Notes under the pieces: model-generated
What the model saw: the letters and a program-made list of their open reading frames with translations, nothing else
Database searches by the model: none
Told to the model about the DNA's origin: nothing
Assembly (NCBI GenBank): GCA_035290865.1
Contig: DATDTM010000047.1
Coordinates: 14,127 to 78,126, forward strand
Origin: Candidatus Nanoarchaeia archaeon
Lineage (GTDB): Archaea > Nanobdellota > Nanobdellia > Woesearchaeales > GW2011-AR9
Reading direction: 5' to 3'
Length of the DNA: 64,000 nt
Program-made: the position numbers and the translations under genes
Shown here: one piece after another, positions 1 to 64,000 of the stretch
Position numbering within the stretch: position 1 is the stretch's first letter
Layout of the letters: every line of letters begins with the position of its first letter

Positions 1-10
1 TGTACTAATC

Positions 11-430
11 ATGCGAGATTACGCCATCGCTCCGATTTCCCCAGGTAAACTGATTTATCATAGTGTGTCTTCAGTAGGAGTAAATTCTAGAACTCATAAT
101 CCCACCCATATTGTTTTACAGAATAATTCTAACAGTGTGTCTGTTACTCTTATTCCTACTTGGAAACCGATAGGAAATTATCATCTCATGAGCCCTCCTG
201 GAGGCAGTTCAACGATAGTTTACGATCCTACCAATATTACCCATAGAAAAAAAGCAGAAAACAAAGCTGACCAAGAAACTGATGCTAATGCTCATGATGA
301 AAAAGCTAGGGCTGCTGCCGTAAAAACTGCTTTTAACCGCTTTCAAAGTATCATTGATGAAGGTAAGTTCCAAATCCATGTTTTCGTTAGGGATTTAGAA
401 GATATGATCTTTTTTGAAGAAATAGGCTAA
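11..430 (+). CDS. hypothetical protein; the reading frame is open to the window edge, so this is probably the C-terminal part of a larger protein
   Basis: ORF in frame with position 2 and no upstream stop; S/T/N-rich then acidic/Lys-rich composition. Confidence 0.3.
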   Translation: MRDYAIAPISPGKLIYHSVSSVGVNSRTHNPTHIVLQNNSNSVSVTLIPTWKPIGNYHLMSPPGGSSTIVYDPTNITHRKKAENKADQETDANAHDEKARAAAVKTAFNRFQSIIDEGKFQIHVFVRDLEDMIFFEEIG

Positions 431-444
431 GGAAAATATTTTGG

Positions 445-1530
445 CTACATGCGAAGAATTGTTTTTTCCCGGCTCTTTATCCCCGTCATCGAAAAGTGCG
501 TTCTAACTCCCTTAAATCGCTTCAACGCCAATTCCATCTTGGGCGGATTTTTCTTCTGCATTCGGGCTATTTCATGCAAATCATAAAATCCAACTTGGTT
601 AACTTTAGCTTCGCCCAGCAATAATTCCAGAAACTTCTGCTCTTCTGGGAAAAGATTCTCATAAACCATCTTCTCCAACAGTTTTTCTTCAGCTAATTTC
701 CCCGTCCACAAAGGCCCGGTAAAAATAAGAATGTTTCCGCAGGAACATTTCTCTTTATTATGAACGGAACACTTGAAATTCAAGCACTTATGGCAGAATA
801 AAAAGTATCGATGCTGCTTAATCAGTTCATCACACTTTTCTTTTCCTTTCTCGTTACGGAAATAAACTCGGAAATAATGATCTTTGCTATACGACAGAAC
901 AGGAACTAAAGCTTTGTCAAACTGAATTCCCTGCAATTGTACTTTTCTGATCAGGATTCGCAATCCGATTTCATGCATCAAATAATTTCTTAATGGTTCC
1001 GCCCAATATTTACGCCGGGTAACTTTAGGATACGTTCCGGTTAAAGCCGCAGTATCCGTAGCTGTTACAGCGATAATCCCTCCGCGGGAGGTTCTCGCCA
1101 CTGCACTAGCTAAGAATGGATTTGGGCTACCAAAAGGATCCACTTCAATATAATCAAAACCTATTTGTTCCTGCATGAAGAGATTGGCGTCCTGGTTAAA
1201 AATTGAAACCTTCTTGAGTTTTAGTTTATTTAATTTTAATCCTGCACCAAAAACCTCTTTAAAATTATCTTTCATATCATTAACATACAAATGCTTAATT
1301 TTCCCTTTCTCCAACTCTTTAAGAAAGCGTAGACTACGAATGCCTGAACCAGCTAGGTGATCCGCAATATTCATCTGCTTATTTTCAACTGAATTAAGCA
1401 GCAAGATAGAAATATTTCTATTGGAAGCCATTATCGGATTATAGAACACTTCCATCCCTGCATGGACATCTCCGCGAGGAAGTTCTATTTTGATTTTATT
1501 GGAATGTTCTTGGATCAGGGACATACTCAA
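445..1530 (-). CDS. trm1: tRNA (guanine26-N2)-dimethyltransferase Trm1
   Basis: N-terminal VFYNPIMASNRNISILLLN matches the Trm1 family motif VFYNP.M..NRD; C-terminal Cys cluster CHKC...CSCGN is a zinc ribbon. Confidence 0.8.
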   Translation of the reverse strand: MSMSLIQEHSNKIKIELPRGDVHAGMEVFYNPIMASNRNISILLLNSVENKQMNIADHLAGSGIRSLRFLKELEKGKIKHLYVNDMKDNFKEVFGAGLKLNKLKLKKVSIFNQDANLFMQEQIGFDYIEVDPFGSPNPFLASAVARTSRGGIIAVTATDTAALTGTYPKVTRRKYWAEPLRNYLMHEIGLRILIRKVQLQGIQFDKALVPVLSYSKDHYFRVYFRNEKGKEKCDELIKQHRYFLFCHKCLNFKCSVHNKEKCSCGNILIFTGPLWTGKLAEEKLLEKMVYENLFPEEQKFLELLLGEAKVNQVGFYDLHEIARMQKKNPPKMELALKRFKGVRTHFSMTGIKSREKTILRM

Positions 1531-1545
1531 TAAAAAATAGAATAA

Positions 1546-1555
1546 CTTTAAAAAT
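1546..1555 (+). promoter_or_regulatory. candidate archaeal TATA box (ctttaaaaat) 23-32 nt upstream of the aIF5B start
   Basis: AT-rich TATA-like element at the spacing expected for a leaderless archaeal transcript. Confidence 0.3.
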
Positions 1556-1577
1556 TAATCTGATTCTTTCTACATCT

Positions 1578-3365
1578 ATGGCCACTCGCAGACCCATCAT
1601 CACTGTACTCGGACATGTCGATCACGGCAAGTCCAGCATCTTAGATAAGATTAGAGGTACGGCTGTAGTTGCTGGTGAAGCCGGCGGAATTACTCAAGCC
1701 ATCGGCTGCAGCTGTGTGCCCATCGCTACTATCGAAAAGATCTGCGGTCCCTTATTAAAAGCGATTAAATCTAAGATTACCCTTCCCGGCTTATTATTCA
1801 TTGACTCTCCCGGCCATGCTGCCTTTACTTCTTTAAGAAAACGAGGCGGATCTTTAGCCGATATTGCTATTTTGGTTATTGATATTAACGAAGGTCTAAA
1901 ACCTCAGACCATAGAATCTATTGAAATCTTAAAACACAATAAAGTTCCTTTTATCATCGCTGCCAATAAAATTGACTTAATTAACGGCTGGTCAGTAGAC
2001 CCCAAAAAATCTTTACTAGAAAATATTAACCTCTTAAACTTTCAGGTCCAGGGAGAGTTAGAGAAAAAAATGTATGAATTGGTAGGTAAAGTCTCAGAAT
2101 TAGGTTTCCCCTCAGAACGATTTGATCGTATTGATGATTATACTAAACAGATTGCCATTATTCCCCTCTCTGCTAAAAGTGGCCAGGGCCTTCCGGAATT
2201 ATTGATGGTCTTAACCGGCCTGGCCCAAAAATTCTTGGAAAAGAAATTGGAAATTGAAGAGAAAGGTCCCGCCAAAGGTAGTATTCTAGAAGTCAAAGAT
2301 GAAAAAGGTCTGGGTCGAACTTTAGACGCAATTATTTACAATGGTTCCCTCAAAGTTAATGATACTTTAATCATCGGAGGAATAGAAAAACCTTTAGTAG
2401 TCAAAGTCCGGGCTTTACTGGAACCAGCAGAATTAGCCGAGATGCGAGAAAAGAAAAGCAAGTTCAAGAACGTTAAAGAAGTTTTCGCTGCCACTGGAGT
2501 AAAAATCTCCGCTCCCGGCTTAGACGAAGCAATTTCCGGTATGCCTCTGCGCGGCTGTTCTGGAAATGAAAAAGAAATAGAAACGCTAAAAAAAGAAGTC
2601 CAGGAAGAGATCAAAGATATTGTCTTAGAATGCGATGATTGTGTTGGAGTAATTATCAAAGCAGACACTATCGGCGGATTAGAAGCTTTAAGAAACCTGC
2701 TTCAGGAAAAGAAAATCCCTTTAGCTTCTGCTTCCCTGGGTGATATTACTAAGAGAGACCTTTCTAAATTAGAATTTGTCAAAGAAAAAGATCCTTTCCA
2801 GGCGGTCATCTTAGGTTTTAATGTTAAAGTATCTGAAGACTTAACTGATTACATCAAAACTAAAGGCTTTAAAATAATTACTAATGAAGTAATTTACAAG
2901 ATCATTGAAGATTACACTGCTTATCAAAGTTCTCTTAAAAAAGAGCTTGAAATTAAAGAATTATCCGGATTGGTTCGCCCTTGTAAATTCTTTCTCTTGA
3001 AAGGCTATGTTTTCAGACAAAACAATCCGGCCATTATCGGAGCTGAAATAGAGATCGGCCAGCTTAAAAGTAGTGATCCCATCATGAACAAGGAAGGGAA
3101 AGCGCTTACTACCATTAAAGCCATGCAGGACGGGCAGGAGAACGTCAGTCTTGCCTTGCAGGGTAGACAACTGGCTCTTTCTATGGATGGAGTAACCCTA
3201 GGCAGACAGATCCATGAAGGAGACTATTTGTATACCGATATTCCTGAAAACGATTTCAAAAGATTAAAAGAGTTGACTAAGCATCTATCTAAGATGGAAA
3301 TTGAAGTTCTCAAAGAGATTGTGGAAATAAAAAGAAGAATCAACCCGGTTTGGGGTGTGGGATAA
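1578..3365 (+). CDS. infB: translation initiation factor aIF5B (IF-2)
   Basis: G1 motif PIITVLGHVDHGKSSILDKIRGT, DSPGH G3 motif, NKID G4 motif; 595 aa is typical for archaeal IF-2. Confidence 0.9.
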   Translation: MATRRPIITVLGHVDHGKSSILDKIRGTAVVAGEAGGITQAIGCSCVPIATIEKICGPLLKAIKSKITLPGLLFIDSPGHAAFTSLRKRGGSLADIAILVIDINEGLKPQTIESIEILKHNKVPFIIAANKIDLINGWSVDPKKSLLENINLLNFQVQGELEKKMYELVGKVSELGFPSERFDRIDDYTKQIAIIPLSAKSGQGLPELLMVLTGLAQKFLEKKLEIEEKGPAKGSILEVKDEKGLGRTLDAIIYNGSLKVNDTLIIGGIEKPLVVKVRALLEPAELAEMREKKSKFKNVKEVFAATGVKISAPGLDEAISGMPLRGCSGNEKEIETLKKEVQEEIKDIVLECDDCVGVIIKADTIGGLEALRNLLQEKKIPLASASLGDITKRDLSKLEFVKEKDPFQAVILGFNVKVSEDLTDYIKTKGFKIITNEVIYKIIEDYTAYQSSLKKELEIKELSGLVRPCKFFLLKGYVFRQNNPAIIGAEIEIGQLKSSDPIMNKEGKALTTIKAMQDGQENVSLALQGRQLALSMDGVTLGRQIHEGDYLYTDIPENDFKRLKELTKHLSKMEIEVLKEIVEIKRRINPVWGVG

Positions 3366-3432
3366 GAAATTAGTCCCTAAAACTCTAAAGATACCCAAAT
3401 CCTATCGAAACTAATAAATAGAAGTACTGCTT

Positions 3433-3933
3433 TTGTTACTATTCTGCGGGTATATGGAACATATAAAAGAAACTTTATTAGATGCTCGAGAAGAGCTGAA
3501 ACGTCTGGAACATATTATTTACGTAAGCTTAAAATACACCCGTACCGTAGACGTAATTCTTAACGCCTTAAAAATGCTAGTGAATGTTTATGATCTAATC
3601 ATCGAAGCTATGCTCGAGAAAGCCAAAAAAGAGGGCAAAACCGAAGTTCTGGCTAAAAGTCCAGCTTTAAGAGCAACTAAATTATCCGAAGTCTATGCGG
3701 ATGACCCTAAAATGCTCCAATTCTTATCTTTTTATTGGTTTTTGAAAAGTATTCTCAAGTTGCCCCAAGCTAAAATCTGCGAATACCGGCGTCACGTAGC
3801 TTTAATTGTGGATTTAAATAATACCACCGCAGAGATAAACATTGATAATTTAACCAACTGCGAACGATTCGCCCATAAATTCTTTAATTATTCCTGGATG
3901 TTAGTTAGCGGAAAGAAAGAAGAAGACGAATAA
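3433..3933 (+). CDS. hypothetical protein (likely true start at MEHIKE, 3454)
   Basis: ORF only; helical, no recognisable motif. Confidence 0.4.
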   Translation: MLLFCGYMEHIKETLLDAREELKRLEHIIYVSLKYTRTVDVILNALKMLVNVYDLIIEAMLEKAKKEGKTEVLAKSPALRATKLSEVYADDPKMLQFLSFYWFLKSILKLPQAKICEYRRHVALIVDLNNTTAEINIDNLTNCERFAHKFFNYSWMLVSGKKEEDE

Positions 3934-4039
3934 GTTTATTTTGTTTAGAAAACTTTGAAAAATAGTAATTTTTAGATGACCATTACGACTATTTCAAATT
4001 CTCTTAGAGGACTTTGGTATAAATTATTCAAAGTCATCT

Positions 4040-4651
4040 TTAACTAGCCTGATCCGAATTTAGTGCATAAGCTCTTCTGCGCAGACCATATTTTCTAGGG
4101 ATATGATACACTATCTTAAGACTGTCTTTACTGTTCTGTTTATCGGATAGGCGCACCTCAATTCCATCTCTAATCGGCTGTGATTCTTCTCCAGATATTA
4201 AGGTTAAATAATGAGAACCACTCTCGTCTATTACTTCCACTTTTCCTTCCCGATGAAAAACTGTTCCCTTGACTTCTCGTACTACCAGGTCTAAACTAGT
4301 TCCATCCCCCATAATTCTCGCTCCTGTGTTCAAAGGGAAATCTAAAACTAAATGAGCTAGGATTTGATCATAATAATCGTTTCTGTTTATACTATAGTTT
4401 GGATCAGCAAGATAGGCAATCTCAACCTTATTTCTTCCTAGGATTTGAATTAATTCAACCCCTAGGTCAGGAAAAAGTTTACATTCTGGCTGCCCTAAGT
4501 TAAGATGAACTTTTTGTATTCCGGGAACACCATTAATTTCCAGAACCGCTTTATGAGAATACAATTTTCTGACTATCACATCTATAATCTGGCCTTTACC
4601 CTCAATATGCGCTCCTTCATGACGGCGATGCCTTAAAAGTAATCTTGTCAT
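4040..4651 (-). CDS. hypothetical protein
   Basis: 203-aa ORF; weak, unconfirmed resemblance to archaeal CTP-dependent riboflavin kinase. Confidence 0.4.
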   Translation of the reverse strand: MTRLLLRHRRHEGAHIEGKGQIIDVIVRKLYSHKAVLEINGVPGIQKVHLNLGQPECKLFPDLGVELIQILGRNKVEIAYLADPNYSINRNDYYDQILAHLVLDFPLNTGARIMGDGTSLDLVVREVKGTVFHREGKVEVIDESGSHYLTLISGEESQPIRDGIEVRLSDKQNSKDSLKIVYHIPRKYGLRRRAYALNSDQAS

Positions 4652-4808
4652 TATCCAACTGAATCAGTTAAACCCTATAAATTCTTTATGCAAATCCAGG
4701 ATATAAATCTTTATTTTAAATTATTACTAATCTAATATATACTCTTACTGAGAGAAAATATTAAATACTCCCCGCCATTTATTCCCATTAAAAATAGGTG
4801 ATCTAGAA

Positions 4809-5525
4809 ATGACCCGTTTTATTGCCCTGGTCTCAGGGAAAGGAGGTGTAGGTAAAACTACCGCTACTTTAAACCTAGGCTATGCCCTAACCAAATTAGG
4901 CAAGAAGGTCCTGCTTCTGGATGCAAACTTAGTCACTCCTAATCTAGCTTTACAATTAGGCATCCTTAACCCCAGAAATACTCTTAACCAATTCTTACGC
5001 AAGGAAAAGACGTTATCTGAGATTACCTATCTGCATGAAAGCGGTATCTCAGTTATTCCTTCCTCTCCATCCTATGCAGAATACCAAAAAACTAATGTCC
5101 AGAATTTATCTGAAATCTTTGAACATCTGGATGAAGCCGCAGACTTTGTTTTGGTAGATTCACCCAGCGGATTAGGTTATGAAGTCAGCCAAGTTCTAAA
5201 AAATACTGATGAAGTTCTCATTGTGGTCAATCCTAACTTAAGCTCGGTCATGGACGCCCTCAAAACTGTTCAATTAGCTAAAGAGCATAACAATACTGTT
5301 GCCGGAATTATCTTAAACTTTGGTCATAATGGCAGGCACGAATTAAAATCCACAGAAGTTTCTAATCTGTTAGGCTACCCTTTGATTGCCGAGATCAAAC
5401 AAGACCGCAAATTTCGCAAAGCTTTGCATAAGCAGGCTCCTCTAAGCCATCTCTATCCTTTTTCCCGTTCTGCCCGCCAATTTAAGAGAGTAGCAGAATT
5501 TATCACCCTGAATCCGATAAAATAA
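4809..5525 (+). CDS. ParA/MinD-family P-loop ATPase
   Basis: Deviant Walker A SGKGGVGKTT at the N-terminus; VDSPSG Walker B-like segment. Confidence 0.8.
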   Translation: MTRFIALVSGKGGVGKTTATLNLGYALTKLGKKVLLLDANLVTPNLALQLGILNPRNTLNQFLRKEKTLSEITYLHESGISVIPSSPSYAEYQKTNVQNLSEIFEHLDEAADFVLVDSPSGLGYEVSQVLKNTDEVLIVVNPNLSSVMDALKTVQLAKEHNNTVAGIILNFGHNGRHELKSTEVSNLLGYPLIAEIKQDRKFRKALHKQAPLSHLYPFSRSARQFKRVAEFITLNPIK

Positions 5526-5545
5526 TTATAGGTTTATTTTCAAGC

Positions 5546-6052
5546 ATGAATAACCAAAAATACACTGAAAAACTAAAGCTTTCTGAGAAAGGCTGGAATG
5601 ATAAAGAATTAAGAAAAGCAGAAGAGATCCTGAATAAAGAGACTGAACGCGATCTACATTTCTCCACCATGGTCTTCTGGAGTGCTGTTTTGGTTATTAT
5701 TTTTGCTAACTTAATTGTTTCCCTGATTTTAATCCCTTTCCTCATTGTACTTAATTCCTGGGTGCTTTATCTGATTGTCATCTCATTAGGATTTACCATT
5801 GGATCTTTGTATGCTTTCCTAATCAATAGCTCTAGTTATTTCAAGACCAAACATCATCTTTTGGGCGGGGTCATCATTCCGATTATAGCCCTGGCTAATT
5901 TTATCGGCATGGTTTTAGTAGCCAACAAGTTTATTGCTGATGCTAAGATCAATAATTTACCCCATAATATTTGGGTTATTGCAATAATCTTTACTCTTGC
6001 CCTGATTCTGCCTTATTTGCTAGGAAAAGTGTGGGGTTTGATGAAGAGATAA
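5546..6052 (+). CDS. integral membrane protein, hypothetical
   Basis: Four to five hydrophobic helices after a charged N-terminal region. Confidence 0.5.
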   Translation: MNNQKYTEKLKLSEKGWNDKELRKAEEILNKETERDLHFSTMVFWSAVLVIIFANLIVSLILIPFLIVLNSWVLYLIVISLGFTIGSLYAFLINSSSYFKTKHHLLGGVIIPIIALANFIGMVLVANKFIADAKINNLPHNIWVIAIIFTLALILPYLLGKVWGLMKR

Positions 6053-6099
6053 ATCTGTTCTGCCAAAACTTGGGATAAGAAAGTCTAACAGAAGATAGC

Positions 6100-6492
6100 T
6101 TATCGTTTCCACTCTTTAATTTTCGGATGAAAATCAACCTGATATTCTGGAATACCTAATGAAATTCCATAATGTTTGGCTTCATCGTATTGCTCTTTAC
6201 TTCTTCTATCAATATAGAACACTTTGTTGCGAAAGATTATATAATGATAAAAATCATTTTTGAAATCAGCGTACCAATTGTGTTTAGAATCTAATGACTG
6301 ACTTAACTCTTCCGCAACTGCATCAGCTTGGCTACCAAAGATTTCAACGGTATGTAAAGTCCATTGTTTGATCCAAGGGGTTTTATGTTTTTCAATAACT
6401 TCCTCTATTTTTGTCTGGATAATTCTTACCTTTTTCAAAATACTTTTTTTCTCAAGACTCTCTTCAATGATTACCCCTTTGAAATTAGGCAT
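6100..6492 (-). CDS. hypothetical protein; the ORF-track N-terminus overlaps the upstream gene, so start moved to MPNFKG
   Basis: ORF 6100-6720 overlaps 6504-6845; an internal Met at 6492 gives a non-overlapping 131-aa product. Confidence 0.4.
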   Translation of the reverse strand: MPNFKGVIIEESLEKKSILKKVRIIQTKIEEVIEKHKTPWIKQWTLHTVEIFGSQADAVAEELSQSLDSKHNWYADFKNDFYHYIIFRNKVFYIDRRSKEQYDEAKHYGISLGIPEYQVDFHPKIKEWKR

Positions 6493-6503
6493 ACTTAACC
6501 TCA

Positions 6504-6845
6504 CTAACTCCCCACCCCAATCAAAACAATTCCCAGAATAATTCCCGCAAGAGAAAGATATTTCCAGCCGTTCATCTTCTCGTTTAAGTATTTCACTGAC
6601 AAAATAATCGTCCAGACATAAGTTAAAGAAACCAAAGGGTAAACTACGCTTAACTCTTCTCTGGATAAAGCCAGTAAATAACACAATACCGATAATCCGT
6701 ACAGAAACATTCCCAGCCATAATTTCGGAGAAAATAGTAATCTTCTAAATTCAGCCCCATCCACTGCTTTTTTAATTACCAGATTACCAGTAGCTCCAAT
6801 CAGCGAACCGAATCCGATCACCAATAGTACAAAAGAACTAATCAT
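6504..6845 (-). CDS. small 4-TM DMT/SMR-like (EamA-half) membrane protein
   Basis: 113 aa with four hydrophobic helices; adjacent to and overlapping a similar partner, in an ArnE/ArnF-like arrangement. Confidence 0.5.
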   Translation of the reverse strand: MISSFVLLVIGFGSLIGATGNLVIKKAVDGAEFRRLLFSPKLWLGMFLYGLSVLCYLLALSREELSVVYPLVSLTYVWTIILSVKYLNEKMNGWKYLSLAGIILGIVLIGVGS

Positions 6846-7248
6846 TTTTATCTCCCACCGCTTTCAAGCTGCTGGTTTCGTTAGTCTTTCTCGTGCTCAT
6901 CCCCAATAAACTAACCGAGATGATAATTAAAATTACTCCTGCCCATTTCCAAATATTCATCGCGTCTGTTGGAAAAAATATGGGTGAAAAGATACTGATC
7001 CAGATAAAACTGGTAGCGATGATGGGATAGAGAACGCTTAACTCACCTGATTTCAGAGCCAGCAGCATCAGGATAAAACCGAGACCATAAGAGATGAAAC
7101 CTAAAATTATAAACATATTCAAAAAGCTTAACCAATCATTAAAATTTAAACTTATTAATCCTTTCTTCCAGAGTAGCTGGCCCACCGAAGTAAAAAGAGT
7201 ACAGAGAATAATCAAAAAAATCGCTTTCAGAGAAGTTTTATTACCCAT
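6838..7248 (-). CDS. small 4-TM DMT/SMR-like membrane protein, partner of 6504-6845
   Basis: 136 aa with four hydrophobic helices; 8-nt overlap with the downstream paralog. Confidence 0.5.
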   Translation of the reverse strand: MGNKTSLKAIFLIILCTLFTSVGQLLWKKGLISLNFNDWLSFLNMFIILGFISYGLGFILMLLALKSGELSVLYPIIATSFIWISIFSPIFFPTDAMNIWKWAGVILIIISVSLLGMSTRKTNETSSLKAVGDKND

Positions 7249-7297
7249 CGGTCCTCTTCTTCAAAATCTGTTTCTTACAACATGATTTATTATACTT

Positions 7298-8896
7298 TCA
7301 GTTTTCATGATGTAAAAGCATCTCTACCACTACTGCATAAGCTGGCCGAGCAATTAATACTCCAAAGGAAACTCCGGCAATAGTAGTCAAGGCAAAACCT
7401 TTCAGTAATCCGGCACCTGCCCATAATAAGGGGGTCATGGAAGCAACCGCAGTAAAATAAGCCCCAAAGATAATAAACAAAGCATTTTTCAGCCGAACCT
7501 TCCAATCTGTAGCTGAAACCTCTCCTTTTACTGTTTCATCAGTAATCACCACCAGATGATCTACTGCCGTACCAATAACAATGATGATGGCCGCCATGGA
7601 AGCCAGATCCAAATTCCAGCCCACCAAAGCTGCAAAGCCCAAAACTAAAGTTATTTCAGAGATAATAGTCAAGATTAAAGGAATAATTACCTTCGGTCTA
7701 CGGTATCTAATCGTAACTACTGCGCTTACAGTTAAAATTGCTAATACCCCCACTAATAAAATATTATTCAAAAACTCTTTACCTAAAGTAGGTGAGATAG
7801 TATCCATCTTGACCACTTCTAATTTTACCGGTAAGCTTCCGGTAATGATGATCGTTTGCAATCGTTTCATGTTTTGGAGGGCATTATTCATGGCCTCCTC
7901 CTGATTGATTCCTGCGCCAGAACCCGAAATTTGAATATTAGTGGTTGCTCTTCCTTTTAATTCCGCCCCGATCTTTAACTTATCCACCTCTTTATCATCT
8001 AGGAAAAGAGTAATGTCTTCGCTCAGGTAATTGCTGCCCTGATCTGCCACTATAGATAACTTATTGGTAAGTTCTGCCTGTCTATTAGCTGCCTCTTCGC
8101 TGAGAGTAATTCCAAAGAAAAAAGCGCAGGCATAGCCATTCCCTGATTTAAAACAGCCTTTGCGTGGATCTATCCCAGAACAATCTGCACTTCTGCAGAC
8201 ATAAGTGATATCTTTTTTACCCCCAAAAAAGACGGTGGCATTTCCTATTTTAGCTTCGAACTTGCCCTGTTTAGCCAGAAGTTCTTTCACTTCCTCTTCA
8301 GTCACTCCGGCAATTTCTACTAAAATGAAATCATCTCCGGTTAAGTCTGATGCGGTTCTGACCGTAACATCGCTTAAGCCATAAACATTTAATCTTTGTT
8401 TAAGGGTCTCTACCGTAGTCTCTAAATCTTCCTGAGAAACTGCCTCTGCCGGTTTTAATAGTACTCTCGTACCCCCCTCTAGATCTAGGCCTTTCTTTAG
8501 GTTAGTAGTGGGCGCATCATAAACTTTGATCCCTAAATCTATCTGCCCTTTAGTATCGCCAGTAGTCAAAAAATAATCCCCTTTAGAAGTAATTATTTTT
8601 ACTGTGCTATTAGAAACTAACCCGCTTTCTAGAGCATAGAAATCCAAGGCGCTATTTACTGGTTCGCCATTAAAAGAAATAATTTTTTCTTTAGCCAAAG
8701 GGGTAGTCTTAGAGGTGGGGCTCTGCATTCCCGCAATGGAAGCAGAAGTATTTTGGTTAATGCTTCTTATTGCCGCCCCTTCATTACCTAGCCAAACTTC
8801 TGTGTTTAAAGAGAAAATGGAAACCAAAGCAAAAACTAAGAAAATCATCAATAACACAACTCTCCAATTGCTAAATATTTTTTTCCAGGGAATCAT
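7298..8896 (-). CDS. secD: protein-export membrane protein SecD
   Basis: N-terminal TM helix, large periplasmic-type domain, C-terminal 6-TM bundle with IGTAVDHLVVITDE (SecD/F motif); followed by secF. Confidence 0.7.
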   Translation of the reverse strand: MIPWKKIFSNWRVVLLMIFLVFALVSIFSLNTEVWLGNEGAAIRSINQNTSASIAGMQSPTSKTTPLAKEKIISFNGEPVNSALDFYALESGLVSNSTVKIITSKGDYFLTTGDTKGQIDLGIKVYDAPTTNLKKGLDLEGGTRVLLKPAEAVSQEDLETTVETLKQRLNVYGLSDVTVRTASDLTGDDFILVEIAGVTEEEVKELLAKQGKFEAKIGNATVFFGGKKDITYVCRSADCSGIDPRKGCFKSGNGYACAFFFGITLSEEAANRQAELTNKLSIVADQGSNYLSEDITLFLDDKEVDKLKIGAELKGRATTNIQISGSGAGINQEEAMNNALQNMKRLQTIIITGSLPVKLEVVKMDTISPTLGKEFLNNILLVGVLAILTVSAVVTIRYRRPKVIIPLILTIISEITLVLGFAALVGWNLDLASMAAIIIVIGTAVDHLVVITDETVKGEVSATDWKVRLKNALFIIFGAYFTAVASMTPLLWAGAGLLKGFALTTIAGVSFGVLIARPAYAVVVEMLLHHEN

Positions 8897-8901
8897 TTTT
8901 T

Positions 8902-9798
8902 TTACTTTAAATTGGGTTTTTTCTTTTCTAGATATAATCTTAGGAAAGCTACGTTCTGGATCCAGGTCATGATCATATCCACAAACATTCCGATTAAAAC
9001 TATCACTAAAATCTGGCGGATAGTCTCACTCTGAACAAAAATTAAAGCTACTAAAACTACACAGATAGTAGTTACGGTCATGGTCATTCCCGTACTGATA
9101 GAGCTATAAATTCTCTCCATTACTGTACCTTCATGCCTTTTTAAAACTCTGGTAGTAAGTAAAATATCTGTATCAATGGAATAGCCAATTAACATCAAAA
9201 ATCCAGCTACTCCTGCCGTGCTTAGTTTAATTCCGGTTAGATTAAAGATGGCCATAGTCACTACAATATCCGAGAAGGCACAGGCAATTACTGCCAAGCT
9301 GGGAATCCATAAACGAAAATAAAGCAAGACTACTAAAGCCATTAAGATAAAAGAGATGATTAAGGCAATTCCCGCCTGTTTGAAAAAGCTCGAGCCTAAA
9401 GCTGCTCCCATTACCTCTACACTTGGTTTCGCTCCTTTCAGGTCAACTTTTTTATTTAAAGCATTAAGGATCAGATTGATTTCCGCATTATCTTGGGCAT
9501 CAGAATCTACCGCTAAAGCCACCACTTTTCCTGCCGCATAGATTGTACGCACATTTATCTCCGCAGAGGGAAATTCTTGGTGTAAATATGATTGTAAATC
9601 TTCTGGATTCAACTCCGTATTTTCAAGAGTAATGGTCGAACCGCCTTTGAGAGTAATCCCCCGATGGACAAAATCTCCAGTTAAAGCTGTCTGCACTCCA
9701 ATCTGAACAAAAGCCAAGACTAATAATAATAATGAAAACATTAACAGAACTTTATATTTCTCTTCGTAAATACGTTTGATAGTTTGTTTCAGAGTCAT
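8902..9798 (-). CDS. secF: protein-export membrane protein SecF
   Basis: 298 aa; N-terminal TM helix then C-terminal 5-6 TM; GYSIDTDILLTTRVLK resembles the SecF conserved segment. Confidence 0.7.
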   Translation of the reverse strand: MTLKQTIKRIYEEKYKVLLMFSLLLLVLAFVQIGVQTALTGDFVHRGITLKGGSTITLENTELNPEDLQSYLHQEFPSAEINVRTIYAAGKVVALAVDSDAQDNAEINLILNALNKKVDLKGAKPSVEVMGAALGSSFFKQAGIALIISFILMALVVLLYFRLWIPSLAVIACAFSDIVVTMAIFNLTGIKLSTAGVAGFLMLIGYSIDTDILLTTRVLKRHEGTVMERIYSSISTGMTMTVTTICVVLVALIFVQSETIRQILVIVLIGMFVDMIMTWIQNVAFLRLYLEKKKPNLK

Positions 9799-9949
9799 TT
9801 TTTATGATCAACTTAATTTAACTTTAAGCTAAGAACAAATTTTCTGGTATATATATAAAGATTGTGATGATTCTAAGAATAAATTAATTAAAAAGATATT
9901 TAAACCTAAATCATTTAACTTCTTAAATCTATAAAAAAAGAGGTTAAAA

Positions 9950-10561
9950 ATGTCTTTTGCTTCCATCGCCTGGTCTGTATTAAGTTATATTTGGGATTTA
10001 ACCTATACCTGGCTCTATACTTTAGTCATCTCCTTTACCAGTTTAGAAACAGTCTGGATTATTGTTCCCATCTGGCTCAGCTGGTTCTTCGCTGAATTCT
10101 TTCAGGAAAAGCAGGGCACTTCTTTTGGTAACGCCATCAGTAATGGAGTAATCCCTTTCTGGGTAGGGATCGATTGGGTTCGACAAGTTACTGCCCAACT
10201 GATCAACGCCCAGATCAATCTAGGAGTTTTAACTATTGGAAAATATTTCTTATCTGCTCTAGTCATGGCCTATGGCCTAACCATAATTATTTTAGGGATC
10301 AAGAAAAAAGAAATCATCAAGTATCTGGGTCGGATCAGGGAAGTGACTTATGTTTTGGTGGTTTTCACTCCTTTTATTTACGGAGAGATCGAGCCTAGTT
10401 TTATTTATTTCCTCTCCGCACTTCTCTTCTTCCCTATCTTTTATGGAATTATCGAGATTATTGATAGACTAACTCCTGAACCAGTATCTCTAAAAGAAGA
10501 TGAAGAAGAAAGAAAATCTTCAGGTGGTTCAGATCAATTCTCTTTTGAGACCTTGAAGTAG
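9950..10561 (+). CDS. integral membrane protein, hypothetical
   Basis: Multiple hydrophobic helices; acidic C-terminal tail. Confidence 0.45.
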   Translation: MSFASIAWSVLSYIWDLTYTWLYTLVISFTSLETVWIIVPIWLSWFFAEFFQEKQGTSFGNAISNGVIPFWVGIDWVRQVTAQLINAQINLGVLTIGKYFLSALVMAYGLTIIILGIKKKEIIKYLGRIREVTYVLVVFTPFIYGEIEPSFIYFLSALLFFPIFYGIIEIIDRLTPEPVSLKEDEEERKSSGGSDQFSFETLK

Positions 10562-10668
10562 ATTTATGGAAGTAATTAATTGTTTAAATAGCACTTAATC
10601 ATCTAAACACTTTTTACCCCCATCCTTACCGCAACCTTAATATAAAACCTTTCATTTATCTTCTAATT

Positions 10669-10911
10669 ATGGCAAAAACTGAGATTAATAAAGAAACCAA
10701 TAAAGATGAGCAGGTTGGCTTTCATAAAGGTTCTTTAGCTACCTTAGCTAAAGAGAGGGAAGAATTATTGCGCATCATCCAGATTGTAGAGCAATTGATG
10801 CAGATGCACATTAAAGAGCTTAAAGGTTTAGGAGTAGATTTAGAGAAACAAGCTCAGGAAACTGCCAAGAAACTCAAGGGCAATAAGCCAATAGAAGATG
10901 TGCTGAAATAA
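10669..10911 (+). CDS. small coiled-coil protein, hypothetical
   Basis: 80-aa ORF with heptad-like charged pattern. Confidence 0.35.
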   Translation: MAKTEINKETNKDEQVGFHKGSLATLAKEREELLRIIQIVEQLMQMHIKELKGLGVDLEKQAQETAKKLKGNKPIEDVLK

Positions 10912-10984
10912 GTTTATTTTCTTTCTTCCGATAAAGAAATGACTGTTAGGAAAACTTATCCACGACTCTCAGAAGAATTAAATC

Positions 10985-11323
10985 TTATTTTCCCAATTCT
11001 TTTAATCTCGTATCAATGGTTTCCCTTTCTGCAGCGATTTGCGCTTCAGTTACAGTTATGACCTTACAAATTTCTGCGTTAGTTTTTCCCTGTTGGAATT
11101 CGAAATGTTCATCTAAGCTTTTATAAGTTCCATCTGGTTGTTGGAGGAAAGAATAAAGTTTATCGTTATTCTGTCTAACCACAATATCTAGTAAGTTATC
11201 CCCATTTAAATCTATATGATAAACAGTGTTCATAGTTGTATAATAATTAGTTAATCTTGCCCCACCATACATTCCAACAAGCGTTGCTCCGATAATTCCT
11301 AATATAATCTTAGATTTTGACAC
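10985..11323 (-). CDS. small membrane-anchored or secreted protein, hypothetical
   Basis: N-terminal hydrophobic helix ILGIIGATLVGMYGG. Confidence 0.4.
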   Translation of the reverse strand: MSKSKIILGIIGATLVGMYGGARLTNYYTTMNTVYHIDLNGDNLLDIVVRQNNDKLYSFLQQPDGTYKSLDEHFEFQQGKTNAEICKVITVTEAQIAAERETIDTRLKELGK

Positions 11324-11382
11324 TTTTCATTTTCCTCCCTAATCCTAATTTTAAATTTTAAAAAAAATAAAACTTTAAAAGC

Positions 11383-13071
11383 TTACCTAAACAGCACTGC
11401 CAACAGGAACAAGACTACTGCCAGCAAGACCACAATCCCTGCGATTAACAAAGCAGTATATCTCACCTGAGACCAGTTGATCTCTTTAACTGCTGGTTCA
11501 ACAGTAGCTGCGCCGGTAACTCCGGAAAGATCAGTATAAGTAGTAACTTCTACTGCATCCCCTTTAGGTTCAGCAGTAGTTGGAACTACATAATCTGCAG
11601 TTGAGCCTTCAGTCTCATCAGTTGTTCCGTTCAGAGCATCATTGATCTTCTCTTTCAGAGCAGTAATATCATCCTCTAACTCATCAAGATCATCAAGCAC
11701 GTTTTCGTTCTTGTCTTCATCATCTTCTAAGTCATCAGTAAGATCATTGACATCATCTTCTACATCGTCTAAGTTGTCGTCAAGTTCTTTCAATTTCTTT
11801 TCATACTTTTTGATATCGCTTTTATCTTCTTCTTTTACAGCTTTTTCGTATTTCTTATTGTAATATGAAAAGTCATCTTCATAGCCGTCGAACTTGTCTT
11901 TCAAAGCTTCATAATCAGTCTTGGCAGTATTAGTTGGAGTAGGGGGTGGAATGGTAGTTCCATTATCGCAAACATCTCCTAATTTATCTCCGTCAGTATC
12001 TTTCTGATCAACATTAGCATTATCTGGGCAGTTATCTAAACCATCAGCAATTCCATCTTTGTCTTTATCCGCAAGAGGCGGTTGGCTAGCAACAGCAGTT
12101 AAGGTAAAAGTAGCTGAATGTATTCCCCCAGCATAAGCTTGGTAAAGAATATCTTTAACTTTAATTTTAGCCTTAGCATCAGCGAAAGTTTCTTCAGCAT
12201 TAATCTTCAGTTTAGCAGTATCTGCACCATTAACTTTAAACTTAGCTTCATCTTCATCCACAAAGGTCAGTTGAATTTTATATTCAACACTGTTGAAAGC
12301 ATAACATTTCTCTTCTCCTTCTTGTAAGATTAAAGAATCTTTATCAGTTATACTCTCGCAAGTAGGCGGAACTGGAGGTGGTACATCTCCAGCAGCTACA
12401 ACCACAGTAAAGTATTCAGTAGCAGAACTTGCTCCTTGAGCATCAGTAGCTCTTAAGCCGAATTCATGACTGCCTTCTTGACCCACAACTGGAGTCCAAG
12501 AAAATTTATATTGATTATTAATTACTTTAGTGATAGCTACTCCTTCAGGCAATTTACCGGCATTAATCAAGGAAACGATTTGATCTCCTTCCGCATCTTT
12601 TACTGCAATAGTAAATTCTAAAGTTTCACCAACCTTTGCTTGTTTATCTGCAATTGGAGAGATTACTGGTGCCTGATTGACTGGAGGCGGTACATCCCCT
12701 GCAGCTACAGTTACAGTAAAGTATTCAGTAGCAGAGCTTGCTCCTTGAGCATCAGTGGCTCTTAAGCCGAATTCAGAACTACCTTCCTGACCTGCAACTG
12801 GAGTCCAAGAAAATTTATATTGATTGTTAGTTACTTTAGTGATAGCTACTCCTTGAGGCGATTTGCCTGCATTAACTAAAGAAACAATTTGATCTCCTTC
12901 TGGATCTTTAACCACGATAGTAAATTCTAAAGTTTCACCAACTTTAACTGCTTTATCGCTTACTGCTCCGATTATAGGAGCCAGATTAGCTGCACTTACT
13001 GCCGGCAGGATTAAGCCAACTAGCAAGAACCCTAATACAAATAGATTCAATACTTTATTTTTTAAACTCAT
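11383..13071 (-). CDS. cell-surface protein with two tandem Ig-like domains, thrombospondin type-3 Ca-binding repeats, acidic coiled-coil stalk and C-terminal TM anchor
   Basis: Signal peptide; duplicated ~103-aa module PIIGAVSDKAVKVGETLEFTI...FGLRATDAQGASSATEYFTVTVAAGDVPPP; DKDKDGIADGLDNCPDNANVDQKDTDGDKLGDVCD; D/E/K-rich coiled-coil region; C-terminal VRYTALLIAGIVVLLAVVLFLLAVLFR. Confidence 0.7.
   Translation of the reverse strand: MSLKNKVLNLFVLGFLLVGLILPAVSAANLAPIIGAVSDKAVKVGETLEFTIVVKDPEGDQIVSLVNAGKSPQGVAITKVTNNQYKFSWTPVAGQEGSSEFGLRATDAQGASSATEYFTVTVAAGDVPPPVNQAPVISPIADKQAKVGETLEFTIAVKDAEGDQIVSLINAGKLPEGVAITKVINNQYKFSWTPVVGQEGSHEFGLRATDAQGASSATEYFTVVVAAGDVPPPVPPTCESITDKDSLILQEGEEKCYAFNSVEYKIQLTFVDEDEAKFKVNGADTAKLKINAEETFADAKAKIKVKDILYQAYAGGIHSATFTLTAVASQPPLADKDKDGIADGLDNCPDNANVDQKDTDGDKLGDVCDNGTTIPPPTPTNTAKTDYEALKDKFDGYEDDFSYYNKKYEKAVKEEDKSDIKKYEKKLKELDDNLDDVEDDVNDLTDDLEDDEDKNENVLDDLDELEDDITALKEKINDALNGTTDETEGSTADYVVPTTAEPKGDAVEVTTYTDLSGVTGAATVEPAVKEINWSQVRYTALLIAGIVVLLAVVLFLLAVLFR
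12374..12992. repeat. tandem direct repeat of two 309-bp units (~90% identical) encoding the duplicated Ig-like domain
   Basis: ggagg[t/c]ggtacatc...gtaaagtattcagtagcaga at 12374 repeats at 12683; period 309 bp = 103 codons. Confidence 0.75.
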
Positions 13072-13182
13072 TTTTTATACCTCATATTTATTATGATATT
13101 ATTAGTTCTTTTTACTCTAGAATGACAACAGATTTATAAATCTTTTGGTTAATTTTTACTAATGGGTAGTGATTTAAACAGT

Positions 13183-13659
13183 TTAAACTATAACCTCTCC
13201 CCGATGGATCTTAGGCAAAAAGTTAAGAATCTTGCCCTCTTTATATCTGGCACAGCCCAAGATATCTTTCTTATAAGCTAACAGCACAAACCTATTCACC
13301 CCTCCCAGCTCTTTCTCTAGATCCTGGCCCAGGAAATAGTCTTTCACTTCTGTCTCAGATAATTCGACAATATTTTTAACCGGTAATTTCTTTTTCCGCG
13401 CCTCTAGAACTAGCCTTTGCGCTCCTTCTCGGCTTAATCTTAATACTCCCTCGTTCCTCTCCGCAACATAAAGCCCTAATTTATCTATCCGCAGCTTAGC
13501 TAGGTCTATCTTACCTAAATCCCGATTGATCATGAATAGCTTGTTCTTCTCATTCTGAAGAAAGGCATAATCTCCTTCAAAGAAAACCCCGAAATGTTCC
13601 AGAAGCTGCTCTTTAATCAACTTAATTTCTTTGGAATTAAGGATGGTTAATTTTTGCAT
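13183..13659 (-). CDS. hypothetical protein, possibly a Nip7/PUA-like RNA-binding protein
   Basis: 158-aa ORF; size and C-terminal segment weakly resemble a PUA domain; unverified. Confidence 0.35.
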   Translation of the reverse strand: MQKLTILNSKEIKLIKEQLLEHFGVFFEGDYAFLQNEKNKLFMINRDLGKIDLAKLRIDKLGLYVAERNEGVLRLSREGAQRLVLEARKKKLPVKNIVELSETEVKDYFLGQDLEKELGGVNRFVLLAYKKDILGCARYKEGKILNFLPKIHRGEVIV

Positions 13660-13673
13660 GGATTGGTCTAAAC

Positions 13674-13910
13674 TTATTTTATTTGCTCTAATTTGATGAT
13701 CTGTACCGGACAGGCTTCTGCAGCTTCTTGATTCCGGGAGCGGTCATCTTCGGTAAAGATAATTCTCTCCCAATGATCGCCGGTTTTCTGGCTTTCTTTC
13801 AGCTGGGCTAAGCCCTCTTCGTCCATCTCCCAGAATTCCGGGCAGATGGCTGCACAGGCTCCGCAGCTGATGCATTGCTCTTTTAAATGGATAATCTTGA
13901 ATTTTGGCAT
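13674..13910 (-). CDS. 4Fe-4S single-cluster ferredoxin
   Basis: CISCGACAAICP with a distal AEACP cysteine; 78 aa. Confidence 0.7.
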   Translation of the reverse strand: MPKFKIIHLKEQCISCGACAAICPEFWEMDEEGLAQLKESQKTGDHWERIIFTEDDRSRNQEAAEACPVQIIKLEQIK

Positions 13911-14055
13911 TTTCTATAATCCTCCGGAATTAAAATAACCTTTCAGAACCTCCAAAAATGGATGATTATTTATAATGGTTTTCTTTTGGTTTTGGGAATG
14001 ACCCCTCTAGCTAAGGTACGCAATAATTATAAGTTTCAATAGATTTAGTTGTATT

Positions 14056-14577
14056 ATGATTCAAGAATACACCCAATCTACTTTTGAAAGTTGTTTAGCA
14101 GTGGACTTATTAAATCTGACTGAAACAAAAATATCACCAAAGAAAGAGCGTAAAGTTCTCGATTATGCGCTGGATTATAGCAAATATCATTTTACACTGG
14201 GGCATTTAGATTTTGTAGCTACTGAATTTAAGGTTGGGTTGGATTATTATATAGATAATAAACTATTTTTCAATTTCACTAAACAATTCCGATTTTCAGG
14301 CAAAATCAATTTGTTCCAAGAAAAAATAGATTTGAGACTGATAGATAAACTGATCAAAACCTCGCCAGTAATAGTTTACCTGGATGCTTTCGTAATCTGG
14401 AAAATAACCCATGCCCCCCATTTTATCATTGTTATCGAAAATTCTAGAAAAGGTTATAAGATTTATGATCCCTGGGATGGAAAGATAAGACTGATCAATT
14501 CTACAGTTTTATCTAAAGCGATAATCAGTTTAAGAAATCTGCTTAAATATTGTCCCCAGCTTATTCAGAAAAAATAG
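14056..14577 (+). CDS. hypothetical protein
   Basis: ORF only. Confidence 0.4.
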   Translation: MIQEYTQSTFESCLAVDLLNLTETKISPKKERKVLDYALDYSKYHFTLGHLDFVATEFKVGLDYYIDNKLFFNFTKQFRFSGKINLFQEKIDLRLIDKLIKTSPVIVYLDAFVIWKITHAPHFIIVIENSRKGYKIYDPWDGKIRLINSTVLSKAIISLRNLLKYCPQLIQKK

Positions 14578-14634
14578 TTTAGCTCCGCCGTCCCACCAAA
14601 AAGCTTGTAATATTCCTAGTTTCTACTTATTAAC

Positions 14635-14874
14635 ATGACTACTACTACTATAAAAGTATCGGATGAAATTGCACCTAAAATTAGGCTGATAGTAAATGAA
14701 CTGGACTTCAAGAATCAAGAAGAGTTTTTTCAGGAAGCCATCCGAGATAAAGTTATTGAATTAAATAAAAAGATATTCTTTAGTGGCTCAGAAGTAATTG
14801 CCAACCGACCTCAGAAGAAGGGAATTAGTGCAAAAGACATACTTTCTGATTTTGGAGAAAAAAGACATAAATGA
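14635..14874 (+). CDS. putative antitoxin (VapB-like) partnered with the downstream PIN gene
   Basis: 79-aa ORF whose stop overlaps (ATGA) the start of a PIN-domain ORF; this is the typical VapBC arrangement. Confidence 0.4.
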   Translation: MTTTTIKVSDEIAPKIRLIVNELDFKNQEEFFQEAIRDKVIELNKKIFFSGSEVIANRPQKKGISAKDILSDFGEKRHK

Positions 14875-15260
14875 AGATATCGATTGTCGTTGATGCAAAT
14901 CCTATCATTTCCGCATTAATTAGTGGATTTGCACGGGAAGTCTTATTCGATCACAATTTTTAGTTTATAACTACTGAATTTACCCTAAAAGAAGTGGAAA
15001 AATATCTGCCCTACATTGCAGGAAAAGCCGAACTTCCAGTTAGCTACATTAAATCGCTGTTAGCGAAGATTCCTTTGACCATAGTTAACGAAAAGGTTTA
15101 TGAAGATGAGATTCCAAAAGCAAAATTGTTAATTAAAGATCGTTGTGATATAGATATTCTGGCGTTAGCGCTCTCTAAGAAGTGCCCTTTATGGAGTGAG
15201 GATAAGCATTTTAAGGGAATTACAGAAATTGTTCTAATGAAGACTAAAGATTTTGTTTAA
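14871..15260 (+). pseudogene. PIN-domain (VapC-like) toxin gene interrupted by an in-frame TAG at 14961-14963
   Basis: MKISIVVDANPIISALISGFAREVLFDHNF (30 codons) then TAG; the same frame continues FITTEFTLKEVEKYLPYIAG...DIDILALA to 15260. The N-terminal IVVDANP and later acidic residues are PIN hallmarks. Confidence 0.55.
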
Positions 15261-15351
15261 ACTTCTTTTACTAACGGGGGGGTGGGGTAACGCAAGTTTA
15301 AAAATAATTCTTACTTCTTTCAATTAAATATAAATTTAGAGGTGTTTAAAG

Positions 15352-15978
15352 ATGAAAAAACTAATAGTTTTGTTAAGTTTGCTGGTGATAGCTTTGTTTG
15401 TAGTAAGTTGTGCACCTAAAGAAGCAGGAGAAGAGAGTGCTGAAGAAGGGGCTTTGGCTGGTCAGGCAATAAAACTTACTCCGATTATCAAACCAAAATG
15501 TTCTGATTTAATTAGTCCTGCCGGTTCTTTTGTATTGAATTTAGAGTACGGAAAAGAACAAATGATGGGAAGTCCGCAGACAATATTAGATGAGTTAAAT
15601 GAAAATGCAGAATCATTTAATAATGCTTGTGGCGGGGCTTATTATTTGCGTTCTTGTTCAAGTTTAGAGAATTTAGCTGCAAAATACTTGAACGGAGAAG
15701 GGAAGAAAGGAATGCCAATAGTAGTGGTAAATATTATCCACTTAACCGAAAATGATAAAAGTGCAGTATCCAACTTGTTGGTAGAACTGGGTTATGAAAA
15801 ATGGGAATACTCTTTTTTTGAAGGATATGATAAAAATAAGCCAGTGTGGCGGTGGAATCAAGGTCTGAAGAATGCTTGGTTCAGCGGAGATATTTTCATA
15901 GACATTATTGGCCCTTTAGCTCTAGTAGATTATTCTTTAGTCAAATCTTACTACGACAAATATCCACCGACCGAGTAA
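15352..15978 (+). CDS. secreted protein with lipobox-like signal peptide (VVSC)
   Basis: MKKLIVLLSLLVIALFVVSCAP: signal peptide ending in [LVI][ASTVI][GAS]C. Confidence 0.5.
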   Translation: MKKLIVLLSLLVIALFVVSCAPKEAGEESAEEGALAGQAIKLTPIIKPKCSDLISPAGSFVLNLEYGKEQMMGSPQTILDELNENAESFNNACGGAYYLRSCSSLENLAAKYLNGEGKKGMPIVVVNIIHLTENDKSAVSNLLVELGYEKWEYSFFEGYDKNKPVWRWNQGLKNAWFSGDIFIDIIGPLALVDYSLVKSYYDKYPPTE

Positions 15979-16063
15979 AAGTAAAACTTTTCTTTTTTTC
16001 TTCTTTTCTTAGTTCAAACCCACCAAAAAGCTTATATAACTTAATTCTTTTGTTAAATAACCA

Positions 16064-17053
16064 ATGAAAAAGAGTGTGAATAACTTAAAAGAGAGTAAGT
16101 TCAACTCCAGATTAATAATTCTAACTTTAATCATTATCTCTCTTCTGCTCTTAACTTCTTGCGGCCAGAGAGTTCCCGGCGGAGAAGAACCTATTGATAC
16201 CGCTACTGCCCTAAAGATGGTCCAGACTGGAACTCAGGGGATAGAATTATATCTTCTCCCAAACCAACCTCCCGCCTACATCTATGATCAAAACGAATTA
16301 GTGGCTTTAGTCGAGGTAAGAAATCGAGGCAATTACGACCTAGACCCAGAATACTGTTTTGTCCAAGTTACCGGCTTTGATACTAATATCATTAAAGGAG
16401 GATTAGATATTCCTAAATCTTGTGCAGAAAATATTGGCACTTTACAGGGAAAGAATGTTTATAATGTAGAAGGAAGTACTAATCTATTGGAATTCCGTTC
16501 TCCCAGCGTTACCTTACCTTTAAACGTTTTCGATTATAATCCTACTTTAAATTTCGTGGCTTGTTATAATTATCATACTAAAGCTAATCCTCAGGTCTGT
16601 GTGGATCCTTTATTCTATCAAGTTACTGCTGAACAAAAAACTTGTATTCCCCAAAACGTGGGCATGGCCGGCGGCCAGGGCGCACCGGTAGGAGTAAGTT
16701 ATGTGGGAGTAGACATGATCGGAGATGCAGCTGTTTTTGAGATTAATGTGGTCAATTATGGTCAGGGCAGAGTGCTTAGTCCCTATTCCGATATCCAAAA
16801 CTGCGGAAAAGCCTCTTTAGAATATACTGATTTAGATAAGGTTGGATTTAATGTCCAATTATCCGGCGGAAACTTGATTGATTGCAAACCCATGGACAAA
16901 TTCGTGCGCTTGACTAATAATAATGGCAAGATCATCTGTAGGTTTAGCATCCCAGTAACCTCCGCTTTTGAAACTCCTTTGATGATAGATTTGGATTATA
17001 ATTATATAGAATCTACCCAGAAACAGATCCAAATAGTTAAGACTCCCCAGTAA
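16064..17053 (+). CDS. secreted lipoprotein-like protein, paralog family 1
   Basis: LLLLTSCGQ lipobox; after the signal peptide, similar to the 17961 and 45525 products (GIELYLLPNQPPAYIYDQNELVALVEVRNRGNYDL vs GLQLSFLENAPPEKMYPNSEFKLIVKLDNQAAYDL). Confidence 0.55.
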   Translation: MKKSVNNLKESKFNSRLIILTLIIISLLLLTSCGQRVPGGEEPIDTATALKMVQTGTQGIELYLLPNQPPAYIYDQNELVALVEVRNRGNYDLDPEYCFVQVTGFDTNIIKGGLDIPKSCAENIGTLQGKNVYNVEGSTNLLEFRSPSVTLPLNVFDYNPTLNFVACYNYHTKANPQVCVDPLFYQVTAEQKTCIPQNVGMAGGQGAPVGVSYVGVDMIGDAAVFEINVVNYGQGRVLSPYSDIQNCGKASLEYTDLDKVGFNVQLSGGNLIDCKPMDKFVRLTNNNGKIICRFSIPVTSAFETPLMIDLDYNYIESTQKQIQIVKTPQ

Positions 17054-17144
17054 AACTAAATTCGCCAGGCTGTAAATCTTTGCCCAAAAGTAATCACTAA
17101 AAAAGCGAAATTCTTATAACTAACTACTTAAAATTAGTTCCTAA

Positions 17145-17774
17145 ATGGTTCAGGCCTTAGAATGGAAAGTAGAATCTCCGCACGAGAGAGCTCAACACCA
17201 TCTTAGAAGAGGTATAGCCTGTCATCCTGCACTCCAAAAAAGATATTCCTGTGAATTAGGAGAAGGCAAGACAGTATTTTATGATCTTTGGGATAATGGA
17301 TTGGGAGATAGAATAACAGCCTATGCCCGCTCTATTCCAGATCAAGACCCATTACAATTAAAGACCAGAGACCAATCACAATTAATTACTTATATGGCTT
17401 ATGGCAGGCTTGCTCCGGGAATGATTCATGATAATCAGCCGCCTTTCTCGCATCGCCAGCCTCAAGAGAAAGATGATCGAGCCGAACTGCTTTCTTTTAT
17501 TGCAGAAGAGATGGAAGGACTACTTTCGGTTTATGAAAGCGCATCTGAAAGTCATAGCGTAGAACCAAAACCAGGAATTGCTGCTAAATTAAAAGTTTAT
17601 GCTTCCCTAGTAGATCCCAGAGAGATTGCTACTCTTAAAGAAATTGTCCGCAGAAGTGAACATTTCCACGCGGGTCGTTTCACTGATGAAGATCGCAGAC
17701 TATTTTGGGGCTATGATAATCGCTGGGAATGGAATCAGGTGCCTTTAACTTTTCCGGAAGTGAATCTTCGCTAA
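17145..17774 (+). CDS. hypothetical cytoplasmic protein of atypical composition
   Basis: His/Arg/Pro/Trp-rich ORF that looks GC-richer than its neighbours; sits between two lipoprotein paralogs. Confidence 0.4.
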   Translation: MVQALEWKVESPHERAQHHLRRGIACHPALQKRYSCELGEGKTVFYDLWDNGLGDRITAYARSIPDQDPLQLKTRDQSQLITYMAYGRLAPGMIHDNQPPFSHRQPQEKDDRAELLSFIAEEMEGLLSVYESASESHSVEPKPGIAAKLKVYASLVDPREIATLKEIVRRSEHFHAGRFTDEDRRLFWGYDNRWEWNQVPLTFPEVNLR

Positions 17775-17960
17775 GATTATCTTATCTATTTCCGTACCAG
17801 TAATTCCTCCCCTTTTTGAACTATACCCCAGTAAACTTTAAATATTCCTCTTCTTTCTCTAGATTAAGTTAAGTCTAAATAAAGAAATATTAATATACTC
17901 CTAATCTTTATTTACTTAAAATAATCGATTTAAACAATCTAAAAGAAGAGGTAGATAAAA

Positions 17961-18860
17961 ATGAAACAAATAATTTTTCTAGTAATATTACTTGCCGGTT
18001 TGCTCTTGCTTACTGCCTGTGAAGGACAGAAACAACCAACAGGCAAAGGTGCTTATATTGGCGGAACCCAGGGCGTGCTGGCTAATTTCGAACCTTTTGG
18101 AGTAGAAGAAGCCGGAGTGTATAGTTTATTTGATACCGAAACCTTCCCTTTAGAAGTGACTGTGACTAATAAAGGAGAATACGAATTAAAAGCTGGAGAT
18201 GTTACTGTAAAACTAATGGGCCCATCTAAAGAAGAGATGAGCGGAATCTCTTCTTGGGATTTAAAAAATACCGGATCCATCGAACCCATCTCAGACTTAT
18301 TAGTTAATGGTGGAGAAGAGACCATCTCTTTCGCCAGCGATGCTAAATATACTAAACCCGTAGAAGGCATCTTAACCAGAGAATGGTTTGCTAATGTCGA
18401 ATATAAATACCAAACTTACCTTATTATTCCTGAAGTTTGCTTGAAAGAAGACTTAAAAGATACCCGAGTCTGTACTGTTGAAGAATCTAAATCTTACTTT
18501 GTTTCCGGAGCTCCCCTTACTGTTACCAGTGTAGAAGAAAGTACTGCTGGTAAGGGCATCATGGCCTTAAAGATTAAAATCAAGAATGTTGCGGGAGGAA
18601 AAGCCACTAAGATCGGAGAAGAGTTTGGGATCCAGGAAAAATTAGCCTATACCATTGACGATGCTGCCTGGGAATGTAAACAAGGTGGTTCAATTAATGC
18701 CGCTAAACTGATTCTTGGAGAAGCAGAGATTGTCTGTAAATTAAAAGAAGCTCTGGCTGAAAAGACTTTGTCTACTAAGCAAGTAAAGTTAACCTTTGAT
18801 TATGCCTATAGAGATTTGATCCAAGAAAAGTTAAACATCAAAGAAAGCGCGAAAGATTAG
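17961..18860 (+). CDS. secreted lipoprotein-like protein, paralog family 1
   Basis: LLLTACEGQ lipobox; similar to the 16064 and 45525 products. Confidence 0.55.
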   Translation: MKQIIFLVILLAGLLLLTACEGQKQPTGKGAYIGGTQGVLANFEPFGVEEAGVYSLFDTETFPLEVTVTNKGEYELKAGDVTVKLMGPSKEEMSGISSWDLKNTGSIEPISDLLVNGGEETISFASDAKYTKPVEGILTREWFANVEYKYQTYLIIPEVCLKEDLKDTRVCTVEESKSYFVSGAPLTVTSVEESTAGKGIMALKIKIKNVAGGKATKIGEEFGIQEKLAYTIDDAAWECKQGGSINAAKLILGEAEIVCKLKEALAEKTLSTKQVKLTFDYAYRDLIQEKLNIKESAKD

Positions 18861-18862
18861 GG

Positions 18863-20386
18863 ATGAAAATTAAACCGCTTTTCTTTTTTTTTGTTTTTAT
18901 TCTTGTTTTTAGTTTATTAATTATTTCTACTGGTTGTAACGAAACCTCTACCGGCCAGGCTAGTTTTTCTTTTACTCCCGCTTGTTATGATACCGATGGG
19001 GGAATAAAGTTAGAAGAAAGGGGAGCAGTTAAATTAAGTGCTGAAAAAGATAATTATTATCAAGATACCTGTATTGATTCTTCTACTTTAGTAGAATATT
19101 ATTGTAATAAAGGGGACCTGAATGTTAGTTTTAAAAAATGTTCAGAAGGAACTGTTTGTAACCAGGACGCCTGTATCAATCCAAAAAACACTTTCATCTG
19201 CGGGGATGGAATCTGCCAAGGCCAGCGAGAAATTAATTCCGGCTGTGCTTATGACTGCGGCTGGCCCTGTGTTGGAAAGTATTGCAACCAAGAGATCAAT
19301 GTTTATTGCGCTTGTCAGGAATCTTCTTTTGCGCTACTTAAAGAGATAACCCCCTGTAAAGCTAAAGTGACTTGTAATAATTGCAGCCAGCAAGAGCCGC
19401 TTCTTGACGATTTTTATGATCTGCAGACCCAGATCTACGAATGCCTAGCAGATTATTTCCAATTTCAGCCTCTAAGAATTCCTTATTTGATTGTTTATAA
19501 TCCCGCAGAAGAAAAATGTACTGACCCTAGCGGATGTTCTGGCTATGCCACTGGACACTCAGATCCTATCGGGTTATCTTTTATACCTCTGCCCGGAAAT
19601 CGAAGTTATGACCAGAATCAACCAACTTTACCTAGCCAATTAGTCCCTGAAAAACACGAAACCACCCATTATTTTCTTAATCACATGCTCCATTCTGTCC
19701 CTGACTGGTTCAAAGAAGCCATCTCTATCCAAACCGAAGAAAGAATTAAATGTCATCCTCAGGAAAACCCGAAAGGAGACGCTTATCTTTTAGAGACAGA
19801 AGTGGACTTACTTCACCCAGAATTAGGGATAAACCTAGCGAATGGAATGACTCTTAATGAAGAATTCTACCAGAAATGGAAAAATGGCGGAGCTGATCTT
19901 CCTGAAACTGATAAAAATAATTATTACATCCAGGCTACACTTTGGTTGATCGGATTGAAATTAGATTATTCCTGCACCGAAGATTGCATCCAAAAAATAC
20001 TCCAGGAACTGCGCCAGCAGGTAGTTGAAGAATGCAAGATCTCCCAAGAAAAATGTGGTTTAGCCAGCTGGTTTGTTTTTGAGAATAAAGACAAATTCTG
20101 TTCATTAGATAATCCACCCAGAACCGGCCCCACCGGGGCCATAAATTTTGATCCTAATCCAAAAAGTTCTTCTTCCAGTTCTAAACAAACTATCGTTTCA
20201 AAATTAAATCTTAAAAATAATTTTAAGAAAAAGTCTGGTCAGGTTGTGGCTACCGAAGCACCAAAATATTGGACTTATTGGGCCAACGACCAAACCATCA
20301 TTGATAATTCCAAGATTAAATCCGCTACAGATAAAATAGTGGGTAAAGATACTCAAGAATTGTTCGATAAGGTGGGGTTAAAATAA
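18863..20386 (+). CDS. secreted Cys-rich protein with an HExxH zinc-metallopeptidase-like motif
   Basis: Signal peptide with STGC lipobox; cysteine-rich repeats of CxxDGxCxxxExxxxCxxDC type (CGDGICQGQREINSGCAYDC); HETTHYFLNHMLH (HExxH...H) near 19655-19690. Confidence 0.5.
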   Translation: MKIKPLFFFFVFILVFSLLIISTGCNETSTGQASFSFTPACYDTDGGIKLEERGAVKLSAEKDNYYQDTCIDSSTLVEYYCNKGDLNVSFKKCSEGTVCNQDACINPKNTFICGDGICQGQREINSGCAYDCGWPCVGKYCNQEINVYCACQESSFALLKEITPCKAKVTCNNCSQQEPLLDDFYDLQTQIYECLADYFQFQPLRIPYLIVYNPAEEKCTDPSGCSGYATGHSDPIGLSFIPLPGNRSYDQNQPTLPSQLVPEKHETTHYFLNHMLHSVPDWFKEAISIQTEERIKCHPQENPKGDAYLLETEVDLLHPELGINLANGMTLNEEFYQKWKNGGADLPETDKNNYYIQATLWLIGLKLDYSCTEDCIQKILQELRQQVVEECKISQEKCGLASWFVFENKDKFCSLDNPPRTGPTGAINFDPNPKSSSSSSKQTIVSKLNLKNNFKKKSGQVVATEAPKYWTYWANDQTIIDNSKIKSATDKIVGKDTQELFDKVGLK

Positions 20387-20398
20387 TTAATTTAGGGT

Positions 20399-23300
20399 TT
20401 ATCTCTTCCCCACCATCATCACAAAAGCCAGAAAACTTTCTAATTGTAAATACTCGTCCGAACCTTCTACCATTCGGAACTCCACCTCCCCGCATTTATC
20501 TACTAATTCTACTTTCTTCCGATCCTCTAATTCTAAATTCCAGATCTCTTTCTGGATCTGCTTGATGATATCTAATCCCGATAATCCATAATCTAACATC
20601 AGATCTAACAATTTCTTTCTAGAATCTAAGAAACTTCCTTTTACTGCTAAAGCCAGTACTTCTTTAACCTCTTTGGGCTTGGCTACCGAAGCCATGGAAT
20701 AGACCAGTTCGGGAGTGATCTCTTTCTGTAGGATTGCGCAGCTCTGCAGGATATTCTCTAATCTGCGGCAGTCCCCATCGCAGACTTCAAACAAAGCTTT
20801 CTGCGCTTCTGCCCCGATCTGCAGTTTCTCTTCATTGGCAATACCTTTGATCACTTTATAGATCTCTTCTTCTGCTAAGGGCTTGAACCTGAATACTGCA
20901 CATCTGCTTTGTATAGGATCGATAATTTTCGAAGAATAGTTGCAACTTAAAATAAATCTACAGGTCTTGGTATAATTCTCCATCGTTCTTCTCAAAGCCT
21001 GCTGCGCTTCTTTGGTTAACGCATCACTTTCATCCAGATAAATTAATTTAAATGGTGCATCCCCTAATGCTTTAGTTCTGGCAAAATCTTTTACCTTCAC
21101 TCTGACGATATCTATCCCCCTCTCATCCGAGGCATTTAACTCCAGAACATTCTGCCTCCAGTTTTCACCGAACAATTGTTTGGCGATGACTAAAGACAGG
21201 GTCGTATTGTGCAAAGTAAGACCCCCTCCATGTCCACCAATGAAATTATGGGTACCTACAACATTTAAATCATAAACATAATCTCCTTTAACATTTTCCA
21301 CTGATTTAATGGTATCCCAATAAATCTCAGCCTTGGCCAAATACTCGAGCAGCTCGAGACTACTCAACAGTTCCTGAGAAAATATTCGTTCCTCTAATAT
21401 TTGTTTAACAACAATAAAAACTGAATTTAACTTGCATACCGCCTGTAGAGAAAGCCCGTCATTATTGAAGTAATAGTTTATCGATGCTGCCGATTCATCC
21501 ATTCTCCTTCCGATTTCAGCGTAAGAGATAGAGAATAGCTGGATCGCCCTAACTATATTCTGGCGTGCAACTAGTTGTTCCCGAAGATGAGAACTAAGCT
21601 CACCAGCCCCGTGAACCTGCAAGTTTTTCATTACCTTTAATATTCTTATTAAGTTGGCAAGGGTAGGTTCTCGCTTTCCCTCGTAGTATTCTTTAAGTCT
21701 ATCGTAGCGTATTCCAGATAAGGCCCCTATATGTGTACGAGAAGACGGAGCGCAGAGTTGTGAGAAAACAGCTCCTACTTCATTTTCTACGGTGGGTGGA
21801 AAGCGTTCACAAAGCGTTATGGTTTCTAATCCCGTTTTAATTCTGCTTCGGGCCAGATCGCAGATTACCTGATATAACTTTTGAACTCTAATCCTGCTCC
21901 CTTTTTCCCGCTCAAAGATATGCTCAACAAAAACCGCTTCGTTTAATTCTTTCTGCTCGATGCCCAATAATTTTATGGTCTCTCCAAGATGCTCTTTACT
22001 AATCGTCATTACATCTACATTGGTGTTGCTTGCCCGCTGGCAAACAATGGTCTTAACTCTGGGATTTACTTTCTCTTGGAATCGTAGAATCTCAGCAATC
22101 GAATTTATCGTAAGGTAATATTGTCGTTTTCTATTTTTTATATGAGGATGAATTCCCCAGCGCAGTAATAGGTAGGGTAATCCTTCAATCATTGTTTTGC
22201 TGGTACTGGAAAGCTCAATTATATTTTTATAACAGGAACCATCACATTCGAAGTATCCTCGTATAAATGCGGCCACATACTCATCTGGGGCAGTAAATAA
22301 TTCTGAAGGTACAGTAATCATGTCTGCTTTAGGTTTGTGAAGAGGAATAGAGTAAAAATGTTCCAGTAAAGCTACTAATACCCTGCATTTCATAATTTCT
22401 ATATAGGGGACTCCTTTTCGTTCTTTTTCTTGGAAACGCAGCTCAGAGCCAAATAGTAGCTTGCTCAATTCCACGAATCGTGAGCGGAGAAAATTATTGC
22501 AGTTATAAAAACGAATTGACGAAGTACGAACATGCCCATCGCCAAAAACTAAACCCAGCCATTCATAAAAATCTGGCACAGGCGTTCTAAAATGAAATAT
22601 GGTAGTTGAAGGCGAATGGAATTTTCCTTTCCATAGCAACTTCTCTACTAAAGAAAAGTCAGTAACCAAAGCGTAGGGAATAATAGTAGAATCAACTTGT
22701 TTTTTAGTTAAAGAGTATTGTCGTGGCTTTTTCAAAGAGGAAGATAGTATCTTCTCTTTTATCAATGAAGCAATTGCCCAGTTAACTACTTTATGTTTTT
22801 CTCCAATCTTAACTGAAATTTCTGCAGCCGTGGCTCCCTCTACTGGCTGGAGATACTCCAACACTTTGGATTTAACTCTAACATATAGGGGGTGGGGTGG
22901 AAGAGAGACACTTTTTTTTAACACTGCCCAAAAACAGGGGTGCTTCTCCCAGCATAGTTCCCAACGGCTAAGATGAGGACGAATTACTAAAGGTGAAGCA
23001 ACCAGATTATTTGGACGAAGCTCTTCTGCTTTAACCCAAGTGGGTACGCCTTCTTTTAATACTAAAAATGGATGTTCTGGAGTTGTAGTAACCCGTTTTC
23101 CTGCAGAAGTGCGTACACATAATAACTTTCCAGCATATTCTCGGTGAAAGTAAGCTATAGATGCAGGGGAAATCTCACCCATAGCATTAAGTGTCATAAC
23201 TTTGGTTAACTTTTCATTAAAGCAATCTTTTATTGACTTTATAGCGCCAGTATCAGTTATGATGGGAGTATCTCCCGTAACGCACTTTCCCACTCCCGCC

Positions 23301-23437
23301 GGCCCGGAAAAAAGCAGGTGAGGCATGCTTTTGGTTTCCACAAAAGCCCTAATTTTCTGGACGATCTCTTTCTGGCCTTTAACCTCATCAAAAGTTTGGG
23401 GCCGATACTTTTCAGTCCAGATAGAAGATTCAGTCAT
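20399..23437 (-). CDS. rfcS: replication factor C small subunit with one large intein in the P-loop
   Basis: N-extein WTEKYRPQTFDEVKGQ...LLFSGPAGVGK, then intein starting CVTGDTPII and ending THNFIGGHGGGLTLHN, then extein TTLSLVIAKQ...LELNASDERGID...IYLDESD...SRC (Walker A GVGK|TT, SRC motif). Exteins total ~319 aa. Confidence 0.85.
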   Translation of the reverse strand: MTESSIWTEKYRPQTFDEVKGQKEIVQKIRAFVETKSMPHLLFSGPAGVGKCVTGDTPIITDTGAIKSIKDCFNEKLTKVMTLNAMGEISPASIAYFHREYAGKLLCVRTSAGKRVTTTPEHPFLVLKEGVPTWVKAEELRPNNLVASPLVIRPHLSRWELCWEKHPCFWAVLKKSVSLPPHPLYVRVKSKVLEYLQPVEGATAAEISVKIGEKHKVVNWAIASLIKEKILSSSLKKPRQYSLTKKQVDSTIIPYALVTDFSLVEKLLWKGKFHSPSTTIFHFRTPVPDFYEWLGLVFGDGHVRTSSIRFYNCNNFLRSRFVELSKLLFGSELRFQEKERKGVPYIEIMKCRVLVALLEHFYSIPLHKPKADMITVPSELFTAPDEYVAAFIRGYFECDGSCYKNIIELSSTSKTMIEGLPYLLLRWGIHPHIKNRKRQYYLTINSIAEILRFQEKVNPRVKTIVCQRASNTNVDVMTISKEHLGETIKLLGIEQKELNEAVFVEHIFEREKGSRIRVQKLYQVICDLARSRIKTGLETITLCERFPPTVENEVGAVFSQLCAPSSRTHIGALSGIRYDRLKEYYEGKREPTLANLIRILKVMKNLQVHGAGELSSHLREQLVARQNIVRAIQLFSISYAEIGRRMDESAASINYYFNNDGLSLQAVCKLNSVFIVVKQILEERIFSQELLSSLELLEYLAKAEIYWDTIKSVENVKGDYVYDLNVVGTHNFIGGHGGGLTLHNTTLSLVIAKQLFGENWRQNVLELNASDERGIDIVRVKVKDFARTKALGDAPFKLIYLDESDALTKEAQQALRRTMENYTKTCRFILSCNYSSKIIDPIQSRCAVFRFKPLAEEEIYKVIKGIANEEKLQIGAEAQKALFEVCDGDCRRLENILQSCAILQKEITPELVYSMASVAKPKEVKEVLALAVKGSFLDSRKKLLDLMLDYGLSGLDIIKQIQKEIWNLELEDRKKVELVDKCGEVEFRMVEGSDEYLQLESFLAFVMMVGKR
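21206..23284 (-). mobile_element. intein (~693 aa) with LAGLIDADG homing-endonuclease domain inserted in the RFC Walker A motif
   Basis: N-terminal Cys after GVGK, C-terminal His-Asn followed by Thr; LAGLIDADG-like blocks LGLVFGDGHV and FIRGYFECDGS; reverse complement of 21203-21220 reads LTLHNT. Confidence 0.75.
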
Positions 23438-23518
23438 AATTATCTTTCCTTTAAACTTCTTTATAAGTTTTATCTATTTAGAGAAGATATGATCTCAGAA
23501 AGAATATCTAATTAAAAA

Positions 23519-23758
23519 TCAGCTTAAAACAAACAATAATACTCTCTTCACCCAAATAATTAGTTCCTCTGAAGATAACCCGAAGATCATTACCAATATA
23601 AGAAGAATTAAAAGCAGATAAAATAACACTTTCAGCATTTCTGGTAGGAACTTCATAAAGATAACTATTACTAAAGCCAGGATCAATACTCCTAACACAG
23701 AAAAAAGTTCCATTTTACGTATTAAGAAGAAAAATAGTTTATATACATTTCGAAACAA
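23519..23758 (-). CDS. small hydrophobic protein, hypothetical
   Basis: 79-aa ORF with two predicted TM helices; may be spurious. Confidence 0.3.
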   Translation of the reverse strand: MFRNVYKLFFFLIRKMELFSVLGVLILALVIVIFMKFLPEMLKVLFYLLLILLILVMIFGLSSEELIIWVKRVLLFVLS

Positions 23759-23850
23759 TTAAGCGTATTCACCAGCAGGTCTTACCCAAAGAGAAAAATA
23801 TAAGATTAAAATTGTTTTGGTGATTTCTGGAGGATAATCAACTTCGTGAG

Positions 23851-24306
23851 TTATAATCCTTTCAGGCTAGATAAAAATTCTAAATAATTCTTATTTAAGT
23901 CTGGATCCATGACTGTAGCACTTTTAATCCTTTTTTGCCATGCCAAGATAAGGGTGCGGATAATTTTTCTTGCTTTTTCTTCTCCGATTGCGCCACAACC
24001 ATTATACAAACATTTGATACTGTGAATGGAGGCTAGAATATGATGCGGATCACTGCAGATTATTCTTGGAAACCATTTAAAGTATCCTGCAAGCATACCA
24101 ATAAGATAAGACCAATTTGATAAATCTAAATTATGCGGATAGGTTAATTTACTTGGAAATCCCATCACCTTACTCCCAGCGACTGCTCTCAATTCCGCAT
24201 AACCTCTTAAGAATTCTTTTTTGAAAAGCGCCATATTTTTGACTGTCAACATCGCTTCCGCTTCAGCTATCGCTTTTTTTATTTCTTCATCCCCAAAAAG
24301 TCCCAT
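23851..24306 (-). CDS. hypothetical protein
   Basis: 151-aa ORF. Confidence 0.4.
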   Translation of the reverse strand: MGLFGDEEIKKAIAEAEAMLTVKNMALFKKEFLRGYAELRAVAGSKVMGFPSKLTYPHNLDLSNWSYLIGMLAGYFKWFPRIICSDPHHILASIHSIKCLYNGCGAIGEEKARKIIRTLILAWQKRIKSATVMDPDLNKNYLEFLSSLKGL

Positions 24307-24433
24307 TTTTCATCCTCTTTTATTGAATATAATCAATTAAAAACCTATCCCGCAACATAAAACAGTTCCGTCTCTTCAATATCTCCAGCTACGAAATTAT
24401 AATTTCTTAGGTCTGAAAGATATTTATCTAGGC

Positions 24434-24721
24434 TCATGCGGATGGCTCTTCTCCTTCTGCATTTCCTGAAGGCACTGCATTCTTAGAGATGATTAAAACA
24501 TCGCCCATGGCCTTGACCAGCTGATGGGGAACGATAACTCCTTTGGCACTACCGATAACCCTGCTCAAGAAAGAATTCTTAGTAGCTTTAATCTTCCAAC
24601 CGGAAACTTTATTGCTTTGGATGATGCAATCCTCAATATCACCAAAATACTCCCCACTATCCGTAAATACCCTTAAATCATAAGCTTCCGACACTTTCCT
24701 CATTTTTAACATAATCATCAC
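24434..24721 (-). CDS. PRC-barrel domain protein
   Basis: ~95 aa; DLRVFTDSGEYFGDIEDCIIQSNKVSGWKI matches the archaeal PRC-barrel pattern. Confidence 0.5.
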   Translation of the reverse strand: MMIMLKMRKVSEAYDLRVFTDSGEYFGDIEDCIIQSNKVSGWKIKATKNSFLSRVIGSAKGVIVPHQLVKAMGDVLIISKNAVPSGNAEGEEPSA

Positions 24722-24788
24722 CTCATTAATTCAATTGCATTTTTAAAATAACTTAAGTTTAAATACTTTTCTGTGTTTTATAATAGGA

Positions 24789-25487
24789 ATGGTAGACAGT
24801 ATAGATCGAATCAAAATCATCGGCACTTCCCATATCGCTAAACAAAGCATAAATGAGATTAAAAAAGCGGTTGCTTCCTGGAAGCCGGATCTTATCGCTT
24901 TAGAGCTGGATTCTGCCCGCGCCCAGGCTATTCTGCAGGATGAACGTTCTAAAATCAGCTGGAAAACTCTTTTTCAGGTCGGGGTCAAAGGCTATCTTTT
25001 CGCTAAAATCGGCCAGTTTGTCCAACAAAAATTAGGCAAGATGGTGGGAGTAAGCCCAGGCTCAGAGATGAAAGCAGGATTAGAGATTGCCAGAGAAAAT
25101 AAGCTCCAGCTAGCTTTAATCGATCAGCCCATCCAGATTACCTTAAAACGCTTCTCCCAAGCTCTGACTTGGAAAGAAAAGTTCCGTTTCTGCTCAGATC
25201 TGCTTCAGGGATTGCTCTTTCCCAACCGTCAGATCAAAAAATTTGGTTTAGAGAATTTTGACCTGCGCAAAGTGCCTGAAAAAGCAGTCATCGAAAAAAT
25301 GATTTTACAATTAGAACAACGCTATCCTAACGTCTATAAAGTTTTGGTAGAGGAAAGAAATCGTTATATGCTAAAGAAAATAGTTGCCCTTCTGCGTAAT
25401 CACCCAGAGAAAAGAATAATGGTTATTGTTGGGGCAGGACACGAAAAAGGATTGCAGCAACTGTTATTGAAAGTGGATTTGGTTTAA
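24789..25487 (+). CDS. TraB/PrgY-family protein
   Basis: N-terminal IIGTSHIAKQS (GTxHVS motif of the TraB family); ~230 aa. Confidence 0.6.
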   Translation: MVDSIDRIKIIGTSHIAKQSINEIKKAVASWKPDLIALELDSARAQAILQDERSKISWKTLFQVGVKGYLFAKIGQFVQQKLGKMVGVSPGSEMKAGLEIARENKLQLALIDQPIQITLKRFSQALTWKEKFRFCSDLLQGLLFPNRQIKKFGLENFDLRKVPEKAVIEKMILQLEQRYPNVYKVLVEERNRYMLKKIVALLRNHPEKRIMVIVGAGHEKGLQQLLLKVDLV

Positions 25488-25582
25488 GAATAGGGCCTAG
25501 GGAAAGAAAAAGAATCGCTGTTATTAAAGAGTAATAAATATTATAGAAATCTTTATAAAATAACTTACTTTCTGGAATGATC

Positions 25583-25948
25583 GGTAGTAGTGGCAGTTAG
25601 CTGAGGGTATTTATTGCCCAGGAAAGTCCGCCCACCAAAAACAGGCCACTCCTAGGAAGGAGAGGGAGAAATTCCCTGGCTCTGGCTTCAGAAACGACAC
25701 GTCCTGCAGAATGGGATGATATGGCGAAGTTCCTTGCGAAAGGAATGAGTTAACCTATGGACGTCTCTGCAGGGAACGATGAAACGGCGAACCCCTTGTT
25801 GAGATGTAAATTTCAAAGGGCTCTTAGAGATAATAGCCCTGCCGGTGCAAGTGCAGTTCTGCACGCTCAGTCGAATGCTAACCTAAGCCATCGCAGTCAC
25901 AGGTTGACTGTTTGGGCTTAACCAAAGGCGGCTTATGTCACTCTACCC
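25583..25948 (+). ncRNA. rnpB: RNase P RNA, archaeal type (candidate)
   Basis: ORF-free 550-bp gap containing the universal P4 motif cAGGAAAGUCCGccc near the 5' end and acAGgttgactgtttGGGCUUAacc near the 3' end (compare E. coli ACAGAAcCCGGCUUA); ends ggtag(t)agtggca at 25583 and tgtcactctacc at 25936 can form P1; followed by a T8 run. Confidence 0.55.
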
Positions 25949-25949
25949 A

Positions 25950-25957
25950 TTTTTTTT
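25950..25957 (+). terminator. oligo-T tract (T8) directly after the RNase P RNA candidate
   Basis: Archaeal terminators are U-runs; located at the end of the proposed P1 helix. Confidence 0.35.
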
Positions 25958-26044
25958 AGAAAAAAATGGAGTAAAAATCCGTAAGGTAGGAAATAAAAAA
26001 AATAACTACGATTACTGGCGAAGATGTTTTAGGAGGAAGACAAA

Positions 26045-26455
26045 ATGGCTAAAATATTTTATGTTGAAAAAAACCCAATTCACAGAGAACTTACCGCTAA
26101 TCATCTCGAACGCAGAGCGCACGAGGTGGTTAAATTTATTCCTGAATACTATTTTCACGCCCGACCAGAAGGTGATGGAAGTGAATTTCTTAATAGCATA
26201 GATGATTTTGTTGCCAGGCTAAGAACAGATAATCCAGAGATATTAATATTAAATCCTGAATCTTTCCGGGAGATAAATTCCGCCAGAGATTATATCGTCG
26301 CAGTAATAGATTCTGGATACGCTGGAAGAATAGTTTTAACCTACACTGACACGAACGATTTGGTGAGAGAATTTGAAGAACATTCTCCAAAAGTACGACC
26401 CCTTATTAAACCATTTTTCCTATCTGAATTAGACCAAATCCTCGCTTCGGATTAA
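26045..26455 (+). CDS. degenerate receiver-like (pseudo-receiver) domain protein
   Basis: KIFYVEKNPIHRELTANHL parallels KILVVDDNPINRELL with DD replaced by EK; PEILILNPES parallels PDLILLDINMP with the phospho-acceptor Asp replaced by Asn; C-terminal IKPFFLSELDQIL is a KP-type ending. Confidence 0.45.
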   Translation: MAKIFYVEKNPIHRELTANHLERRAHEVVKFIPEYYFHARPEGDGSEFLNSIDDFVARLRTDNPEILILNPESFREINSARDYIVAVIDSGYAGRIVLTYTDTNDLVREFEEHSPKVRPLIKPFFLSELDQILASD

Positions 26456-26514
26456 ATTATTAAAAGTCAAAAATAACGCAAACCTTATAAAACCAAAATC
26501 ATTTTAAGATTAAA

Positions 26515-26688
26515 ATGAGCCAAGATAATAAAATCAGGATGCCTATGGGCCAGGGAGGATTAACCCGTTACTTTGACGAAGTCAAGTCTAAAATCGAATT
26601 CTCGCCGGCAGCAGTAGTTGTTTTAAGCATCGCCATTATGATCATCATCATTCTGTTGCACTACTTCGGAAAAAGCTGGTTAAGCTAA
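26515..26688 (+). CDS. secG: preprotein translocase Sec61-beta subunit; 57 aa, so absent from the 60-aa ORF track
   Basis: MSQDNKIRMPMGQGGLTRYFDEVKSKIEFSPAAVVVLSIAIMIIIILLHYFGKSWLS: GL(T/I)RYFDE motif plus a single C-terminal TM helix is the Sec61beta/Sbh1 architecture. Confidence 0.6.
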   Translation: MSQDNKIRMPMGQGGLTRYFDEVKSKIEFSPAAVVVLSIAIMIIIILLHYFGKSWLS

Positions 26689-26694
26689 ACAAAA

Positions 26695-27042
26695 ATGTTC
26701 CCCGGAATCAATCCCAGAAAAATGCAGCAGATGATGCGCCAGATGGGCATCCAGCAGCAGGAGATCAATGCTACTGAAGTCATCATTAAAACTGCGAATA
26801 AAGAATTAGTTATCACCCACCCTTCCGTTGCTAAAGTCAATATGATGGGCCAGGAAACTTTCCAGATTTCCGGGGAGATTACTGAACGGGAATTATCTAC
26901 CGTATCTTCAGCTCCAGACCTTTCTGAAGAAGATGTCAAAACTGTCATGGAACAGACCGGAGCAGACCAGAAATCCGCCAAAAAAGCTTTGCAAGAAGCT
27001 GACGGAGATCTAGCTCAAGCCATTCTTAACCTTAAAAAATAA
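26695..27042 (+). CDS. nac: nascent polypeptide-associated complex alpha subunit (NAC domain plus UBA domain)
   Basis: PRKMQQMMRQMG...EINATEVIIKT...NMMGQETFQISG (NAC domain); C-terminal EEDVKTVMEQTGADQKSAKKALQEADGDLAQAI (UBA). Confidence 0.8.
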   Translation: MFPGINPRKMQQMMRQMGIQQQEINATEVIIKTANKELVITHPSVAKVNMMGQETFQISGEITERELSTVSSAPDLSEEDVKTVMEQTGADQKSAKKALQEADGDLAQAILNLKK

Positions 27043-27057
27043 TTTCTTTTCTAAAAA

Positions 27058-27336
27058 ATGAAATATAAAACCATTCGTTCAGCTGGAGAAGATGAAAGTC
27101 CAGCTCGCATTTATCTAGCTCCTCGCCAGGATGGAACTATTTTTCCCGTAAAAGTCAGAGTTTTTGGACAACGTATAGAAGCTGCTCCGGCCTTAAATCA
27201 ACCTGTTTTTAGCTATCGCAAACCTTTTCGAGAATCTCCTCTTGATCCTCCTCCCCCGAATTTGGACGGATTAATGGAACAAACCGCCAGAGAATATATC
27301 CGCTTGCTGGATGAATTGAATGATCCCCTGCCCTAA
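27058..27336 (+). CDS. hypothetical protein
   Basis: ORF only; Pro-rich C-terminus. Confidence 0.35.
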   Translation: MKYKTIRSAGEDESPARIYLAPRQDGTIFPVKVRVFGQRIEAAPALNQPVFSYRKPFRESPLDPPPPNLDGLMEQTAREYIRLLDELNDPLP

Positions 27337-27384
27337 AATCTCTCTAGAATTAACCAAATATTTTTATATTCATTCTACTTCTTA

Positions 27385-27906
27385 TTGGTTATGGATCATC
27401 CTCAAGAATTTCTTAGAGCAAAAGAGAATGCTCTCCAGAAATACGAAGGAGCCAGACATCTTCTCAATGTTACCTACCGCACCGTCAATGATGCTAATCT
27501 CTTAATTGGAATTTTAAACAATATGGTCAGTTCCATGGAATCTTCTATTGAAGCCATACTCGCTTATGAAAGAGTTTTAAAATTAGTCCCCGCTTACGGA
27601 ACTAACGCCCTAAGTAGATTAAACACTTTTAGCCATCATTCTCTGCGCAGGAACAATATCCCTCCAGAATACGTTCGCATCTTGCAGGATATGAAAGAAG
27701 TTCTCGAACTGCATAAAAAAAGCCCCAGCACCTTCCAACGTGGGAATAAATTAGTCATCTGCGACCAGCGCTATGAATTAAAAGTACTTTCTATGCAGGA
27801 TTTTCAGGATTATTTAGGCAAAACTAAACAATTTTTAGAGCTGATGCAAAAAGCAGTCAGCCGTTACGGCCAGGATTTAGACCAGCATACCAATGAATCC
27901 ATCTGA
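27385..27906 (+). CDS. hypothetical protein
   Basis: ORF only. Confidence 0.4.
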   Translation: MVMDHPQEFLRAKENALQKYEGARHLLNVTYRTVNDANLLIGILNNMVSSMESSIEAILAYERVLKLVPAYGTNALSRLNTFSHHSLRRNNIPPEYVRILQDMKEVLELHKKSPSTFQRGNKLVICDQRYELKVLSMQDFQDYLGKTKQFLELMQKAVSRYGQDLDQHTNESI

Positions 27907-27954
27907 ACTGTCAACAAAAACATTTAAAACCTAATTAGATATTCTATATTATAG

Positions 27955-28326
27955 ATGAGCCTATTAGACAAATTAAAGTTTTGGAAAAAAGAGGATGAAT
28001 TCGATTTTGATTTCGATAAGAAAGTAGACCATGAAATGGGCAAGACTGGCACTCAGGATTTAGGGTTAGGCCATCCCGGAGAAAAATCTTTCTTTGATGA
28101 ACATACTGAAACCAAGCCTTTCGGCTCAGAAGAACCCTCTTCCGGACTTGCTGCCTTTCAGGCTGCCCGTACAGGTGCTTCCACCAGCAATGGAGGAAAC
28201 CGAGACTTAGAATTAATCAATAGTAAATTAGATACCATTAAAGCCATCTTAAATTCGCTGGATCAAAGAATGGCTAGCTTAGAACGTTCTTCTGCTGGCG
28301 GAAAGAAAGAAGAGAAATTATGGTAA
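27955..28326 (+). CDS. hypothetical protein with disordered acidic N-terminus and C-terminal coiled coil
   Basis: ORF only; low-complexity. Confidence 0.35.
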   Translation: MSLLDKLKFWKKEDEFDFDFDKKVDHEMGKTGTQDLGLGHPGEKSFFDEHTETKPFGSEEPSSGLAAFQAARTGASTSNGGNRDLELINSKLDTIKAILNSLDQRMASLERSSAGGKKEEKLW

Positions 28327-28784
28327 AAGCCGAATCTTTGCTGGAGAGATCGATGAAACTCAAAAAAGAATTGATTTTCTCTTTGATTGCTTTCTTAGTG
28401 GTTCTTTCCGACCAATTAACTAAATATTTTATTCTAAAAAACAATCCCCAGATAAACTTAAATGTCCTAGAGATAACCTTAATCAAAAATACCGGGGCCG
28501 GATTTGGTATCCTCCAAGATCAGACTTTTTTGCTGGGGATAGTTTCGCTAATTGTCGCTTTACTGATTATAATTTATTATCATAAAATTCCAAAAGATAG
28601 TTTTTCCCAGCTATTATTCGCTTTATTTCTGGGCGGAGTTATCGGCAATCTGATCGATCGGCTATTTCGGGGCTATGTCATCGATTTCATTAATTTCGGT
28701 TTCTGGCCGGCATTTAACCTTGCTGATGCAGTTTTGACGGTTTCGATAATTGGATTGATGGTCTATTATTGGAGGAAAGATTAA
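28320..28784 (+). CDS. lspA: lipoprotein signal peptidase (signal peptidase II) homolog
   Basis: Four TM helices; IKNTGAGFGIL (N-T-G-A-A-F box) and FNLADAVLTVS (the conserved N..D box) match SPase II family signatures. Confidence 0.7.
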   Translation: MVKAESLLERSMKLKKELIFSLIAFLVVLSDQLTKYFILKNNPQINLNVLEITLIKNTGAGFGILQDQTFLLGIVSLIVALLIIIYYHKIPKDSFSQLLFALFLGGVIGNLIDRLFRGYVIDFINFGFWPAFNLADAVLTVSIIGLMVYYWRKD

Positions 28785-29465
28785 TTGAAAAGAGGAAAAG
28801 CAAAAGTGAACCATAAATTATTACTCACTTCCGCAGGAATAGTTCCCGAAATAAGGGATAATTTCCTGGCGCTTCTAACCAAAAAACCAGCTGAAACTAA
28901 AGTTGCTTTTATCACCACTGCTGCTTATGGAGAATCAAGTAATCCTACTTGGATGGAAAAAGATCGAGAATTACTTCAAAACTGCGGAATAACAGAGATT
29001 GAAGATTTAGACTTAAAAGATAAAACACAAAAAGAGTTAAAAAATATTCTGGCAGATAAAGATATAATTTATGTCAACGGAGGCAATACTTTTTATCTGC
29101 TTTATTGGGTCAGGAAAAGTGATTTTGGCCCGGTACTCGCTGACTTTCTAGGAAAAAGCGGTCTTTATGTGGGTGTAAGCGCAGGCAGTTATATCGCCTG
29201 TCCTACTATTGAGCAAGCGACTTGGAAACATCAAGATCGCAATAGAATAAAAATTACTGATTTTACCGCTTTAAATCTGGTTCCGTTTTTAATCACTGCT
29301 CATTTCGAAGAGAAATACAGACCGATTGTCGATCAAGCAGCAAAAAGAACGCAATATCCTATTGTCGCTCTTACTAATACTCAGGCAATATTAGTAAAAA
29401 ATAAGAGTATAACCTTTACTGGCCCAGGCAAAAAAGAATGTTGGAATGGATTTAAAGAAAGGTAA
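28785..29465 (+). CDS. peptidase S51 (dipeptidase E)-like protein
   Basis: ~226 aa; GVSAGSYIA matches the Ser-nucleophile elbow of family S51 in a class-I glutamine-amidotransferase-like fold. Confidence 0.55.
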   Translation: MKRGKAKVNHKLLLTSAGIVPEIRDNFLALLTKKPAETKVAFITTAAYGESSNPTWMEKDRELLQNCGITEIEDLDLKDKTQKELKNILADKDIIYVNGGNTFYLLYWVRKSDFGPVLADFLGKSGLYVGVSAGSYIACPTIEQATWKHQDRNRIKITDFTALNLVPFLITAHFEEKYRPIVDQAAKRTQYPIVALTNTQAILVKNKSITFTGPGKKECWNGFKER

Positions 29466-29647
29466 GAAAAATATAAATTAAATCTTCAATATACTGTCAA
29501 AATGCTCGCGACCACCACCGGTCAGAGACCGGTGACATGCTCGCCCTTCGAGCTCGGGTCGCTCACATCATAAGAGCTGAGCATTTTGACTTAGGAATGT
29601 AACTGGTGTTTAAACCACTGGTGAAAACACCAGTGGAATGACTTTAT

Positions 29648-30310
29648 TTAATTCACGCACCCATGCTTCTTATAGCCTTTTTTCTGGGCTTCGTTTTTGT
29701 CCTTGAACCAGACTCTTCTATTGGCAGAAATCTTCTTGGCCCATTCACATCTGGGCTCATGATAGGTATTGCTCATATTGCTGGCCACGTATTTCCCAGG
29801 ATTGAATCTCGCACTTAATTTAGCGTTTTTCTTCACTGCCTCAAGTGGCTCTTCTTTATCCACTGCGAATTCCTCATCAGGAAGATCAAACACTTCGCTG
29901 TGCGGTTCGTCAATAATTGTGGCTGGTTTCGGTTTCAAAGGCAGCTTAATTTTGCTTTTTTTATTCTTTTTATCTTCACCTGAACCCGCTGATAATCCAG
30001 ATATCGTTAATACAAAACCAAGTAAGCCTAAAAACAAAGAGAAAAAGGACAGATTTCCATTAAATCTCCAGACTAACATTACATTGATTAGATACATAAT
30101 AAACACAAAAAACAAGACTCTCTCTCCCCAAGATTCTTTATAGCCGATAAAGCCGATTAAAGTTAGGATTAATAAGAATAAGAACCCTAATAATTCCAGC
30201 ATGAAAAATTTTCCTGAACCATCCACAAAAATCCTGATTAAGCTGAAAAAGACTAAAACCAATACGATTGCATATAATCCCAATTTGAACTTACTCTTTT
30301 CTTCTGCCAT
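29648..30310 (-). CDS. multi-TM membrane protein with C-terminal Ada-like zinc-ribbon
   Basis: Five to six TM helices, then YHEPRCEWAKKISANRRVWFKDKNEAQKKGYKKHGCVN resembling Ada_Zn_binding (C...R.V.F......A...G...C). Confidence 0.4.
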   Translation of the reverse strand: MAEEKSKFKLGLYAIVLVLVFFSLIRIFVDGSGKFFMLELLGFLFLLILTLIGFIGYKESWGERVLFFVFIMYLINVMLVWRFNGNLSFFSLFLGLLGFVLTISGLSAGSGEDKKNKKSKIKLPLKPKPATIIDEPHSEVFDLPDEEFAVDKEEPLEAVKKNAKLSARFNPGKYVASNMSNTYHEPRCEWAKKISANRRVWFKDKNEAQKKGYKKHGCVN

Positions 30311-30424
30311 GAAGGAGTCAAAGTAAAAAAAGAGTTATAAGCATTTCTGTGCTTGATTGGTTATGATTAGAAATAAACATTCAGAACAATAAAAGATTTA
30401 TTTAAAATTAAGTCCAGTTAACGA

Positions 30425-30742
30425 TTAAAACTCATCCTGGATATTCTGCAGATACCCCTTTTTCTTCAAGAATTCTACTTCAGTTTTGCTTCTGTACTTA
30501 TAGACTACATCTCCTTTCTCATCCCCGCCTAATTCCCAGGGTTCAACTAAAACTACGTCTCCATCCCGCACCCATAATTCTCTTCTTAACCTTCCTGGAA
30601 TGCGACAGATCCTCTCTTTCCCATCCAGACAGAGAACTCTCATCCTGCTTCCGCCCAGCCTTTGCTGTACCACCCCTAAAACCTCTTTTCCGATGGGCAA
30701 TCTAACTCTGATTAAAGGTTGTTCAGGTAAGGGTTGTGCCAT
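30425..30742 (-). CDS. eif1a: translation initiation factor aIF-1A
   Basis: IRVRLPIGKEVLGVVQQRLGGSRMRVLCLDGKERICRIPGRLRRELWVRDGDVVLVEPWE: S1/OB fold of eIF1A, near-identical to the family consensus. Confidence 0.85.
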   Translation of the reverse strand: MAQPLPEQPLIRVRLPIGKEVLGVVQQRLGGSRMRVLCLDGKERICRIPGRLRRELWVRDGDVVLVEPWELGGDEKGDVVYKYRSKTEVEFLKKKGYLQNIQDEF

Positions 30743-30801
30743 TATAATAATCTAATTTTAAAGGATATTTATAAACGTTTGTCCCCAATTGGTCTCAAAA
30801 G

Positions 30802-30810
30802 TTATTTAAA
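30802..30810 (+). promoter_or_regulatory. candidate TATA box (ttatttaaa) 26-34 nt upstream of the cbf5 start
   Basis: AT-rich TATA-like element at archaeal promoter spacing. Confidence 0.3.
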
Positions 30811-30835
30811 GTAAGCAAAGTAATTCCTCAGAATT

Positions 30836-33298
30836 ATGTCCACTACTCAAAAACAAATCTTCACTAAAAAAGAATCTCTAGGCATTTTTGGCAAGGACCC
30901 GCAGGAAAGAACCACCGAAGAATTAATCAATTATGGAATCGTTAATATTGATAAGCCTAAAGGCCCCACTTCCCACCAAGTAAGCGCTTATCTCCAGAAA
31001 ATTCTAGGGATAGAAAAAGCCGGCCATTCCGGAACTTTGGATCCCGGAGTTACCGGAGTCCAGCCTATTGCTCTAGGCAAAGCTACCAGAATTACCGAAT
31101 TTTTTCTTACTGCCCCTAAAGAATATATTGCTTTAATGCACCTGCACCGAGATTTCGAAGAGGAAAAAATAAAAGAAACTTTCCAAAAGCTTATCGGAAA
31201 AATATCCCAGCTTCCTCCGCTTAAATCCGCAGTAAAAAGGCAATTAAGGACCAGAGAGATTTACGAAACAGAAATTTTAGAGATTAAAGGTAGGGACATC
31301 TTATTCAGAATACGCTGCCAGGCAGGAACTTATATCAGAAAATTCTGTTTACATCCTCAAACAAATATTTTAACTAATAAAGGCTCTTTAAGTGCTTCGG
31401 ATTTTTTTTCTGATCATCCAAATGTATATTCATACCATTTAGGCAAGATGATTGAAAAAAAACCTTCCGCAACTCAAAAAATCTTTTCTCCTAAAAAACT
31501 AATTAAAATTACCCTCTCTTCCGGAATAAGCTTTATGGTTACTCCAGATCATGAAATGTTAACTTCACAAAAAGAAGGTTGTAAAATGATAGATGCGAAG
31601 ACACTTAGAAAAGGAGATTTTCTCGTTAAAAGCCTCTTTTTTCCTAGCATCTCAAAAGAGTATGTAATTGCAGACTTGTTGGACGATAATTATCTAATCC
31701 AACAAGAAGAGATTAAAGAACAGTGTAAACAAGCATTTATCTCCAAATATGGAAGTATTCGGGCAATGTATCGTAATCTAAAACTAGATAGAAAAGCATT
31801 CTTAGCCAAAGCAAGTTCTGCCATAACGATTCGGCACTTAAAACTAGCGGGAATATATGAAAAAGTTAAGAAGAATATTCACATTTTTAAAACGCACAAA
31901 GGTAACCTTATTGAGATGAAAGAATTTAAAGAAGACTTTTTCTATCTATTGGGTTTAATTGCTTCTGATGGAAACAACACCAAAGAGAAAAGAACAGATC
32001 GTTATACTAGAATAAAATTTCATAACAACGAGGAAAGATTGATTGATAATTTTTTAGGTGCATATCAAAAAATATTTCCTTCCATCCCTATATCTAAAAA
32101 AAAAGTAACAGATAAGCTGTGGCAGTTGGATTCATCAAATAGTTTCTTAGCCACCATAGCCGCTTCATTAGGTATTAAGAGTCCCCAGAAAGAATCCTCG
32201 TTGTCACCGATTATAAACTTAAAAGATAATTTTATCAAATCTTTTTTACGCGGGTATTTTGATGGAGACGGCTCAATATATCATAAAAAGACTACTACCA
32301 ATGATAAGAGCAAAATTTGTATCCATACCATCAACCATACTGATGCAACAAATCTACATAAAATGTTATTAAAGGTAGGAATTCAAAATAAAATATTTAA
32401 AAGAAAGCATCATTCTAATATCATTAAAAAAACAAGTACAATATACGATGTAACAATCGGGAATATTCCCGCAGAGAAAAAATTTATCATCGAAATTGGA
32501 ACAACCCATCCTAAAAAAGCTGAAAAATTTAAAGAGGTATTAAGCTTAAATTATCAAGCTGAACCCGAGGATTATCTTTATATTGGTTTTCATTACAAAG
32601 AAGAGATTAGAAAAAATAGATCAAAACTGCACCAAATGGGCGGAAACCTTTTTCGAGTTCTAAATACCAACACACCGATTACTCGAGCATTCTATAGAAA
32701 AGCTTCAAAGATAGTAAACTTGCCTCAGTTAGACGAATTTGTCATAGAAAAAATTAAATCTGTAGAAAAAGTATCCAAATGTGAATTTGTGTATGACCTT
32801 ACTGTTCCTGAAACCCACAATTTTCTTATCGAAACCGGTTTTGTCTCTTCTAACTGCCATGATTTCGGCTTGGCTTTAGATACTGGAGCGCATATGATAG
32901 AACTAAGAAGGATCATGGCTGGGCCCATGACTGAAAAAGATAATCTGGTTAGCTTAAACGATTTGAGTGATGCCTATCATTTCTATAAAGAAGAAAATAA
33001 TGATAAATTCTTGCGTTATTGCATCCAGCCGATAGAGGAAGCTCTGAAATTCATGCCTAAATGCTGGGTTTTAGATAATAGCATCCAAAGCTTGACTCAT
33101 GGAAGGGATTTAGCCATTCCCGGAATCAGTAAATTAGAGAACTTTCCTAAAGGCAGTTTAGTTGCTATTCTTACCCTAAAAGGAGAGTTAATCGCGGTAG
33201 GGGAAGCTTTGATGTCTGCAGTAGAGATTAATACCCAGCAGAACGGCCTGGCTCTGAAATTAAAAAAAGTGTTCATGGAAGCGATAGAATCAATATAG
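30836..33298 (+). CDS. cbf5: H/ACA RNP pseudouridine synthase Cbf5 (TruB family, PUA domain) interrupted by an intein
   Basis: N-extein ...GHSGTLDPGVTG...CQAGTYIRKF, then intein CLHPQT...GFVSSN, then extein CHDFGLALDTGAHMIELRRIMAGPM (Cbf5 consensus AGTYIRSLCHDIG...GAHM.ELRR); C-terminal PUA domain. Exteins total ~317 aa. Confidence 0.85.
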   Translation: MSTTQKQIFTKKESLGIFGKDPQERTTEELINYGIVNIDKPKGPTSHQVSAYLQKILGIEKAGHSGTLDPGVTGVQPIALGKATRITEFFLTAPKEYIALMHLHRDFEEEKIKETFQKLIGKISQLPPLKSAVKRQLRTREIYETEILEIKGRDILFRIRCQAGTYIRKFCLHPQTNILTNKGSLSASDFFSDHPNVYSYHLGKMIEKKPSATQKIFSPKKLIKITLSSGISFMVTPDHEMLTSQKEGCKMIDAKTLRKGDFLVKSLFFPSISKEYVIADLLDDNYLIQQEEIKEQCKQAFISKYGSIRAMYRNLKLDRKAFLAKASSAITIRHLKLAGIYEKVKKNIHIFKTHKGNLIEMKEFKEDFFYLLGLIASDGNNTKEKRTDRYTRIKFHNNEERLIDNFLGAYQKIFPSIPISKKKVTDKLWQLDSSNSFLATIAASLGIKSPQKESSLSPIINLKDNFIKSFLRGYFDGDGSIYHKKTTTNDKSKICIHTINHTDATNLHKMLLKVGIQNKIFKRKHHSNIIKKTSTIYDVTIGNIPAEKKFIIEIGTTHPKKAEKFKEVLSLNYQAEPEDYLYIGFHYKEEIRKNRSKLHQMGGNLFRVLNTNTPITRAFYRKASKIVNLPQLDEFVIEKIKSVEKVSKCEFVYDLTVPETHNFLIETGFVSSNCHDFGLALDTGAHMIELRRIMAGPMTEKDNLVSLNDLSDAYHFYKEENNDKFLRYCIQPIEEALKFMPKCWVLDNSIQSLTHGRDLAIPGISKLENFPKGSLVAILTLKGELIAVGEALMSAVEINTQQNGLALKLKKVFMEAIESI
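31346..32854 (+). mobile_element. intein (~503 aa) with LAGLIDADG homing endonuclease inside the Cbf5 catalytic region
   Basis: Begins with Cys (tgt at 31346), ends ...SSN (aac at 32852-32854) followed by Cys; blocks FYLLGLIASDGNN and FLRGYFDGDGSIY; ETHNFLIETGF terminal block. Confidence 0.75.
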
Positions 33299-33316
33299 GC
33301 CATTAAATGGAATAAA

Positions 33317-33628
33317 TTACTTTATTCTTTTCATCTCTGCTCTTAACTCACTGAACATAGTGCGTTTAAATCTTTTGAAATCTTTTTTTTCCATCTGGTC
33401 TATAATCTCTTTCTCTCTCATCATCCGGATTAAGTCTGGAGTTAATCTCTCTGCTTCTTCGAATTTTCCCTGATTAACTAGGACTTCAATCTTTCCCACT
33501 ACTGCTTCCAGTGGATCTATTCTTCTCTTCTCTCCAGCTAAGAATCTTCTCAGATGGTCTAAAGCCGCCAGCTCTTTCTTCTTCCTTCTCTCTGCTGACC
33601 AATTCTGGTACCAATCCATAAATCCCAT
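33317..33628 (-). CDS. small charged coiled-coil protein, hypothetical
   Basis: ORF only. Confidence 0.35.
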   Translation of the reverse strand: MGFMDWYQNWSAERRKKKELAALDHLRRFLAGEKRRIDPLEAVVGKIEVLVNQGKFEEAERLTPDLIRMMREKEIIDQMEKKDFKRFKRTMFSELRAEMKRIK

Positions 33629-33689
33629 TTTAAGTTAGGGAAATATGATTAAGATTTATAAGAATTTCTATCTTCACCTTAATATATCC

Positions 33690-34286
33690 TCAATTCAGCT
33701 CAATCACCATCCCTTCCCAGCCGGGATTGATCACCTTAGTTTCCCCAATATTGTCAACTATTCCTGCCGCCTCGTGAATATGCCCGCAGATGACTATTTT
33801 AGGTTTGATCCGCTCAATAAACCTTCGGATATCCATATTGCCCACTTGTTTCTTTTCCAGGAGATCTAATTTTGTGCCGAAGGGCGGACCGTGAGTGATT
33901 AAAATAGTTTTATTATCTTGATACGAGCCGTACCAATCGCGGGAAATTTTCCTGAACACCGGGTCCTCCAAAGTAAACCCGCTTGCACCGTATCCTAAGA
34001 AAATATAGTTCTGCTTCTTGAGCGATTTCCCGTTAAGATTAATGCAATTTGAATAATCTTTCAGTACTGCATTAAGCATCTCATCATTTTCATGATTTCC
34101 GGGAATAAAATAAAACCATTTCCCTAAATCATTAAACTTTTTCAAAAAATAACGCAAATTTCTGCCGAAAACGGTTAGGTCTCCGGCACAAACTATAAAA
34201 TCAATATCTGGCTGGGATGCACGCAGAACTAGCTGGTCCAGATATTTCAGATTTTCATGAAGGTCCACAAAAGCCAAAAACTTCAT
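33690..34286 (-). CDS. calcineurin-like metallophosphoesterase
   Basis: D-x-H ... GDLTVFG ... GNHEN ... H ... GHIHE motifs in canonical order. Confidence 0.7.
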   Translation of the reverse strand: MKFLAFVDLHENLKYLDQLVLRASQPDIDFIVCAGDLTVFGRNLRYFLKKFNDLGKWFYFIPGNHENDEMLNAVLKDYSNCINLNGKSLKKQNYIFLGYGASGFTLEDPVFRKISRDWYGSYQDNKTILITHGPPFGTKLDLLEKKQVGNMDIRRFIERIKPKIVICGHIHEAAGIVDNIGETKVINPGWEGMVIELN

Positions 34287-34298
34287 CTTAAAGAATAA

Positions 34299-35069
34299 TT
34301 ACTGAACTTCTTCTGCAACCGGTTCGGCAGGCTCTTCAGCAGCAGCTTTTTTTTTAGCTGCTTTAGGCTCTTCTTTTGGTTCTTCTTTTGCTTTTTCTTC
34401 AGAGACTGCTCCTTCGGCTTTCTTTGGCTCAGGAGCTGGGGTAATCGTCCTATCTTCTACGATTACTTCTTCTTTAGCCAAACCATTTTCCTGCACGATG
34501 ATAGCTTTTACCGCTACCTCTCTCAGAGGATAGATTTTCTTCAGCCTGCTTCTAGCTTCGTTCAATATTTTGCGATTAACTAAATTAGAGATAAAAGTGC
34601 CCAAATCTGTTTTCTTCAGCTCCGCATCTAAAAATTCTTTAAACTCTTTCTTTAATCTGGACTGAACTGAACGTTGAGCCTGATTAGAAACAATTAACAT
34701 GCTTTTAATGATAACGGTCTTATTTCCATGAGTCTTTCCAGTAAATACTTCTTCTAATCTGCTGGTTCCCGTTCGGACCATTCTTTTCTGGTAAGCTAAA
34801 GCTAAGGCATAATTAACAATAGTAGTTTTCAATAAATTTCCTTCCGAAGAGGTAATTTGTAGGCCAAGGTAAGCATTTTGATCTTTAACGTTTCCGGTAA
34901 GATCTTTCAGATTAACTTTTAATTTCCGGCCTATAGCGCTTTCCGCGTTGGTTAGGTAAGATTCGCCCACTTCTCTGTTACCGAATATTTTCGGAGAGAT
35001 GATTTTAAACCATAATTTCTTTTTAACTTTGATCCTGCTGACTTTTTTTACTTCTGTTTTTTCTGCCAT
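34299..35069 (-). CDS. rps3ae: 30S ribosomal protein S3Ae (eS1)
   Basis: VKKKLWFKIISPKIFGNREVGESY matches the S3Ae N-terminal signature (KKWY.I.APK.FG); Lys/Ala/Glu-rich C-terminal tail. Confidence 0.8.
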   Translation of the reverse strand: MAEKTEVKKVSRIKVKKKLWFKIISPKIFGNREVGESYLTNAESAIGRKLKVNLKDLTGNVKDQNAYLGLQITSSEGNLLKTTIVNYALALAYQKRMVRTGTSRLEEVFTGKTHGNKTVIIKSMLIVSNQAQRSVQSRLKKEFKEFLDAELKKTDLGTFISNLVNRKILNEARSRLKKIYPLREVAVKAIIVQENGLAKEEVIVEDRTITPAPEPKKAEGAVSEEKAKEEPKEEPKAAKKKAAAEEPAEPVAEEVQ

Positions 35070-35197
35070 TTGATTCTAACCTCAGATTTATATAGATACC
35101 CGAACTTGATTCTAAATCAGAAGGTTATTTAAAAAGGTTTGGGATAATTATTAGTATTAGCGAAAGAAAAATAAATTAGTGGGAATTTAAGCAAAAT

Positions 35198-36196
35198 ATG
35201 CCCCCCAAGCCATTATTAGGAATTAGTTATTATGGGTCTTATCATAAAGATAATATTATTCGAGACCTCCATGAAATTTCTGCTCTCGGTTTTAAAGTTT
35301 TAGTCTTAGCAGTCTCGGAAAATGATTGGAACAATTTTCGGGAAGTAGTTAAATTTACTGCTGCTTACGCTAAAAGCCTGGGATTAGAAGTAATTATTGA
35401 TCTCTGGGGCTTTGCCGGCTGTTTCGGAGGGGAGGCAGGTTCACTTTTTCTCACTAACTATCCTGAAATGCGGCAAACTTTGAATACCGGTGAAAAAGTT
35501 CCCCTGGCCTGCCTTAATCATCTTCGATTAAAAGAATTTTTAAAAACCATCCTCTTAGAAATGTCTACTCAATTAAATCCAGATGGTTTCTTTCTTGATG
35601 AACCGCATTTCTTTTATAACCCCCCACAGGATAAAAAAGCTTGTTTTTGTCAAACTTGCCTCGCCCTCGCTCAAAAAAACAAGTTAGATCTTTCCAACGA
35701 AGAGGATTTAGCTCAACATAAAAATCAAAGCTTAATCTCATTTTGTAAAGAACTATTAGAATGGATTAAAACTAATTCTCCGCAATTGAAGACTATTATT
35801 TGCATATTCCCTACCCAGAGAGATAAAGCCTACCAAAAAAAGGATTTAGTCCTCTTATCTTCATTGGACGTACTTGCAACCGATCCTTACTGGCAAGTGC
35901 CTTGCTGGAAAGACCTTTTTGAAGTAAAAGAAGATTTTGTCTCTAATACCACCAAAGAACTGATCCAATTAACTTCAGCAGAAAATAAGCAGTCAGAGGT
36001 CTGGATTCAGGCTTTTGCCATCAGAAGAGGAGAAGAAGAAAAAATAAATAAGTATTTTAGGGAAGTATATTCATTAAAGCCTGATCGGATCATGTTCTGG
36101 ACTTACCGCTGCGGCTGGGGAAGTATAGCCAGCTCTGAAGATGCAGAGGCCTGCTGGGAGATGATTAAGAAAGAGATGAAAGAATTAGCCAAATAA
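35198..36196 (+). CDS. hypothetical protein, possibly a TIM-barrel glycoside-hydrolase-like enzyme
   Basis: Alternating beta/alpha pattern with acidic residues at predicted strand ends; no firm family match. Confidence 0.35.
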   Translation: MPPKPLLGISYYGSYHKDNIIRDLHEISALGFKVLVLAVSENDWNNFREVVKFTAAYAKSLGLEVIIDLWGFAGCFGGEAGSLFLTNYPEMRQTLNTGEKVPLACLNHLRLKEFLKTILLEMSTQLNPDGFFLDEPHFFYNPPQDKKACFCQTCLALAQKNKLDLSNEEDLAQHKNQSLISFCKELLEWIKTNSPQLKTIICIFPTQRDKAYQKKDLVLLSSLDVLATDPYWQVPCWKDLFEVKEDFVSNTTKELIQLTSAENKQSEVWIQAFAIRRGEEEKINKYFREVYSLKPDRIMFWTYRCGWGSIASSEDAEACWEMIKKEMKELAK

Positions 36197-37618
36197 TCAG
36201 GCCTTAATTCTATGTGAAGGTAATCCTTTTCCAGCTTGTATATTCTTCACTGCTTCCAGACAGCGCGGCCAAAGCTTTTGTGATTCAGCAATATAGGTGA
36301 ATTCCTCTTGAATTACCTGCTGTGCTTTTTGATAGAATGCAGCTGCATCAAAATTCATGAATTCTGTACGGAGTTCTTGGGCAAAGCGGATTAATTGCCT
36401 GTATCTTCCTGAATGCTGGTCGCTATCTCTAATTCTTTCTTCAACATCTGCACAAACTTTTCTTCCCAGAGACAAGATTGGAACAGTTTCTTCATCTGTA
36501 ATCGTTCCATCATAATCAAAAGACATAGTAACTGGTCCGATTCCACTAAGCGACTGGCGTAATTTATCTTTGAGCAAATTTGCAAACTCCTCATTCACAA
36601 TTTCATTGGGAAGAGAAGCTCTTTCATGGGCATTACGATCATGGTGCTGGAAAGCTTTTATATGGGCAGAAGCGTAACCTTCTCTTTGAATCCAAAGCCG
36701 ATAAGCATAATTCTCAAAACGTAACTTTGTCGGAAAGAATGCTGGCAGGCCTTCGGTATTATCATATCCGGAAGCTCCACAGGCATTTTTCCAATTCTCT
36801 TTGGTTACAAAAGGATGGTAAACAGATACAATAAATACATGACCATCATCCTGCAAACTTTGGGCGGAAGGGTCATTAAGAAAGAAATAAGCGAAATCTA
36901 AAGAATCTAAATTATCTGTGCCGGTTAAACAAGTTTCTGCCATTTTTATTCTTGCTTCAGAAAATTCTCCTTTAGAAAGAACTAAATGAAAAACACTTTC
37001 TGAAGCAGCCAGGATCTGAGATTTATTTTTATAGAGATCGGCTTTAGGATCTTGAACATATTCTCCTCTAAGAAAACCGTTGACTACTCCCGCCGTCTGG
37101 CCTAAAACTTCCAAAAAAGCGCTGACTAAATCCTCTTCTATTTTACAGGGGCTTACCTTCTTTAAAGAGATTGGAGAACCTTTGATTACTAAGTTAGGAT
37201 CTTCTCTTCTCTTATTCAAGTCAAAAGTAACTAGCCCATATGGGCGAATATCATCATCTACTGCCATGAATTTTTGTCCTAAAGTATACAAAAGAATATG
37301 ATTACGATTACCTCCAAAACTAGGTCTTAACATTCTTTCTAGGATGATCCTATCTTGGCCAGAACAATTCACTTCTACAGCCAATTCCTCTAAAAAAGCT
37401 TGTTTCTCCTTTCTTCCCACCACTAAAACCGGCCGATGTAATTGAGGGAATATTCTAGAGAGATTAGCTGCTGCCAGATTATGGTCTGAATCATCAAAGA
37501 CATAAATCGGTATTTCATGACCAAATTTAGAAAAATGAGCATCGTAATCTAAAACGGTTTGGACCACTCTCTCTGGTCGATAAGTAGGAATAGTTAAACA
37601 AAAACGATCAAGACCCAT
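36197..37618 (-). CDS. hypothetical protein (473 aa)
   Basis: ORF only; N-terminal LTIPTYRPER faintly resembles a GT2-type motif; unverified. Confidence 0.4.
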   Translation of the reverse strand: MGLDRFCLTIPTYRPERVVQTVLDYDAHFSKFGHEIPIYVFDDSDHNLAAANLSRIFPQLHRPVLVVGRKEKQAFLEELAVEVNCSGQDRIILERMLRPSFGGNRNHILLYTLGQKFMAVDDDIRPYGLVTFDLNKRREDPNLVIKGSPISLKKVSPCKIEEDLVSAFLEVLGQTAGVVNGFLRGEYVQDPKADLYKNKSQILAASESVFHLVLSKGEFSEARIKMAETCLTGTDNLDSLDFAYFFLNDPSAQSLQDDGHVFIVSVYHPFVTKENWKNACGASGYDNTEGLPAFFPTKLRFENYAYRLWIQREGYASAHIKAFQHHDRNAHERASLPNEIVNEEFANLLKDKLRQSLSGIGPVTMSFDYDGTITDEETVPILSLGRKVCADVEERIRDSDQHSGRYRQLIRFAQELRTEFMNFDAAAFYQKAQQVIQEEFTYIAESQKLWPRCLEAVKNIQAGKGLPSHRIKA

Positions 37619-37831
37619 TTTCTGAAATAAATATCCCCCAAGACAAATTAAAGAAAGGAATTGTTAAAATCTATATAAATATTTCTAGTTTACAGGATAT
37701 TAATCTGCATTATTAGTTTTTTAGCGCAAAAGATACTCTAAAAAGCCAGTAGAACCGGTAGAACTGACTATTTTGAAGATAATTTCCAAAAGTAACAAAG
37801 TTTAAATACTGCTCAGTATTAAATAGTAAAG

Positions 37832-38440
37832 ATGCAACCCTACCTCCAAACCACCCCTTTTACCTGTGCCGCTTCTTCTTTACTAACTATATTGCATCAT
37901 TTCCAGCCTCAGATTGAATTAAGCCCAGAAAATGAGTTCCAGATCTGGCGGGAGACAGTCACTTTGCCCACCCGGGGCTCTTCTATTTTCGCCCTGGCCA
38001 ACTATGCTAAAAAGCAGGGCCTGAACCCAAGAATCGTAGTCGAATCCAAAAAGTATGGCTTTCCAGATTACCGCTTTTATCGCTACACTAAAGAAGATAT
38101 TGACCTGGCTGCTTTTTCCTCTTCCATGCATCTAAAAGAAGCAGAAAAGAACCAGATACCAATTGAAGAAAGAGAGATTGTCTTAGAGGAGATTAAAAAT
38201 GAGCTTAACCAGAAGAATATTCTGCTCTTAAGGATCAATGCTAAACCTTTACGCAACGAAAAGAGGAATACCTCTAATTATATTATTGTCTTGGGATTTA
38301 ATTCCGGCCATTATAATATCATTGATCCTAAGGTTGGAGCGATTTCCATTCCCGAAGAGACTTTTAAAGAAGCTTTTGATACTCTAGAGACCAAGAAATA
38401 TAGAGACCATCGCATGATGGTTTTCGAAGGGAAAGATTAG
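37832..38440 (+). CDS. papain-like cysteine peptidase (C39-like fold)
   Basis: N-terminal TPFTCAASSLLTIL (catalytic Cys environment of C39-like peptidases) and distal GHYNIIDP His. Confidence 0.45.
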   Translation: MQPYLQTTPFTCAASSLLTILHHFQPQIELSPENEFQIWRETVTLPTRGSSIFALANYAKKQGLNPRIVVESKKYGFPDYRFYRYTKEDIDLAAFSSSMHLKEAEKNQIPIEEREIVLEEIKNELNQKNILLLRINAKPLRNEKRNTSNYIIVLGFNSGHYNIIDPKVGAISIPEETFKEAFDTLETKKYRDHRMMVFEGKD

Positions 38441-38478
38441 AGAAACTATTTCTTAAAAAGATCTTCAGATAAACAGTA

Positions 38479-39483
38479 TTAATCCATTTTGGAAATCTTA
38501 CTTATCAAATCCAGCTCAAAACTACCCTCTTTGGTAATTAGCAAAGCTTCGTAATGTTTAACTACCTCAGGAAACTGGTCCTTTAGTTTTGTGAGCACAT
38601 CACATAAATTTCTAAAGGAATCAATCTCTACTTCTAATTCCAATTGCCAGGGTCCAACACAGAAGATTATTGCGGTAATATTCTGCTGCTCTCTACACCA
38701 ATGCACTACTGAAGGAATGATTCCCCCCCGCGGATTATGCAGGTATAAGAGAACTTTGTAATATTCATATCCAATTTTAGTCACATCTATTGACGACCTA
38801 AAAAAGACAATTATCCCTGATTTTTTTAATTCTTCTATTGTTTTTTTGATGGTTTTGACATTCTTTTTTGTCTTTTGCCCTAATTCCGCATAATTAATCC
38901 TGGAATTGATGGAAAGCAGGCGCAATATCTCTAAAGCATCTTTAGAAACAGCCTTCACCAATGGTTTCTGCTGAAAAGCGCTCTCTATCAGTCTGGAATG
39001 ATGATTAAGAAGAAAACCCCGGGTATGATACTCAAAACTGACATTGATCAATATGGAGGAATCAGTAACTACCTCTCCGTGTTTATTTTGGATCAGATTA
39101 AAGAAATCATTAAATTCATGCGGAGTTTTAGCCAGAACACAAATCACTGCATCATAAATCCCTGCACATTCAGCATACCACCATACTCTCGGATGTTTTT
39201 CGATTAGGTCAAAGAAATCTTTTCTTTCTTTTTGGGAAGTTGGCCTAAGTGAAACCCATAATTTCCAGACGGTTAAACCGAATTTAGAAGGATCAAGCAG
39301 GCAATAATATCCTCGAATAATTCCTTTTTTTTCTAATTGCCTTAAGCGATATTCAGCGATTGCTCTAGAAACCCGGGCTTCTTTTGCCAGAATTGTGATA
39401 GGAATTCGGGCATTTCTTTCCACTGCTGAGAGTATTTTCCGGTCAATTCGATCAATTTTGATTATTTTATTAATTTCATCCAT
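38479..39483 (-). CDS. tandem Lrp/AsnC-type transcriptional regulator (two HTH-AsnC modules)
   Basis: IDRKILSAVERNARIPITILAKEARVSRAIAEYRLRQLEKKGII (HTH_AsnC) followed by a second copy DALEILRLLSINSRINYAELGQKTKKNVKTIKKTIEELKKSGII. Confidence 0.55.
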   Translation of the reverse strand: MDEINKIIKIDRIDRKILSAVERNARIPITILAKEARVSRAIAEYRLRQLEKKGIIRGYYCLLDPSKFGLTVWKLWVSLRPTSQKERKDFFDLIEKHPRVWWYAECAGIYDAVICVLAKTPHEFNDFFNLIQNKHGEVVTDSSILINVSFEYHTRGFLLNHHSRLIESAFQQKPLVKAVSKDALEILRLLSINSRINYAELGQKTKKNVKTIKKTIEELKKSGIIVFFRSSIDVTKIGYEYYKVLLYLHNPRGGIIPSVVHWCREQQNITAIIFCVGPWQLELEVEIDSFRNLCDVLTKLKDQFPEVVKHYEALLITKEGSFELDLISKISKMD

Positions 39484-39835
39484 TTTTTAATAGTTCAGTT
39501 ACCAATTATTATTAAGTCTTAATCAATTCTTATTTATATAACTTTCTCTTCCATCTTTTCGGAAATTAAATGTGTAAAGCATTGGAGGAAAAGAAAATGG
39601 TAAAGAGCGAGACTGAAGAAATACGTAATGGAGAGACTTTGTTGTGGGAAGCACTATTTGGGGAGCCTGCAGCACCAACCTATCGAACAACTATTACTGA
39701 TGATAGCGTTAATCCGTATAACCCCACCAGATATGTTGGAGGAGGATCAACCTCTGAGGAATCCCAAGAAATGGCGAGTGAAAGATATCAGAGAAGAAAT
39801 CAATATTGATATATTGAACATCCCGTCCAGAGAAA

Positions 39836-40606
39836 ATGCCCCCTACCGGACAAGCACAGAGATATGCACAAGTTTGGGAAATTGGCCTTTACGAAGGGTT
39901 CAGTGAAAATACCTCCGCGAGAGATTCAACCCCCTTACTAGAAGAATTAATTGCTAATCTCCAAAAGCAAAGGAATATACAACTGGGCGAAAGAGGCGAA
40001 AAAGGAATCCCGATACGAGTCATAGAAGCCGGAGCCGGTTTGGGAAGCCATGCCCTTCGCCTAGTTCAGGAAGGATTCTCAGTGATAGCTAATGAATATT
40101 CTGAACTTGCGACAAGAGAGATAGAGCATAAAAGAGGCCTATTAACTCTTCCCGCTCAGGCCAGACTTCAGATAGCCCAAGGAGATATCTTAGATTGCTT
40201 GAGAACTTTGGCAGAAGAGTCTATTGCCGGATTTTACGCTCATTCTCTGTTGCATACTTTTTCAGATGATGAAAGAAAAAGATTATATGCTGAGATTAAA
40301 AGAGTACAACCGCGGGGGGGAATAATTGCTGTTTCATTTAAAGCTCATGGGGATTATGTCCAAAACGAAAATGGGAATAGTATTAAACAAACCGAAGCAG
40401 GGCCAGTGATTACTGATCATGCTGGAAGAATCAGCCGGCTTTTTGTAACCAATACCTCTCCATTAGTGAGAGAACTAGAAGATGCTGACTATCAAGTCTT
40501 CGATACTTATTGGTGGGATGTGCCCAAGAATAACCCTGAAAATAAAATTGAATATAGAAAATTTGTTGGCTTGATCGCCCAAAAAACAAATGGAGAAAGA
40601 AGATGA
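39836..40606 (+). CDS. class I SAM-dependent methyltransferase
   Basis: Motif I VIEAGAGLGSHALRL and motif IV-like GGIIAV; stop overlaps the metE start (ATGA). Confidence 0.55.
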   Translation: MPPTGQAQRYAQVWEIGLYEGFSENTSARDSTPLLEELIANLQKQRNIQLGERGEKGIPIRVIEAGAGLGSHALRLVQEGFSVIANEYSELATREIEHKRGLLTLPAQARLQIAQGDILDCLRTLAEESIAGFYAHSLLHTFSDDERKRLYAEIKRVQPRGGIIAVSFKAHGDYVQNENGNSIKQTEAGPVITDHAGRISRLFVTNTSPLVRELEDADYQVFDTYWWDVPKNNPENKIEYRKFVGLIAQKTNGERR

Positions 40607-41664
40607 TTCAGACTACGGTGATAGGAAGTTATCCTAAATATCCCCCGCTAATCGGAAAAGATTTTGATACTAAATGGTTGGTCGTTCCAGAAAATAATCT
40701 AGATTCCGGCTGGAAAGATAAAGATAACCTAGAATCTCTCCAGAAAGAGGCAATCCGCTGGGCAGTGCGAGAACAAGAAGAAGCCGGCCTTGATGTAGTA
40801 ACTGATGGCGAACAGAAAAGGGGAAATTACGTTCTTTACCATTGCCAACACCTAGATGGTTTTGATTTCGTAAACAAAGAGGAAAAAATATTTCGAGACG
40901 GATATGTCCGGGGACTAGTTCCGGTAGTGCGCGGGCAGATTAAAGCTAAAGAGCATTTTTTGGTAAACGACTTTAAGTTTCTTAAATCTTTAACTGATAG
41001 GCAGATTAAAGTAACTATTCCCGGACCGGTAACTATTATTGACTCGGTAAAAGATACATTTTATTTTGACGAAAGAACATTAGCTTTAGATCTAGCGAAA
41101 GCGATTAGAGCCGAAGTATTGGCTTTAGCTGAAGCAGGATGCACACTGGTCCAATTTGATGAGCCGGTATTTATCCGAGATCCGCAGAAATTTTTTTCTT
41201 ACGGTCTGGAAGCTCTCCAAGCTTGTTTTGAAGGAATAAATAATATCACTAAACAAGTTCACATCTGCCGCGGATATCCCAAAGAAGATGTGCCTAAAAC
41301 AGACGCTGCTAGGTATGCCCGGATTATCGAAGCTTTATCCACCATAGATATAGATGCCATAGCTGTAGAAGATGCTCAGGAACATTTAGATCTAGATATT
41401 TTTAAAAAATTTGGTTCTAAGAAAATTATTCTTGGGGTGGTAGATATAGGAAATCCACGGATAGAAACTGTGGTAGAAATTGAAGACAGAATTAACGAAG
41501 TCCTGAAAGTAGTTCCGCCGGAAAGACTTTTAATTGCTCCTGATTGCGGTCTTCTGCTCTTAAAGCCAGAGGTAGCCAAAGCAAAGTTAAGTAATATGGT
41601 TCTGGCAGCAAAAAAAGTAAACTACCAATTACAACAACTGGGTCATAACTTCAACTCACTTTAA
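40603..41664 (+). CDS. metE: cobalamin-independent methionine synthase, archaeal short MetE-type
   Basis: N-terminal TTVIGSYPKYP; zinc-ligand region HICRGY...LIAPDCGLLLL (H, C, then the PDCGL motif of the MetE C-terminal barrel). Confidence 0.75.
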   Translation: MIQTTVIGSYPKYPPLIGKDFDTKWLVVPENNLDSGWKDKDNLESLQKEAIRWAVREQEEAGLDVVTDGEQKRGNYVLYHCQHLDGFDFVNKEEKIFRDGYVRGLVPVVRGQIKAKEHFLVNDFKFLKSLTDRQIKVTIPGPVTIIDSVKDTFYFDERTLALDLAKAIRAEVLALAEAGCTLVQFDEPVFIRDPQKFFSYGLEALQACFEGINNITKQVHICRGYPKEDVPKTDAARYARIIEALSTIDIDAIAVEDAQEHLDLDIFKKFGSKKIILGVVDIGNPRIETVVEIEDRINEVLKVVPPERLLIAPDCGLLLLKPEVAKAKLSNMVLAAKKVNYQLQQLGHNFNSL

Positions 41665-42793
41665 ACCCTTTCATCTCCAGAATCTTCTTTACTGAAGCAT
41701 CAATTTGTTCTTCCGGAATCTCTCCTCTTTCCACTGCTGCTTTTACTACCTGGATCATCCCATAGATCTCGTTAGGATCCTCATTGAAATTAATCACTAA
41801 ATCATTTCCAGCTTTAAACACAGCTAGATATAATTCATCAGCTGAAGCAAAGAAATTTTTCAATCCCCACATCATTGTATCATCAGTAATGATGAGTCCA
41901 GTATAATTGCCTTTCAGACTAGCCACCGCCACTTCAGAAACATCAGCAGGCAATCCCCCCGAATCTAACTCTCCGCTGGCAATGATATGGCTGATCATGA
42001 TCGCTTTAATCTTATCTTTCTGGATAAATTGATTATAAGGATAAAGATCTTCTATCCCAATTTTCGCTGCCACTAAACCTTTATGCGGGTCAGAAACTAC
42101 TAAAGTTTTACCGGGATAATGTTTAGCCGTAGCTATAATTCCCTGATTTTGTAATCCTAAGAAATAAGCTTCGGCTAGTTCCGTTACTTGTTTCTCATCT
42201 CCCAGAAAACTGCGGCATTTCCAGATTTCATCTTTAAGATCTACCACCGGAGCAAAATTTAAATTGAACCCTAACTTTTTCAAGAACTTACCCTCTTCCG
42301 TACCTTTCTCAAAAGCTGCTCCTACGGTCTTGATCTCGCTAGTAGGAGTAAACTGCTGAAAATAAGAAAAAGGGCTCCAACATCCCTCTAAATCTGCACT
42401 GACAAAGAAAGGAATCTGCATTCCCGATTGAAATTTATTGATCGTTTTTATAAACGCATCCTCATCTTGCATGGCAAAAAGATGTATTCCACCTAACTGC
42501 ATATTCTTCCAAGCTTCTAAGTTCCAGACTCCGCCCGAGACAATAATCATCTGAGCGATCTTCTGCTCTAAAGTTAGGGAATCCAAACTAATGGTCTTAT
42601 CCACTATTTTCAAGGCCGGCTGTTCCGGGATGAGCCAACCTTTAGCCTTAGCCACATTTAGAGAAGCAAGGACTAAGACTAAAATAAGTAAGACTAAAAA
42701 AATCTTCTCATTAAGATTCCATCTTCCTCTTTTCAGTGGGATTATTTTTTGTTTTTTCTTGGCTTTCTTTTTCACCATCAGCACATCACTCAA
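41651..42793 (-). CDS. membrane-anchored glycoside hydrolase family 3, NagZ-like beta-N-acetylhexosaminidase
   Basis: N-terminal TM anchor; KHYPGKTLVVSDPH parallels the NagZ signature KHFPGHG....DSH; GH3 N-terminal domain length. Confidence 0.6.
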   Translation of the reverse strand: MSDVLMVKKKAKKKQKIIPLKRGRWNLNEKIFLVLLILVLVLASLNVAKAKGWLIPEQPALKIVDKTISLDSLTLEQKIAQMIIVSGGVWNLEAWKNMQLGGIHLFAMQDEDAFIKTINKFQSGMQIPFFVSADLEGCWSPFSYFQQFTPTSEIKTVGAAFEKGTEEGKFLKKLGFNLNFAPVVDLKDEIWKCRSFLGDEKQVTELAEAYFLGLQNQGIIATAKHYPGKTLVVSDPHKGLVAAKIGIEDLYPYNQFIQKDKIKAIMISHIIASGELDSGGLPADVSEVAVASLKGNYTGLIITDDTMMWGLKNFFASADELYLAVFKAGNDLVINFNEDPNEIYGMIQVVKAAVERGEIPEEQIDASVKKILEMKGFKVS

Positions 42794-42801
42794 TCTTTTT
42801 T

Positions 42802-43146
42802 TTATTCAGTTAACCGTTTACAATACTTATACCCTGCTTGATTAAAATAATATTCGATCTTGTTTCCGGTAAAACATTTCCATTGCAGAGTTTTATCCAT
42901 ATAATATAACTGCTCGGATTTACATCCCACTACCACTCTTTTTATTTCAAGACAGCAATCCTTAACCTCTCTTTCTACAAACTTGCTTTCCCAGTTTCTC
43001 ATCACGCAGAAAGAATCTGTTTCAAGCTGCTCAGCTGCTGCTTTTCCAGTACTGGGAAAATCTACTCCCCACAGGTTTAAAGCTAAAACCAAAGCAACTA
43101 GAAATAAGGAAAAGTTCAGGATGGTCCAGGCTTTTCTGCTAATCAT
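42802..43146 (-). CDS. small secreted Cys-containing protein, hypothetical
   Basis: Signal peptide, 114 aa. Confidence 0.35.
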   Translation of the reverse strand: MISRKAWTILNFSLFLVALVLALNLWGVDFPSTGKAAAEQLETDSFCVMRNWESKFVEREVKDCCLEIKRVVVGCKSEQLYYMDKTLQWKCFTGNKIEYYFNQAGYKYCKRLTE

Positions 43147-43201
43147 ATCCGAAATAAAGAGAAAAGTATATATAAAAGTATCCTAATTAAAGATTATATC
43201 A

Positions 43202-43468
43202 ATGGAGGGTACAAAGAGCATGGAAATCAAAGTTTATTCCACACCTAATTGTCCTTGGTGCAAGAAATTAAAAGATTGGTTAAAATCAAAGAAACTTGCC
43301 TTTCAAGATATTGACGTTACTGAAAGCGATACTGCCCGTGATGAGATGATTGAAAAATCCGGTCAGATGGGCGTACCTGTAATCCTCATTAAAAATACTG
43401 ATAAAGAAGAAGTGGTGGTTGGTTTTACTGAAGCTAAATTAGATGCAGCAATCAAGAAGATTAGTTAG
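43202..43468 (+). CDS. glutaredoxin-like protein
   Basis: CPWC active site at the start of a ~85-aa thioredoxin-fold ORF. Confidence 0.65.
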   Translation: MEGTKSMEIKVYSTPNCPWCKKLKDWLKSKKLAFQDIDVTESDTARDEMIEKSGQMGVPVILIKNTDKEEVVVGFTEAKLDAAIKKIS

Positions 43469-43482
43469 ACTATTTTTTTTCT

Positions 43483-44439
43483 TTAAACCTCTTTCAACAC
43501 TTCCCTTGCCTCTTTTCCCTCAAACAAAATCTCATAGAGACCATTAATCAAAGGCAATTTTAAATTAAACTTTTCTTGGAGATGAATCGCCTCTTTCAGG
43601 TTAGTCACTCCCTCTGCCACCATTTTCATCTCTGCCAAAACATCAGACAATTTCCTGCCCTTGCCTACTTCTTCTCCTACATGCCTGTTTCTAGAATGTT
43701 TACTGGTACAAGTTACAATCAGATCTCCCAATCCGGCTAAGCCATAAAAAGTTTCTTTTTTAGCTCCCCAGGCTAAACCTACCTCTTTAATCTCTTCCAG
43801 CCCTTTAGTCATGATATAGGCCTTGGCATTATCTCCCTGATTTAATCCCTCTAGAAGACCAATAAATACCGCAAAGACATTCTTTAAAGCCGCAGCTACC
43901 TGCATTCCTACTATATCTTTACTTAATTCTACTTTAAAATTCTCGCTTTCCAGAACTTTTTTAATTTTCTGTTTTCCTTTTCCTCCAGCTAGAACAATCC
44001 CGGTTAATTTTCCTTTTCCAACCTCTTCAGCATGGGTTGGTCCGTATAAACAATAGACTTTCTCTTTCATTTCAGGCTTAACTTTTTCTTGCACTACTTC
44101 GCTCAATAGCCTAGAATTAGAGGCAAAACCTTTCGAACAGATTATTAGTGATTGGCTTTCCAGGAACTTAACTGCTTGACTAATGGTGACTTCCACCTTA
44201 TCTGAAGGCACCACTATGAAAACTAATTTAGAATCAGGAAGAACTTCTTCCATTTTCGAGGAAACAAAAATATTGTCTGACAATCTAACTTCAGGCAATA
44301 AAGGGCAGACTCTTTCATGCTTCATCTTTCGGGCCTGCTCTTCAAAGAATTCCCAGATTTTGACCTGATGCTTATTCTTGGCTAATTGTGCCGCTAGAGC
44401 CGTGCCCCAGCTTCCTCCGCCCAGGATGGATATTTTCAT
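43483..44439 (-). CDS. gpsA: NAD(P)H-dependent glycerol-3-phosphate dehydrogenase
   Basis: MKISILGGGSWGTALAAQL Rossmann motif, ~318 aa; conserved LAGLGDLIVTC-type segment (GpsA consensus G.GDL..TC). Confidence 0.75.
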   Translation of the reverse strand: MKISILGGGSWGTALAAQLAKNKHQVKIWEFFEEQARKMKHERVCPLLPEVRLSDNIFVSSKMEEVLPDSKLVFIVVPSDKVEVTISQAVKFLESQSLIICSKGFASNSRLLSEVVQEKVKPEMKEKVYCLYGPTHAEEVGKGKLTGIVLAGGKGKQKIKKVLESENFKVELSKDIVGMQVAAALKNVFAVFIGLLEGLNQGDNAKAYIMTKGLEEIKEVGLAWGAKKETFYGLAGLGDLIVTCTSKHSRNRHVGEEVGKGRKLSDVLAEMKMVAEGVTNLKEAIHLQEKFNLKLPLINGLYEILFEGKEAREVLKEV

Positions 44440-44795
44440 TTGGCCTCTTTAGAGAAAACCTCTTCTATTTGTTTTTGTAAGATTATTAATTTATGCTCTA
44501 AAATATCCCATAATATCTCTAGGTCTAACTGATGATACTTATGAATAACCACGTTTCTAAAATCTTTAATTTCCTGCCAAGGGATGTTCTTATACTTATT
44601 CTTCATCTCTAGAGGTAATTGAGCAATTGCTTCCCCAATTATCTCTAAGTTACGGACGGTTGCATCAATAGTGATTCTGCTCTGTTTAAAATCTTCAAAA
44701 TCCATCTCTTGGATATATTCCTGTATCACTTCAATACTATCCAAGATGTCCTTAAGAAAAAAACTAGATTTGCGCGGCAATTTGTTTTCCCTCAA
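44436..44795 (-). CDS. HepT/HEPN (DUF86) toxin of a HepT-MNT toxin-antitoxin pair
   Basis: RNVVIHKYHQLD carries the Rx4HxY HEPN motif; 4-nt overlap with gpsA and 32-nt overlap with the upstream MNT gene. Confidence 0.7.
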   Translation of the reverse strand: MRENKLPRKSSFFLKDILDSIEVIQEYIQEMDFEDFKQSRITIDATVRNLEIIGEAIAQLPLEMKNKYKNIPWQEIKDFRNVVIHKYHQLDLEILWDILEHKLIILQKQIEEVFSKEAK

Positions 44796-45066
44796 GAATT
44801 TCTGATTTTAATTCTTCCCGAATTAGATTCGGTTTAATTAGGTCTATCTCTTTCTTAAAAATATTCTTCAAGAACAATTTTAAATGGACATAATCATCAT
44901 ACAGCCCCCGGCCAGGCATAAATTCTACTAAAAAGTCTAAATCGCTTTCTTTTTTAGCTCTATCTTGGGCATAAGAGCCAAAAAGAATGATCTTTTTAAC
45001 TCCATAGGACTTAATCTCCCTCTTATGTGCTTCCAATAGGGATATAATTTTTTCTTTGGTTAGCAT
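44764..45066 (-). CDS. MNT-type minimal nucleotidyltransferase antitoxin
   Basis: ILFGSYAQDRAKKESDLDFLVEF matches the GS....(x)n...DhD nucleotidyltransferase motif. Confidence 0.75.
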   Translation of the reverse strand: MLTKEKIISLLEAHKREIKSYGVKKIILFGSYAQDRAKKESDLDFLVEFMPGRGLYDDYVHLKLFLKNIFKKEIDLIKPNLIREELKSEILEGKQIAAQI

Positions 45067-45204
45067 TATTTTGACTTTATCGCTTAAAATATTTAAATCT
45101 TCTTACTAAAAAATGTAAAGAGAAACTTAATAAAAAAACCAATCAGTTCAATGCCAAAAATATCCCCCAAAATTATTTAAAGAACATTACTCTAGTAAGA
45201 TAAA

Positions 45205-45504
45205 ATGTCAACCCCTATTTCAAAACTGTTAAAATTAAGCCAAGGAAATAAGATTTTAATTAACGATATTCAATACACCATCACCAAAAAGTCTAAGTAT
45301 AAGACCGTAGAAGAATATGATGACCCTAAAGATTATGGTAGCGGAATAAAATGGGAACTGGGAAAAGAATACTACTTAACTTCTGAACGAAGAAATAAGA
45401 GATTGAATTTTCTCAAAATAACCAAAAAGAAAGGACTTATTTTCTTTACTGAAACACATCTTCCAATTTCAATAAAAGAAATAAGAATATTGAATAAAAG
45501 CTAA
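45205..45504 (+). CDS. hypothetical protein
   Basis: ORF only. Confidence 0.3.
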   Translation: MSTPISKLLKLSQGNKILINDIQYTITKKSKYKTVEEYDDPKDYGSGIKWELGKEYYLTSERRNKRLNFLKITKKKGLIFFTETHLPISIKEIRILNKS

Positions 45505-45524
45505 AATTAAGATTCATTCTCTCG

Positions 45525-46433
45525 TCAATAAATCTTCTTGATCCAAGTACCTAAAACTAATTGGTACTGTAAACTTTGTTCATATTCATAACTTAAATCC
45601 AAAGTTAAGGTAGTCATATAAGAATCCTGCCCTTTCAGGTAAGTCTCGCAGATCAAAAGCGCTTCCTGTTTTTGGTCAGTAAAGACGAATTTGGTTTCCT
45701 CATTGACAAAATTCTGAAAAGCACATTTCAGAAAATCTTCTCCCCCCAGCTGGGCTTGATTTAATTTCAGATAGCCGATTTTACTATTACTTCCGCTCCA
45801 ACTGCCTCCCCCGTTATTTCGCAGATAGAACCTAAATTCCGCTTTAGTTCCTCCAGCTAAGGGCATCACAATCTCTTCCATCTCTGAGACTGCTACTGGC
45901 GCGCCTTGGCCGGAATAAGATTTCTCCTCCTCCACTTTACAGCCGGAATCATAAACTTCATAAAGATTAGGGTTCAGACAGACTGAATCTGCAAATTCTA
46001 AAGTAGATTCATAGCTAGCTTTAACAAAAAAAGTATTGGAGTATTTTTCTGCATTTCCATATAAAGATCCGGCCAGACCATTAAACTCTAAAAAAGCTTT
46101 ATCCCCGGAAGGATTAATCAGACTTCTCCCCCCTAACTGATTGAAGGGCTGCTCAGTTGGATTAATCTGAAAATAACGATCATCTAAACCCACAATGCGC
46201 ACTTTTCCGTTGATTAAGTCATAAGCTGCTTGATTATCTAATTTAACTATCAGCTTGAATTCTGAATTAGGATACATTTTTTCCGGAGGAGCATTTTCCA
46301 GAAAGCTTAATTGTAATCCTCCATAACCTTGCTTGAAGTTATAAGTAGTTTGTTTTTCTCCGGGAGAGTCGCAGCTGAGGAGAAGGAAAGAAAAAACAAG
46401 TAAAGTAAAGTAAATCATTAGTTTAATTTTCAT
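45525..46433 (-). CDS. secreted lipoprotein-like protein, paralog family 1
   Basis: LLLSCDSP lipobox; clear similarity to the 16064 and 17961 products. Confidence 0.5.
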   Translation of the reverse strand: MKIKLMIYFTLLVFSFLLLSCDSPGEKQTTYNFKQGYGGLQLSFLENAPPEKMYPNSEFKLIVKLDNQAAYDLINGKVRIVGLDDRYFQINPTEQPFNQLGGRSLINPSGDKAFLEFNGLAGSLYGNAEKYSNTFFVKASYESTLEFADSVCLNPNLYEVYDSGCKVEEEKSYSGQGAPVAVSEMEEIVMPLAGGTKAEFRFYLRNNGGGSWSGSNSKIGYLKLNQAQLGGEDFLKCAFQNFVNEETKFVFTDQKQEALLICETYLKGQDSYMTTLTLDLSYEYEQSLQYQLVLGTWIKKIY

Positions 46434-48349
46434 TCTATATTCCCCACAATTTGTTCCAAATCTGAATCTGTTCCTGTTGTTCCATTAGCCATTACTGTTT
46501 TCTGACCTGAAGAAGAGTAAGTATGTTCAACAAATATAAATATGTTTTCATTTAAAGTTAAATTAGTTGGTAAAGTACTTTGAACAACATTTTCACTGGT
46601 ATCGAAAAACCAGTTAAAAGTATTGGGGTAAATAGCCACATTTCTCATAAAGAAACGGAAAGCTGAATAATGAGATTGGTTAGTAAAGAGTAAAGAGGTA
46701 TTGTAAATATCTACTTCCAAAAGCCCATCTACTGCAAAACTGCTGAAAGAAGTAGTATTAAACAATAATACGCCATTAGTATAACTAAATAAAGCACAAG
46801 AAGTACCTAAACAATTAGCCCCATTATTAACTATTTCCAAGCTATCTGTATTATAACCCCCCTGTCTCTTAATTTGGTCTACAAATCCAAAGTTTAAATT
46901 CTTTAAAGTGAAATTTGCGCTAGAGTTTATCTTAGAGTTACTGCCAAAAGCAGAGGTATTCAAAGCAATAGTATTATTCCCGATAAAGAGATTATATCCT
47001 AAACCAATTTCTCCGTCCAGATCCATATCTTTCAAAAGACCATTATCACTAGTATTAATCCATCTAATTTCCCCATAAGAATTATTGTAGACTAAATAGT
47101 TAATATAACCGCTTCCAGTAAGGTCATAAATCTCTGGGGTATTAATATAATTAGCAGAGAGATGGTTATTTAAAAGAAGATTATCTCCTGAATTCATTCT
47201 TAAATAAATTCCGTAACCGCCGTTTCCGGTAGTAATGATGGTATTATTGTTTAAAATATTAAAATTAGAAGCAGTTCTTAATTCAATCCCTGGTGCGCCG
47301 ACAGCACCGGTAGTAACAACATTGTTGGATAAACTGCTAGAGGAAGAATTCATCAATCTGATACCATTAGCAGTGCTGCCGCTAGTAGTAACATTGTTCC
47401 CAAAGATATTTGTAAAATCAGATTGATTGTTTAAAAACATACCATTACTTAAAGCACTAATTATAGTAATAGTATTATTCAGAATTGTTCCGTTCGCAGC
47501 ATGATTAAAATAAACTCCGTGCTTATAAGAAGTAGAAATATTGCCCTCCTGGATGTTACAATTCTTAATCGTAACATTATCAAAACCGATATTTCCCACC
47601 CCATAACCTAAAGTTCCGCCAATAGAATAATTAATTAAATAACCCTTACAATCTAAAACAATGTTATTAACGCCAATAGTAAAACAAGTTCCACTGGAAT
47701 TAATCTTCTGGGTTAAAGTATAAATTGCCCCCGTTGTATCTAAAGTTCCGCATGCAGACTGGTCTGGATCAATATATGCTTGAAAGTTCTGTCCGGAGAG
47801 GGAAAAAGTAAATTGATTATCGCTATATTTAGGAGCCTCGTAAGATATTTTTATTGCAAAAGGTTTGCTGGTATCTATTTGTGCAGGAGTTTTAGTGAAA
47901 CCATAAAACTTTTTCTTAGTAAAAGTATGAATTTGTTCAACTGCTTCTAATTTTCCATCCATACCTTCTTGGACAATTATATCTGTGTAAGTTTCAGGGA
48001 CAAGATTAAATTGATTTGAGTACATTACAGTTTTGTTTTTGATCACTTCTTTTTCAAAACTAAATTGAATTGCCGGGTTGTTCAGAATTGGCTTAATTGC
48101 ATTCTGATTTTCAATTTCAAAAATGGCTTCGCAACTCTTCCAGCCATCATCTACTGCATCAGGTTTCCAGATGCAGGAGATATACGGTTTAGTAGAAGTA
48201 ATTATATTAGAATAATTAGAATGTTTATAACCAAGATTAAATACTTCCTGTCCTTCAAGAATTACTGCAGGCAGAAAATCTTCTGCTAAAACAAACATGC
48301 TCATCAAAAAAAGAGCAAATACTATTCCAAGATATATTTTCTTTACCAT
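46430..48349 (-). CDS. secreted right-handed parallel beta-helix repeat protein
   Basis: Signal peptide; repeated N/G/T-rich ~22-aa units (GNNVTTSGSTANGIRLMNSS..SNNVVTTGAVGAPGIELR..NNNTIITTGNGGYGIYLR) typical of PbH1 beta-helix repeats. Confidence 0.55.
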   Translation of the reverse strand: MVKKIYLGIVFALFLMSMFVLAEDFLPAVILEGQEVFNLGYKHSNYSNIITSTKPYISCIWKPDAVDDGWKSCEAIFEIENQNAIKPILNNPAIQFSFEKEVIKNKTVMYSNQFNLVPETYTDIIVQEGMDGKLEAVEQIHTFTKKKFYGFTKTPAQIDTSKPFAIKISYEAPKYSDNQFTFSLSGQNFQAYIDPDQSACGTLDTTGAIYTLTQKINSSGTCFTIGVNNIVLDCKGYLINYSIGGTLGYGVGNIGFDNVTIKNCNIQEGNISTSYKHGVYFNHAANGTILNNTITIISALSNGMFLNNQSDFTNIFGNNVTTSGSTANGIRLMNSSSSSLSNNVVTTGAVGAPGIELRTASNFNILNNNTIITTGNGGYGIYLRMNSGDNLLLNNHLSANYINTPEIYDLTGSGYINYLVYNNSYGEIRWINTSDNGLLKDMDLDGEIGLGYNLFIGNNTIALNTSAFGSNSKINSSANFTLKNLNFGFVDQIKRQGGYNTDSLEIVNNGANCLGTSCALFSYTNGVLLFNTTSFSSFAVDGLLEVDIYNTSLLFTNQSHYSAFRFFMRNVAIYPNTFNWFFDTSENVVQSTLPTNLTLNENIFIFVEHTYSSSGQKTVMANGTTGTDSDLEQIVGNIE

Positions 48350-51300
48350 TTTGTCTGGTTGATTAAAGTTTCGACTTGTTTACTTATTTCATCTGGAGTT
48401 AAAGTCTGATTTTCCCAGATTACTAAAACATTATTATGTAATCCGACGATATTTGTATAAGCATCGCTTCCGGTGAGGAAATTAAAAACCCAGGTTTGGT
48501 TTCCGGAAATGATTACTTTATCGAATCTTCCGCTTTTCTGGGTATTGTTAAGGTAGCGGACATAGAGCTGTTGGCTAGTATAAGTTTGGTAAGCAATTAA
48601 TATAGAATCAGCAGCACCTTGTTCAATAGCGGTTCTGGCTTCTGATTCATTAGCAGAGATTTTGAAAGTCCAGTTGTAAATTATAAAATTACTTTCTTTA
48701 GCTAAGTCTTTTATCTGGATAGAAAGATCATGTTCTCCCCCAGTCAAAGGAATAGCTGGAGTATAAGTAGTGGTGGTAGTATTGATAAAAGGTGCCACTA
48801 CATCTCCATCAAGTTGTAATATTACTGAAGAAGTATTTACGCCGGAATATGAATCATAATAATTTATTACAATAGTGGGTGTATTATTTCCAACTATAGT
48901 ATTATTAGCTGGAGTAATATTAACTATCTCTGGAGCAAGAGTATCTATCTTAAATACAAAATGAGTTGTATTTCCTAGGTTCCCCACTTTATCTTTAGCT
49001 AGGGAATGAAGATACCAAAATCCATCAGTTAACCCAATAGCATTTTGAGACTGGTTATTTTGGGAAACAGTTCCTCCAATACCAGTGATATTAATTAAAG
49101 AATCCATTGTCCATAAATTCATGATATCTGGGGTGGTTGATTCGTTGTTATTAACTACATAATAATATCCGTAAATGCTTGAATGAATATCTGTTGCTGA
49201 AAAGTTAAAGATAGGAACACTAAGATTATACCAATCATTGTTATTAGGATGCGTGGGCGAAGTTATAGTTATCATACTGGGAGCATCAGAATCTATATAA
49301 ATGTTAACTGGGTTAGACCAAGTGCTATTATGCTGTAAAGCATCCTGAGCATAAATTCGGAATGTATGGCTACCAGAAGTAACATTTACATGATAAGACT
49401 GACTATTTCCTAAACTAAACAAATTCCCATCAAGTTCTCCAACATAACTTACCACTCCGCTGCCTATATCCCCAGGATTAGTCCAAGTATAATAAGGACT
49501 ATTATGTTGGGTCCAATTATCTCCAGAATGCAATTCTTTTATTATAGGCGTACCTGGATTAGAGGTATCAATATATAAACTTACATTTCCGGAATGACCT
49601 AAATTACCGGGATTATCCACTGCCCGAACATAAATAGTATGAACCCCTTCTGTTTGTGGTAGAGTAATAAAAGAAGTATTTAGTCCTATATTGTTCCAAC
49701 TTCCAGCGTCAATCCGGTACTCGTAATGGTTAATTCCATTAGTGTCCTCCACTGGATTCCATGAGATTGTATGGATATTTTGAGTACTCCAATTATTTGG
49801 AGAGGAACTTAAAACTGGTGCTAACGGAGGGATTACATCTCCCACAAAGATACTTTTAGTATAAATGTTATTAGACTCATTTGACTCAATAATAATATTA
49901 TAATAATCCGCATTAATTGTAATGGTGTGATTACTATAAGTAGAATTCCAGCTAAAATAGGTAGAGTTAGTAGAAGATTTGGTTACAGATAAGTTCTGTT
50001 CTTGAACATTACTATTTACTGTAAATCTTACCACAAAATTATTGGCATCTGTACCTCCTTCGTTACGGATAATTATATTTACTCCTAAAACCTCTGGTTC
50101 AGCTGGATTTAGCGGGGTTTGAATAATATCACTTGCATCTAAAGTTAAGTCTGCTTCTGCAGGATTAATCGTTATCGGTTGCTGTCTATTGTCTTTTAAA
50201 TCGGAAACATCTGTTGCTGTAACATTAATCTGATAAAACCCTGGTGCTGCAGGAGCAGTAGTAAACCCCTCATATAAATCAGAAGAAGAATTGTAAGTTA
50301 ATAAAATAAGAACATTATTAACCGTTGCATTCACTGTACTAACATTAAGATTATCAGTTACGTTCACTTTTAAAGACAAGTTAGCATTAACATAACTAGT
50401 ATCAACAATGATAATCTCGTTAATCTGGGAAGTTGTTTTATCCTTCACAAGAACAGATAAGTTTAATTCATTGTTATTTTCGTCTGATTCAGTGATATTA
50501 CCTAATGGGTCTACTCTAAGGGTTAAAAGATGTTGGCCGTAATATGCAGGCCATAAGAAATAAGCGGTATTACTTGCATCTGAAAGAATATTTAAGCTTT
50601 TGTTTTGATATAATATGCTGTCAACAAACAATTCCAAAGTGAAATTATTTACTCCAGTCCCACCATCGTTATGAACAATCACGGAAAGATTGGTTAATGT
50701 TCCGTCAGTAAGAGGAAGCGGAAAGAGATGAATATCATTGCTAAATAAAGTTAAATCCGGGATTGTTGAGTAAATTTCAAGCGATATTTTTTTCGTTGTC
50801 GCTAGGCCGTTAATATCTTTAGCCGTGATAATTAACTCGTAAATTCCTGCATTAGGTGCAGTAAAAGTATTTTCGTATAAAGCGGAGGTAGAGTTATAAT
50901 CTAATACTAAAGTAGTATTACTAATTGTAGCTGTTACTACGCTAATATTAACATTATCAGCTATATTTACTTTAATTGTGGATGGAGTTCCTTCTACGGA
51001 ACCATGCAGAATTTCGCCTATAATGGGGGGAGTAACATCAAGAATAGAAATATTAATACTTGCTTCATTATTTAACTCGTTTGCTTCAGAAATTATATTA
51101 GAGGCATCAGTCTTAATCGTAATGCTATGATTCCCATAAGTTGTTGTCCAGTTAAATTGCGTAGAACTATTTGATTGGTTCGCTATCGATAAAGTTTTAC
51201 TCTGATCAGAGATGTCATCAATTAATAGTTCAACAATAAAATTATTTGCTGGTTGATCACCTTTATTGTAAACTGTTGCATTGAAAATTAACAACTGATT

Positions 51301-54300
51301 TTCATACAACACTTTTTGATCGTAATGGATATCGCTAGAAGTCAAAGTCAAATCCGGGTCCTCACTATGAATTGAAAGACCACCAGTAGATTCTGTAGCC
51401 CCCGACGTAGAATTAGTGGCGGTTAAATTAACCCAATCACTAGCCATCACGTAAAGAGTATATTCTCCAGGACTACTTGGAGCAATTAGAACTCCTTCGT
51501 ACCATCCGGAAATCTGATTATAAGTTAGAGTTATTGATTGAGTTGAGAAAGTAGCATTAACTTTAGTTAAATTAATATTATCAGTGGCATTAACTTTAAC
51601 AGTAAGATTACTGCTTACATTAGCGGGGTTAGGAATAATGATAAGGTTGTGAATCTTCGGAGAGATATTATCTGAAACGGAAAAATCGACAATGATATCT
51701 GAAAGATGGATAATGCCCTTACTAGACGTAGTGAAATTCAAAGGGACAAGACAATTATTGTTCTGGTCCGGGGTACAAATAGCTAGGTAATCATTAATCG
51801 CAGTAATGTTCAGATCAACTTCTTGCGGTGAATTTGATTCATCCAAAGTTCCAGCGTATTGATAATCAATAGTTCCATCATTTCCTGTATCTTCATCTAT
51901 GCTGGTTGGATATCCAAAAGTAATGAAGAAATTATCATAATCGACGTAACTGATATTATCATTTTGATAAGCAGGACAATAAGTAAAGTTCAGATTTGTG
52001 TCTAAAGTGGTATCGTTTCCTATTGTAATCTCCGAAGCACTACAGAATACATAAACTTTATCTTCAATATCAGAATTGTTAAATATTCCTAATCTATTTT
52101 CATTACCAGTTAAAGCAAATTTATGAAAGTTATATGCTGGAGAAAGCCCGCTGTATAACACATCATCAAAAGAGATACTATTTGAAACATTCCAAAGATG
52201 TTCACTGATTGAAGCTGAACCTTCATTACCACCTCCCAAACAAGACCCACCACAGGAGTTACAGCCACCACTGCTACCTCCATTACCTTTATCTCCATTA
52301 AAAGTAGTGATGTTTTTTGTTTTGACTTCTGTTGCAGTAAATATAGAATGCGATTTTTCAGCGTTAACTCCATTACCACCTTGACAATTCCAACCAGCAT
52401 CATTACTATCAGAAGCCCCTCCATTGCCCCCATTACCACCATAATAATTTAAACTGGTTGAATTAATGATGATAATAGATGATGATTTATTTCCATAGAG
52501 ATAAATAGTGCCACGACCCCCAATGCCTCCATTTCCTCCAATAACCGTTCCAGTATTAACACAAGAACCTCCGGTTTGATAAGCATGTCCCCCATTCCCT
52601 CCTTTTCCCCCGTAAGAATTAAGAACTGAATTATCAATTTTTAAGTTATTTTTGATGTAAAGTTCTATTTTCCCCTCATATCCATTCCCTCCGTTATCCC
52701 CATAATGAGTTCCATCAGAAGGGCAAGTTTCCTCAAAATCAGAACCTTGAGAACCTTGGTTACCATACCCATTAAGTGTTGCATTTGTAATATTGATCCA
52801 TCCGTAGGTGGTATTTAACCGGATTAAACCGGGTGACCCTTGGCCATTAATTATTGTATCATGCACCCAAATAGAAGCATTATTTGTGTCGATGTAATTA
52901 CCGGAAAGAGTGCCATTACAATTAATAATATTTCCTTCAACCTCAACGCAGCCAGAGATTGCCGTGGGATCTAAGACAAAAGTATATCCTAACAGATTAA
53001 GAGTAACATTAAACTTAAATTCTTCTGCACCAATGGGAATATCTTCCAGACTATAATCTAATAACTCGCTTTTATTGACGGTTAAGTCTAAAGTATCTTT
53101 GATATTTCTCTCTTTAAAACTATATCTTTTAGAATTATCTAAACTGATATTAAAGTCTGTCTCACCAAGATTAAATAAAGTATTAGTAATATTTATTCGG
53201 ATTATACAGTTCTGTAAACAATGATAATATTCCTGGTCTGTTTCTATCTTTAGATACTGGCTGAGATCAGCAGAATTTCTATAGATTATCTCTTTACCAC
53301 TCAGCTGGACTGCATTAAAATTTAAGTGAGCAAAGCTAATGTTCTTTTGTTTATTTCCCTCAGCAAAACCGGGGTCTTCTTTAGTTAAGACAAACGAATA
53401 TTCTTCACCTATAGTTAAATTCATTAATTCCTGCCATGTTCCTAAACATTGGCTATTAGAGAAATCCCATTCTTTGCATTTGTAAAGAGTTTCCCCTTCT
53501 GCGATGGAAGTAATCCTCACAGAATCAAATTCCAAATTTTCAGGGTTAACGGCATAAACGTCTTTAAATTCTAAGTCTTCAAAAGAATCTATTTTTGGAT
53601 AGCTTAAACCCAATTCTTCATTCTCATTAAGTCTTATATTTTTAAATTCAATCTTAATCTCTGGGTTATCTTCTGGAATAATAGTTAAGTTATAAACCAC
53701 ATTTTCAGGTTCATCTTCTAGCTCATCTTTAGAATATAGACTAAAACCAATTAATTCTCCATTCTCATCTTTAACTTTAAATTTATATTTTAGAGGAGTT
53801 TTATCTATTGGTTTTTGATTAATTTTAATTTCTAAATTAACTGAATTTGGAGAGATTACTTCATCTCCGGAATAATTTGCAATAATAGTATAAAATCCTG
53901 GAATTCTACTAAATGTATCCCAGTTTATTTCTGCTTTCCCTCCAATATCAGTAATATCTGAACCCAAATACTCATCTGCATAAAAGTCTATTTTTTGGTC
54001 TGGAATCGGGGTTTGATTATTATCCTTCAGGAAAGCTTGGATATTAATTATCTCCCCAACAATAGCAGTTAGTTTATCTATTATTAAAGTTAACGCAGTG
54101 GAGATACTAGTGGATTCATATATTGGTTCAGCCTCATTAATGGGCAACCCCAGGGGTAGATTAATAATTGCTCCTGTTGGAGTCTGAATAGAACCATTTA
54201 CTGATTGAGTAACATTTTCCTCTAACTGATTCTCAATAGGAGTTAGATTTGTTGATAGTTCTTCACTTTCTACCGGAATTCCAAGAGTATTATTTACTGT

Positions 54301-54384
54301 TTGAGAATCATTTTCCAAAGCAAGGACTAAAGTTAAAAATAGTAAAAACGATCCAAAAATAATAATTCTTTTTTTCTCTATCAA
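48343..54384 (-). CDS. giant (2013 aa) cell-surface protein with Gly-rich, Ig-like, CARDB and FN3-like modules
   Basis: Signal peptide; GGNGGNG/GGKGGNGG glycine-rich block; three CARDB-like repeats (LTLTSSDIHYDQ...PANNFIVELLID, LTLFSNDIHLFP...GVNNFTLELFVD, LTLDASDIIQTP...DANNFVVRFTV); FN3-like PPLAPVLSSSPNNW...HYEYRIDAGSW. Confidence 0.7.
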   Translation of the reverse strand: MIEKKRIIIFGSFLLFLTLVLALENDSQTVNNTLGIPVESEELSTNLTPIENQLEENVTQSVNGSIQTPTGAIINLPLGLPINEAEPIYESTSISTALTLIIDKLTAIVGEIINIQAFLKDNNQTPIPDQKIDFYADEYLGSDITDIGGKAEINWDTFSRIPGFYTIIANYSGDEVISPNSVNLEIKINQKPIDKTPLKYKFKVKDENGELIGFSLYSKDELEDEPENVVYNLTIIPEDNPEIKIEFKNIRLNENEELGLSYPKIDSFEDLEFKDVYAVNPENLEFDSVRITSIAEGETLYKCKEWDFSNSQCLGTWQELMNLTIGEEYSFVLTKEDPGFAEGNKQKNISFAHLNFNAVQLSGKEIIYRNSADLSQYLKIETDQEYYHCLQNCIIRINITNTLFNLGETDFNISLDNSKRYSFKERNIKDTLDLTVNKSELLDYSLEDIPIGAEEFKFNVTLNLLGYTFVLDPTAISGCVEVEGNIINCNGTLSGNYIDTNNASIWVHDTIINGQGSPGLIRLNTTYGWINITNATLNGYGNQGSQGSDFEETCPSDGTHYGDNGGNGYEGKIELYIKNNLKIDNSVLNSYGGKGGNGGHAYQTGGSCVNTGTVIGGNGGIGGRGTIYLYGNKSSSIIIINSTSLNYYGGNGGNGGASDSNDAGWNCQGGNGVNAEKSHSIFTATEVKTKNITTFNGDKGNGGSSGGCNSCGGSCLGGGNEGSASISEHLWNVSNSISFDDVLYSGLSPAYNFHKFALTGNENRLGIFNNSDIEDKVYVFCSASEITIGNDTTLDTNLNFTYCPAYQNDNISYVDYDNFFITFGYPTSIDEDTGNDGTIDYQYAGTLDESNSPQEVDLNITAINDYLAICTPDQNNNCLVPLNFTTSSKGIIHLSDIIVDFSVSDNISPKIHNLIIIPNPANVSSNLTVKVNATDNINLTKVNATFSTQSITLTYNQISGWYEGVLIAPSSPGEYTLYVMASDWVNLTATNSTSGATESTGGLSIHSEDPDLTLTSSDIHYDQKVLYENQLLIFNATVYNKGDQPANNFIVELLIDDISDQSKTLSIANQSNSSTQFNWTTTYGNHSITIKTDASNIISEANELNNEASINISILDVTPPIIGEILHGSVEGTPSTIKVNIADNVNISVVTATISNTTLVLDYNSTSALYENTFTAPNAGIYELIITAKDINGLATTKKISLEIYSTIPDLTLFSNDIHLFPLPLTDGTLTNLSVIVHNDGGTGVNNFTLELFVDSILYQNKSLNILSDASNTAYFLWPAYYGQHLLTLRVDPLGNITESDENNNELNLSVLVKDKTTSQINEIIIVDTSYVNANLSLKVNVTDNLNVSTVNATVNNVLILLTYNSSSDLYEGFTTAPAAPGFYQINVTATDVSDLKDNRQQPITINPAEADLTLDASDIIQTPLNPAEPEVLGVNIIIRNEGGTDANNFVVRFTVNSNVQEQNLSVTKSSTNSTYFSWNSTYSNHTITINADYYNIIIESNESNNIYTKSIFVGDVIPPLAPVLSSSPNNWSTQNIHTISWNPVEDTNGINHYEYRIDAGSWNNIGLNTSFITLPQTEGVHTIYVRAVDNPGNLGHSGNVSLYIDTSNPGTPIIKELHSGDNWTQHNSPYYTWTNPGDIGSGVVSYVGELDGNLFSLGNSQSYHVNVTSGSHTFRIYAQDALQHNSTWSNPVNIYIDSDAPSMITITSPTHPNNNDWYNLSVPIFNFSATDIHSSIYGYYYVVNNNESTTPDIMNLWTMDSLINITGIGGTVSQNNQSQNAIGLTDGFWYLHSLAKDKVGNLGNTTHFVFKIDTLAPEIVNITPANNTIVGNNTPTIVINYYDSYSGVNTSSVILQLDGDVVAPFINTTTTTYTPAIPLTGGEHDLSIQIKDLAKESNFIIYNWTFKISANESEARTAIEQGAADSILIAYQTYTSQQLYVRYLNNTQKSGRFDKVIISGNQTWVFNFLTGSDAYTNIVGLHNNVLVIWENQTLTPDEISKQVETLINQTKW

Positions 54385-57300
54385 TTTTGAACTCCGTATC
54401 CTGAAATATTCAATTTAGCATTAGTAACATTAGCTGTTTTCGGTAATTTAATATAGACCACTTGGCTGCCTGCACCGGCATAAGTAAGATTTTTAATGTA
54501 TGAACCATCTGAAAGCGTAGTAAAGGTTAAACTTCCTGGACCGACAACCGGTATAATTACATTAGCGGTAGAACTTACATTATGGCTATCTGTAGCCTTT
54601 AAAGTAATTTTGTGAAAACCAGAAGAAAGATTGTTTAAAGTAAAAGCGTTCCCGGTCCCGATTACCCCATCACGGTCAGAAATCCAGACTAAAGAATTTC
54701 CGGAAAGATTACCATCTTCATAATCTTGAGCAGTGCCTTCAAAAGTAATGTTCCAGCCTAAAGAATAGACTGAGCCAGGAACTGGAGAAACGATGGTAAC
54801 ATTCGGCGGAGCAGAGATTACAGTTACATTTACAGAGACATTAGCACTTTGGTTATCATTATCTACTGCTGCTAAAATAATTTGATAAGATCCAACTGTA
54901 AAATTAGACCGATTAAATTCTGTCCCCGAACCTAAATTACCATTTAAAGAAGATTTCCAGGACAGAGAATTTCCGACTAAAGAACCGGTTTCAGGATCAG
55001 TTGCTATGCCCTTAAAAGTGAAGAGAACTCCATTAATTATCTGTTGATTATTTGTAGGAGAGATTATCGATACTATCGGTGGTTGAGGCTCTAAAACCAC
55101 AAATTGAGTCTGGTCGAGCCCAGTAAGGCCATAACTATCCATTACTGAAGCAGTAATCAAGTGTGCACCCTGAGATAAGGCTTTAATAAAAGATAAGCCA
55201 GTTCCAAGATACCCATCAAGACTGGAAGTCCAGTTTAATTTTGAAGATAAATCTCCATCATGCGGGTCGGTGGCAGTTCCATTAAAAGTGATGCTGTTTT
55301 CGGTATAATAAAAGGTGGCATTATTTTCTGGTAAAGTAATATTAATTATAGGAGTAGATTCTTCAATAATAATGCTTAGAACACTAACTGCACTTACCTG
55401 GCTAAAGTCGGTGGCATTTAAAGTGAGGTTATGTACCCCAACACTTAAAGAGTTAGTAAAAATGGTTCCGCCGCTACCTAAATAACCGTCGATACTTGAA
55501 GTCCAAATAAGAGCGTTACCCATTATGTTCCCATCTTCAGGGTCTAAAGCTTTACCATCCAAATAAACTGTTGCTCCTTCCGGGAAAGCCTGGCTGTTAG
55601 AGGGAGAATTTATGGTTATTACTGGTGGTTGTGAAGCCAGAACCAAAATAATTACCTGATCAACGTCTTTATTTCCATCAGAATCTTCCACAGTTAAATA
55701 AATAACCTGATCTCCCAAACTAAGGTTAGCATAGATTAAAGAGCCGCTACCAAGATAACCATCTTTACTGGAAGTCCATTCATACAAAGATTCATTTAAA
55801 GATTCATCTTTATAATCCGTGCCATACCCTGTAAGAATAGTTGGCAGATTGACATAAGCTGGTGCCCCGTTAGGTGGAGCGACAATCGAAGTAGTAGGCT
55901 TAGGATTAACCACATTTACTAACTCGTTGATTTGGTTGTTAAGTTCGTTTAGTTCACTGGTAACATCAGTGTAATCAACCTCAACACTAATATTACGTAT
56001 CCCAATAACGGAAAAGTTAGTTAAGATGCTGATTAAAGCAGTTTCGTTGCTGGCAAGATTAGTTATTTCCTTTTCCCCGATCAAATACTGGGCAGTATAA
56101 TCATTGGGAGAAGTATAACTCTCCATATATTTTAATTTAAAATTACTGGCATTAGCCGGCCCCTCATTTCTAACTGCAACTGTAATATTTAGAATTTCAT
56201 TAGCATCCGGGGTTAGGGAAGAAAAGCCTAAGGCAAGAGGAACTAAATCCGGTTTATTGGGGTTTTTTAAAGTGGCAAAGTAAACTGAATTATTTTCTGC
56301 GGCATAAGAATAAAGAGTGGCATTTTCTATCAATTCTGCAGTATGATTGCCTAATTCTCCTTCCACTTCCGGGTTAACCTTAGTTAATTCCACACCGCCA
56401 TAAACTGTATAATCCCACCAATTCCAGCCATTATTATAATACTGGAAAGAGTACAAATATTGCCAGGCTTTGGTTTCATAATAGCTTTGATCAAAGTTTT
56501 TGTAAAGGCCGGAGAGATTGTTAGAATCAATTAGCTTATTGTAAATTATATTTTCTCCCGGCTGCTTTTTATACCATTGAGCTAGGGCAATAGAAGCGTG
56601 GGCTCTTCGCAAGGCTTCATATTTTGGGTCAACATTAACTTTTATTTCAGCTTCAGCCGCAATCTCAGCTAAGCCCGCTTCAAGGTCAGCTTTGAATTGC
56701 GCTAATTCAGCCTGGTAGCCGCCGCCATTTACCCAGACTGCGTCCACTACAGAATTAACTTTTAGGGTGGAATTAGTGATAAATATTTTGCACCCGGTTC
56801 CATTTGCAGTTACGGAATCTGAACTGATCCAGACCCGGGCATAGAAACCAGGCCATTTGCTGGGATCGCCAACAACATTCTCTTCCCAGTTGTTAACCAA
56901 ACTTTCAACTAAATTCTGGCTTTGGCCAAAATGATCCATTTTGAGTTGGACGTCGGCATCAAACATAATCTGGCCTAATTCCGTGTGGGATAAGTTACCA
57001 TCAACTTTAGAAACATCACCCACTTTTCCTGCGAAACCCGGGCCAGGCTTAGTATCCATGGTCACCCACATTTTGTGATTAGGGACAATTAAGCTGGTTA
57101 AGAAAGCGTTAGTAGCTTGGACGGTAGCGTTAGTGATATTGATCAGAACATCAGTTGTGTTAGCTTCTTTTCCTTTCATCACGGCGACAAAACCTTCTTG
57201 AGGATCGCAGGTAGAGATATAGTTGAGATTAGCGGAAGTGAAGTTGATGCCGCCGGTTTTTTCTGCAACGTCTTCAGGGGAAGTGTCTATAAAATTTGTA

Positions 57301-58334
57301 GTAAGATCAAAACCACCATACTTTCCAGAGACTGAACTGGCATAAACTTCTAGAGTCCAATTACCTGCTTGCATTTGTGGTTTATTTATCGTCAAACTTT
57401 TAGTGTAGGAAGTGCTCAAATCAGAAGCAACAACAGTACCGCTGGGGTTGAGCACTCTTAATTGTAAGTAAGATAATGAAAAGAAAGGGTCAACCTTGAA
57501 TCCTTCTTCTTGCCCGTTAAGTGTAAGGTAGAATTTCCAGGTCTGACCGTTAGCAATTCGGGCGGAAAGAGATTCTCCTATTTGAATACTCTGGGCAAGG
57601 AAAATGTTGTCGTAGTAATAATCGAACATCCACTCCCAGACTTTCCCTGTTAGCGCCCAGTATTGGGTGCCCCATTGAGTCATATAAGTTCCATCACCTT
57701 TTGATTTATTTGCTACCTGACCAGCTATATATGCAGCATTGAGAATATTTTCAGTTCCTGTCCCGTTGTAAACTGCATAGTAATCCCAAGTATAGTCTAC
57801 TGCTTGATTTCCGTCGTTGGTGTTAGAATTATTTTTATACATTTGGTCGCAGGTGAAGTCAACGACATGGGCGCCGGTTTCTTTCCACTTTTTTGTATTT
57901 TCAGTTTCATATATTTTAATAGTATACCACGGAGCTAATTTTGTTGCCATTGCACCTGCTCTAAGACTTTCTGTTGGCCATAAGATAGAAATCGCTGGTG
58001 CCCATTCATTTGGAAGAACATCTTTAACATAAGTTTTGAAGTTCAGTGTTTGTTTTGAAAAACCAGGTGTTCCATCAATAATTCTATTTTTAATGTAAAT
58101 ATCCAAACCTAATTGAGAACCATTACCATAATTGTTAACTAAACTAGGGCAATCTGCTTTTTCTGCATTAGTAAAACCGGTAATTGCTACAGTTATGTTT
58201 ATGGGGAATTGTTCGATATTAGCATGAGCAAATTTAATCATGAGAGATAGAACTACAACAAAAAAAATTGTTCTAAACCAACGTCTCTTCAAATAGATCA
58301 TATATTTCCTCTTTTTAGGGGAGCCTTGTACCAA
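54381..58334 (-). CDS. large (1317 aa) surface protein: N-terminal SpoIID/LytB-like domain, CARDB domain, five ~90-aa Ig-like repeats
   Basis: [32 protein letters not shown] parallels the SpoIID/LytB consensus [34 protein letters not shown] parallels TTHCQVY; repeats PPVITINSP...DPEDGN...[12 protein letters not shown] five times; [14 protein letters not shown] (CARDB). Confidence 0.65.
   Translation of the reverse strand: [1317 protein letters not shown]
57059..57270. repeat. ~210-bp near-identical dispersed direct repeat, copy 1 (inside the 1317-aa gene)
   Basis: gtcacccacattttgtgattaggga[c/t]aattaagctggttaagaaagcgttagt...gaagtgaagttgatgccgccgg occurs at both loci. Confidence 0.8.
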
Positions 58335-59028
58335 TCCTTATAATATATCTCTTATTCACAATTTTTTTTAAGCCATTTTTTGTGATAAATCCAGTTATCC
58401 CCATTTTTCCACTTGCTTCAACTTTAATATCATTTGCTAGTTCTAATTGTACTTCTTTTGTATTCTTTTCAAAATTCTCCCATTCTTCAATTCTAAAATG
58501 AATAAACACCGGGACAAATTCCTCTTTCTCTACCCTTTCCCATAATTGATCTTCAATCAGAGGACCGACAAGTATTCCCATTTTTTCTCTTTTCTCATCT
58601 AAAACAATTTGGTCTTCTATCATAAAACCCAACTCTTGTTGACTCTGTTGAAAATCTGGTGCTTGTGCAATAACTATCTCTTTCAGAACTTCCATCTTAT
58701 ACTCTTTCTCCGAAACCCCTTCATTCACTTCTCCCGGTAAGTCCTTCGCTTTACTCTTATTAATCATTCCAAAGATTACATTTCCATAAGTTTTACTTTG
58801 CTCGGTATCGTTAATTACTAGACCTTTCGCTTTCAATTTCTCCAGAGTTTCATTAGTAATAGAATCTACTTTAACCGCAACCGAGATGATTTCACCGGTT
58901 TTAATTTCCTGCGGAATTTCTTTCACTGCACAGCCGGCGAGAAATAATATGCTAAGCAATAGAACAAATATAATACACCTTGCTTTTTTCATCTGTTCAC
59001 TCATTTTATTTTTGAATACTTCTGACAT
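58315..59028 (-). CDS. lipoprotein-like protein B1 (classic LAGC lipobox), partner of the SpoIID-like cassette
   Basis: ILFLAGCAV; paralogous to the 59765-60472 product (KGLVINDTEQSK / KGLIVSYETSEN, ...PVFIHFRIEEWENF / PAYIKFRMEYWGDN). Confidence 0.5.
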   Translation of the reverse strand: MSEVFKNKMSEQMKKARCIIFVLLLSILFLAGCAVKEIPQEIKTGEIISVAVKVDSITNETLEKLKAKGLVINDTEQSKTYGNVIFGMINKSKAKDLPGEVNEGVSEKEYKMEVLKEIVIAQAPDFQQSQQELGFMIEDQIVLDEKREKMGILVGPLIEDQLWERVEKEEFVPVFIHFRIEEWENFEKNTKEVQLELANDIKVEASGKMGITGFITKNGLKKIVNKRYIIRIGTRLP

Positions 59029-59796
59029 TTATAAAACCTCTTTTCTATCAATAACATAGAACTTCCATGTTTGCCCTTTGGCAATCTTAGCAGAGACGGC
59101 ATCACCAATCACCATATTCTTCGCAAGAAAAGAATTGTTATAGTAATAGTTGAGGATATATTCCCAAGGCTTGCCGGATTGAACGAGATATTGAGAGCCC
59201 CATTGGCTCATTTGCAGCCCAGGATATTCTACGATTTCTTTTTTCCAGATACCGTCTGTGCCTTGGTAATGTAAGGCTTCGAGGACTTTTTCTGTTCCGC
59301 TGTAATTCTTTTCAGCGTAGTAAGACCAAGTGTCATCGACAGATTGGTTCGTTTTTAGTTGAGTGGTTTCGTCGTACATTTGGTCGCAGGTGAAGTCTAC
59401 TACATCGGCACCGATTAATGACCACTTTTGTGGTTCATCTACTCTATACCAACCATATAATTTAACTGCCATCGCACCTGAACGAAGGCTTTCTTGATTC
59501 CAAGTAGTATTCCATTCGTTATCCAATACCCTTTGAGTATATAATTTCAAAGGAACAGTATCGACAGTAACAGTATGATTTTTGATATATTGTTCCAAAC
59601 CATCTCCGTGAGTAGCTTCAAGTTTGGGACAATCTGTCTTTTCATCCCAAGAAAGATTTGTGATAGCTACTTTTATACTGTCTGGAAAAGTTAACAAATT
59701 TGCAGAAACATCTATGGATAAAAATAACACAATTCCTACCACTAGTACAGCTATAGCTCCTTGCTTAATTATTACAAGTTTTGGTTCCATTTTCAA
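59029..59796 (-). CDS. stand-alone secreted SpoIID/LytB-like domain protein (paralog of the N-terminus of the 1317-aa protein)
   Basis: [44 protein letters not shown] and YYYNNSFLA are all shared with the 54381-58334 product; nucleotide similarity to 57560-57900. Confidence 0.55.
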   Translation of the reverse strand: [255 protein letters not shown]

Positions 59797-60472
59797 ATAC
59801 AGTGCAATGAGGTATACTCAAGTCTCTCCAGCCAATATCTAATATACATTCAACATTTCTTAGTTTATTAACTCCTTCTTGAGTTATCTCTCCTTTAAGA
59901 GCCCCTCTCTCATCCTCTTCTAATTTAAAATCTGCTTTACTTAACCGTGAATTTATTTCATCAAGACAGATTTTACTATTATCACCCCAGTACTCCATTC
60001 TAAATTTTATATACGCTGGAGCGTACTCTTTATCTTTTAATTCTTCTAACAATTTTTTTCTTATATAAGGTCCAACAGTAATATTCTCTTTAGCTCTAGC
60101 CTCATCAATAATATTCTGCATATCTTTGTCCGTTAACTGCTGGCTTTCTTTCTTCTTCACCACTTTAATCTGAGAATTATTTTGTAATTTACCAAACTCC
60201 GTTTTATTAATCTCGCCGGTCAAAACTAAGTTTTCACTTGTTTCGTAAGAAACTATCAATCCTTTCTGTTTCAAATCTTCAATAACGCTGGCAGAAACAT
60301 TCTTATCAACAATAACATTAACTTTTATCTTATCTGGACTTACGGATGGTTCTACCGGAACTTCTTCTTTAGCACATCCAATAATAATTAGAATCAATAG
60401 TACTAATAATATCCCAATAAACAAACTTTTTTTTCTCATCCTACACCCCCCTTCTTTCACTTTAGTAAACAT
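59765..60472 (-). CDS. lipoprotein-like protein B2 (IIGC lipobox), paralog of B1
   Basis: See B1; follows the stand-alone SpoIID-like gene in the same order as in the first module. Confidence 0.5.
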   Translation of the reverse strand: MFTKVKEGGCRMRKKSLFIGILLVLLILIIIGCAKEEVPVEPSVSPDKIKVNVIVDKNVSASVIEDLKQKGLIVSYETSENLVLTGEINKTEFGKLQNNSQIKVVKKKESQQLTDKDMQNIIDEARAKENITVGPYIRKKLLEELKDKEYAPAYIKFRMEYWGDNSKICLDEINSRLSKADFKLEEDERGALKGEITQEGVNKLRNVECILDIGWRDLSIPHCTVFENGTKTCNN

Positions 60473-60479
60473 TCAATCT

Positions 60480-60704
60480 TTATAAAGCCTCTTTACCACT
60501 TAAAGATATGCTTTTGATAATTGGATTCTCTCGCACAAAAGTAATCAACAAAACATCTCCGCACGGCGATTCAAAAACCATGGTCACCCACATTTTGTGA
60601 TTAGGGATAATTAAGCTGGTTAAGAAAGCGTTAGTGGCTTGGACGGTAGCGTTAGTGATATTGATCAGAACATCAGTTGTGTTAGCTTCTTTTCCTTTCA
60701 TCAC
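60480..60704 (-). pseudogene. truncated duplicate of an internal segment of the 1317-aa surface protein gene
   Basis: [30 protein letters not shown](I/V)PNHKMWVTM is identical in both; the DNA at 60580-60790 matches 57059-57270 with about 3 mismatches. Confidence 0.5.
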
Positions 60705-60790
60705 GGCGACAAAACCTTCTTGAGGGTCGCAGGTAGAGATATAGTTGAGATTAGCGGAAGTGAAGTTGATGCCGCCGGGAGCGGCTGCTG
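60580..60790. repeat. ~210-bp near-identical dispersed direct repeat, copy 2 (gene fragment)
   Basis: As copy 1; divergence begins exactly at the repeat borders. Confidence 0.8.
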
Positions 60791-60879
60791 GGTTACTAGC
60801 ATCTGATGCTTTCGGAGTTATTCCCAGCTTGAAATCAGCGAAATCTTTTTCAATTTTCTTTCCGGTGACATTAATCTTT

Positions 60880-62664
60880 CTAGCTCACTACCTCATTAAA
60901 ATTTATCTCCACGCTCTTACTGATCAGATAATCATAATCTAAACTGGCCAGGAAAGTTTTCGGCACCCAATCTTTAGTATTTTTCAATTCCACAGGATAA
61001 TCTTTCACCTGACATTGGGGCCTGGAAATTATTTTCTTATACCCGGAAGCATCGATATTGGTCTCGTAGAGACATTGAGAATTATCTACTACAAAACCAG
61101 GCAGCTCAATCTGAAATCGTTTTACTAATAAAATCTTTCCCATCCCCACATTTTCAATATTGGAGATTAAACTTAAAGTTTTAAAGGGCTTGTTTTCGAT
61201 TATGGAATCTTTCTGTACATGCCCTAGATCAAAATTGATCTTAGCAAATTCTTTGGGCGCTCTGGATTCTTTGATCGTAACGATCTTATTTATTTCCGGC
61301 ATTAAAGCTTTTTTCTCTTCAGGAGTTTTATCTCCGATAAACGCTCTCTGTAACAAAGACTGGGTATTCAAATCTAATAATTTTGCAGAAAATTCTAGAT
61401 TATAACTAGCATTAAGCACTTTTCCTTCCGGAGGATAGCATAAGAAAGTATTGCCTAATTCTTCTTCTTTAAATTCAATTGCTGGAGAGGTGCTTGGCTC
61501 AATCCTGCCTAAGAAACTCTCTTTAGAAATCTTATCCGTAAAATTACAATACATCTCCGCTTTAATCACTAATTTTCTAGGATTCTTTATTTTCAGCTCT
61601 ACCGGAAAGGGCAGATTCGCAGCATAAAATTGGGGGAAATAATCTTTGTTTATGACTAATTCTGCGCTGGTAGGAATTTTGATAGTAGGATCAATCACTC
61701 CTCCCACCATTAAAGAAACTTCTTCTTTCTCTTTTTTCTTTTCAGCAATGCATGTTTCAAATTCCGGTGTACCCTCTTTCTTTTTCTCCATTTCAGTACA
61801 GCTATAACTCAATTCAGAATATGCTTGTTTCTCTTCTACACAGCCCTCAATATTAGTATATTCTCCTTCTATTAAACATTTTAAGTTCGACCAGGCAGGA
61901 TTTTCTTTTTGGGGCAATTGTTCTCTTAATCTCGCCTGAGCTTCCTCAAATTCTGTTGCGCTGGGCAATAAAGATTGGTCATAGCCTAGATTAGGAATGC
62001 TCGGAGCTACGAAAACAAAGATCAAGTACATTATTCCCACTATTCGAGTTAAATTTATAGCCACATTAGCGAACTTGCTCTCGCTGGCCTCTGCAGGTAA
62101 AGTTAATAAGCCAAAGAAAGCCCACCAGGGCATGAATAGGACTAAACTTTCCATCAGCGGAGTAATAGGCAGGCTTAAATTTTCCGCTAAGAAAGCAATT
62201 AACCCAATATCTAAAAAAAAGAAAATTACTGGAATAAAACCTAACAATTCTGGTTTAAGGCTCTGTCCTTTGGAAAAGACTCCAAAAATAAGTGAAATAA
62301 TTAATATTCCAGCTCCGAAATAAAGCAGGAATTCTGGGTCATAATTTCCTCCAAATAAAAAGTACCAGATTACGAATATTAACATCGGAATTAATATTGC
62401 GCTACGATTCTTTTCAGTTTTCTGGGCTAGAGCATATCCCGCTAAGATAAACAAAGTCAAAGAGAAAACAAAAGTGATTGCCGATGCTCCTCCCGTAGTC
62501 AAACGCAAAATAAAATGGATTACTCCTAGAACCACCATCATCCAACTCAAGTTTTTGGCTGCTCCGCTCACTGCTCCTGCCGCTTCGCTGGCGCCAGCAG
62601 ACTTTGCTGCTGCTCCTACCTCTCCAGAAGCTGCAACTTTCGCTGCCTCACCAAAAAGTGTCAT
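60880..62664 (-). CDS. polytopic membrane protein (~8 TM) with large C-terminal extracellular domain, hypothetical
   Basis: Ala/Gly-rich N-terminus, 7-8 hydrophobic helices, then ~330-aa Cys-containing soluble domain. Confidence 0.5.
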   Translation of the reverse strand: MTLFGEAAKVAASGEVGAAAKSAGASEAAGAVSGAAKNLSWMMVVLGVIHFILRLTTGGASAITFVFSLTLFILAGYALAQKTEKNRSAILIPMLIFVIWYFLFGGNYDPEFLLYFGAGILIISLIFGVFSKGQSLKPELLGFIPVIFFFLDIGLIAFLAENLSLPITPLMESLVLFMPWWAFFGLLTLPAEASESKFANVAINLTRIVGIMYLIFVFVAPSIPNLGYDQSLLPSATEFEEAQARLREQLPQKENPAWSNLKCLIEGEYTNIEGCVEEKQAYSELSYSCTEMEKKKEGTPEFETCIAEKKKEKEEVSLMVGGVIDPTIKIPTSAELVINKDYFPQFYAANLPFPVELKIKNPRKLVIKAEMYCNFTDKISKESFLGRIEPSTSPAIEFKEEELGNTFLCYPPEGKVLNASYNLEFSAKLLDLNTQSLLQRAFIGDKTPEEKKALMPEINKIVTIKESRAPKEFAKINFDLGHVQKDSIIENKPFKTLSLISNIENVGMGKILLVKRFQIELPGFVVDNSQCLYETNIDASGYKKIISRPQCQVKDYPVELKNTKDWVPKTFLASLDYDYLISKSVEINFNEVVS

Positions 62665-62749
62665 CCCATCTTCCTCTTTTTTTATATGTTAAACCTATTT
62701 TAAAAATAAAAACTAAAAAAGTAATCTAATCGGCCCCTAAATACCATAA

Positions 62750-63946
62750 CTACTTCACTAAATCCACCCGAAGTTCCTGTACTTCAATGGTTTTATCCGG
62801 CTTGACTTTCAGGGCATTATTACCCTGGACAATATCATCACTCAAGTCTAAGATGTAAGTTACCTCTTTGGTATCAAAATTCTTGGCATGGCCGTTAAAG
62901 ATTAATTCTCCATATTTGCTGCTGACTACGTCCACAAAATTTAAGGTAGCCCGTAATCTTAACTTTTCATCCACCACGTCCTGATACTGTTCGTAAGATA
63001 CCTCAAAATAATAAGTGGGATATTCAACCTCTTTTAATTCTGATTCGATTTTGATATTAGAGATAACATAAGTTCCTTTACTGGTCAGGAAAACAATCTC
63101 ATTCTCTCCAGAATAAACCAGGCTGGGAGAAAATTCTAAGGGCACCATGGACAACTCACAGTCAGGAATGGCAGAATAAATTTCGTTGCCGTTAATTAAC
63201 ACTTCCAGCTTCCCCGCTTTATTTGTATCACAGTCTGGCTTGAATTTTAATCTTATTTTTTCCAAGTTTTTCTTCTCTGTTTCCGAAACTAAGAAAAGAT
63301 TCTTGGAAGCTTGAGATTCCAGATTAGTCACATCAGAAACTACTTTCAGTTTTTCTACCTGGATCGAATTAGTTTTCCAGAAAGCTGCTCCCACTCCCGA
63401 AGTGCTGAACAACAATTCATTATTTTCTTGGATGGAATTTTTAGGAAGATTGACTACTAACGATTCTCCTGCGGTGACCTCTGAACTGAAAATTTCATCT
63501 CCATTTAAACTAACCAATAAATCTCCTTGGGCAGATTTTACGGTAAAGCTTAACAAGAAATCCTCGGACTGGTCTAAACTGGGCACCGTAAACTTAAAAT
63601 TGCTTTGTTCTTCAGAGAAAGCGCCTTTTTTCATGCTGGCTACATTCTTTTCCGCTAGAATCTTACTTTCAGTTTTAGTAAAGATAGTAGTTACCGGAAG
63701 CGGGTGTTCAATCTCTTTTTGATTCAAAAAATCAATCTTTCCCGGAGAAACTTTCAATAGATTAATCTTGACTTTGGCCTCATCGATCACTTTAGGGGCG
63801 GTGCTGGTAGAAGTAGAACTTTCTCCTAATAGTTCCGCTCTTTCCTGAGGCGGGATTAAAACAATAAATCCCACTAATAAAGCGGCAATGATTACCAATA
63901 AGATGGCTGCTCCCGCAGCTGCCTGACCTCTTTTACTTTGGTTCAT
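62750..63946 (-). CDS. type IV pilin-like (class III signal peptide) surface protein
   Basis: MNQSKRGQAAAGAAILLVIIAALLVGFIVLIPP fits the archaeal prepilin signal: basic residues, KRG cleavage-site-like motif, hydrophobic helix; ~360-aa beta-rich C-terminal domain. Confidence 0.5.
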   Translation of the reverse strand: MNQSKRGQAAAGAAILLVIIAALLVGFIVLIPPQERAELLGESSTSTSTAPKVIDEAKVKINLLKVSPGKIDFLNQKEIEHPLPVTTIFTKTESKILAEKNVASMKKGAFSEEQSNFKFTVPSLDQSEDFLLSFTVKSAQGDLLVSLNGDEIFSSEVTAGESLVVNLPKNSIQENNELLFSTSGVGAAFWKTNSIQVEKLKVVSDVTNLESQASKNLFLVSETEKKNLEKIRLKFKPDCDTNKAGKLEVLINGNEIYSAIPDCELSMVPLEFSPSLVYSGENEIVFLTSKGTYVISNIKIESELKEVEYPTYYFEVSYEQYQDVVDEKLRLRATLNFVDVVSSKYGELIFNGHAKNFDTKEVTYILDLSDDIVQGNNALKVKPDKTIEVQELRVDLVK

Positions 63947-64000
63947 AATTAAAAGTAAGAAAATCTTTTAATATATAAAGTATTCTGTTTTTGTAAATAC

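Follow-up and report, generated by a model that had tools for sequence, protein, structure and literature searches.

Probable ectopic gene conversion between a surface-protein gene and an orphan gene fragment in a Nanoarchaeia locus

Results and discussion

In the window (the whole 64-kb stretch of DNA that was analysed), two nearly identical copies of a 201-nt segment were found, one inside the gene for a 1317-aa surface protein (copy A) and the other in a headless gene fragment located 3.5 kb upstream of this gene on the coding strand (copy B). The identity of the two copies is probably due to ectopic gene conversion between the long gene and an orphan fragment of a short (S-type) paralog, over the sole stretch in which the two can be aligned. 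To judge from the sequences, the junction between this core segment and the private tail of copy B is old and the identity of the cores is recent, because the synonymous divergence (dS) of the tail is 0.45-1.4, whereas that between the A and B cores is 0.047, which is a ten-fold or larger gap. The process is of a known kind (ordinary gene conversion); the setting is an unusually mosaic surface-protein gene family of DPANN archaea (Nanoarchaeia).

The repeat pair

A repeat search of the 64-kb window with direct alignment detected one direct repeat of 201 nt, at positions 57056-57256 (copy A) and 60578-60778 (copy B), both on the minus strand, with a spacing of 3522 nt. No third copy of the segment was found in the window, in which the pair is the sole long near-identical repeat; for a 47-nt piece of the repeat, two matches were obtained against 0.00 expected from 100 shuffles. 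The copies are 98.5% identical (longest exact shared stretch, 89 nt), and the three mismatches are all transitions, at repeat positions 53, 143, and 171 of the coding (minus) strand, where copy A has T, T, and G and copy B has C, C, and A. Two of these differences are synonymous and one is non-synonymous (Val to Ile). Since every homolog carries A (the Ile state) at the latter position, the Val codon, at the least, is derived in copy A. Both edges of the repeat are sharp, and the ungapped identity of the flanks (100 nt on each side) is 37% and 27%, which is the random level. The earlier note had described a pair of about 210 bp with about 3 differences and a separation of 3.5 kb; the number of differences and the separation hold, but the coordinates given there (57059-57270 and 60580-60790) overshoot the true upper edge by 12-14 nt. 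Neither an Rfam match nor a stable RNA fold was found in the repeat, and the segment had no match to viral contigs. A mobile element (MITE or IS fragment) was considered and rejected: there are no inverted repeats, the window has only two copies, and homologous proteins carry the segment as an integral, conserved part.

Diversity-generating retroelements have been reported in DPANN archaea, and a pair of repeats of approximately 200 nt, one of which lies in the gene for a surface protein, bears a superficial resemblance to their template and variable repeats. However, the differences (T/C, T/C, and G/A) are not adenine-specific on either strand, and this mismatch pattern refutes such a reading, which we regard as next to impossible. 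In addition, no reverse transcriptase gene was found among the locus genes scanned with Pfam or the window ORFs scanned, and copy A neither occupies the 3' end of its gene nor, according to the structure model, belongs to a C-type-lectin-like fold.

The surface-protein locus

The 1317-aa gene (54381-58334, minus strand; named CARDB domain-containing protein at NCBI) encodes, in this order, a signal peptide, a SpoIID-like head, a beta-sandwich, a linker, the core, a conserved domain (fold unknown), and CARDB and Ig-like repeats. Copy A (codons about 360-426 of 1317; GGINFTS...KMWVTM) is the first conserved segment past the hypervariable linker. This core is conserved across about 100 cluster representatives, and an AlphaFold2 model predicts that it forms beta-beta-alpha-beta and is the N-terminal margin of an alpha/beta domain that extends beyond it. 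The repeat borders are the limits of family-wide homology and not arbitrary points.

Three further genes on the minus strand separate the long gene from copy B: a 237-aa lipoprotein-like gene (58315-59028), a 255-aa SpoIID-like "head-only" gene (59029-59796), the product of which ends where the sandwich domain would start, and a 235-aa lipoprotein-like gene (59765-60472) directly downstream of copy B. By protein comparison, the 255-aa protein has 44% identity to the N-terminal part of the 1317-aa protein, of which it is a paralog, and the two lipoprotein-like proteins (235 and 237 aa) are paralogs with 32% identity to each other. The surrounding paralogs are old, in line with the strong divergence that the earlier note had seen in the paralogous DNA. 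NCBI calls the 235-aa lipoprotein at 224 aa, which is consistent with a start at 60439, the probable true start. The locus is a tandem array of the units 235/255 and 237/1317 together with the orphan, and the conserved segment is present in two of them. Separately, a 58-nt match (83% identical) was observed between 57838-57895 and 59375-59432.

Copy B lies between the 235-aa gene and a gene for a 594-aa multi-pass membrane protein (60880-62664, minus strand), the stop codon of which abuts the orphan fragment. In the alignment, the core of copy B is followed by a B-specific tail of 32 codons, VFESPCGDVLLITFVRENPIIKSISLSGKEAL, and a stop codon (60480-60577, minus strand). This tail had no nucleotide similarity to the sequence after copy A, and no Pfam or NCBIfam match or recognisable domain was found in its 32 residues. 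On the 5' side of copy B, translation gave an open in-frame extension, ARKINVTGKKIEKDFADFKLGITPKASDASNPAAAP (60779-60884, minus strand), which is without ATG, GTG, or TTG and begins 2 nt ahead of the stop of the 594-aa gene. The extension may, though this is not provable, be a remnant of the end of a sandwich domain and the linker; BLASTP of the extension against P0039 gave no match, and by our own estimate the chance of about 33 open codons at the local base composition is roughly 10%.

The first start codon in the frame of copy B is GTG at 60704, and the 56 in-frame codons upstream of it are without ATG, GTG, or TTG; the fragment in the window is thus headless and without a usable start codon, and it presumably has no promoter of its own. 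Gene finders predict a 74-aa ORF (60480-60704, minus strand; NCBI HLD73185.1, 73 aa, hypothetical protein) that consists of the last 42 core codons and the tail. This ORF had been taken for an exact copy of an internal piece of the 1317-aa protein; its first 42 residues do match that protein bar the one Val-to-Ile difference, but the last 32 residues have no detectable counterpart there. A TATA-box-like element, GCTTTATAAAG (60478-60488, minus strand), overlaps the tail's stop codon and precedes the ATG at 60439 by about 40 nt. The element is invariant in the window and in the related sequences L020, L021, L025, L027, and L028, and it is likely to be the promoter of the 235-aa lipoprotein gene.

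Assembly support

Both copies with the same three differences were present in five independent assemblies from different samples and assemblers (ERZ27254763, ERZ27254767, ERZ27254752, JGI 3300002502, and one NCBI MAG; contigs of 17-165 kb), and the long contigs from five samples are otherwise 100% identical to the window. The sequence of copy B is identical in L001-L005, L009-L011, and L013. Copies A and B have no 141-mer in common, and the assemblies with k = 141 separate them unambiguously because the longest shared exact stretch is 89 nt. A false second copy produced by a collapsed or chimeric contig or by the mixing of strains, which the earlier note had named as the hazard to its reading, could be suspected from several short contigs that break or switch within the repeat (L006, L008, L012, L014, L022, and L023); the Logan contigs L006 and L012 each end exactly 30 nt into the repeat and L008 begins inside it, which is the behaviour expected of a true repeat. 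Such an artefact is nevertheless extremely improbable, given that both copies, each with its own flanks and diagnostic bases, were assembled identically in the contigs of the five assemblies, that the copies have no 141-mer in common, and that other lineages have homologous B-type fragments.

Age of the core/tail junction

The core/tail junction (KMWVTM/VFES...EAL and stop codon) recurs in at least five other metagenome or MAG sequences, namely L020, L021/P0039, L027/P0069, L025 (a GTDB Nanoarchaeota MAG), and L028. The tail dS of the window is 0.45 against L020, 1.15 against L021, and 1.42 against L025, and the tail dN/dS is 0.12-0.39 in all six pairs; the B tail is under purifying selection.

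The near-identity, the sharp borders, and the unrelated flanks have the look of a fragment insertion within one genome, that is, of a 201-bp piece that was copied from the 1317-aa gene and pasted into the intergenic region very recently, as one of the readings in the earlier note would have it. This is very unlikely and already largely refuted: the in-frame tail is conserved with the same junction in the at least five other sequences at a dS of 0.45-1.4, so that a core stood at the junction long before the present identity arose, and the borders coincide with the limits of family-wide homology.

It is also conceivable that copy B is a free-standing small gene (73-74 aa, HLD73185.1) and that selection at the protein level maintains the identity; in several assemblies, this gene is indeed predicted by gene callers, and the tail dN/dS is below 1. 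However, protein-level selection would not hold synonymous sites identical (core dS of 0.047 against at least 0.45 for the tail), L020 has lost the candidate start (VMKGKE) by deletion, L025 has a broken frame, and the product has neither a signal peptide nor a family match. Furthermore, in P0039 and P0069, the core and tail form the C-terminus of longer proteins with sandwich domains. We therefore regard a small gene as highly improbable.

Probable recombination among the cores

L020 is the B-type copy with the tail closest to that of the window. Window B and L020 B are 88.9% identical in the tail and 75.2% identical in the core (Fisher p = 0.008), even though, of the two protein segments, the core is otherwise the more conserved. 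The B core is, in contrast, 98.5% identical to that of the neighbouring gene, as expected under concerted evolution, and the tract is discrete (201 nt) with diverged flanks and with identity that extends to synonymous sites, as expected for gene conversion. Recent or ongoing gene conversion, which was among the possibilities raised in the earlier note, is upheld by this contrast between the within-genome and between-genome comparisons, which covers the window genome, the one genome for which concerted evolution is documented.

The 5' third of the L020 core is 90% identical to L021 and L027, and its 3' part is closest to the long-gene core L015 (79%) and 62-66% identical to L021/L027; the L020 core is thus a mosaic. 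Breakpoints lie at the core edges in independent pairs: L021 and L027 share 94% identity that starts with the first nucleotide of GGINF, and cannot be aligned upstream of it, and L028 matches window B at 99.7% identity beginning 3 nt ahead of the repeat, with a different sequence farther upstream. Taken with these cases, the 1317-aa surface-protein family looks highly modular and recombining. The B core in the window groups with long-gene cores and not with most other tail-bearing (B-type) cores, a hint that the expressed gene was the source and the fragment the recipient; this direction is the more likely one, though it is not proven, and the "B-type" signatures of other cores may mark lineages and not copies. 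In L023, the segment is of A type at all three diagnostic bases but is flanked on each side by B sequence, and L014 and L022 have the diagnostic pattern C-T-G; these three come from low-k or low-coverage assemblies, in which bubble-popping can create such states.

The headless core and tail could alternatively be a reserve 3' module, to be fused to the head, sandwich, and core of the 1317-aa gene through recombination in the core. If so, unequal recombination between the B and A cores with duplication of the 3.5-kb interval would yield a short form (about 437 aa) while the long gene is kept, in analogy with orphan Rhs/CdiA C-termini, which are brought into use by duplication and recombination. 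The architecture fits this reading (homology anchor, alternative C-terminus, adjacent small gene, and no own start codon), and the predicted junction, in the order A-upstream, core, B tail, and start of the 235-aa gene, is carried by L022/P0043 (JGI 3300009031) and L014/P0001 (SPAdes), both with the C-T-G pattern. L021 has a 237-like gene, then a 1317-like N-terminus with sandwich, core, and B tail, and then a 235-like gene; the tail is under purifying selection despite disrupted upstream parts in the window, L025, and L021; and core fragments with the same 5' limit adjoin unrelated genes in the window, L025, L029/P0070, and P0040. We still consider this reading unlikely. The junction contigs are 1.5 kb long, and L014 (coverage, 1.5x) is an assembler chimera that joins unrelated DNA and makes a second switch through a 23-nt identity; the 201-nt repeat is not spannable by short k-mers or most short reads, and chimeric short contigs are indistinguishable from assembler mis-paths. 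Moreover, the tail has 32 residues and no recognisable domain, there is only one cassette, the orphan is upstream and not downstream of the main gene, the scan of the locus genes revealed no recombinase, and the recombinant-type gene of L021 is itself broken by a deletion and a frameshift. The functional end that varies in the 1317-aa family seems to be the head at the N-terminus and not the C-terminus.

According to the preferred reading, gene conversion, copy B would be the orphaned 3' end of an S-type paralog, with the core, the private 32-codon tail, and the stop codon, followed by the putative promoter and the start of the lipoprotein gene. Its core and the 1317-aa core 3.5 kb downstream would recently have exchanged sequence by non-reciprocal homologous recombination, presumably in a recombinational repair event for which the paralog was the template. 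An old paralog fragment that had lost its head would thus have been overwritten by copying from the neighbouring gene, with an identical tract that fills the whole alignable stretch (201 nt) and ends where alignability ends on each side, and the three A/B differences would be point mutations that arose after the last exchange. The identity reaches both homology edges with no residual old-B nucleotides, and this is more readily explained by repeated homogenisation than by one conversion event between cores that had already diverged; alternatively, an older and larger duplication could have been followed by replacement of the flanks. Purifying selection on the headless tail fits the view of a dead relic only if the truncation is recent.

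Comparison with known systems

The locus shares with ectopic (interlocus) gene conversion and concerted evolution in prokaryotic multigene families a near-identical tract, including synonymous sites, between paralogous loci with old diverged flanks, and a core that is more similar to the neighbouring paralog in the genome than to the copy at the corresponding position of another lineage. It differs in that one partner is a headless orphan fragment and not an intact gene, and in that homology is lost completely at either end of the tract.

In the silent-cassette systems of antigenic variation (Neisseria pilE/pilS, Borrelia vlsE, and Anaplasma msp2), many diverse cassettes are used, transfer is from the silent to the expressed copy, and the variable segment has conserved sequence on both sides. 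The present case is similar in that a truncated, unexpressed copy, without a start codon and apparently without a promoter, is near an expressed surface-protein gene and undergoes non-reciprocal exchange. In contrast, there is one cassette here (two segment copies in 64 kb) with 3 nt and 1 amino acid differences, the homology is confined to the conserved core itself with both flanks unalignable, so that the A/B pair has no conserved anchors on either side, and the direction is uncertain and leans from expressed to silent, as the B core groups with long-gene cores. The suggestion that copy B is a silent donor by which an exposed domain is varied thus finds no support in the form in which it was put.

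Orphan cdiA-CT/cdiI and rhs-CT/rhsI modules can be fused to the main gene by homologous recombination with duplication (PMC4927057). Copy B is likewise an apparently promoterless 3' fragment with homology to the main gene, followed by a different C-terminus and a small gene; those orphans lie downstream of the main gene whereas copy B is upstream, the tail here has 32 residues without a toxin domain, and the 235-aa lipoprotein downstream of copy B has no immunity-family match.

In the lpl cluster of Staphylococcus aureus, which consists of tandem lipoprotein paralogs, a conserved internal nucleotide segment is the recombination site and both sides of it are shuffled (Tsuru and Kobayashi 2008, PMC2568036). 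The present case differs in that it is archaeal (DPANN), that large multidomain surface-protein genes alternate with lipoprotein genes, that only two units in the window still have the conserved segment, and that the evidence is from metagenome contigs and not from complete genomes. The two share tandem paralogs with a highly conserved nucleotide segment and shuffled regions on either side of it: L021, L027, and L028 have in common a unit that runs from the B tail through the TATA-like box to the signal peptide of the lipoprotein, and incongruence of the lpl type, assessed qualitatively on short contigs, is seen in L021/L027, in L028/window, and in the L020 mosaic.

Locus and repeat

The minus strand carries all of the genes concerned as well as both copies of the repeat. 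Read 5' to 3' along this strand, the gene for a 594-aa membrane protein (60880-62664) is followed by copy B (60578-60778), which lies in a 400-nt gap, and then by the genes for a 235-aa lipoprotein-like protein (59765-60472), a 255-aa SpoIID-like protein (59029-59796), a 237-aa lipoprotein-like protein (58315-59028), and the 1317-aa surface protein (54381-58334), which holds copy A (57056-57256, codons about 360-426); the genes for a 2013-aa CARDB protein and a NosD-like protein come last. The 255-aa protein shared 44% identity with the SpoIID-like head at the N-terminus of the 1317-aa protein, and the 235-aa and 237-aa proteins were 32% identical to each other; these identities indicate that the locus is an old tandem duplication of a unit of lipoprotein and surface protein. 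Note that an MNT/HepT toxin-antitoxin pair (44436-45066, minus strand) borders the surface-protein block on one side and another such pair (contig L001, 80-897) was found just past the other end of the window, so that the block of about 20 kb is bracketed by two of them.

A repeat search of the window gave copies A and B as a single direct repeat of 201 nt (the core, GGINF...WVTM) with a spacing of 3522 nt. No third copy was found across the 64 kb, in which A and B form the only long near-identical repeat; a 47-nt piece of it had 2 matches in the window (0.00 expected). On direct alignment, 198 of the 201 bases were identical, and thus the near-identical duplication with about three differences described in the earlier note is real and was correctly located, except that its upper edge had been set 12-14 nt too far. 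The mismatches are three transitions, at positions 53, 143, and 171 of the repeat on the coding strand (T, T, and G in copy A; C, C, and A in copy B), of which two are synonymous and the remaining one replaces Val by Ile. The edges are abrupt on both sides (the adjoining 100 nt are only 37% and 27% identical, ungapped); as the near-identical tract fills the whole alignable stretch of both loci, these sharp borders are explained without a special site.

Contigs of 17-165 kb from five samples had both copies in this arrangement and with their three diagnostic bases unchanged, and each contig was 100% identical to the window over the shared 11-20 kb. An assembly error, against which the earlier note had cautioned, was therefore not borne out. 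The longest exact stretch shared by the two copies is 89 nt, so that an assembly with k = 141 has no common k-mer to confuse. Two Logan contigs (L006 and L012) end exactly 30 nt into the repeat and another contig (L008) begins within it, as expected of a true repeat.

Several other origins of the repeat were considered. A diversity-generating retroelement (DGR) was rejected, as the mismatches are not adenine-specific and no reverse transcriptase gene was found among the ORFs scanned; so was a mobile element, as inverted repeats are absent and there are only two copies. No viral contig matched the repeat. A structured or regulatory RNA was also rejected, because the repeat folds no better than its shuffles (z = -0.95). 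The sole Rfam match in the window was the archaeal RNase P RNA (25583-25947, plus strand, 123 bits).

Identity of copy B

The frame of copy B is open for 130 codons, with the first start codon (GTG) at 60704, and continues after the repeat for 32 further codons (VFESPCGDVLLITFVRENPIIKSISLSGKEAL; the B tail); nothing comparable was detectable after copy A. Metagenome contigs were scanned with a degenerate pattern that represents the 3' end of the core. Three homologs of the 1317-aa gene (long genes) were obtained, which continue ...WVTMDTKPG as in copy A, and one contig with the B tail (L020), in which WVTM is followed by VFESPCGDVLLVTFVRENPIMKSIFLSDKEAL, a stop codon, and then a lipoprotein gene. 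Protein searches, together with a profile scan of the GTDB genomes, gave further B-tail sequences: a 211-aa ORF (P0039, contig L021) in which a beta-sandwich domain is followed by linker, core, and B tail, and which lies between a 237-like gene (upstream) and a 235-like gene (downstream); P0069 (contig L027), with two sandwich domains, core, and B tail; a short relic with stops just upstream and an internal frameshift (L025, from a Nanoarchaeota MAG); and L028, of which the core and tail were 99.7% identical to those of window copy B while the upstream flank differed. In an exhaustive profile search (1.84 billion cluster representatives), the core was found in about 100 proteins and the B tail in only 4 of them (P0039, P0069, and P0001 and P0038 from this organism). 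Taken together, the B-tail homologs and the profile search identify copy B as the 3' end of a short type of paralog (S-type) that stops soon after the core, the upstream part of which is lost in this genome.

When the flank upstream of copy B was compared with the sandwich and linker of the relatives, BLASTP gave no alignment and tblastn merely extended out of the core; by eye, DFKLG resembles EFKLTT. The 33 open codons upstream of the core might be a remnant of the sandwich end and linker. A programmed +1 frameshift that would lead from the 594-aa gene to the frame of copy B was rejected, as the frames are compatible but there is no slippery context. The pattern scan of the GTDB genome collection gave no match; since the profile scan of this collection gave only L024, L025, and L026, no genome with an S-type and a long gene together was recovered, and further word-indexed protein searches gave few matches.

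A MAG named Candidatus Nanoarchaeia archaeon at NCBI has the same proteins as the window, and copy B is annotated there as a 73-aa hypothetical protein (HLD73185.1). If this were a free-standing gene, the identity with copy A at synonymous sites would be left unexplained; moreover, L020 lacks its start. Most likely, HLD73185.1 is a fragment of a gene.

Age of the junction and probable gene conversion

The divergence of the 32 tail codons was estimated by the Nei-Gojobori method. The dS of the window tail was 0.45 against L020, 1.15 against L021, and 1.42 against L025, and dN/dS was 0.12-0.39 in six of six pairs; these values indicate that the junction between core and tail is old and that the tail evolves as coding sequence. 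In contrast, the dS and dN between the A and B cores of this genome were only 0.047 and 0.007. Between copy B of the window and that of L020, the tail was 88.9% identical and the core only 75.2% (Fisher p = 0.008), even though, in the family as a whole, protein conservation is higher in the core than in the tail. A core that is far younger than its own junction, and that matches the neighboring paralog and not its counterpart elsewhere, is the signature of ectopic gene conversion. Of the origins offered in the earlier note, a very recent duplication of a gene fragment is thus contradicted by the age of the junction, whereas gene conversion between the copies agrees with the recent date of the core and with its nearest relative being the neighboring paralog. 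The feature is best explained by recent gene conversion between the orphaned 3' end of a short paralog and the surface-protein gene. Such conversion is a well-known process; the setting, a tandem and highly mosaic gene family of a DPANN archaeon, is new.

When the core was compared in parts, that of the window was 72-77% identical to L015 (which carries a long-gene homolog) and 57-65% to L021 and L027 in its middle and 3' parts, and as a whole it was nearer to long-gene cores than to the cores of L021, L027, and L025. This favors copying from the 1317-aa gene to the fragment; B-type signatures may, however, be lineage-specific. At position 171, every homolog has A (Ile), which indicates that G (Val) of copy A arose by mutation in that copy after the last exchange between A and B.

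Contigs with hybrid arrangements

Three short contigs depart from the canonical phases. In L022 (P0043; JGI 3300009031) and L014 (P0001), the 5' region of the 1317-aa gene leads into a core with C-T-G at the diagnostic positions, the B tail, and the 235-aa gene; in L023, a core identical to that of copy A has B flanks on both sides. L022 and L023 may be products either of unequal recombination or conversion, or of assemblers at the 201-nt repeat. L014 was not accepted as proof of recombination; it is a four-piece chimera, and it was regarded as an artefact because its coverage is 1.5x, it joins unrelated DNA, and it switches via a 23-nt identity. L015 has a perfect tandem duplication of 77 nt (2250-2403), whose end coincides exactly with the 3' border of the core; the resulting frameshift splits the long-gene homolog. 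As 77 is a standard assembler k, the duplication was not taken as biological; the assembler probably left an overlap unmerged where its graph branched, and this would imply a second copy of the core in the L015 organism too.

Mosaic structure of the family

The core of L020 is itself a mosaic: its 5' third is 90% identical to L021 and L027, whereas its 3' part is nearest to L015 (79%) and distant from L021 and L027 (62-66%). B-type cores seem to have been replaced in part, up to the tail junction, on more than one occasion. A boundary recurs at the 5' edge of the core (GGINF, immediately behind the Pro/Ser/Gly-rich linker); from the first GGINF nucleotide on, L021 and L027 are 94% identical, and upstream of it they are unalignable, and L028 matches copy B of the window from 3 nt ahead of the repeat and differs farther upstream. 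Orphan core fragments that start at this edge adjoin unrelated genes in the window, L025, L029 (P0070), and P0040. Those of P0070 (L029, 160-882; a k141 contig, in two samples) and P0040 begin at the same linker-GGINF border as copy B, and form in-frame fusions with a purE-like ORF and with a methylmalonyl-CoA-mutase-like C-terminus, respectively.

The lipoprotein genes are also mosaic; P0047 and the gene in L027 share the signal peptide up to GCAKEEV, after which the former is of the 235 type and the latter of the 237 type. The B tail, an invariant GCTTTATAAAG box that overlaps the tail stop codon, and the start of the lipoprotein travel together, and we infer that the box is the TATA element of the lipoprotein promoter. 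A scan of the gap for bacterial-type promoters and terminators gave nothing above shuffles. In L007, a scaffold from a sister sample, about 28 nt are deleted within the 255-aa gene (window 59467-59494) and a stretch near the start of the 237-aa gene is replaced (window 58675-58689); thus, there are also other differences between samples in the paralog array.

Purifying selection on the tail, recurrent orphans with the same start border, and contigs that join A upstream, core, and B tail would also be explained if the core served this DPANN family of modular surface proteins as a standing recombination anchor, with orphans of core and tail kept and deployed by unequal recombination with duplication. 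The protein would then switch between the long form and a short form with the 32-residue tail, and different enzymatic heads would share a common stalk. We consider this improbable, in its general form and in this detail alike. It likens copy B to the orphan modules of Rhs and CdiA, which can be fused to the main gene by duplication-recombination (PMC4927057), and, if true, would give an archaeal counterpart of their deployment. Recent gene conversion remains the preferred explanation.

Protein context

The head ahead of the sandwich, linker, and core differs among homologs; it is SpoIID-like here, phospholipase-C-like (zinc) in P0002, P0003, and P0071, and subtilase in P0007 and L024, and the long proteins with these differing heads have the sandwich, linker, core, and stalk in common. 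The trio of lipoprotein, long protein, and CARDB protein of roughly 2000 aa recurs in L024 (7720-19137), from a MAG with the label Methanosarcinales. It may be that the preceding lipoproteins act as partners of the heads or inhibit them; the only hit was a weak, Fervidolysin prodomain-like one (E = 0.2).

In an AlphaFold2 model of residues 271-700 of the 1317-aa protein (window 56235-57524; pLDDT 72), the core forms a beta-beta-alpha-beta unit at the start of a larger alpha/beta domain, with a 37-residue helix, a long beta hairpin, and further long helices. No sequence relative of the conserved domain that starts with the core was found in Pfam, NCBIfam, or PDB, and a Foldseek search of PDB with the model gave no match below E = 0.01; its low-probability rows include Vibrio MakE-type toxins (probability 0.21 or less).

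Other features of the window

Inteins with a LAGLIDADG endonuclease domain were found in the genes for the replication factor C small subunit (1012 aa; 20399-23437, minus strand), of which cluster members without intein (about 320 aa) exist, and for a Cbf5/TruB-PUA pseudouridine synthase (820 aa; 30836-33298, plus strand). A 300-nt tandem repeat with 84% identity (12371-12670 and 12680-12979) lies within the gene for a 562-aa protein with the Ig-like domains He_PIG and Big_9.

Implications and comparison with known systems

Because DPANN archaea are believed to live attached to other cells, their large surface proteins are obvious candidates for host contact. To our knowledge, the diversification of the genes for these proteins is little documented, DGRs being the better-known route to surface-protein variation in DPANN. 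The locus shows ordinary homologous recombination acting on such genes, as gene conversion between tandem paralogs and as mosaic alleles with breakpoints at one conserved segment. In addition, a 201-bp repeat with three diagnostic bases, in many samplings of one aquifer, offers a target for read-level study of recombination in an uncultivated archaeon.

A silent donor cassette, the third origin that had been suggested for copy B, does not fit, since the locus is unlike pilS-like systems in the number of cassettes, their diversity, and the layout of homology. The closest described situation is the lpl cluster of Staphylococcus aureus, in which a conserved internal segment of tandem paralogs is the site of recombination and the evolving unit consists of one gene's 3' region, the intergenic stretch, and the next gene's 5' region (PMC2568036).

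Follow-up and report, generated by a model that had tools for sequence, protein, structure and literature searches.

What is the 398-aa surface protein encoded at the edge of this locus, whose N-terminus has the look of an archaeal pilin? To our knowledge, no member of the Woesearchaeota, which are DPANN archaea, is in culture. A preliminary description had the protein, here the product of gene 1, as a pilin-like adhesin with a class III signal peptide, standing at the end of an island of surface-protein genes. The whole stretch of DNA analysed, 64 kb in length, is referred to below as the window. An archaeal RNase P RNA is present in it at 25583-25947, and the window is therefore archaeal; a tRNA scan across the window found none.

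The ORF translation gives the N-terminus of the gene 1 protein as MNQSKRGQAAAGAAILLVIIAALLVGFIVLIPP / MNQSKRGQAAAGAAILLVIIAALLVGFIVLIPPQERAELLGE. The gene and the elements around its start and end are:

62750..63946, minus strand: gene 1, an open reading frame with an ATG start, 398 aa; a Woesearchaeal surface protein with wide conservation
63972..63979, minus strand: TATA-like box TTTATATA, ~29 nt 5' of the gene 1 ATG, read off the sequence
63926..63946, minus strand: leader MNQSKRG (aa 1-7), a short basic n-region with an R-G end and a putative class III cleavage site between G7 and Q8
63854..63925, minus strand: hydrophobic helix QAAAGAAILLVIIAALLVGFIVLI (aa 8-31), membrane anchor or pilin-like alpha1-N; a helix at 9-30 in the AlphaFold2 (AF2) model
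63821..63853, minus strand: juxtamembrane motif PPQERAELLGE (aa 32-42), conserved
62665..62749, minus strand: spacer between gene 1 and gene 2, with T-runs and a second TATA-like element, from sequence

The ~29-nt distance from this TATA-like box to the ATG makes the start codon credible, and with it the short leader of 7 residues; a transcript initiated from the box would be nearly leaderless. The T-runs and the second TATA-like element of the spacer suggest that gene 1 may have transcription of its own. In a 50-sequence alignment, A10, A11, G12 and A14 of the helix are conserved, and P33, R36, A37 and L40 of the juxtamembrane motif are invariant; distant members keep the motif as LPPxERxxLL. 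A Sec signal peptidase I site was considered and rejected: the sequence lacks A-x-A, and its h-region has a length of 23 aa.

Does the N-terminus carry a class III signal? The FlaFind regex ([KRDE][GA][ALIFQMVED][ILMVTAS]x3 plus a hydrophobic tail) matches the gene 1 protein at R6-G7-Q8-A-A-A, followed by the 23-aa hydrophobic helix. The window has 118 ORFs of 60 aa or more, and the only other match among them is a shadow ORF inside a 2013-aa gene. In other words, gene 1 is the sole genuine ORF of this set that fits the pattern. In each of the 120 close homologues, a [G/A][Q/E] pair precedes the conserved P-x-[E/D]-R-A motif by 26-29 residues (KRGQ in 86, KKGQ in 8, KRAQ in 4, others in the remainder), and since the spacing is kept in every one of them, the class III-like motif of gene 1 is not a chance match. 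The signal pattern proposed for this protein in the preliminary description is thus borne out. K5, G7 and Q8 are each at least 90% conserved in the 50-sequence alignment, where only Ala substitutes for Gly; in distant relatives Ser also replaces Gly at -1.

The residues around the putative site point to one type of peptidase. The specificity of EppA from Methanococcus maripaludis is set by residues -2 to +2, and a Gln at +1 is essential (PMC4390842). The gene 1 protein has this arrangement, with Lys/Arg-Gly at -2/-1 and Gln at +1 (R6-G7 followed by Q8). The +1 Gln is found in 111 of the 114 close homologues that have a [KR][GA] motif (120 analysed) and in 100 of the 130 distant representatives that have it (143 analysed, drawn from the top representatives of a profile search). 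A small residue at -1 with Gln at +1 is, as judged from these residues, what an EppA-type prepilin peptidase site requires, and cleavage of the leader is plausible. TFF system 1, the Epd/EppA type, has been reported in DPANN, as have class III signal peptides on binding proteins that are not pilins, one of them a galactose-binding-domain protein encoded in the Epd locus (bioRxiv 10.64898/2026.04.22.720090).

Nearly all members have [KR][GA]Q, and across the wider family the full pattern is looser. Of the 120 close homologues 63 pass the strict FlaFind pattern, and of the 143 distant representatives 26 do; with a relaxed pattern, which allows Gly at +2 to +4 and Ser at -1, the numbers rise to 102 and 70, respectively. 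Few distant members pass the strict pattern because 2-14 small or polar, sometimes charged, residues part the Gln from the hydrophobic core, a spacing that is atypical for class III substrates. Pfam Class_IIIsignal (PF04021) and Pilin_N (PF07790) match neither the gene 1 protein (E<=0.1) nor 50 family members (E<=1), and NCBIfam TIGR02537 arch_flag_Nterm does not match the gene 1 protein. The chances for a class III site in gene 1 therefore seem evenly balanced: the site is plausible, and it appears not to be canonical across the family.

These results bear on an alternative, namely that the N-terminus is an uncleaved signal anchor. According to this model, the protein is a type II membrane protein in which leader and helix set an N-in/C-out topology through Sec/SRP, and [KR][GA]Q together with AAGAA serves helix packing or the recognition of a partner such as the 7-TM product of gene 2. 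The length of the hydrophobic segment, its lack of an A-x-A site, the failure of the strict pattern in most distant members with their polar inserts after the Gln, and the absence of any pilin-N or class III match in Pfam and NCBIfam all argue for it, as does the observation that A10-A11-G12-x-A14 is as conserved as G7-Q8. However, a cytoplasmic Gly/Ala-Gln pair that is kept in 120 of 120 close homologues is exactly the -1/+1 rule of prepilin peptidases, which topology alone does not explain. Furthermore, not one charged residue lies between Q8 and the hydrophobic core in the 118 of 118 close homologues scored (those of the 120 in which the motif [G/A/S]-Q was located), and the same segment is uncharged in 89 of the 123 distant members scored. 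We regard the signal-anchor model as rather unlikely.

If the leader is cut, where is the peptidase, and is there a pilus for the protein to enter? Pfam searches that covered practically every ORF of 90 aa or more in the 64-kb window found no Peptidase_A24, T2SSE or T2SSF, which agrees with the earlier statement that the window holds no assembly ATPase or peptidase. The search was extended to 90 related loci, in which ~8-10 kb around gene 1 contained no T2SSE-type Walker A motif, FlaK-like ORF, platform protein or small pilin. Motif scans of 1.27 Mb (the window plus the 90 loci) revealed no further small proteins of the [KR][GA]Q type, and clustering of the ORFs of related loci gave housekeeping neighbours only. 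A FlaK seed sequence was checked against PDB 3S0X and its database matches, of which the named ones are from Methanococcales only, were used to make a FlaK-family HMM; this HMM found nothing at E<0.1 in the same 1.27 Mb. A GxGD multi-TM ORF that adjoins gene 1 in related locus L016 was rejected as a candidate, being a presenilin-type SPP and not an A24 peptidase. The literature on Woesearchaeota with prepilin peptidase, pili or FlaK returned general statements on DPANN and no direct one. The absence of peptidase and pilus genes from 1.27 Mb of related sequence is a further point in favour of the signal anchor. A pilus connection, which the preliminary description had implied, finds no support in the neighbourhood of gene 1.

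The strongest form of that connection is a modular minor or tip pilin, in which the cleaved helix would be built into a type IV pilus-like filament by machinery encoded elsewhere and the head would serve as an adhesin for host attachment. Several lines of evidence are consistent with it. The motif is class III-like with the EppA-type +1 Gln, the head is CBM-like, TFF loci of systems 1 and 4A have been reported from DPANN, class III proteins of the adhesin type are known, and M. maripaludis has standalone pilin genes away from the machinery. On the other hand, neither the window nor the 90 loci place an ATPase, platform protein, peptidase or small pilin beside gene 1, and its operon partners are a non-TFF 7-TM protein and lipoproteins. 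The other objections to a tip pilin come from the ectodomain, the rate of conservation and the position of the gene, all of which are described below, and together they make this model quite improbable.

The structure of the mature domain was modelled, as the preliminary description had proposed. An AF2 model of the gene 1 protein built with the 50-sequence alignment (mean pLDDT 84) consists of the helix at 9-30, a Pro32-Pro33 break, a short helix at 33-39, a disordered linker, and three beta-sandwiches. The parts predicted to be extracellular are:

63782..63820, minus strand: Ser/Thr-rich linker (aa 43-55), pLDDT <50 for residues 41-52; length and sequence vary in the alignment
63323..63781, minus strand: jelly-roll domain 1 (aa ~56-208), AF2 model
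63032..63322, minus strand: jelly-roll domain 2 (aa ~209-305), AF2 model, with invariant Cys239/Cys263
62753..63031, minus strand: beta-sandwich domain 3 (aa ~306-398), AF2 model

By hhalign, homology between domains 1 and 2 is detected (94.8%, E 5e-8), and the similarity of domain 3 to either is weak and below significance. The invariance of Cys239 and Cys263 suggests an extracellular disulfide between them. In the AF2 model the ectodomain has a beta-jelly-roll fold, and the globular head of the earlier account is, on this model, a tandem array of CBM-like jelly-rolls on a flexible stalk. Is it a pilin head? The alpha-beta domain of pilins is absent from the model, and the helix does not run on into, or pack against, a globular domain as a pilin helix does. 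What stands of the proposed pilin-like adhesin with a large globular head is a large extracellular all-beta ectodomain of three jelly-rolls, CBM-like and compatible with binding; what is not supported is the pilin fold, given the Pro-Pro end of the helix, the disordered linker, and the lack of a pilin domain or a pilin Pfam match. The modelled break and linker, set against the continuous helix-to-domain packing of pilins, also count against a tip pilin.

What might the domains bind? No curated CBM or Pfam family includes them; across the family the matches were sub-threshold only, to domains of a similar kind (BPA_C, CBM-like and Glyco_hydro_2_N; best E 0.01-0.05). A sequence-profile search of the PDB with the 50-sequence alignment gave no match (best E 0.93), and Foldseek matches to the ectodomain had TM-scores of ~0.2, the jelly-rolls being generic. 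From the similarity of the modelled fold, the domains may bind glycans. Foldseek also returned jelly-roll matches to birnavirus capsids at low probability. A phage or virus origin of gene 1, which would be based on these low-probability matches, was rejected.

Gene 1 does not stand alone. In related contigs it is followed on the same strand by a gene for a ~600-aa protein and then by one for a ~300-aa protein, with Pelota, TrmB and PheRS upstream of gene 1 and divergently transcribed. The corresponding genes of the window, and the segment that parts them, are:

60880..62664, minus strand: gene 2, 594 aa; 7 TM helices, a Cys-rich helical bundle and two Ig-like ectodomains
45525..46433, minus strand: gene 3, 302 aa; a Cys-rich lipoprotein with a lipobox (LLSC)
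46379..60888, minus strand: island of 14.5 kb between genes 2 and 3, outside the triad, defined by a break in blastn collinearity

Gene 2 is 43% identical to the second gene of related locus L001 and gene 3 is 49% identical to its third. Of 80 species-representative loci, 60 extend at least 4.5 kb downstream and were scored; both partner genes are present in 56 of these 60 Woesearchaeota species loci. In the species loci, genes 2 and 3 are separated by a median of 60 bp and never by more than 281 bp, and the triad is also kept in divergent family members. Gene 3 has paralogues in loci L088 and L089, all of which bear lipoboxes, and the window encodes a signal peptidase II (lipoprotein signal peptidase), which would serve a lipobox of the gene 3 type. 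Gene 1 is thus part of a core three-gene operon that is order-wide in the Woesearchaeota and is predicted to act in the envelope. The shared synteny implies that the three products may associate physically.

Where, then, does the island end? In locus L006 (GCA_053531555.1), which has ~86% nucleotide identity to the window, genes 1-3 are contiguous and there is no island. By blastn, collinearity of the window with L006 extends from 63992 down to 60889, breaks there, and is resumed at 46378. Because collinearity holds on both sides of 46379..60888, the island has been inserted into the operon, and gene 1 belongs to the core sequence that flanks it. The placement of gene 1 within the island in the preliminary description is corrected by this comparison, and its position outside the surface-protein island speaks against a tip pilin as well. 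By Pfam, the island encodes a NosD-like protein of 639 aa, a CARDB protein of 2013 aa, a SpoIID/CARDB/Big protein of 1317 aa, and duplicated lipoprotein/SpoIID modules.

How widespread is the gene 1 family, and how fast does it evolve? A search at E<=1e-3 retrieved 272 homologues that match over the full length, those listed being 52-95% identical, and a profile search of 1.84 billion representatives retrieved 1174 clusters at 50% identity. The named organisms are Candidatus Woesearchaeota or Nanoarchaeota MAGs. All homologues that bear a name are called hypothetical, save for one that JGI labels 'SRPBCC', a label without support from the fold, and neither Pfam nor NCBIfam has a family for genes 1-3. 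Across species, the median identity to the window protein is 53% for gene 1, compared to 63% for G3PDH, 59% for the GH3 enzyme, 32% for gene 2 and 38% for gene 3. Because the value for gene 1 is close to those of the neighbouring enzymes, its product behaves like a constrained core component of the envelope and not like a diversifying host adhesin. It is among the best-conserved extracellular proteins predicted for Woesearchaeota. The idea of a variable adhesin is accordingly not supported, and such strong conservation, unlike that of host-contact adhesins, is the last of the objections to a tip pilin.

The same conservation could reflect lattice contacts. According to such a model, gene 1 encodes an abundant membrane-anchored building block of an S-layer or envelope lattice, or the anchor of one, and genes 2 and 3 form its base. 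In favour of it, gene 1 is single-copy and core, a TATA box of its own precedes it and T-rich sequence follows its stop codon, its tandem beta-sandwich domains are of a kind found in many archaeal S-layer proteins, and its place beside a SecY/EMC3/ribosomal-protein region is conserved in L088. However, archaeal S-layer proteins are usually larger, fast-diverging and Sec-signalled, and no structural match was obtained. We consider a lattice subunit very improbable.

The explanation that we prefer, tentatively and with a confidence somewhat short of even, is that gene 1 encodes a CBM-like protein of the envelope that is tethered to the membrane, has a class III signal or anchor of the EppA type and acts with the 7-TM protein and the lipoprotein(s). 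The short basic leader and the 23-residue hydrophobic helix would insert the protein N-in/C-out, and the leader would probably be cut between G7 and Q8 by a class III signal peptidase of the EppA type whose gene would lie elsewhere in the genome. The mature protein would stay tethered by its helix, as in the Sulfolobales bindosome with its class III-processed binding proteins. A flexible and probably glycosylated Ser/Thr stalk would keep the three jelly-roll domains off the membrane. These three tandem domains, which resemble carbohydrate-binding modules, would form a surface complex with the 7-TM Ig-like protein and one or more lipoproteins, and the complex would function in glycan binding or envelope organization.

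A bolder and unlikely proposal is that the triad is an unrecognized, Woesearchaeota-wide envelope apparatus, made up of a class-III-anchored triple jelly-roll protein, a 7-TM Ig-like protein and one to four lipobox lipoproteins. Such an apparatus might be the base of an attachment or surface layer, processed by a prepilin peptidase without a pilus, and might offer giant host-interaction proteins a site for docking and co-expression, to which the frame-coupled splicing of the 14.5-kb SpoIID-bearing island between genes 2 and 3 would point. What could be new is the conserved triad itself and the insertion of giant surface proteins at this site.

Either way, the family comprises over 1100 clusters at 50% identity, lacks a Pfam model and has two fixed partners. 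If pilin-type processing is true, the idea of a 'functionalised class III protein' extends to DPANN, and metaproteomics, cryo-ET labelling and glycan-binding assays gain a concrete target. Otherwise, the family is still a good marker of, and an entry point to, the Woesearchaeal envelope. The boundary of the island is also corrected, in that the island is inserted in the operon and leaves gene 1 out.

How does the gene 1 protein compare with known systems? Among ectoproteins with tandem CBM or jelly-roll domains, BcsB (bacterial cellulose synthase subunit B) is C-terminally anchored and has flavodoxin-like domains, and the identity of the gene 1 protein to it is ~10%; its partner BcsA has a cytoplasmic glycosyltransferase domain, whereas gene 2 has none. 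Like modular type IV pilins such as PilB of Streptococcus sanguinis (PMC8179133), the gene 1 protein has a pilin-type N-terminus followed by a putative binding module. However, in modular pilins the pilin fold is complete and the genes belong to pilus loci, and neither is seen for gene 1, the fold being judged from the model.

With the EppA-processed pilins of M. maripaludis (EpdA-E, TFF system 1) it shares a short basic leader, a K/R-G end, a +1 Gln and a hydrophobic helix. The Epd pilins are small proteins encoded within or close to a pilus cluster of 11 genes, and they have a match to Pfam Class_IIIsignal. Unlike them, the gene 1 protein is 398 aa long, has a linker and three jelly-rolls, lacks a Class_IIIsignal match and is encoded in a non-pilus operon.

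Another parallel is offered by GlcS, AraS and TreS, class III-signal substrate-binding proteins of the Sulfolobales bindosome. These proteins differ from the gene 1 protein in their cargo, which is a periplasmic-binding-protein fold and not a triple jelly-roll. They also differ in their setting, because no ABC transporter lies near gene 1, whose neighbours are Pelota, TrmB, PheRS, the 7-TM protein, the lipoprotein and G3PDH. In the binding proteins of the bindosome, the class III helix acts as a membrane tether. Like them, gene 1 joins a pilin-type N-terminus to a large non-pilin ectodomain and is encoded away from assembly machinery. The protein falls in no curated family; in kind, it would belong to a known class, that of archaeal class III-signal proteins with non-pilin cargo.

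The conserved triad is split in the window by a 14.5-kb insertion (46379..60888) that lies between genes 2 and 3. The three genes of the triad are as follows:

62750..63946, minus strand, gene 1, a 398-aa surface protein
60880..62664, minus strand, gene 2, a 594-aa protein with seven transmembrane segments
45525..46433, minus strand, gene 3, a 302-aa lipobox lipoprotein

The inserted block, or island, is missing in the close relative L006 (GCA_053531555.1, ~86% nucleotide identity to the window), in which the triad is contiguous. The reading frames of the island overlap, and a 4-nt overlap was also found between the last island gene and the start of gene 3. The GC content of the island is ~0.34 across roughly 46-54 kb and ~0.37-0.41 across 54-58 kb, compared with ~0.37-0.40 in most of the window. 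Three giant secreted proteins are encoded in the island:

639 aa, NosD-like
2013 aa, three CARDB domains
1317 aa, SpoIID, CARDB and Big_7 domains

SpoIID is a domain for peptidoglycan remodelling. Its presence in an island protein is a hint that the partner or prey may be bacterial.

The island also contains an internal duplication (59029..60704) made up of three reading frames:

59029..59796, a 255-aa SpoIID protein, paralogous to the N-terminal part of the 1317-aa protein
59765..60472, a 235-aa lipoprotein, paralogue of a 237-aa lipoprotein (58315..59028)
60480..60704, a 74-aa ORF

The 74-aa ORF is likely a pseudogene remnant, because a stretch of ~40 residues from the 1317-aa protein recurs in it nearly unchanged.

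Several proteins of the window carry a lipobox, including gene 3 (LLSC) and the 235- and 237-aa proteins (LAGC/IIGC). A bacterial-type lipoprotein signal peptidase II gene (28320..28784; Peptidase_A8, E 6e-33) is present in this archaeal genome, and no Lgt was seen within the 64-kb window. A second surface-type protein of 562 aa (11383..13071), distant from the island, matches He_PIG, Big_9 and the thrombospondin type 3 repeat.

Elsewhere in the window, two genes contain inteins, namely those of the replication factor C small subunit and Cbf5/TruB (20399..23437 and 30836..33298), and both inteins include a LAGLIDADG homing endonuclease domain. An archaeal RNase P RNA was found at 25583..25947 (123 bits), and ARAGORN detected no tRNA genes across the 64 kb.

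Downstream of the triad, gene 3 is separated from a bacterial-type NAD-dependent glycerol-3-phosphate dehydrogenase (43483..44439; GpsA family, including GPD_NAD_C_bact) by a toxin-antitoxin pair of a HepT-like RNase and an MNT nucleotidyltransferase (44436..45066). At the position equivalent to the pair in L006, a 100-aa nucleotidyltransferase gene (Polbeta/NTP_transf_2) was called, and no HepT-family gene is among the genes listed there. Many Woesearchaeota have the dehydrogenase conserved shortly after the triad; among the 80 species-representative loci, a homologue was detected in 34.

Among the related loci, on the short contig L016, where no gene 2 or gene 3 homologues were detected, a presenilin-type signal-peptide peptidase (6866..7747; Pfam SPP, GxGD) lies directly downstream of gene 1, a single occurrence in one MAG. 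In the divergent family members L088 (10001..17506) and L089 (13343..15251), gene 1 is ~160 residues longer, at ~560 aa with 22 Cys, and 2-4 tandem paralogues stand in place of the single gene 3 lipoprotein.
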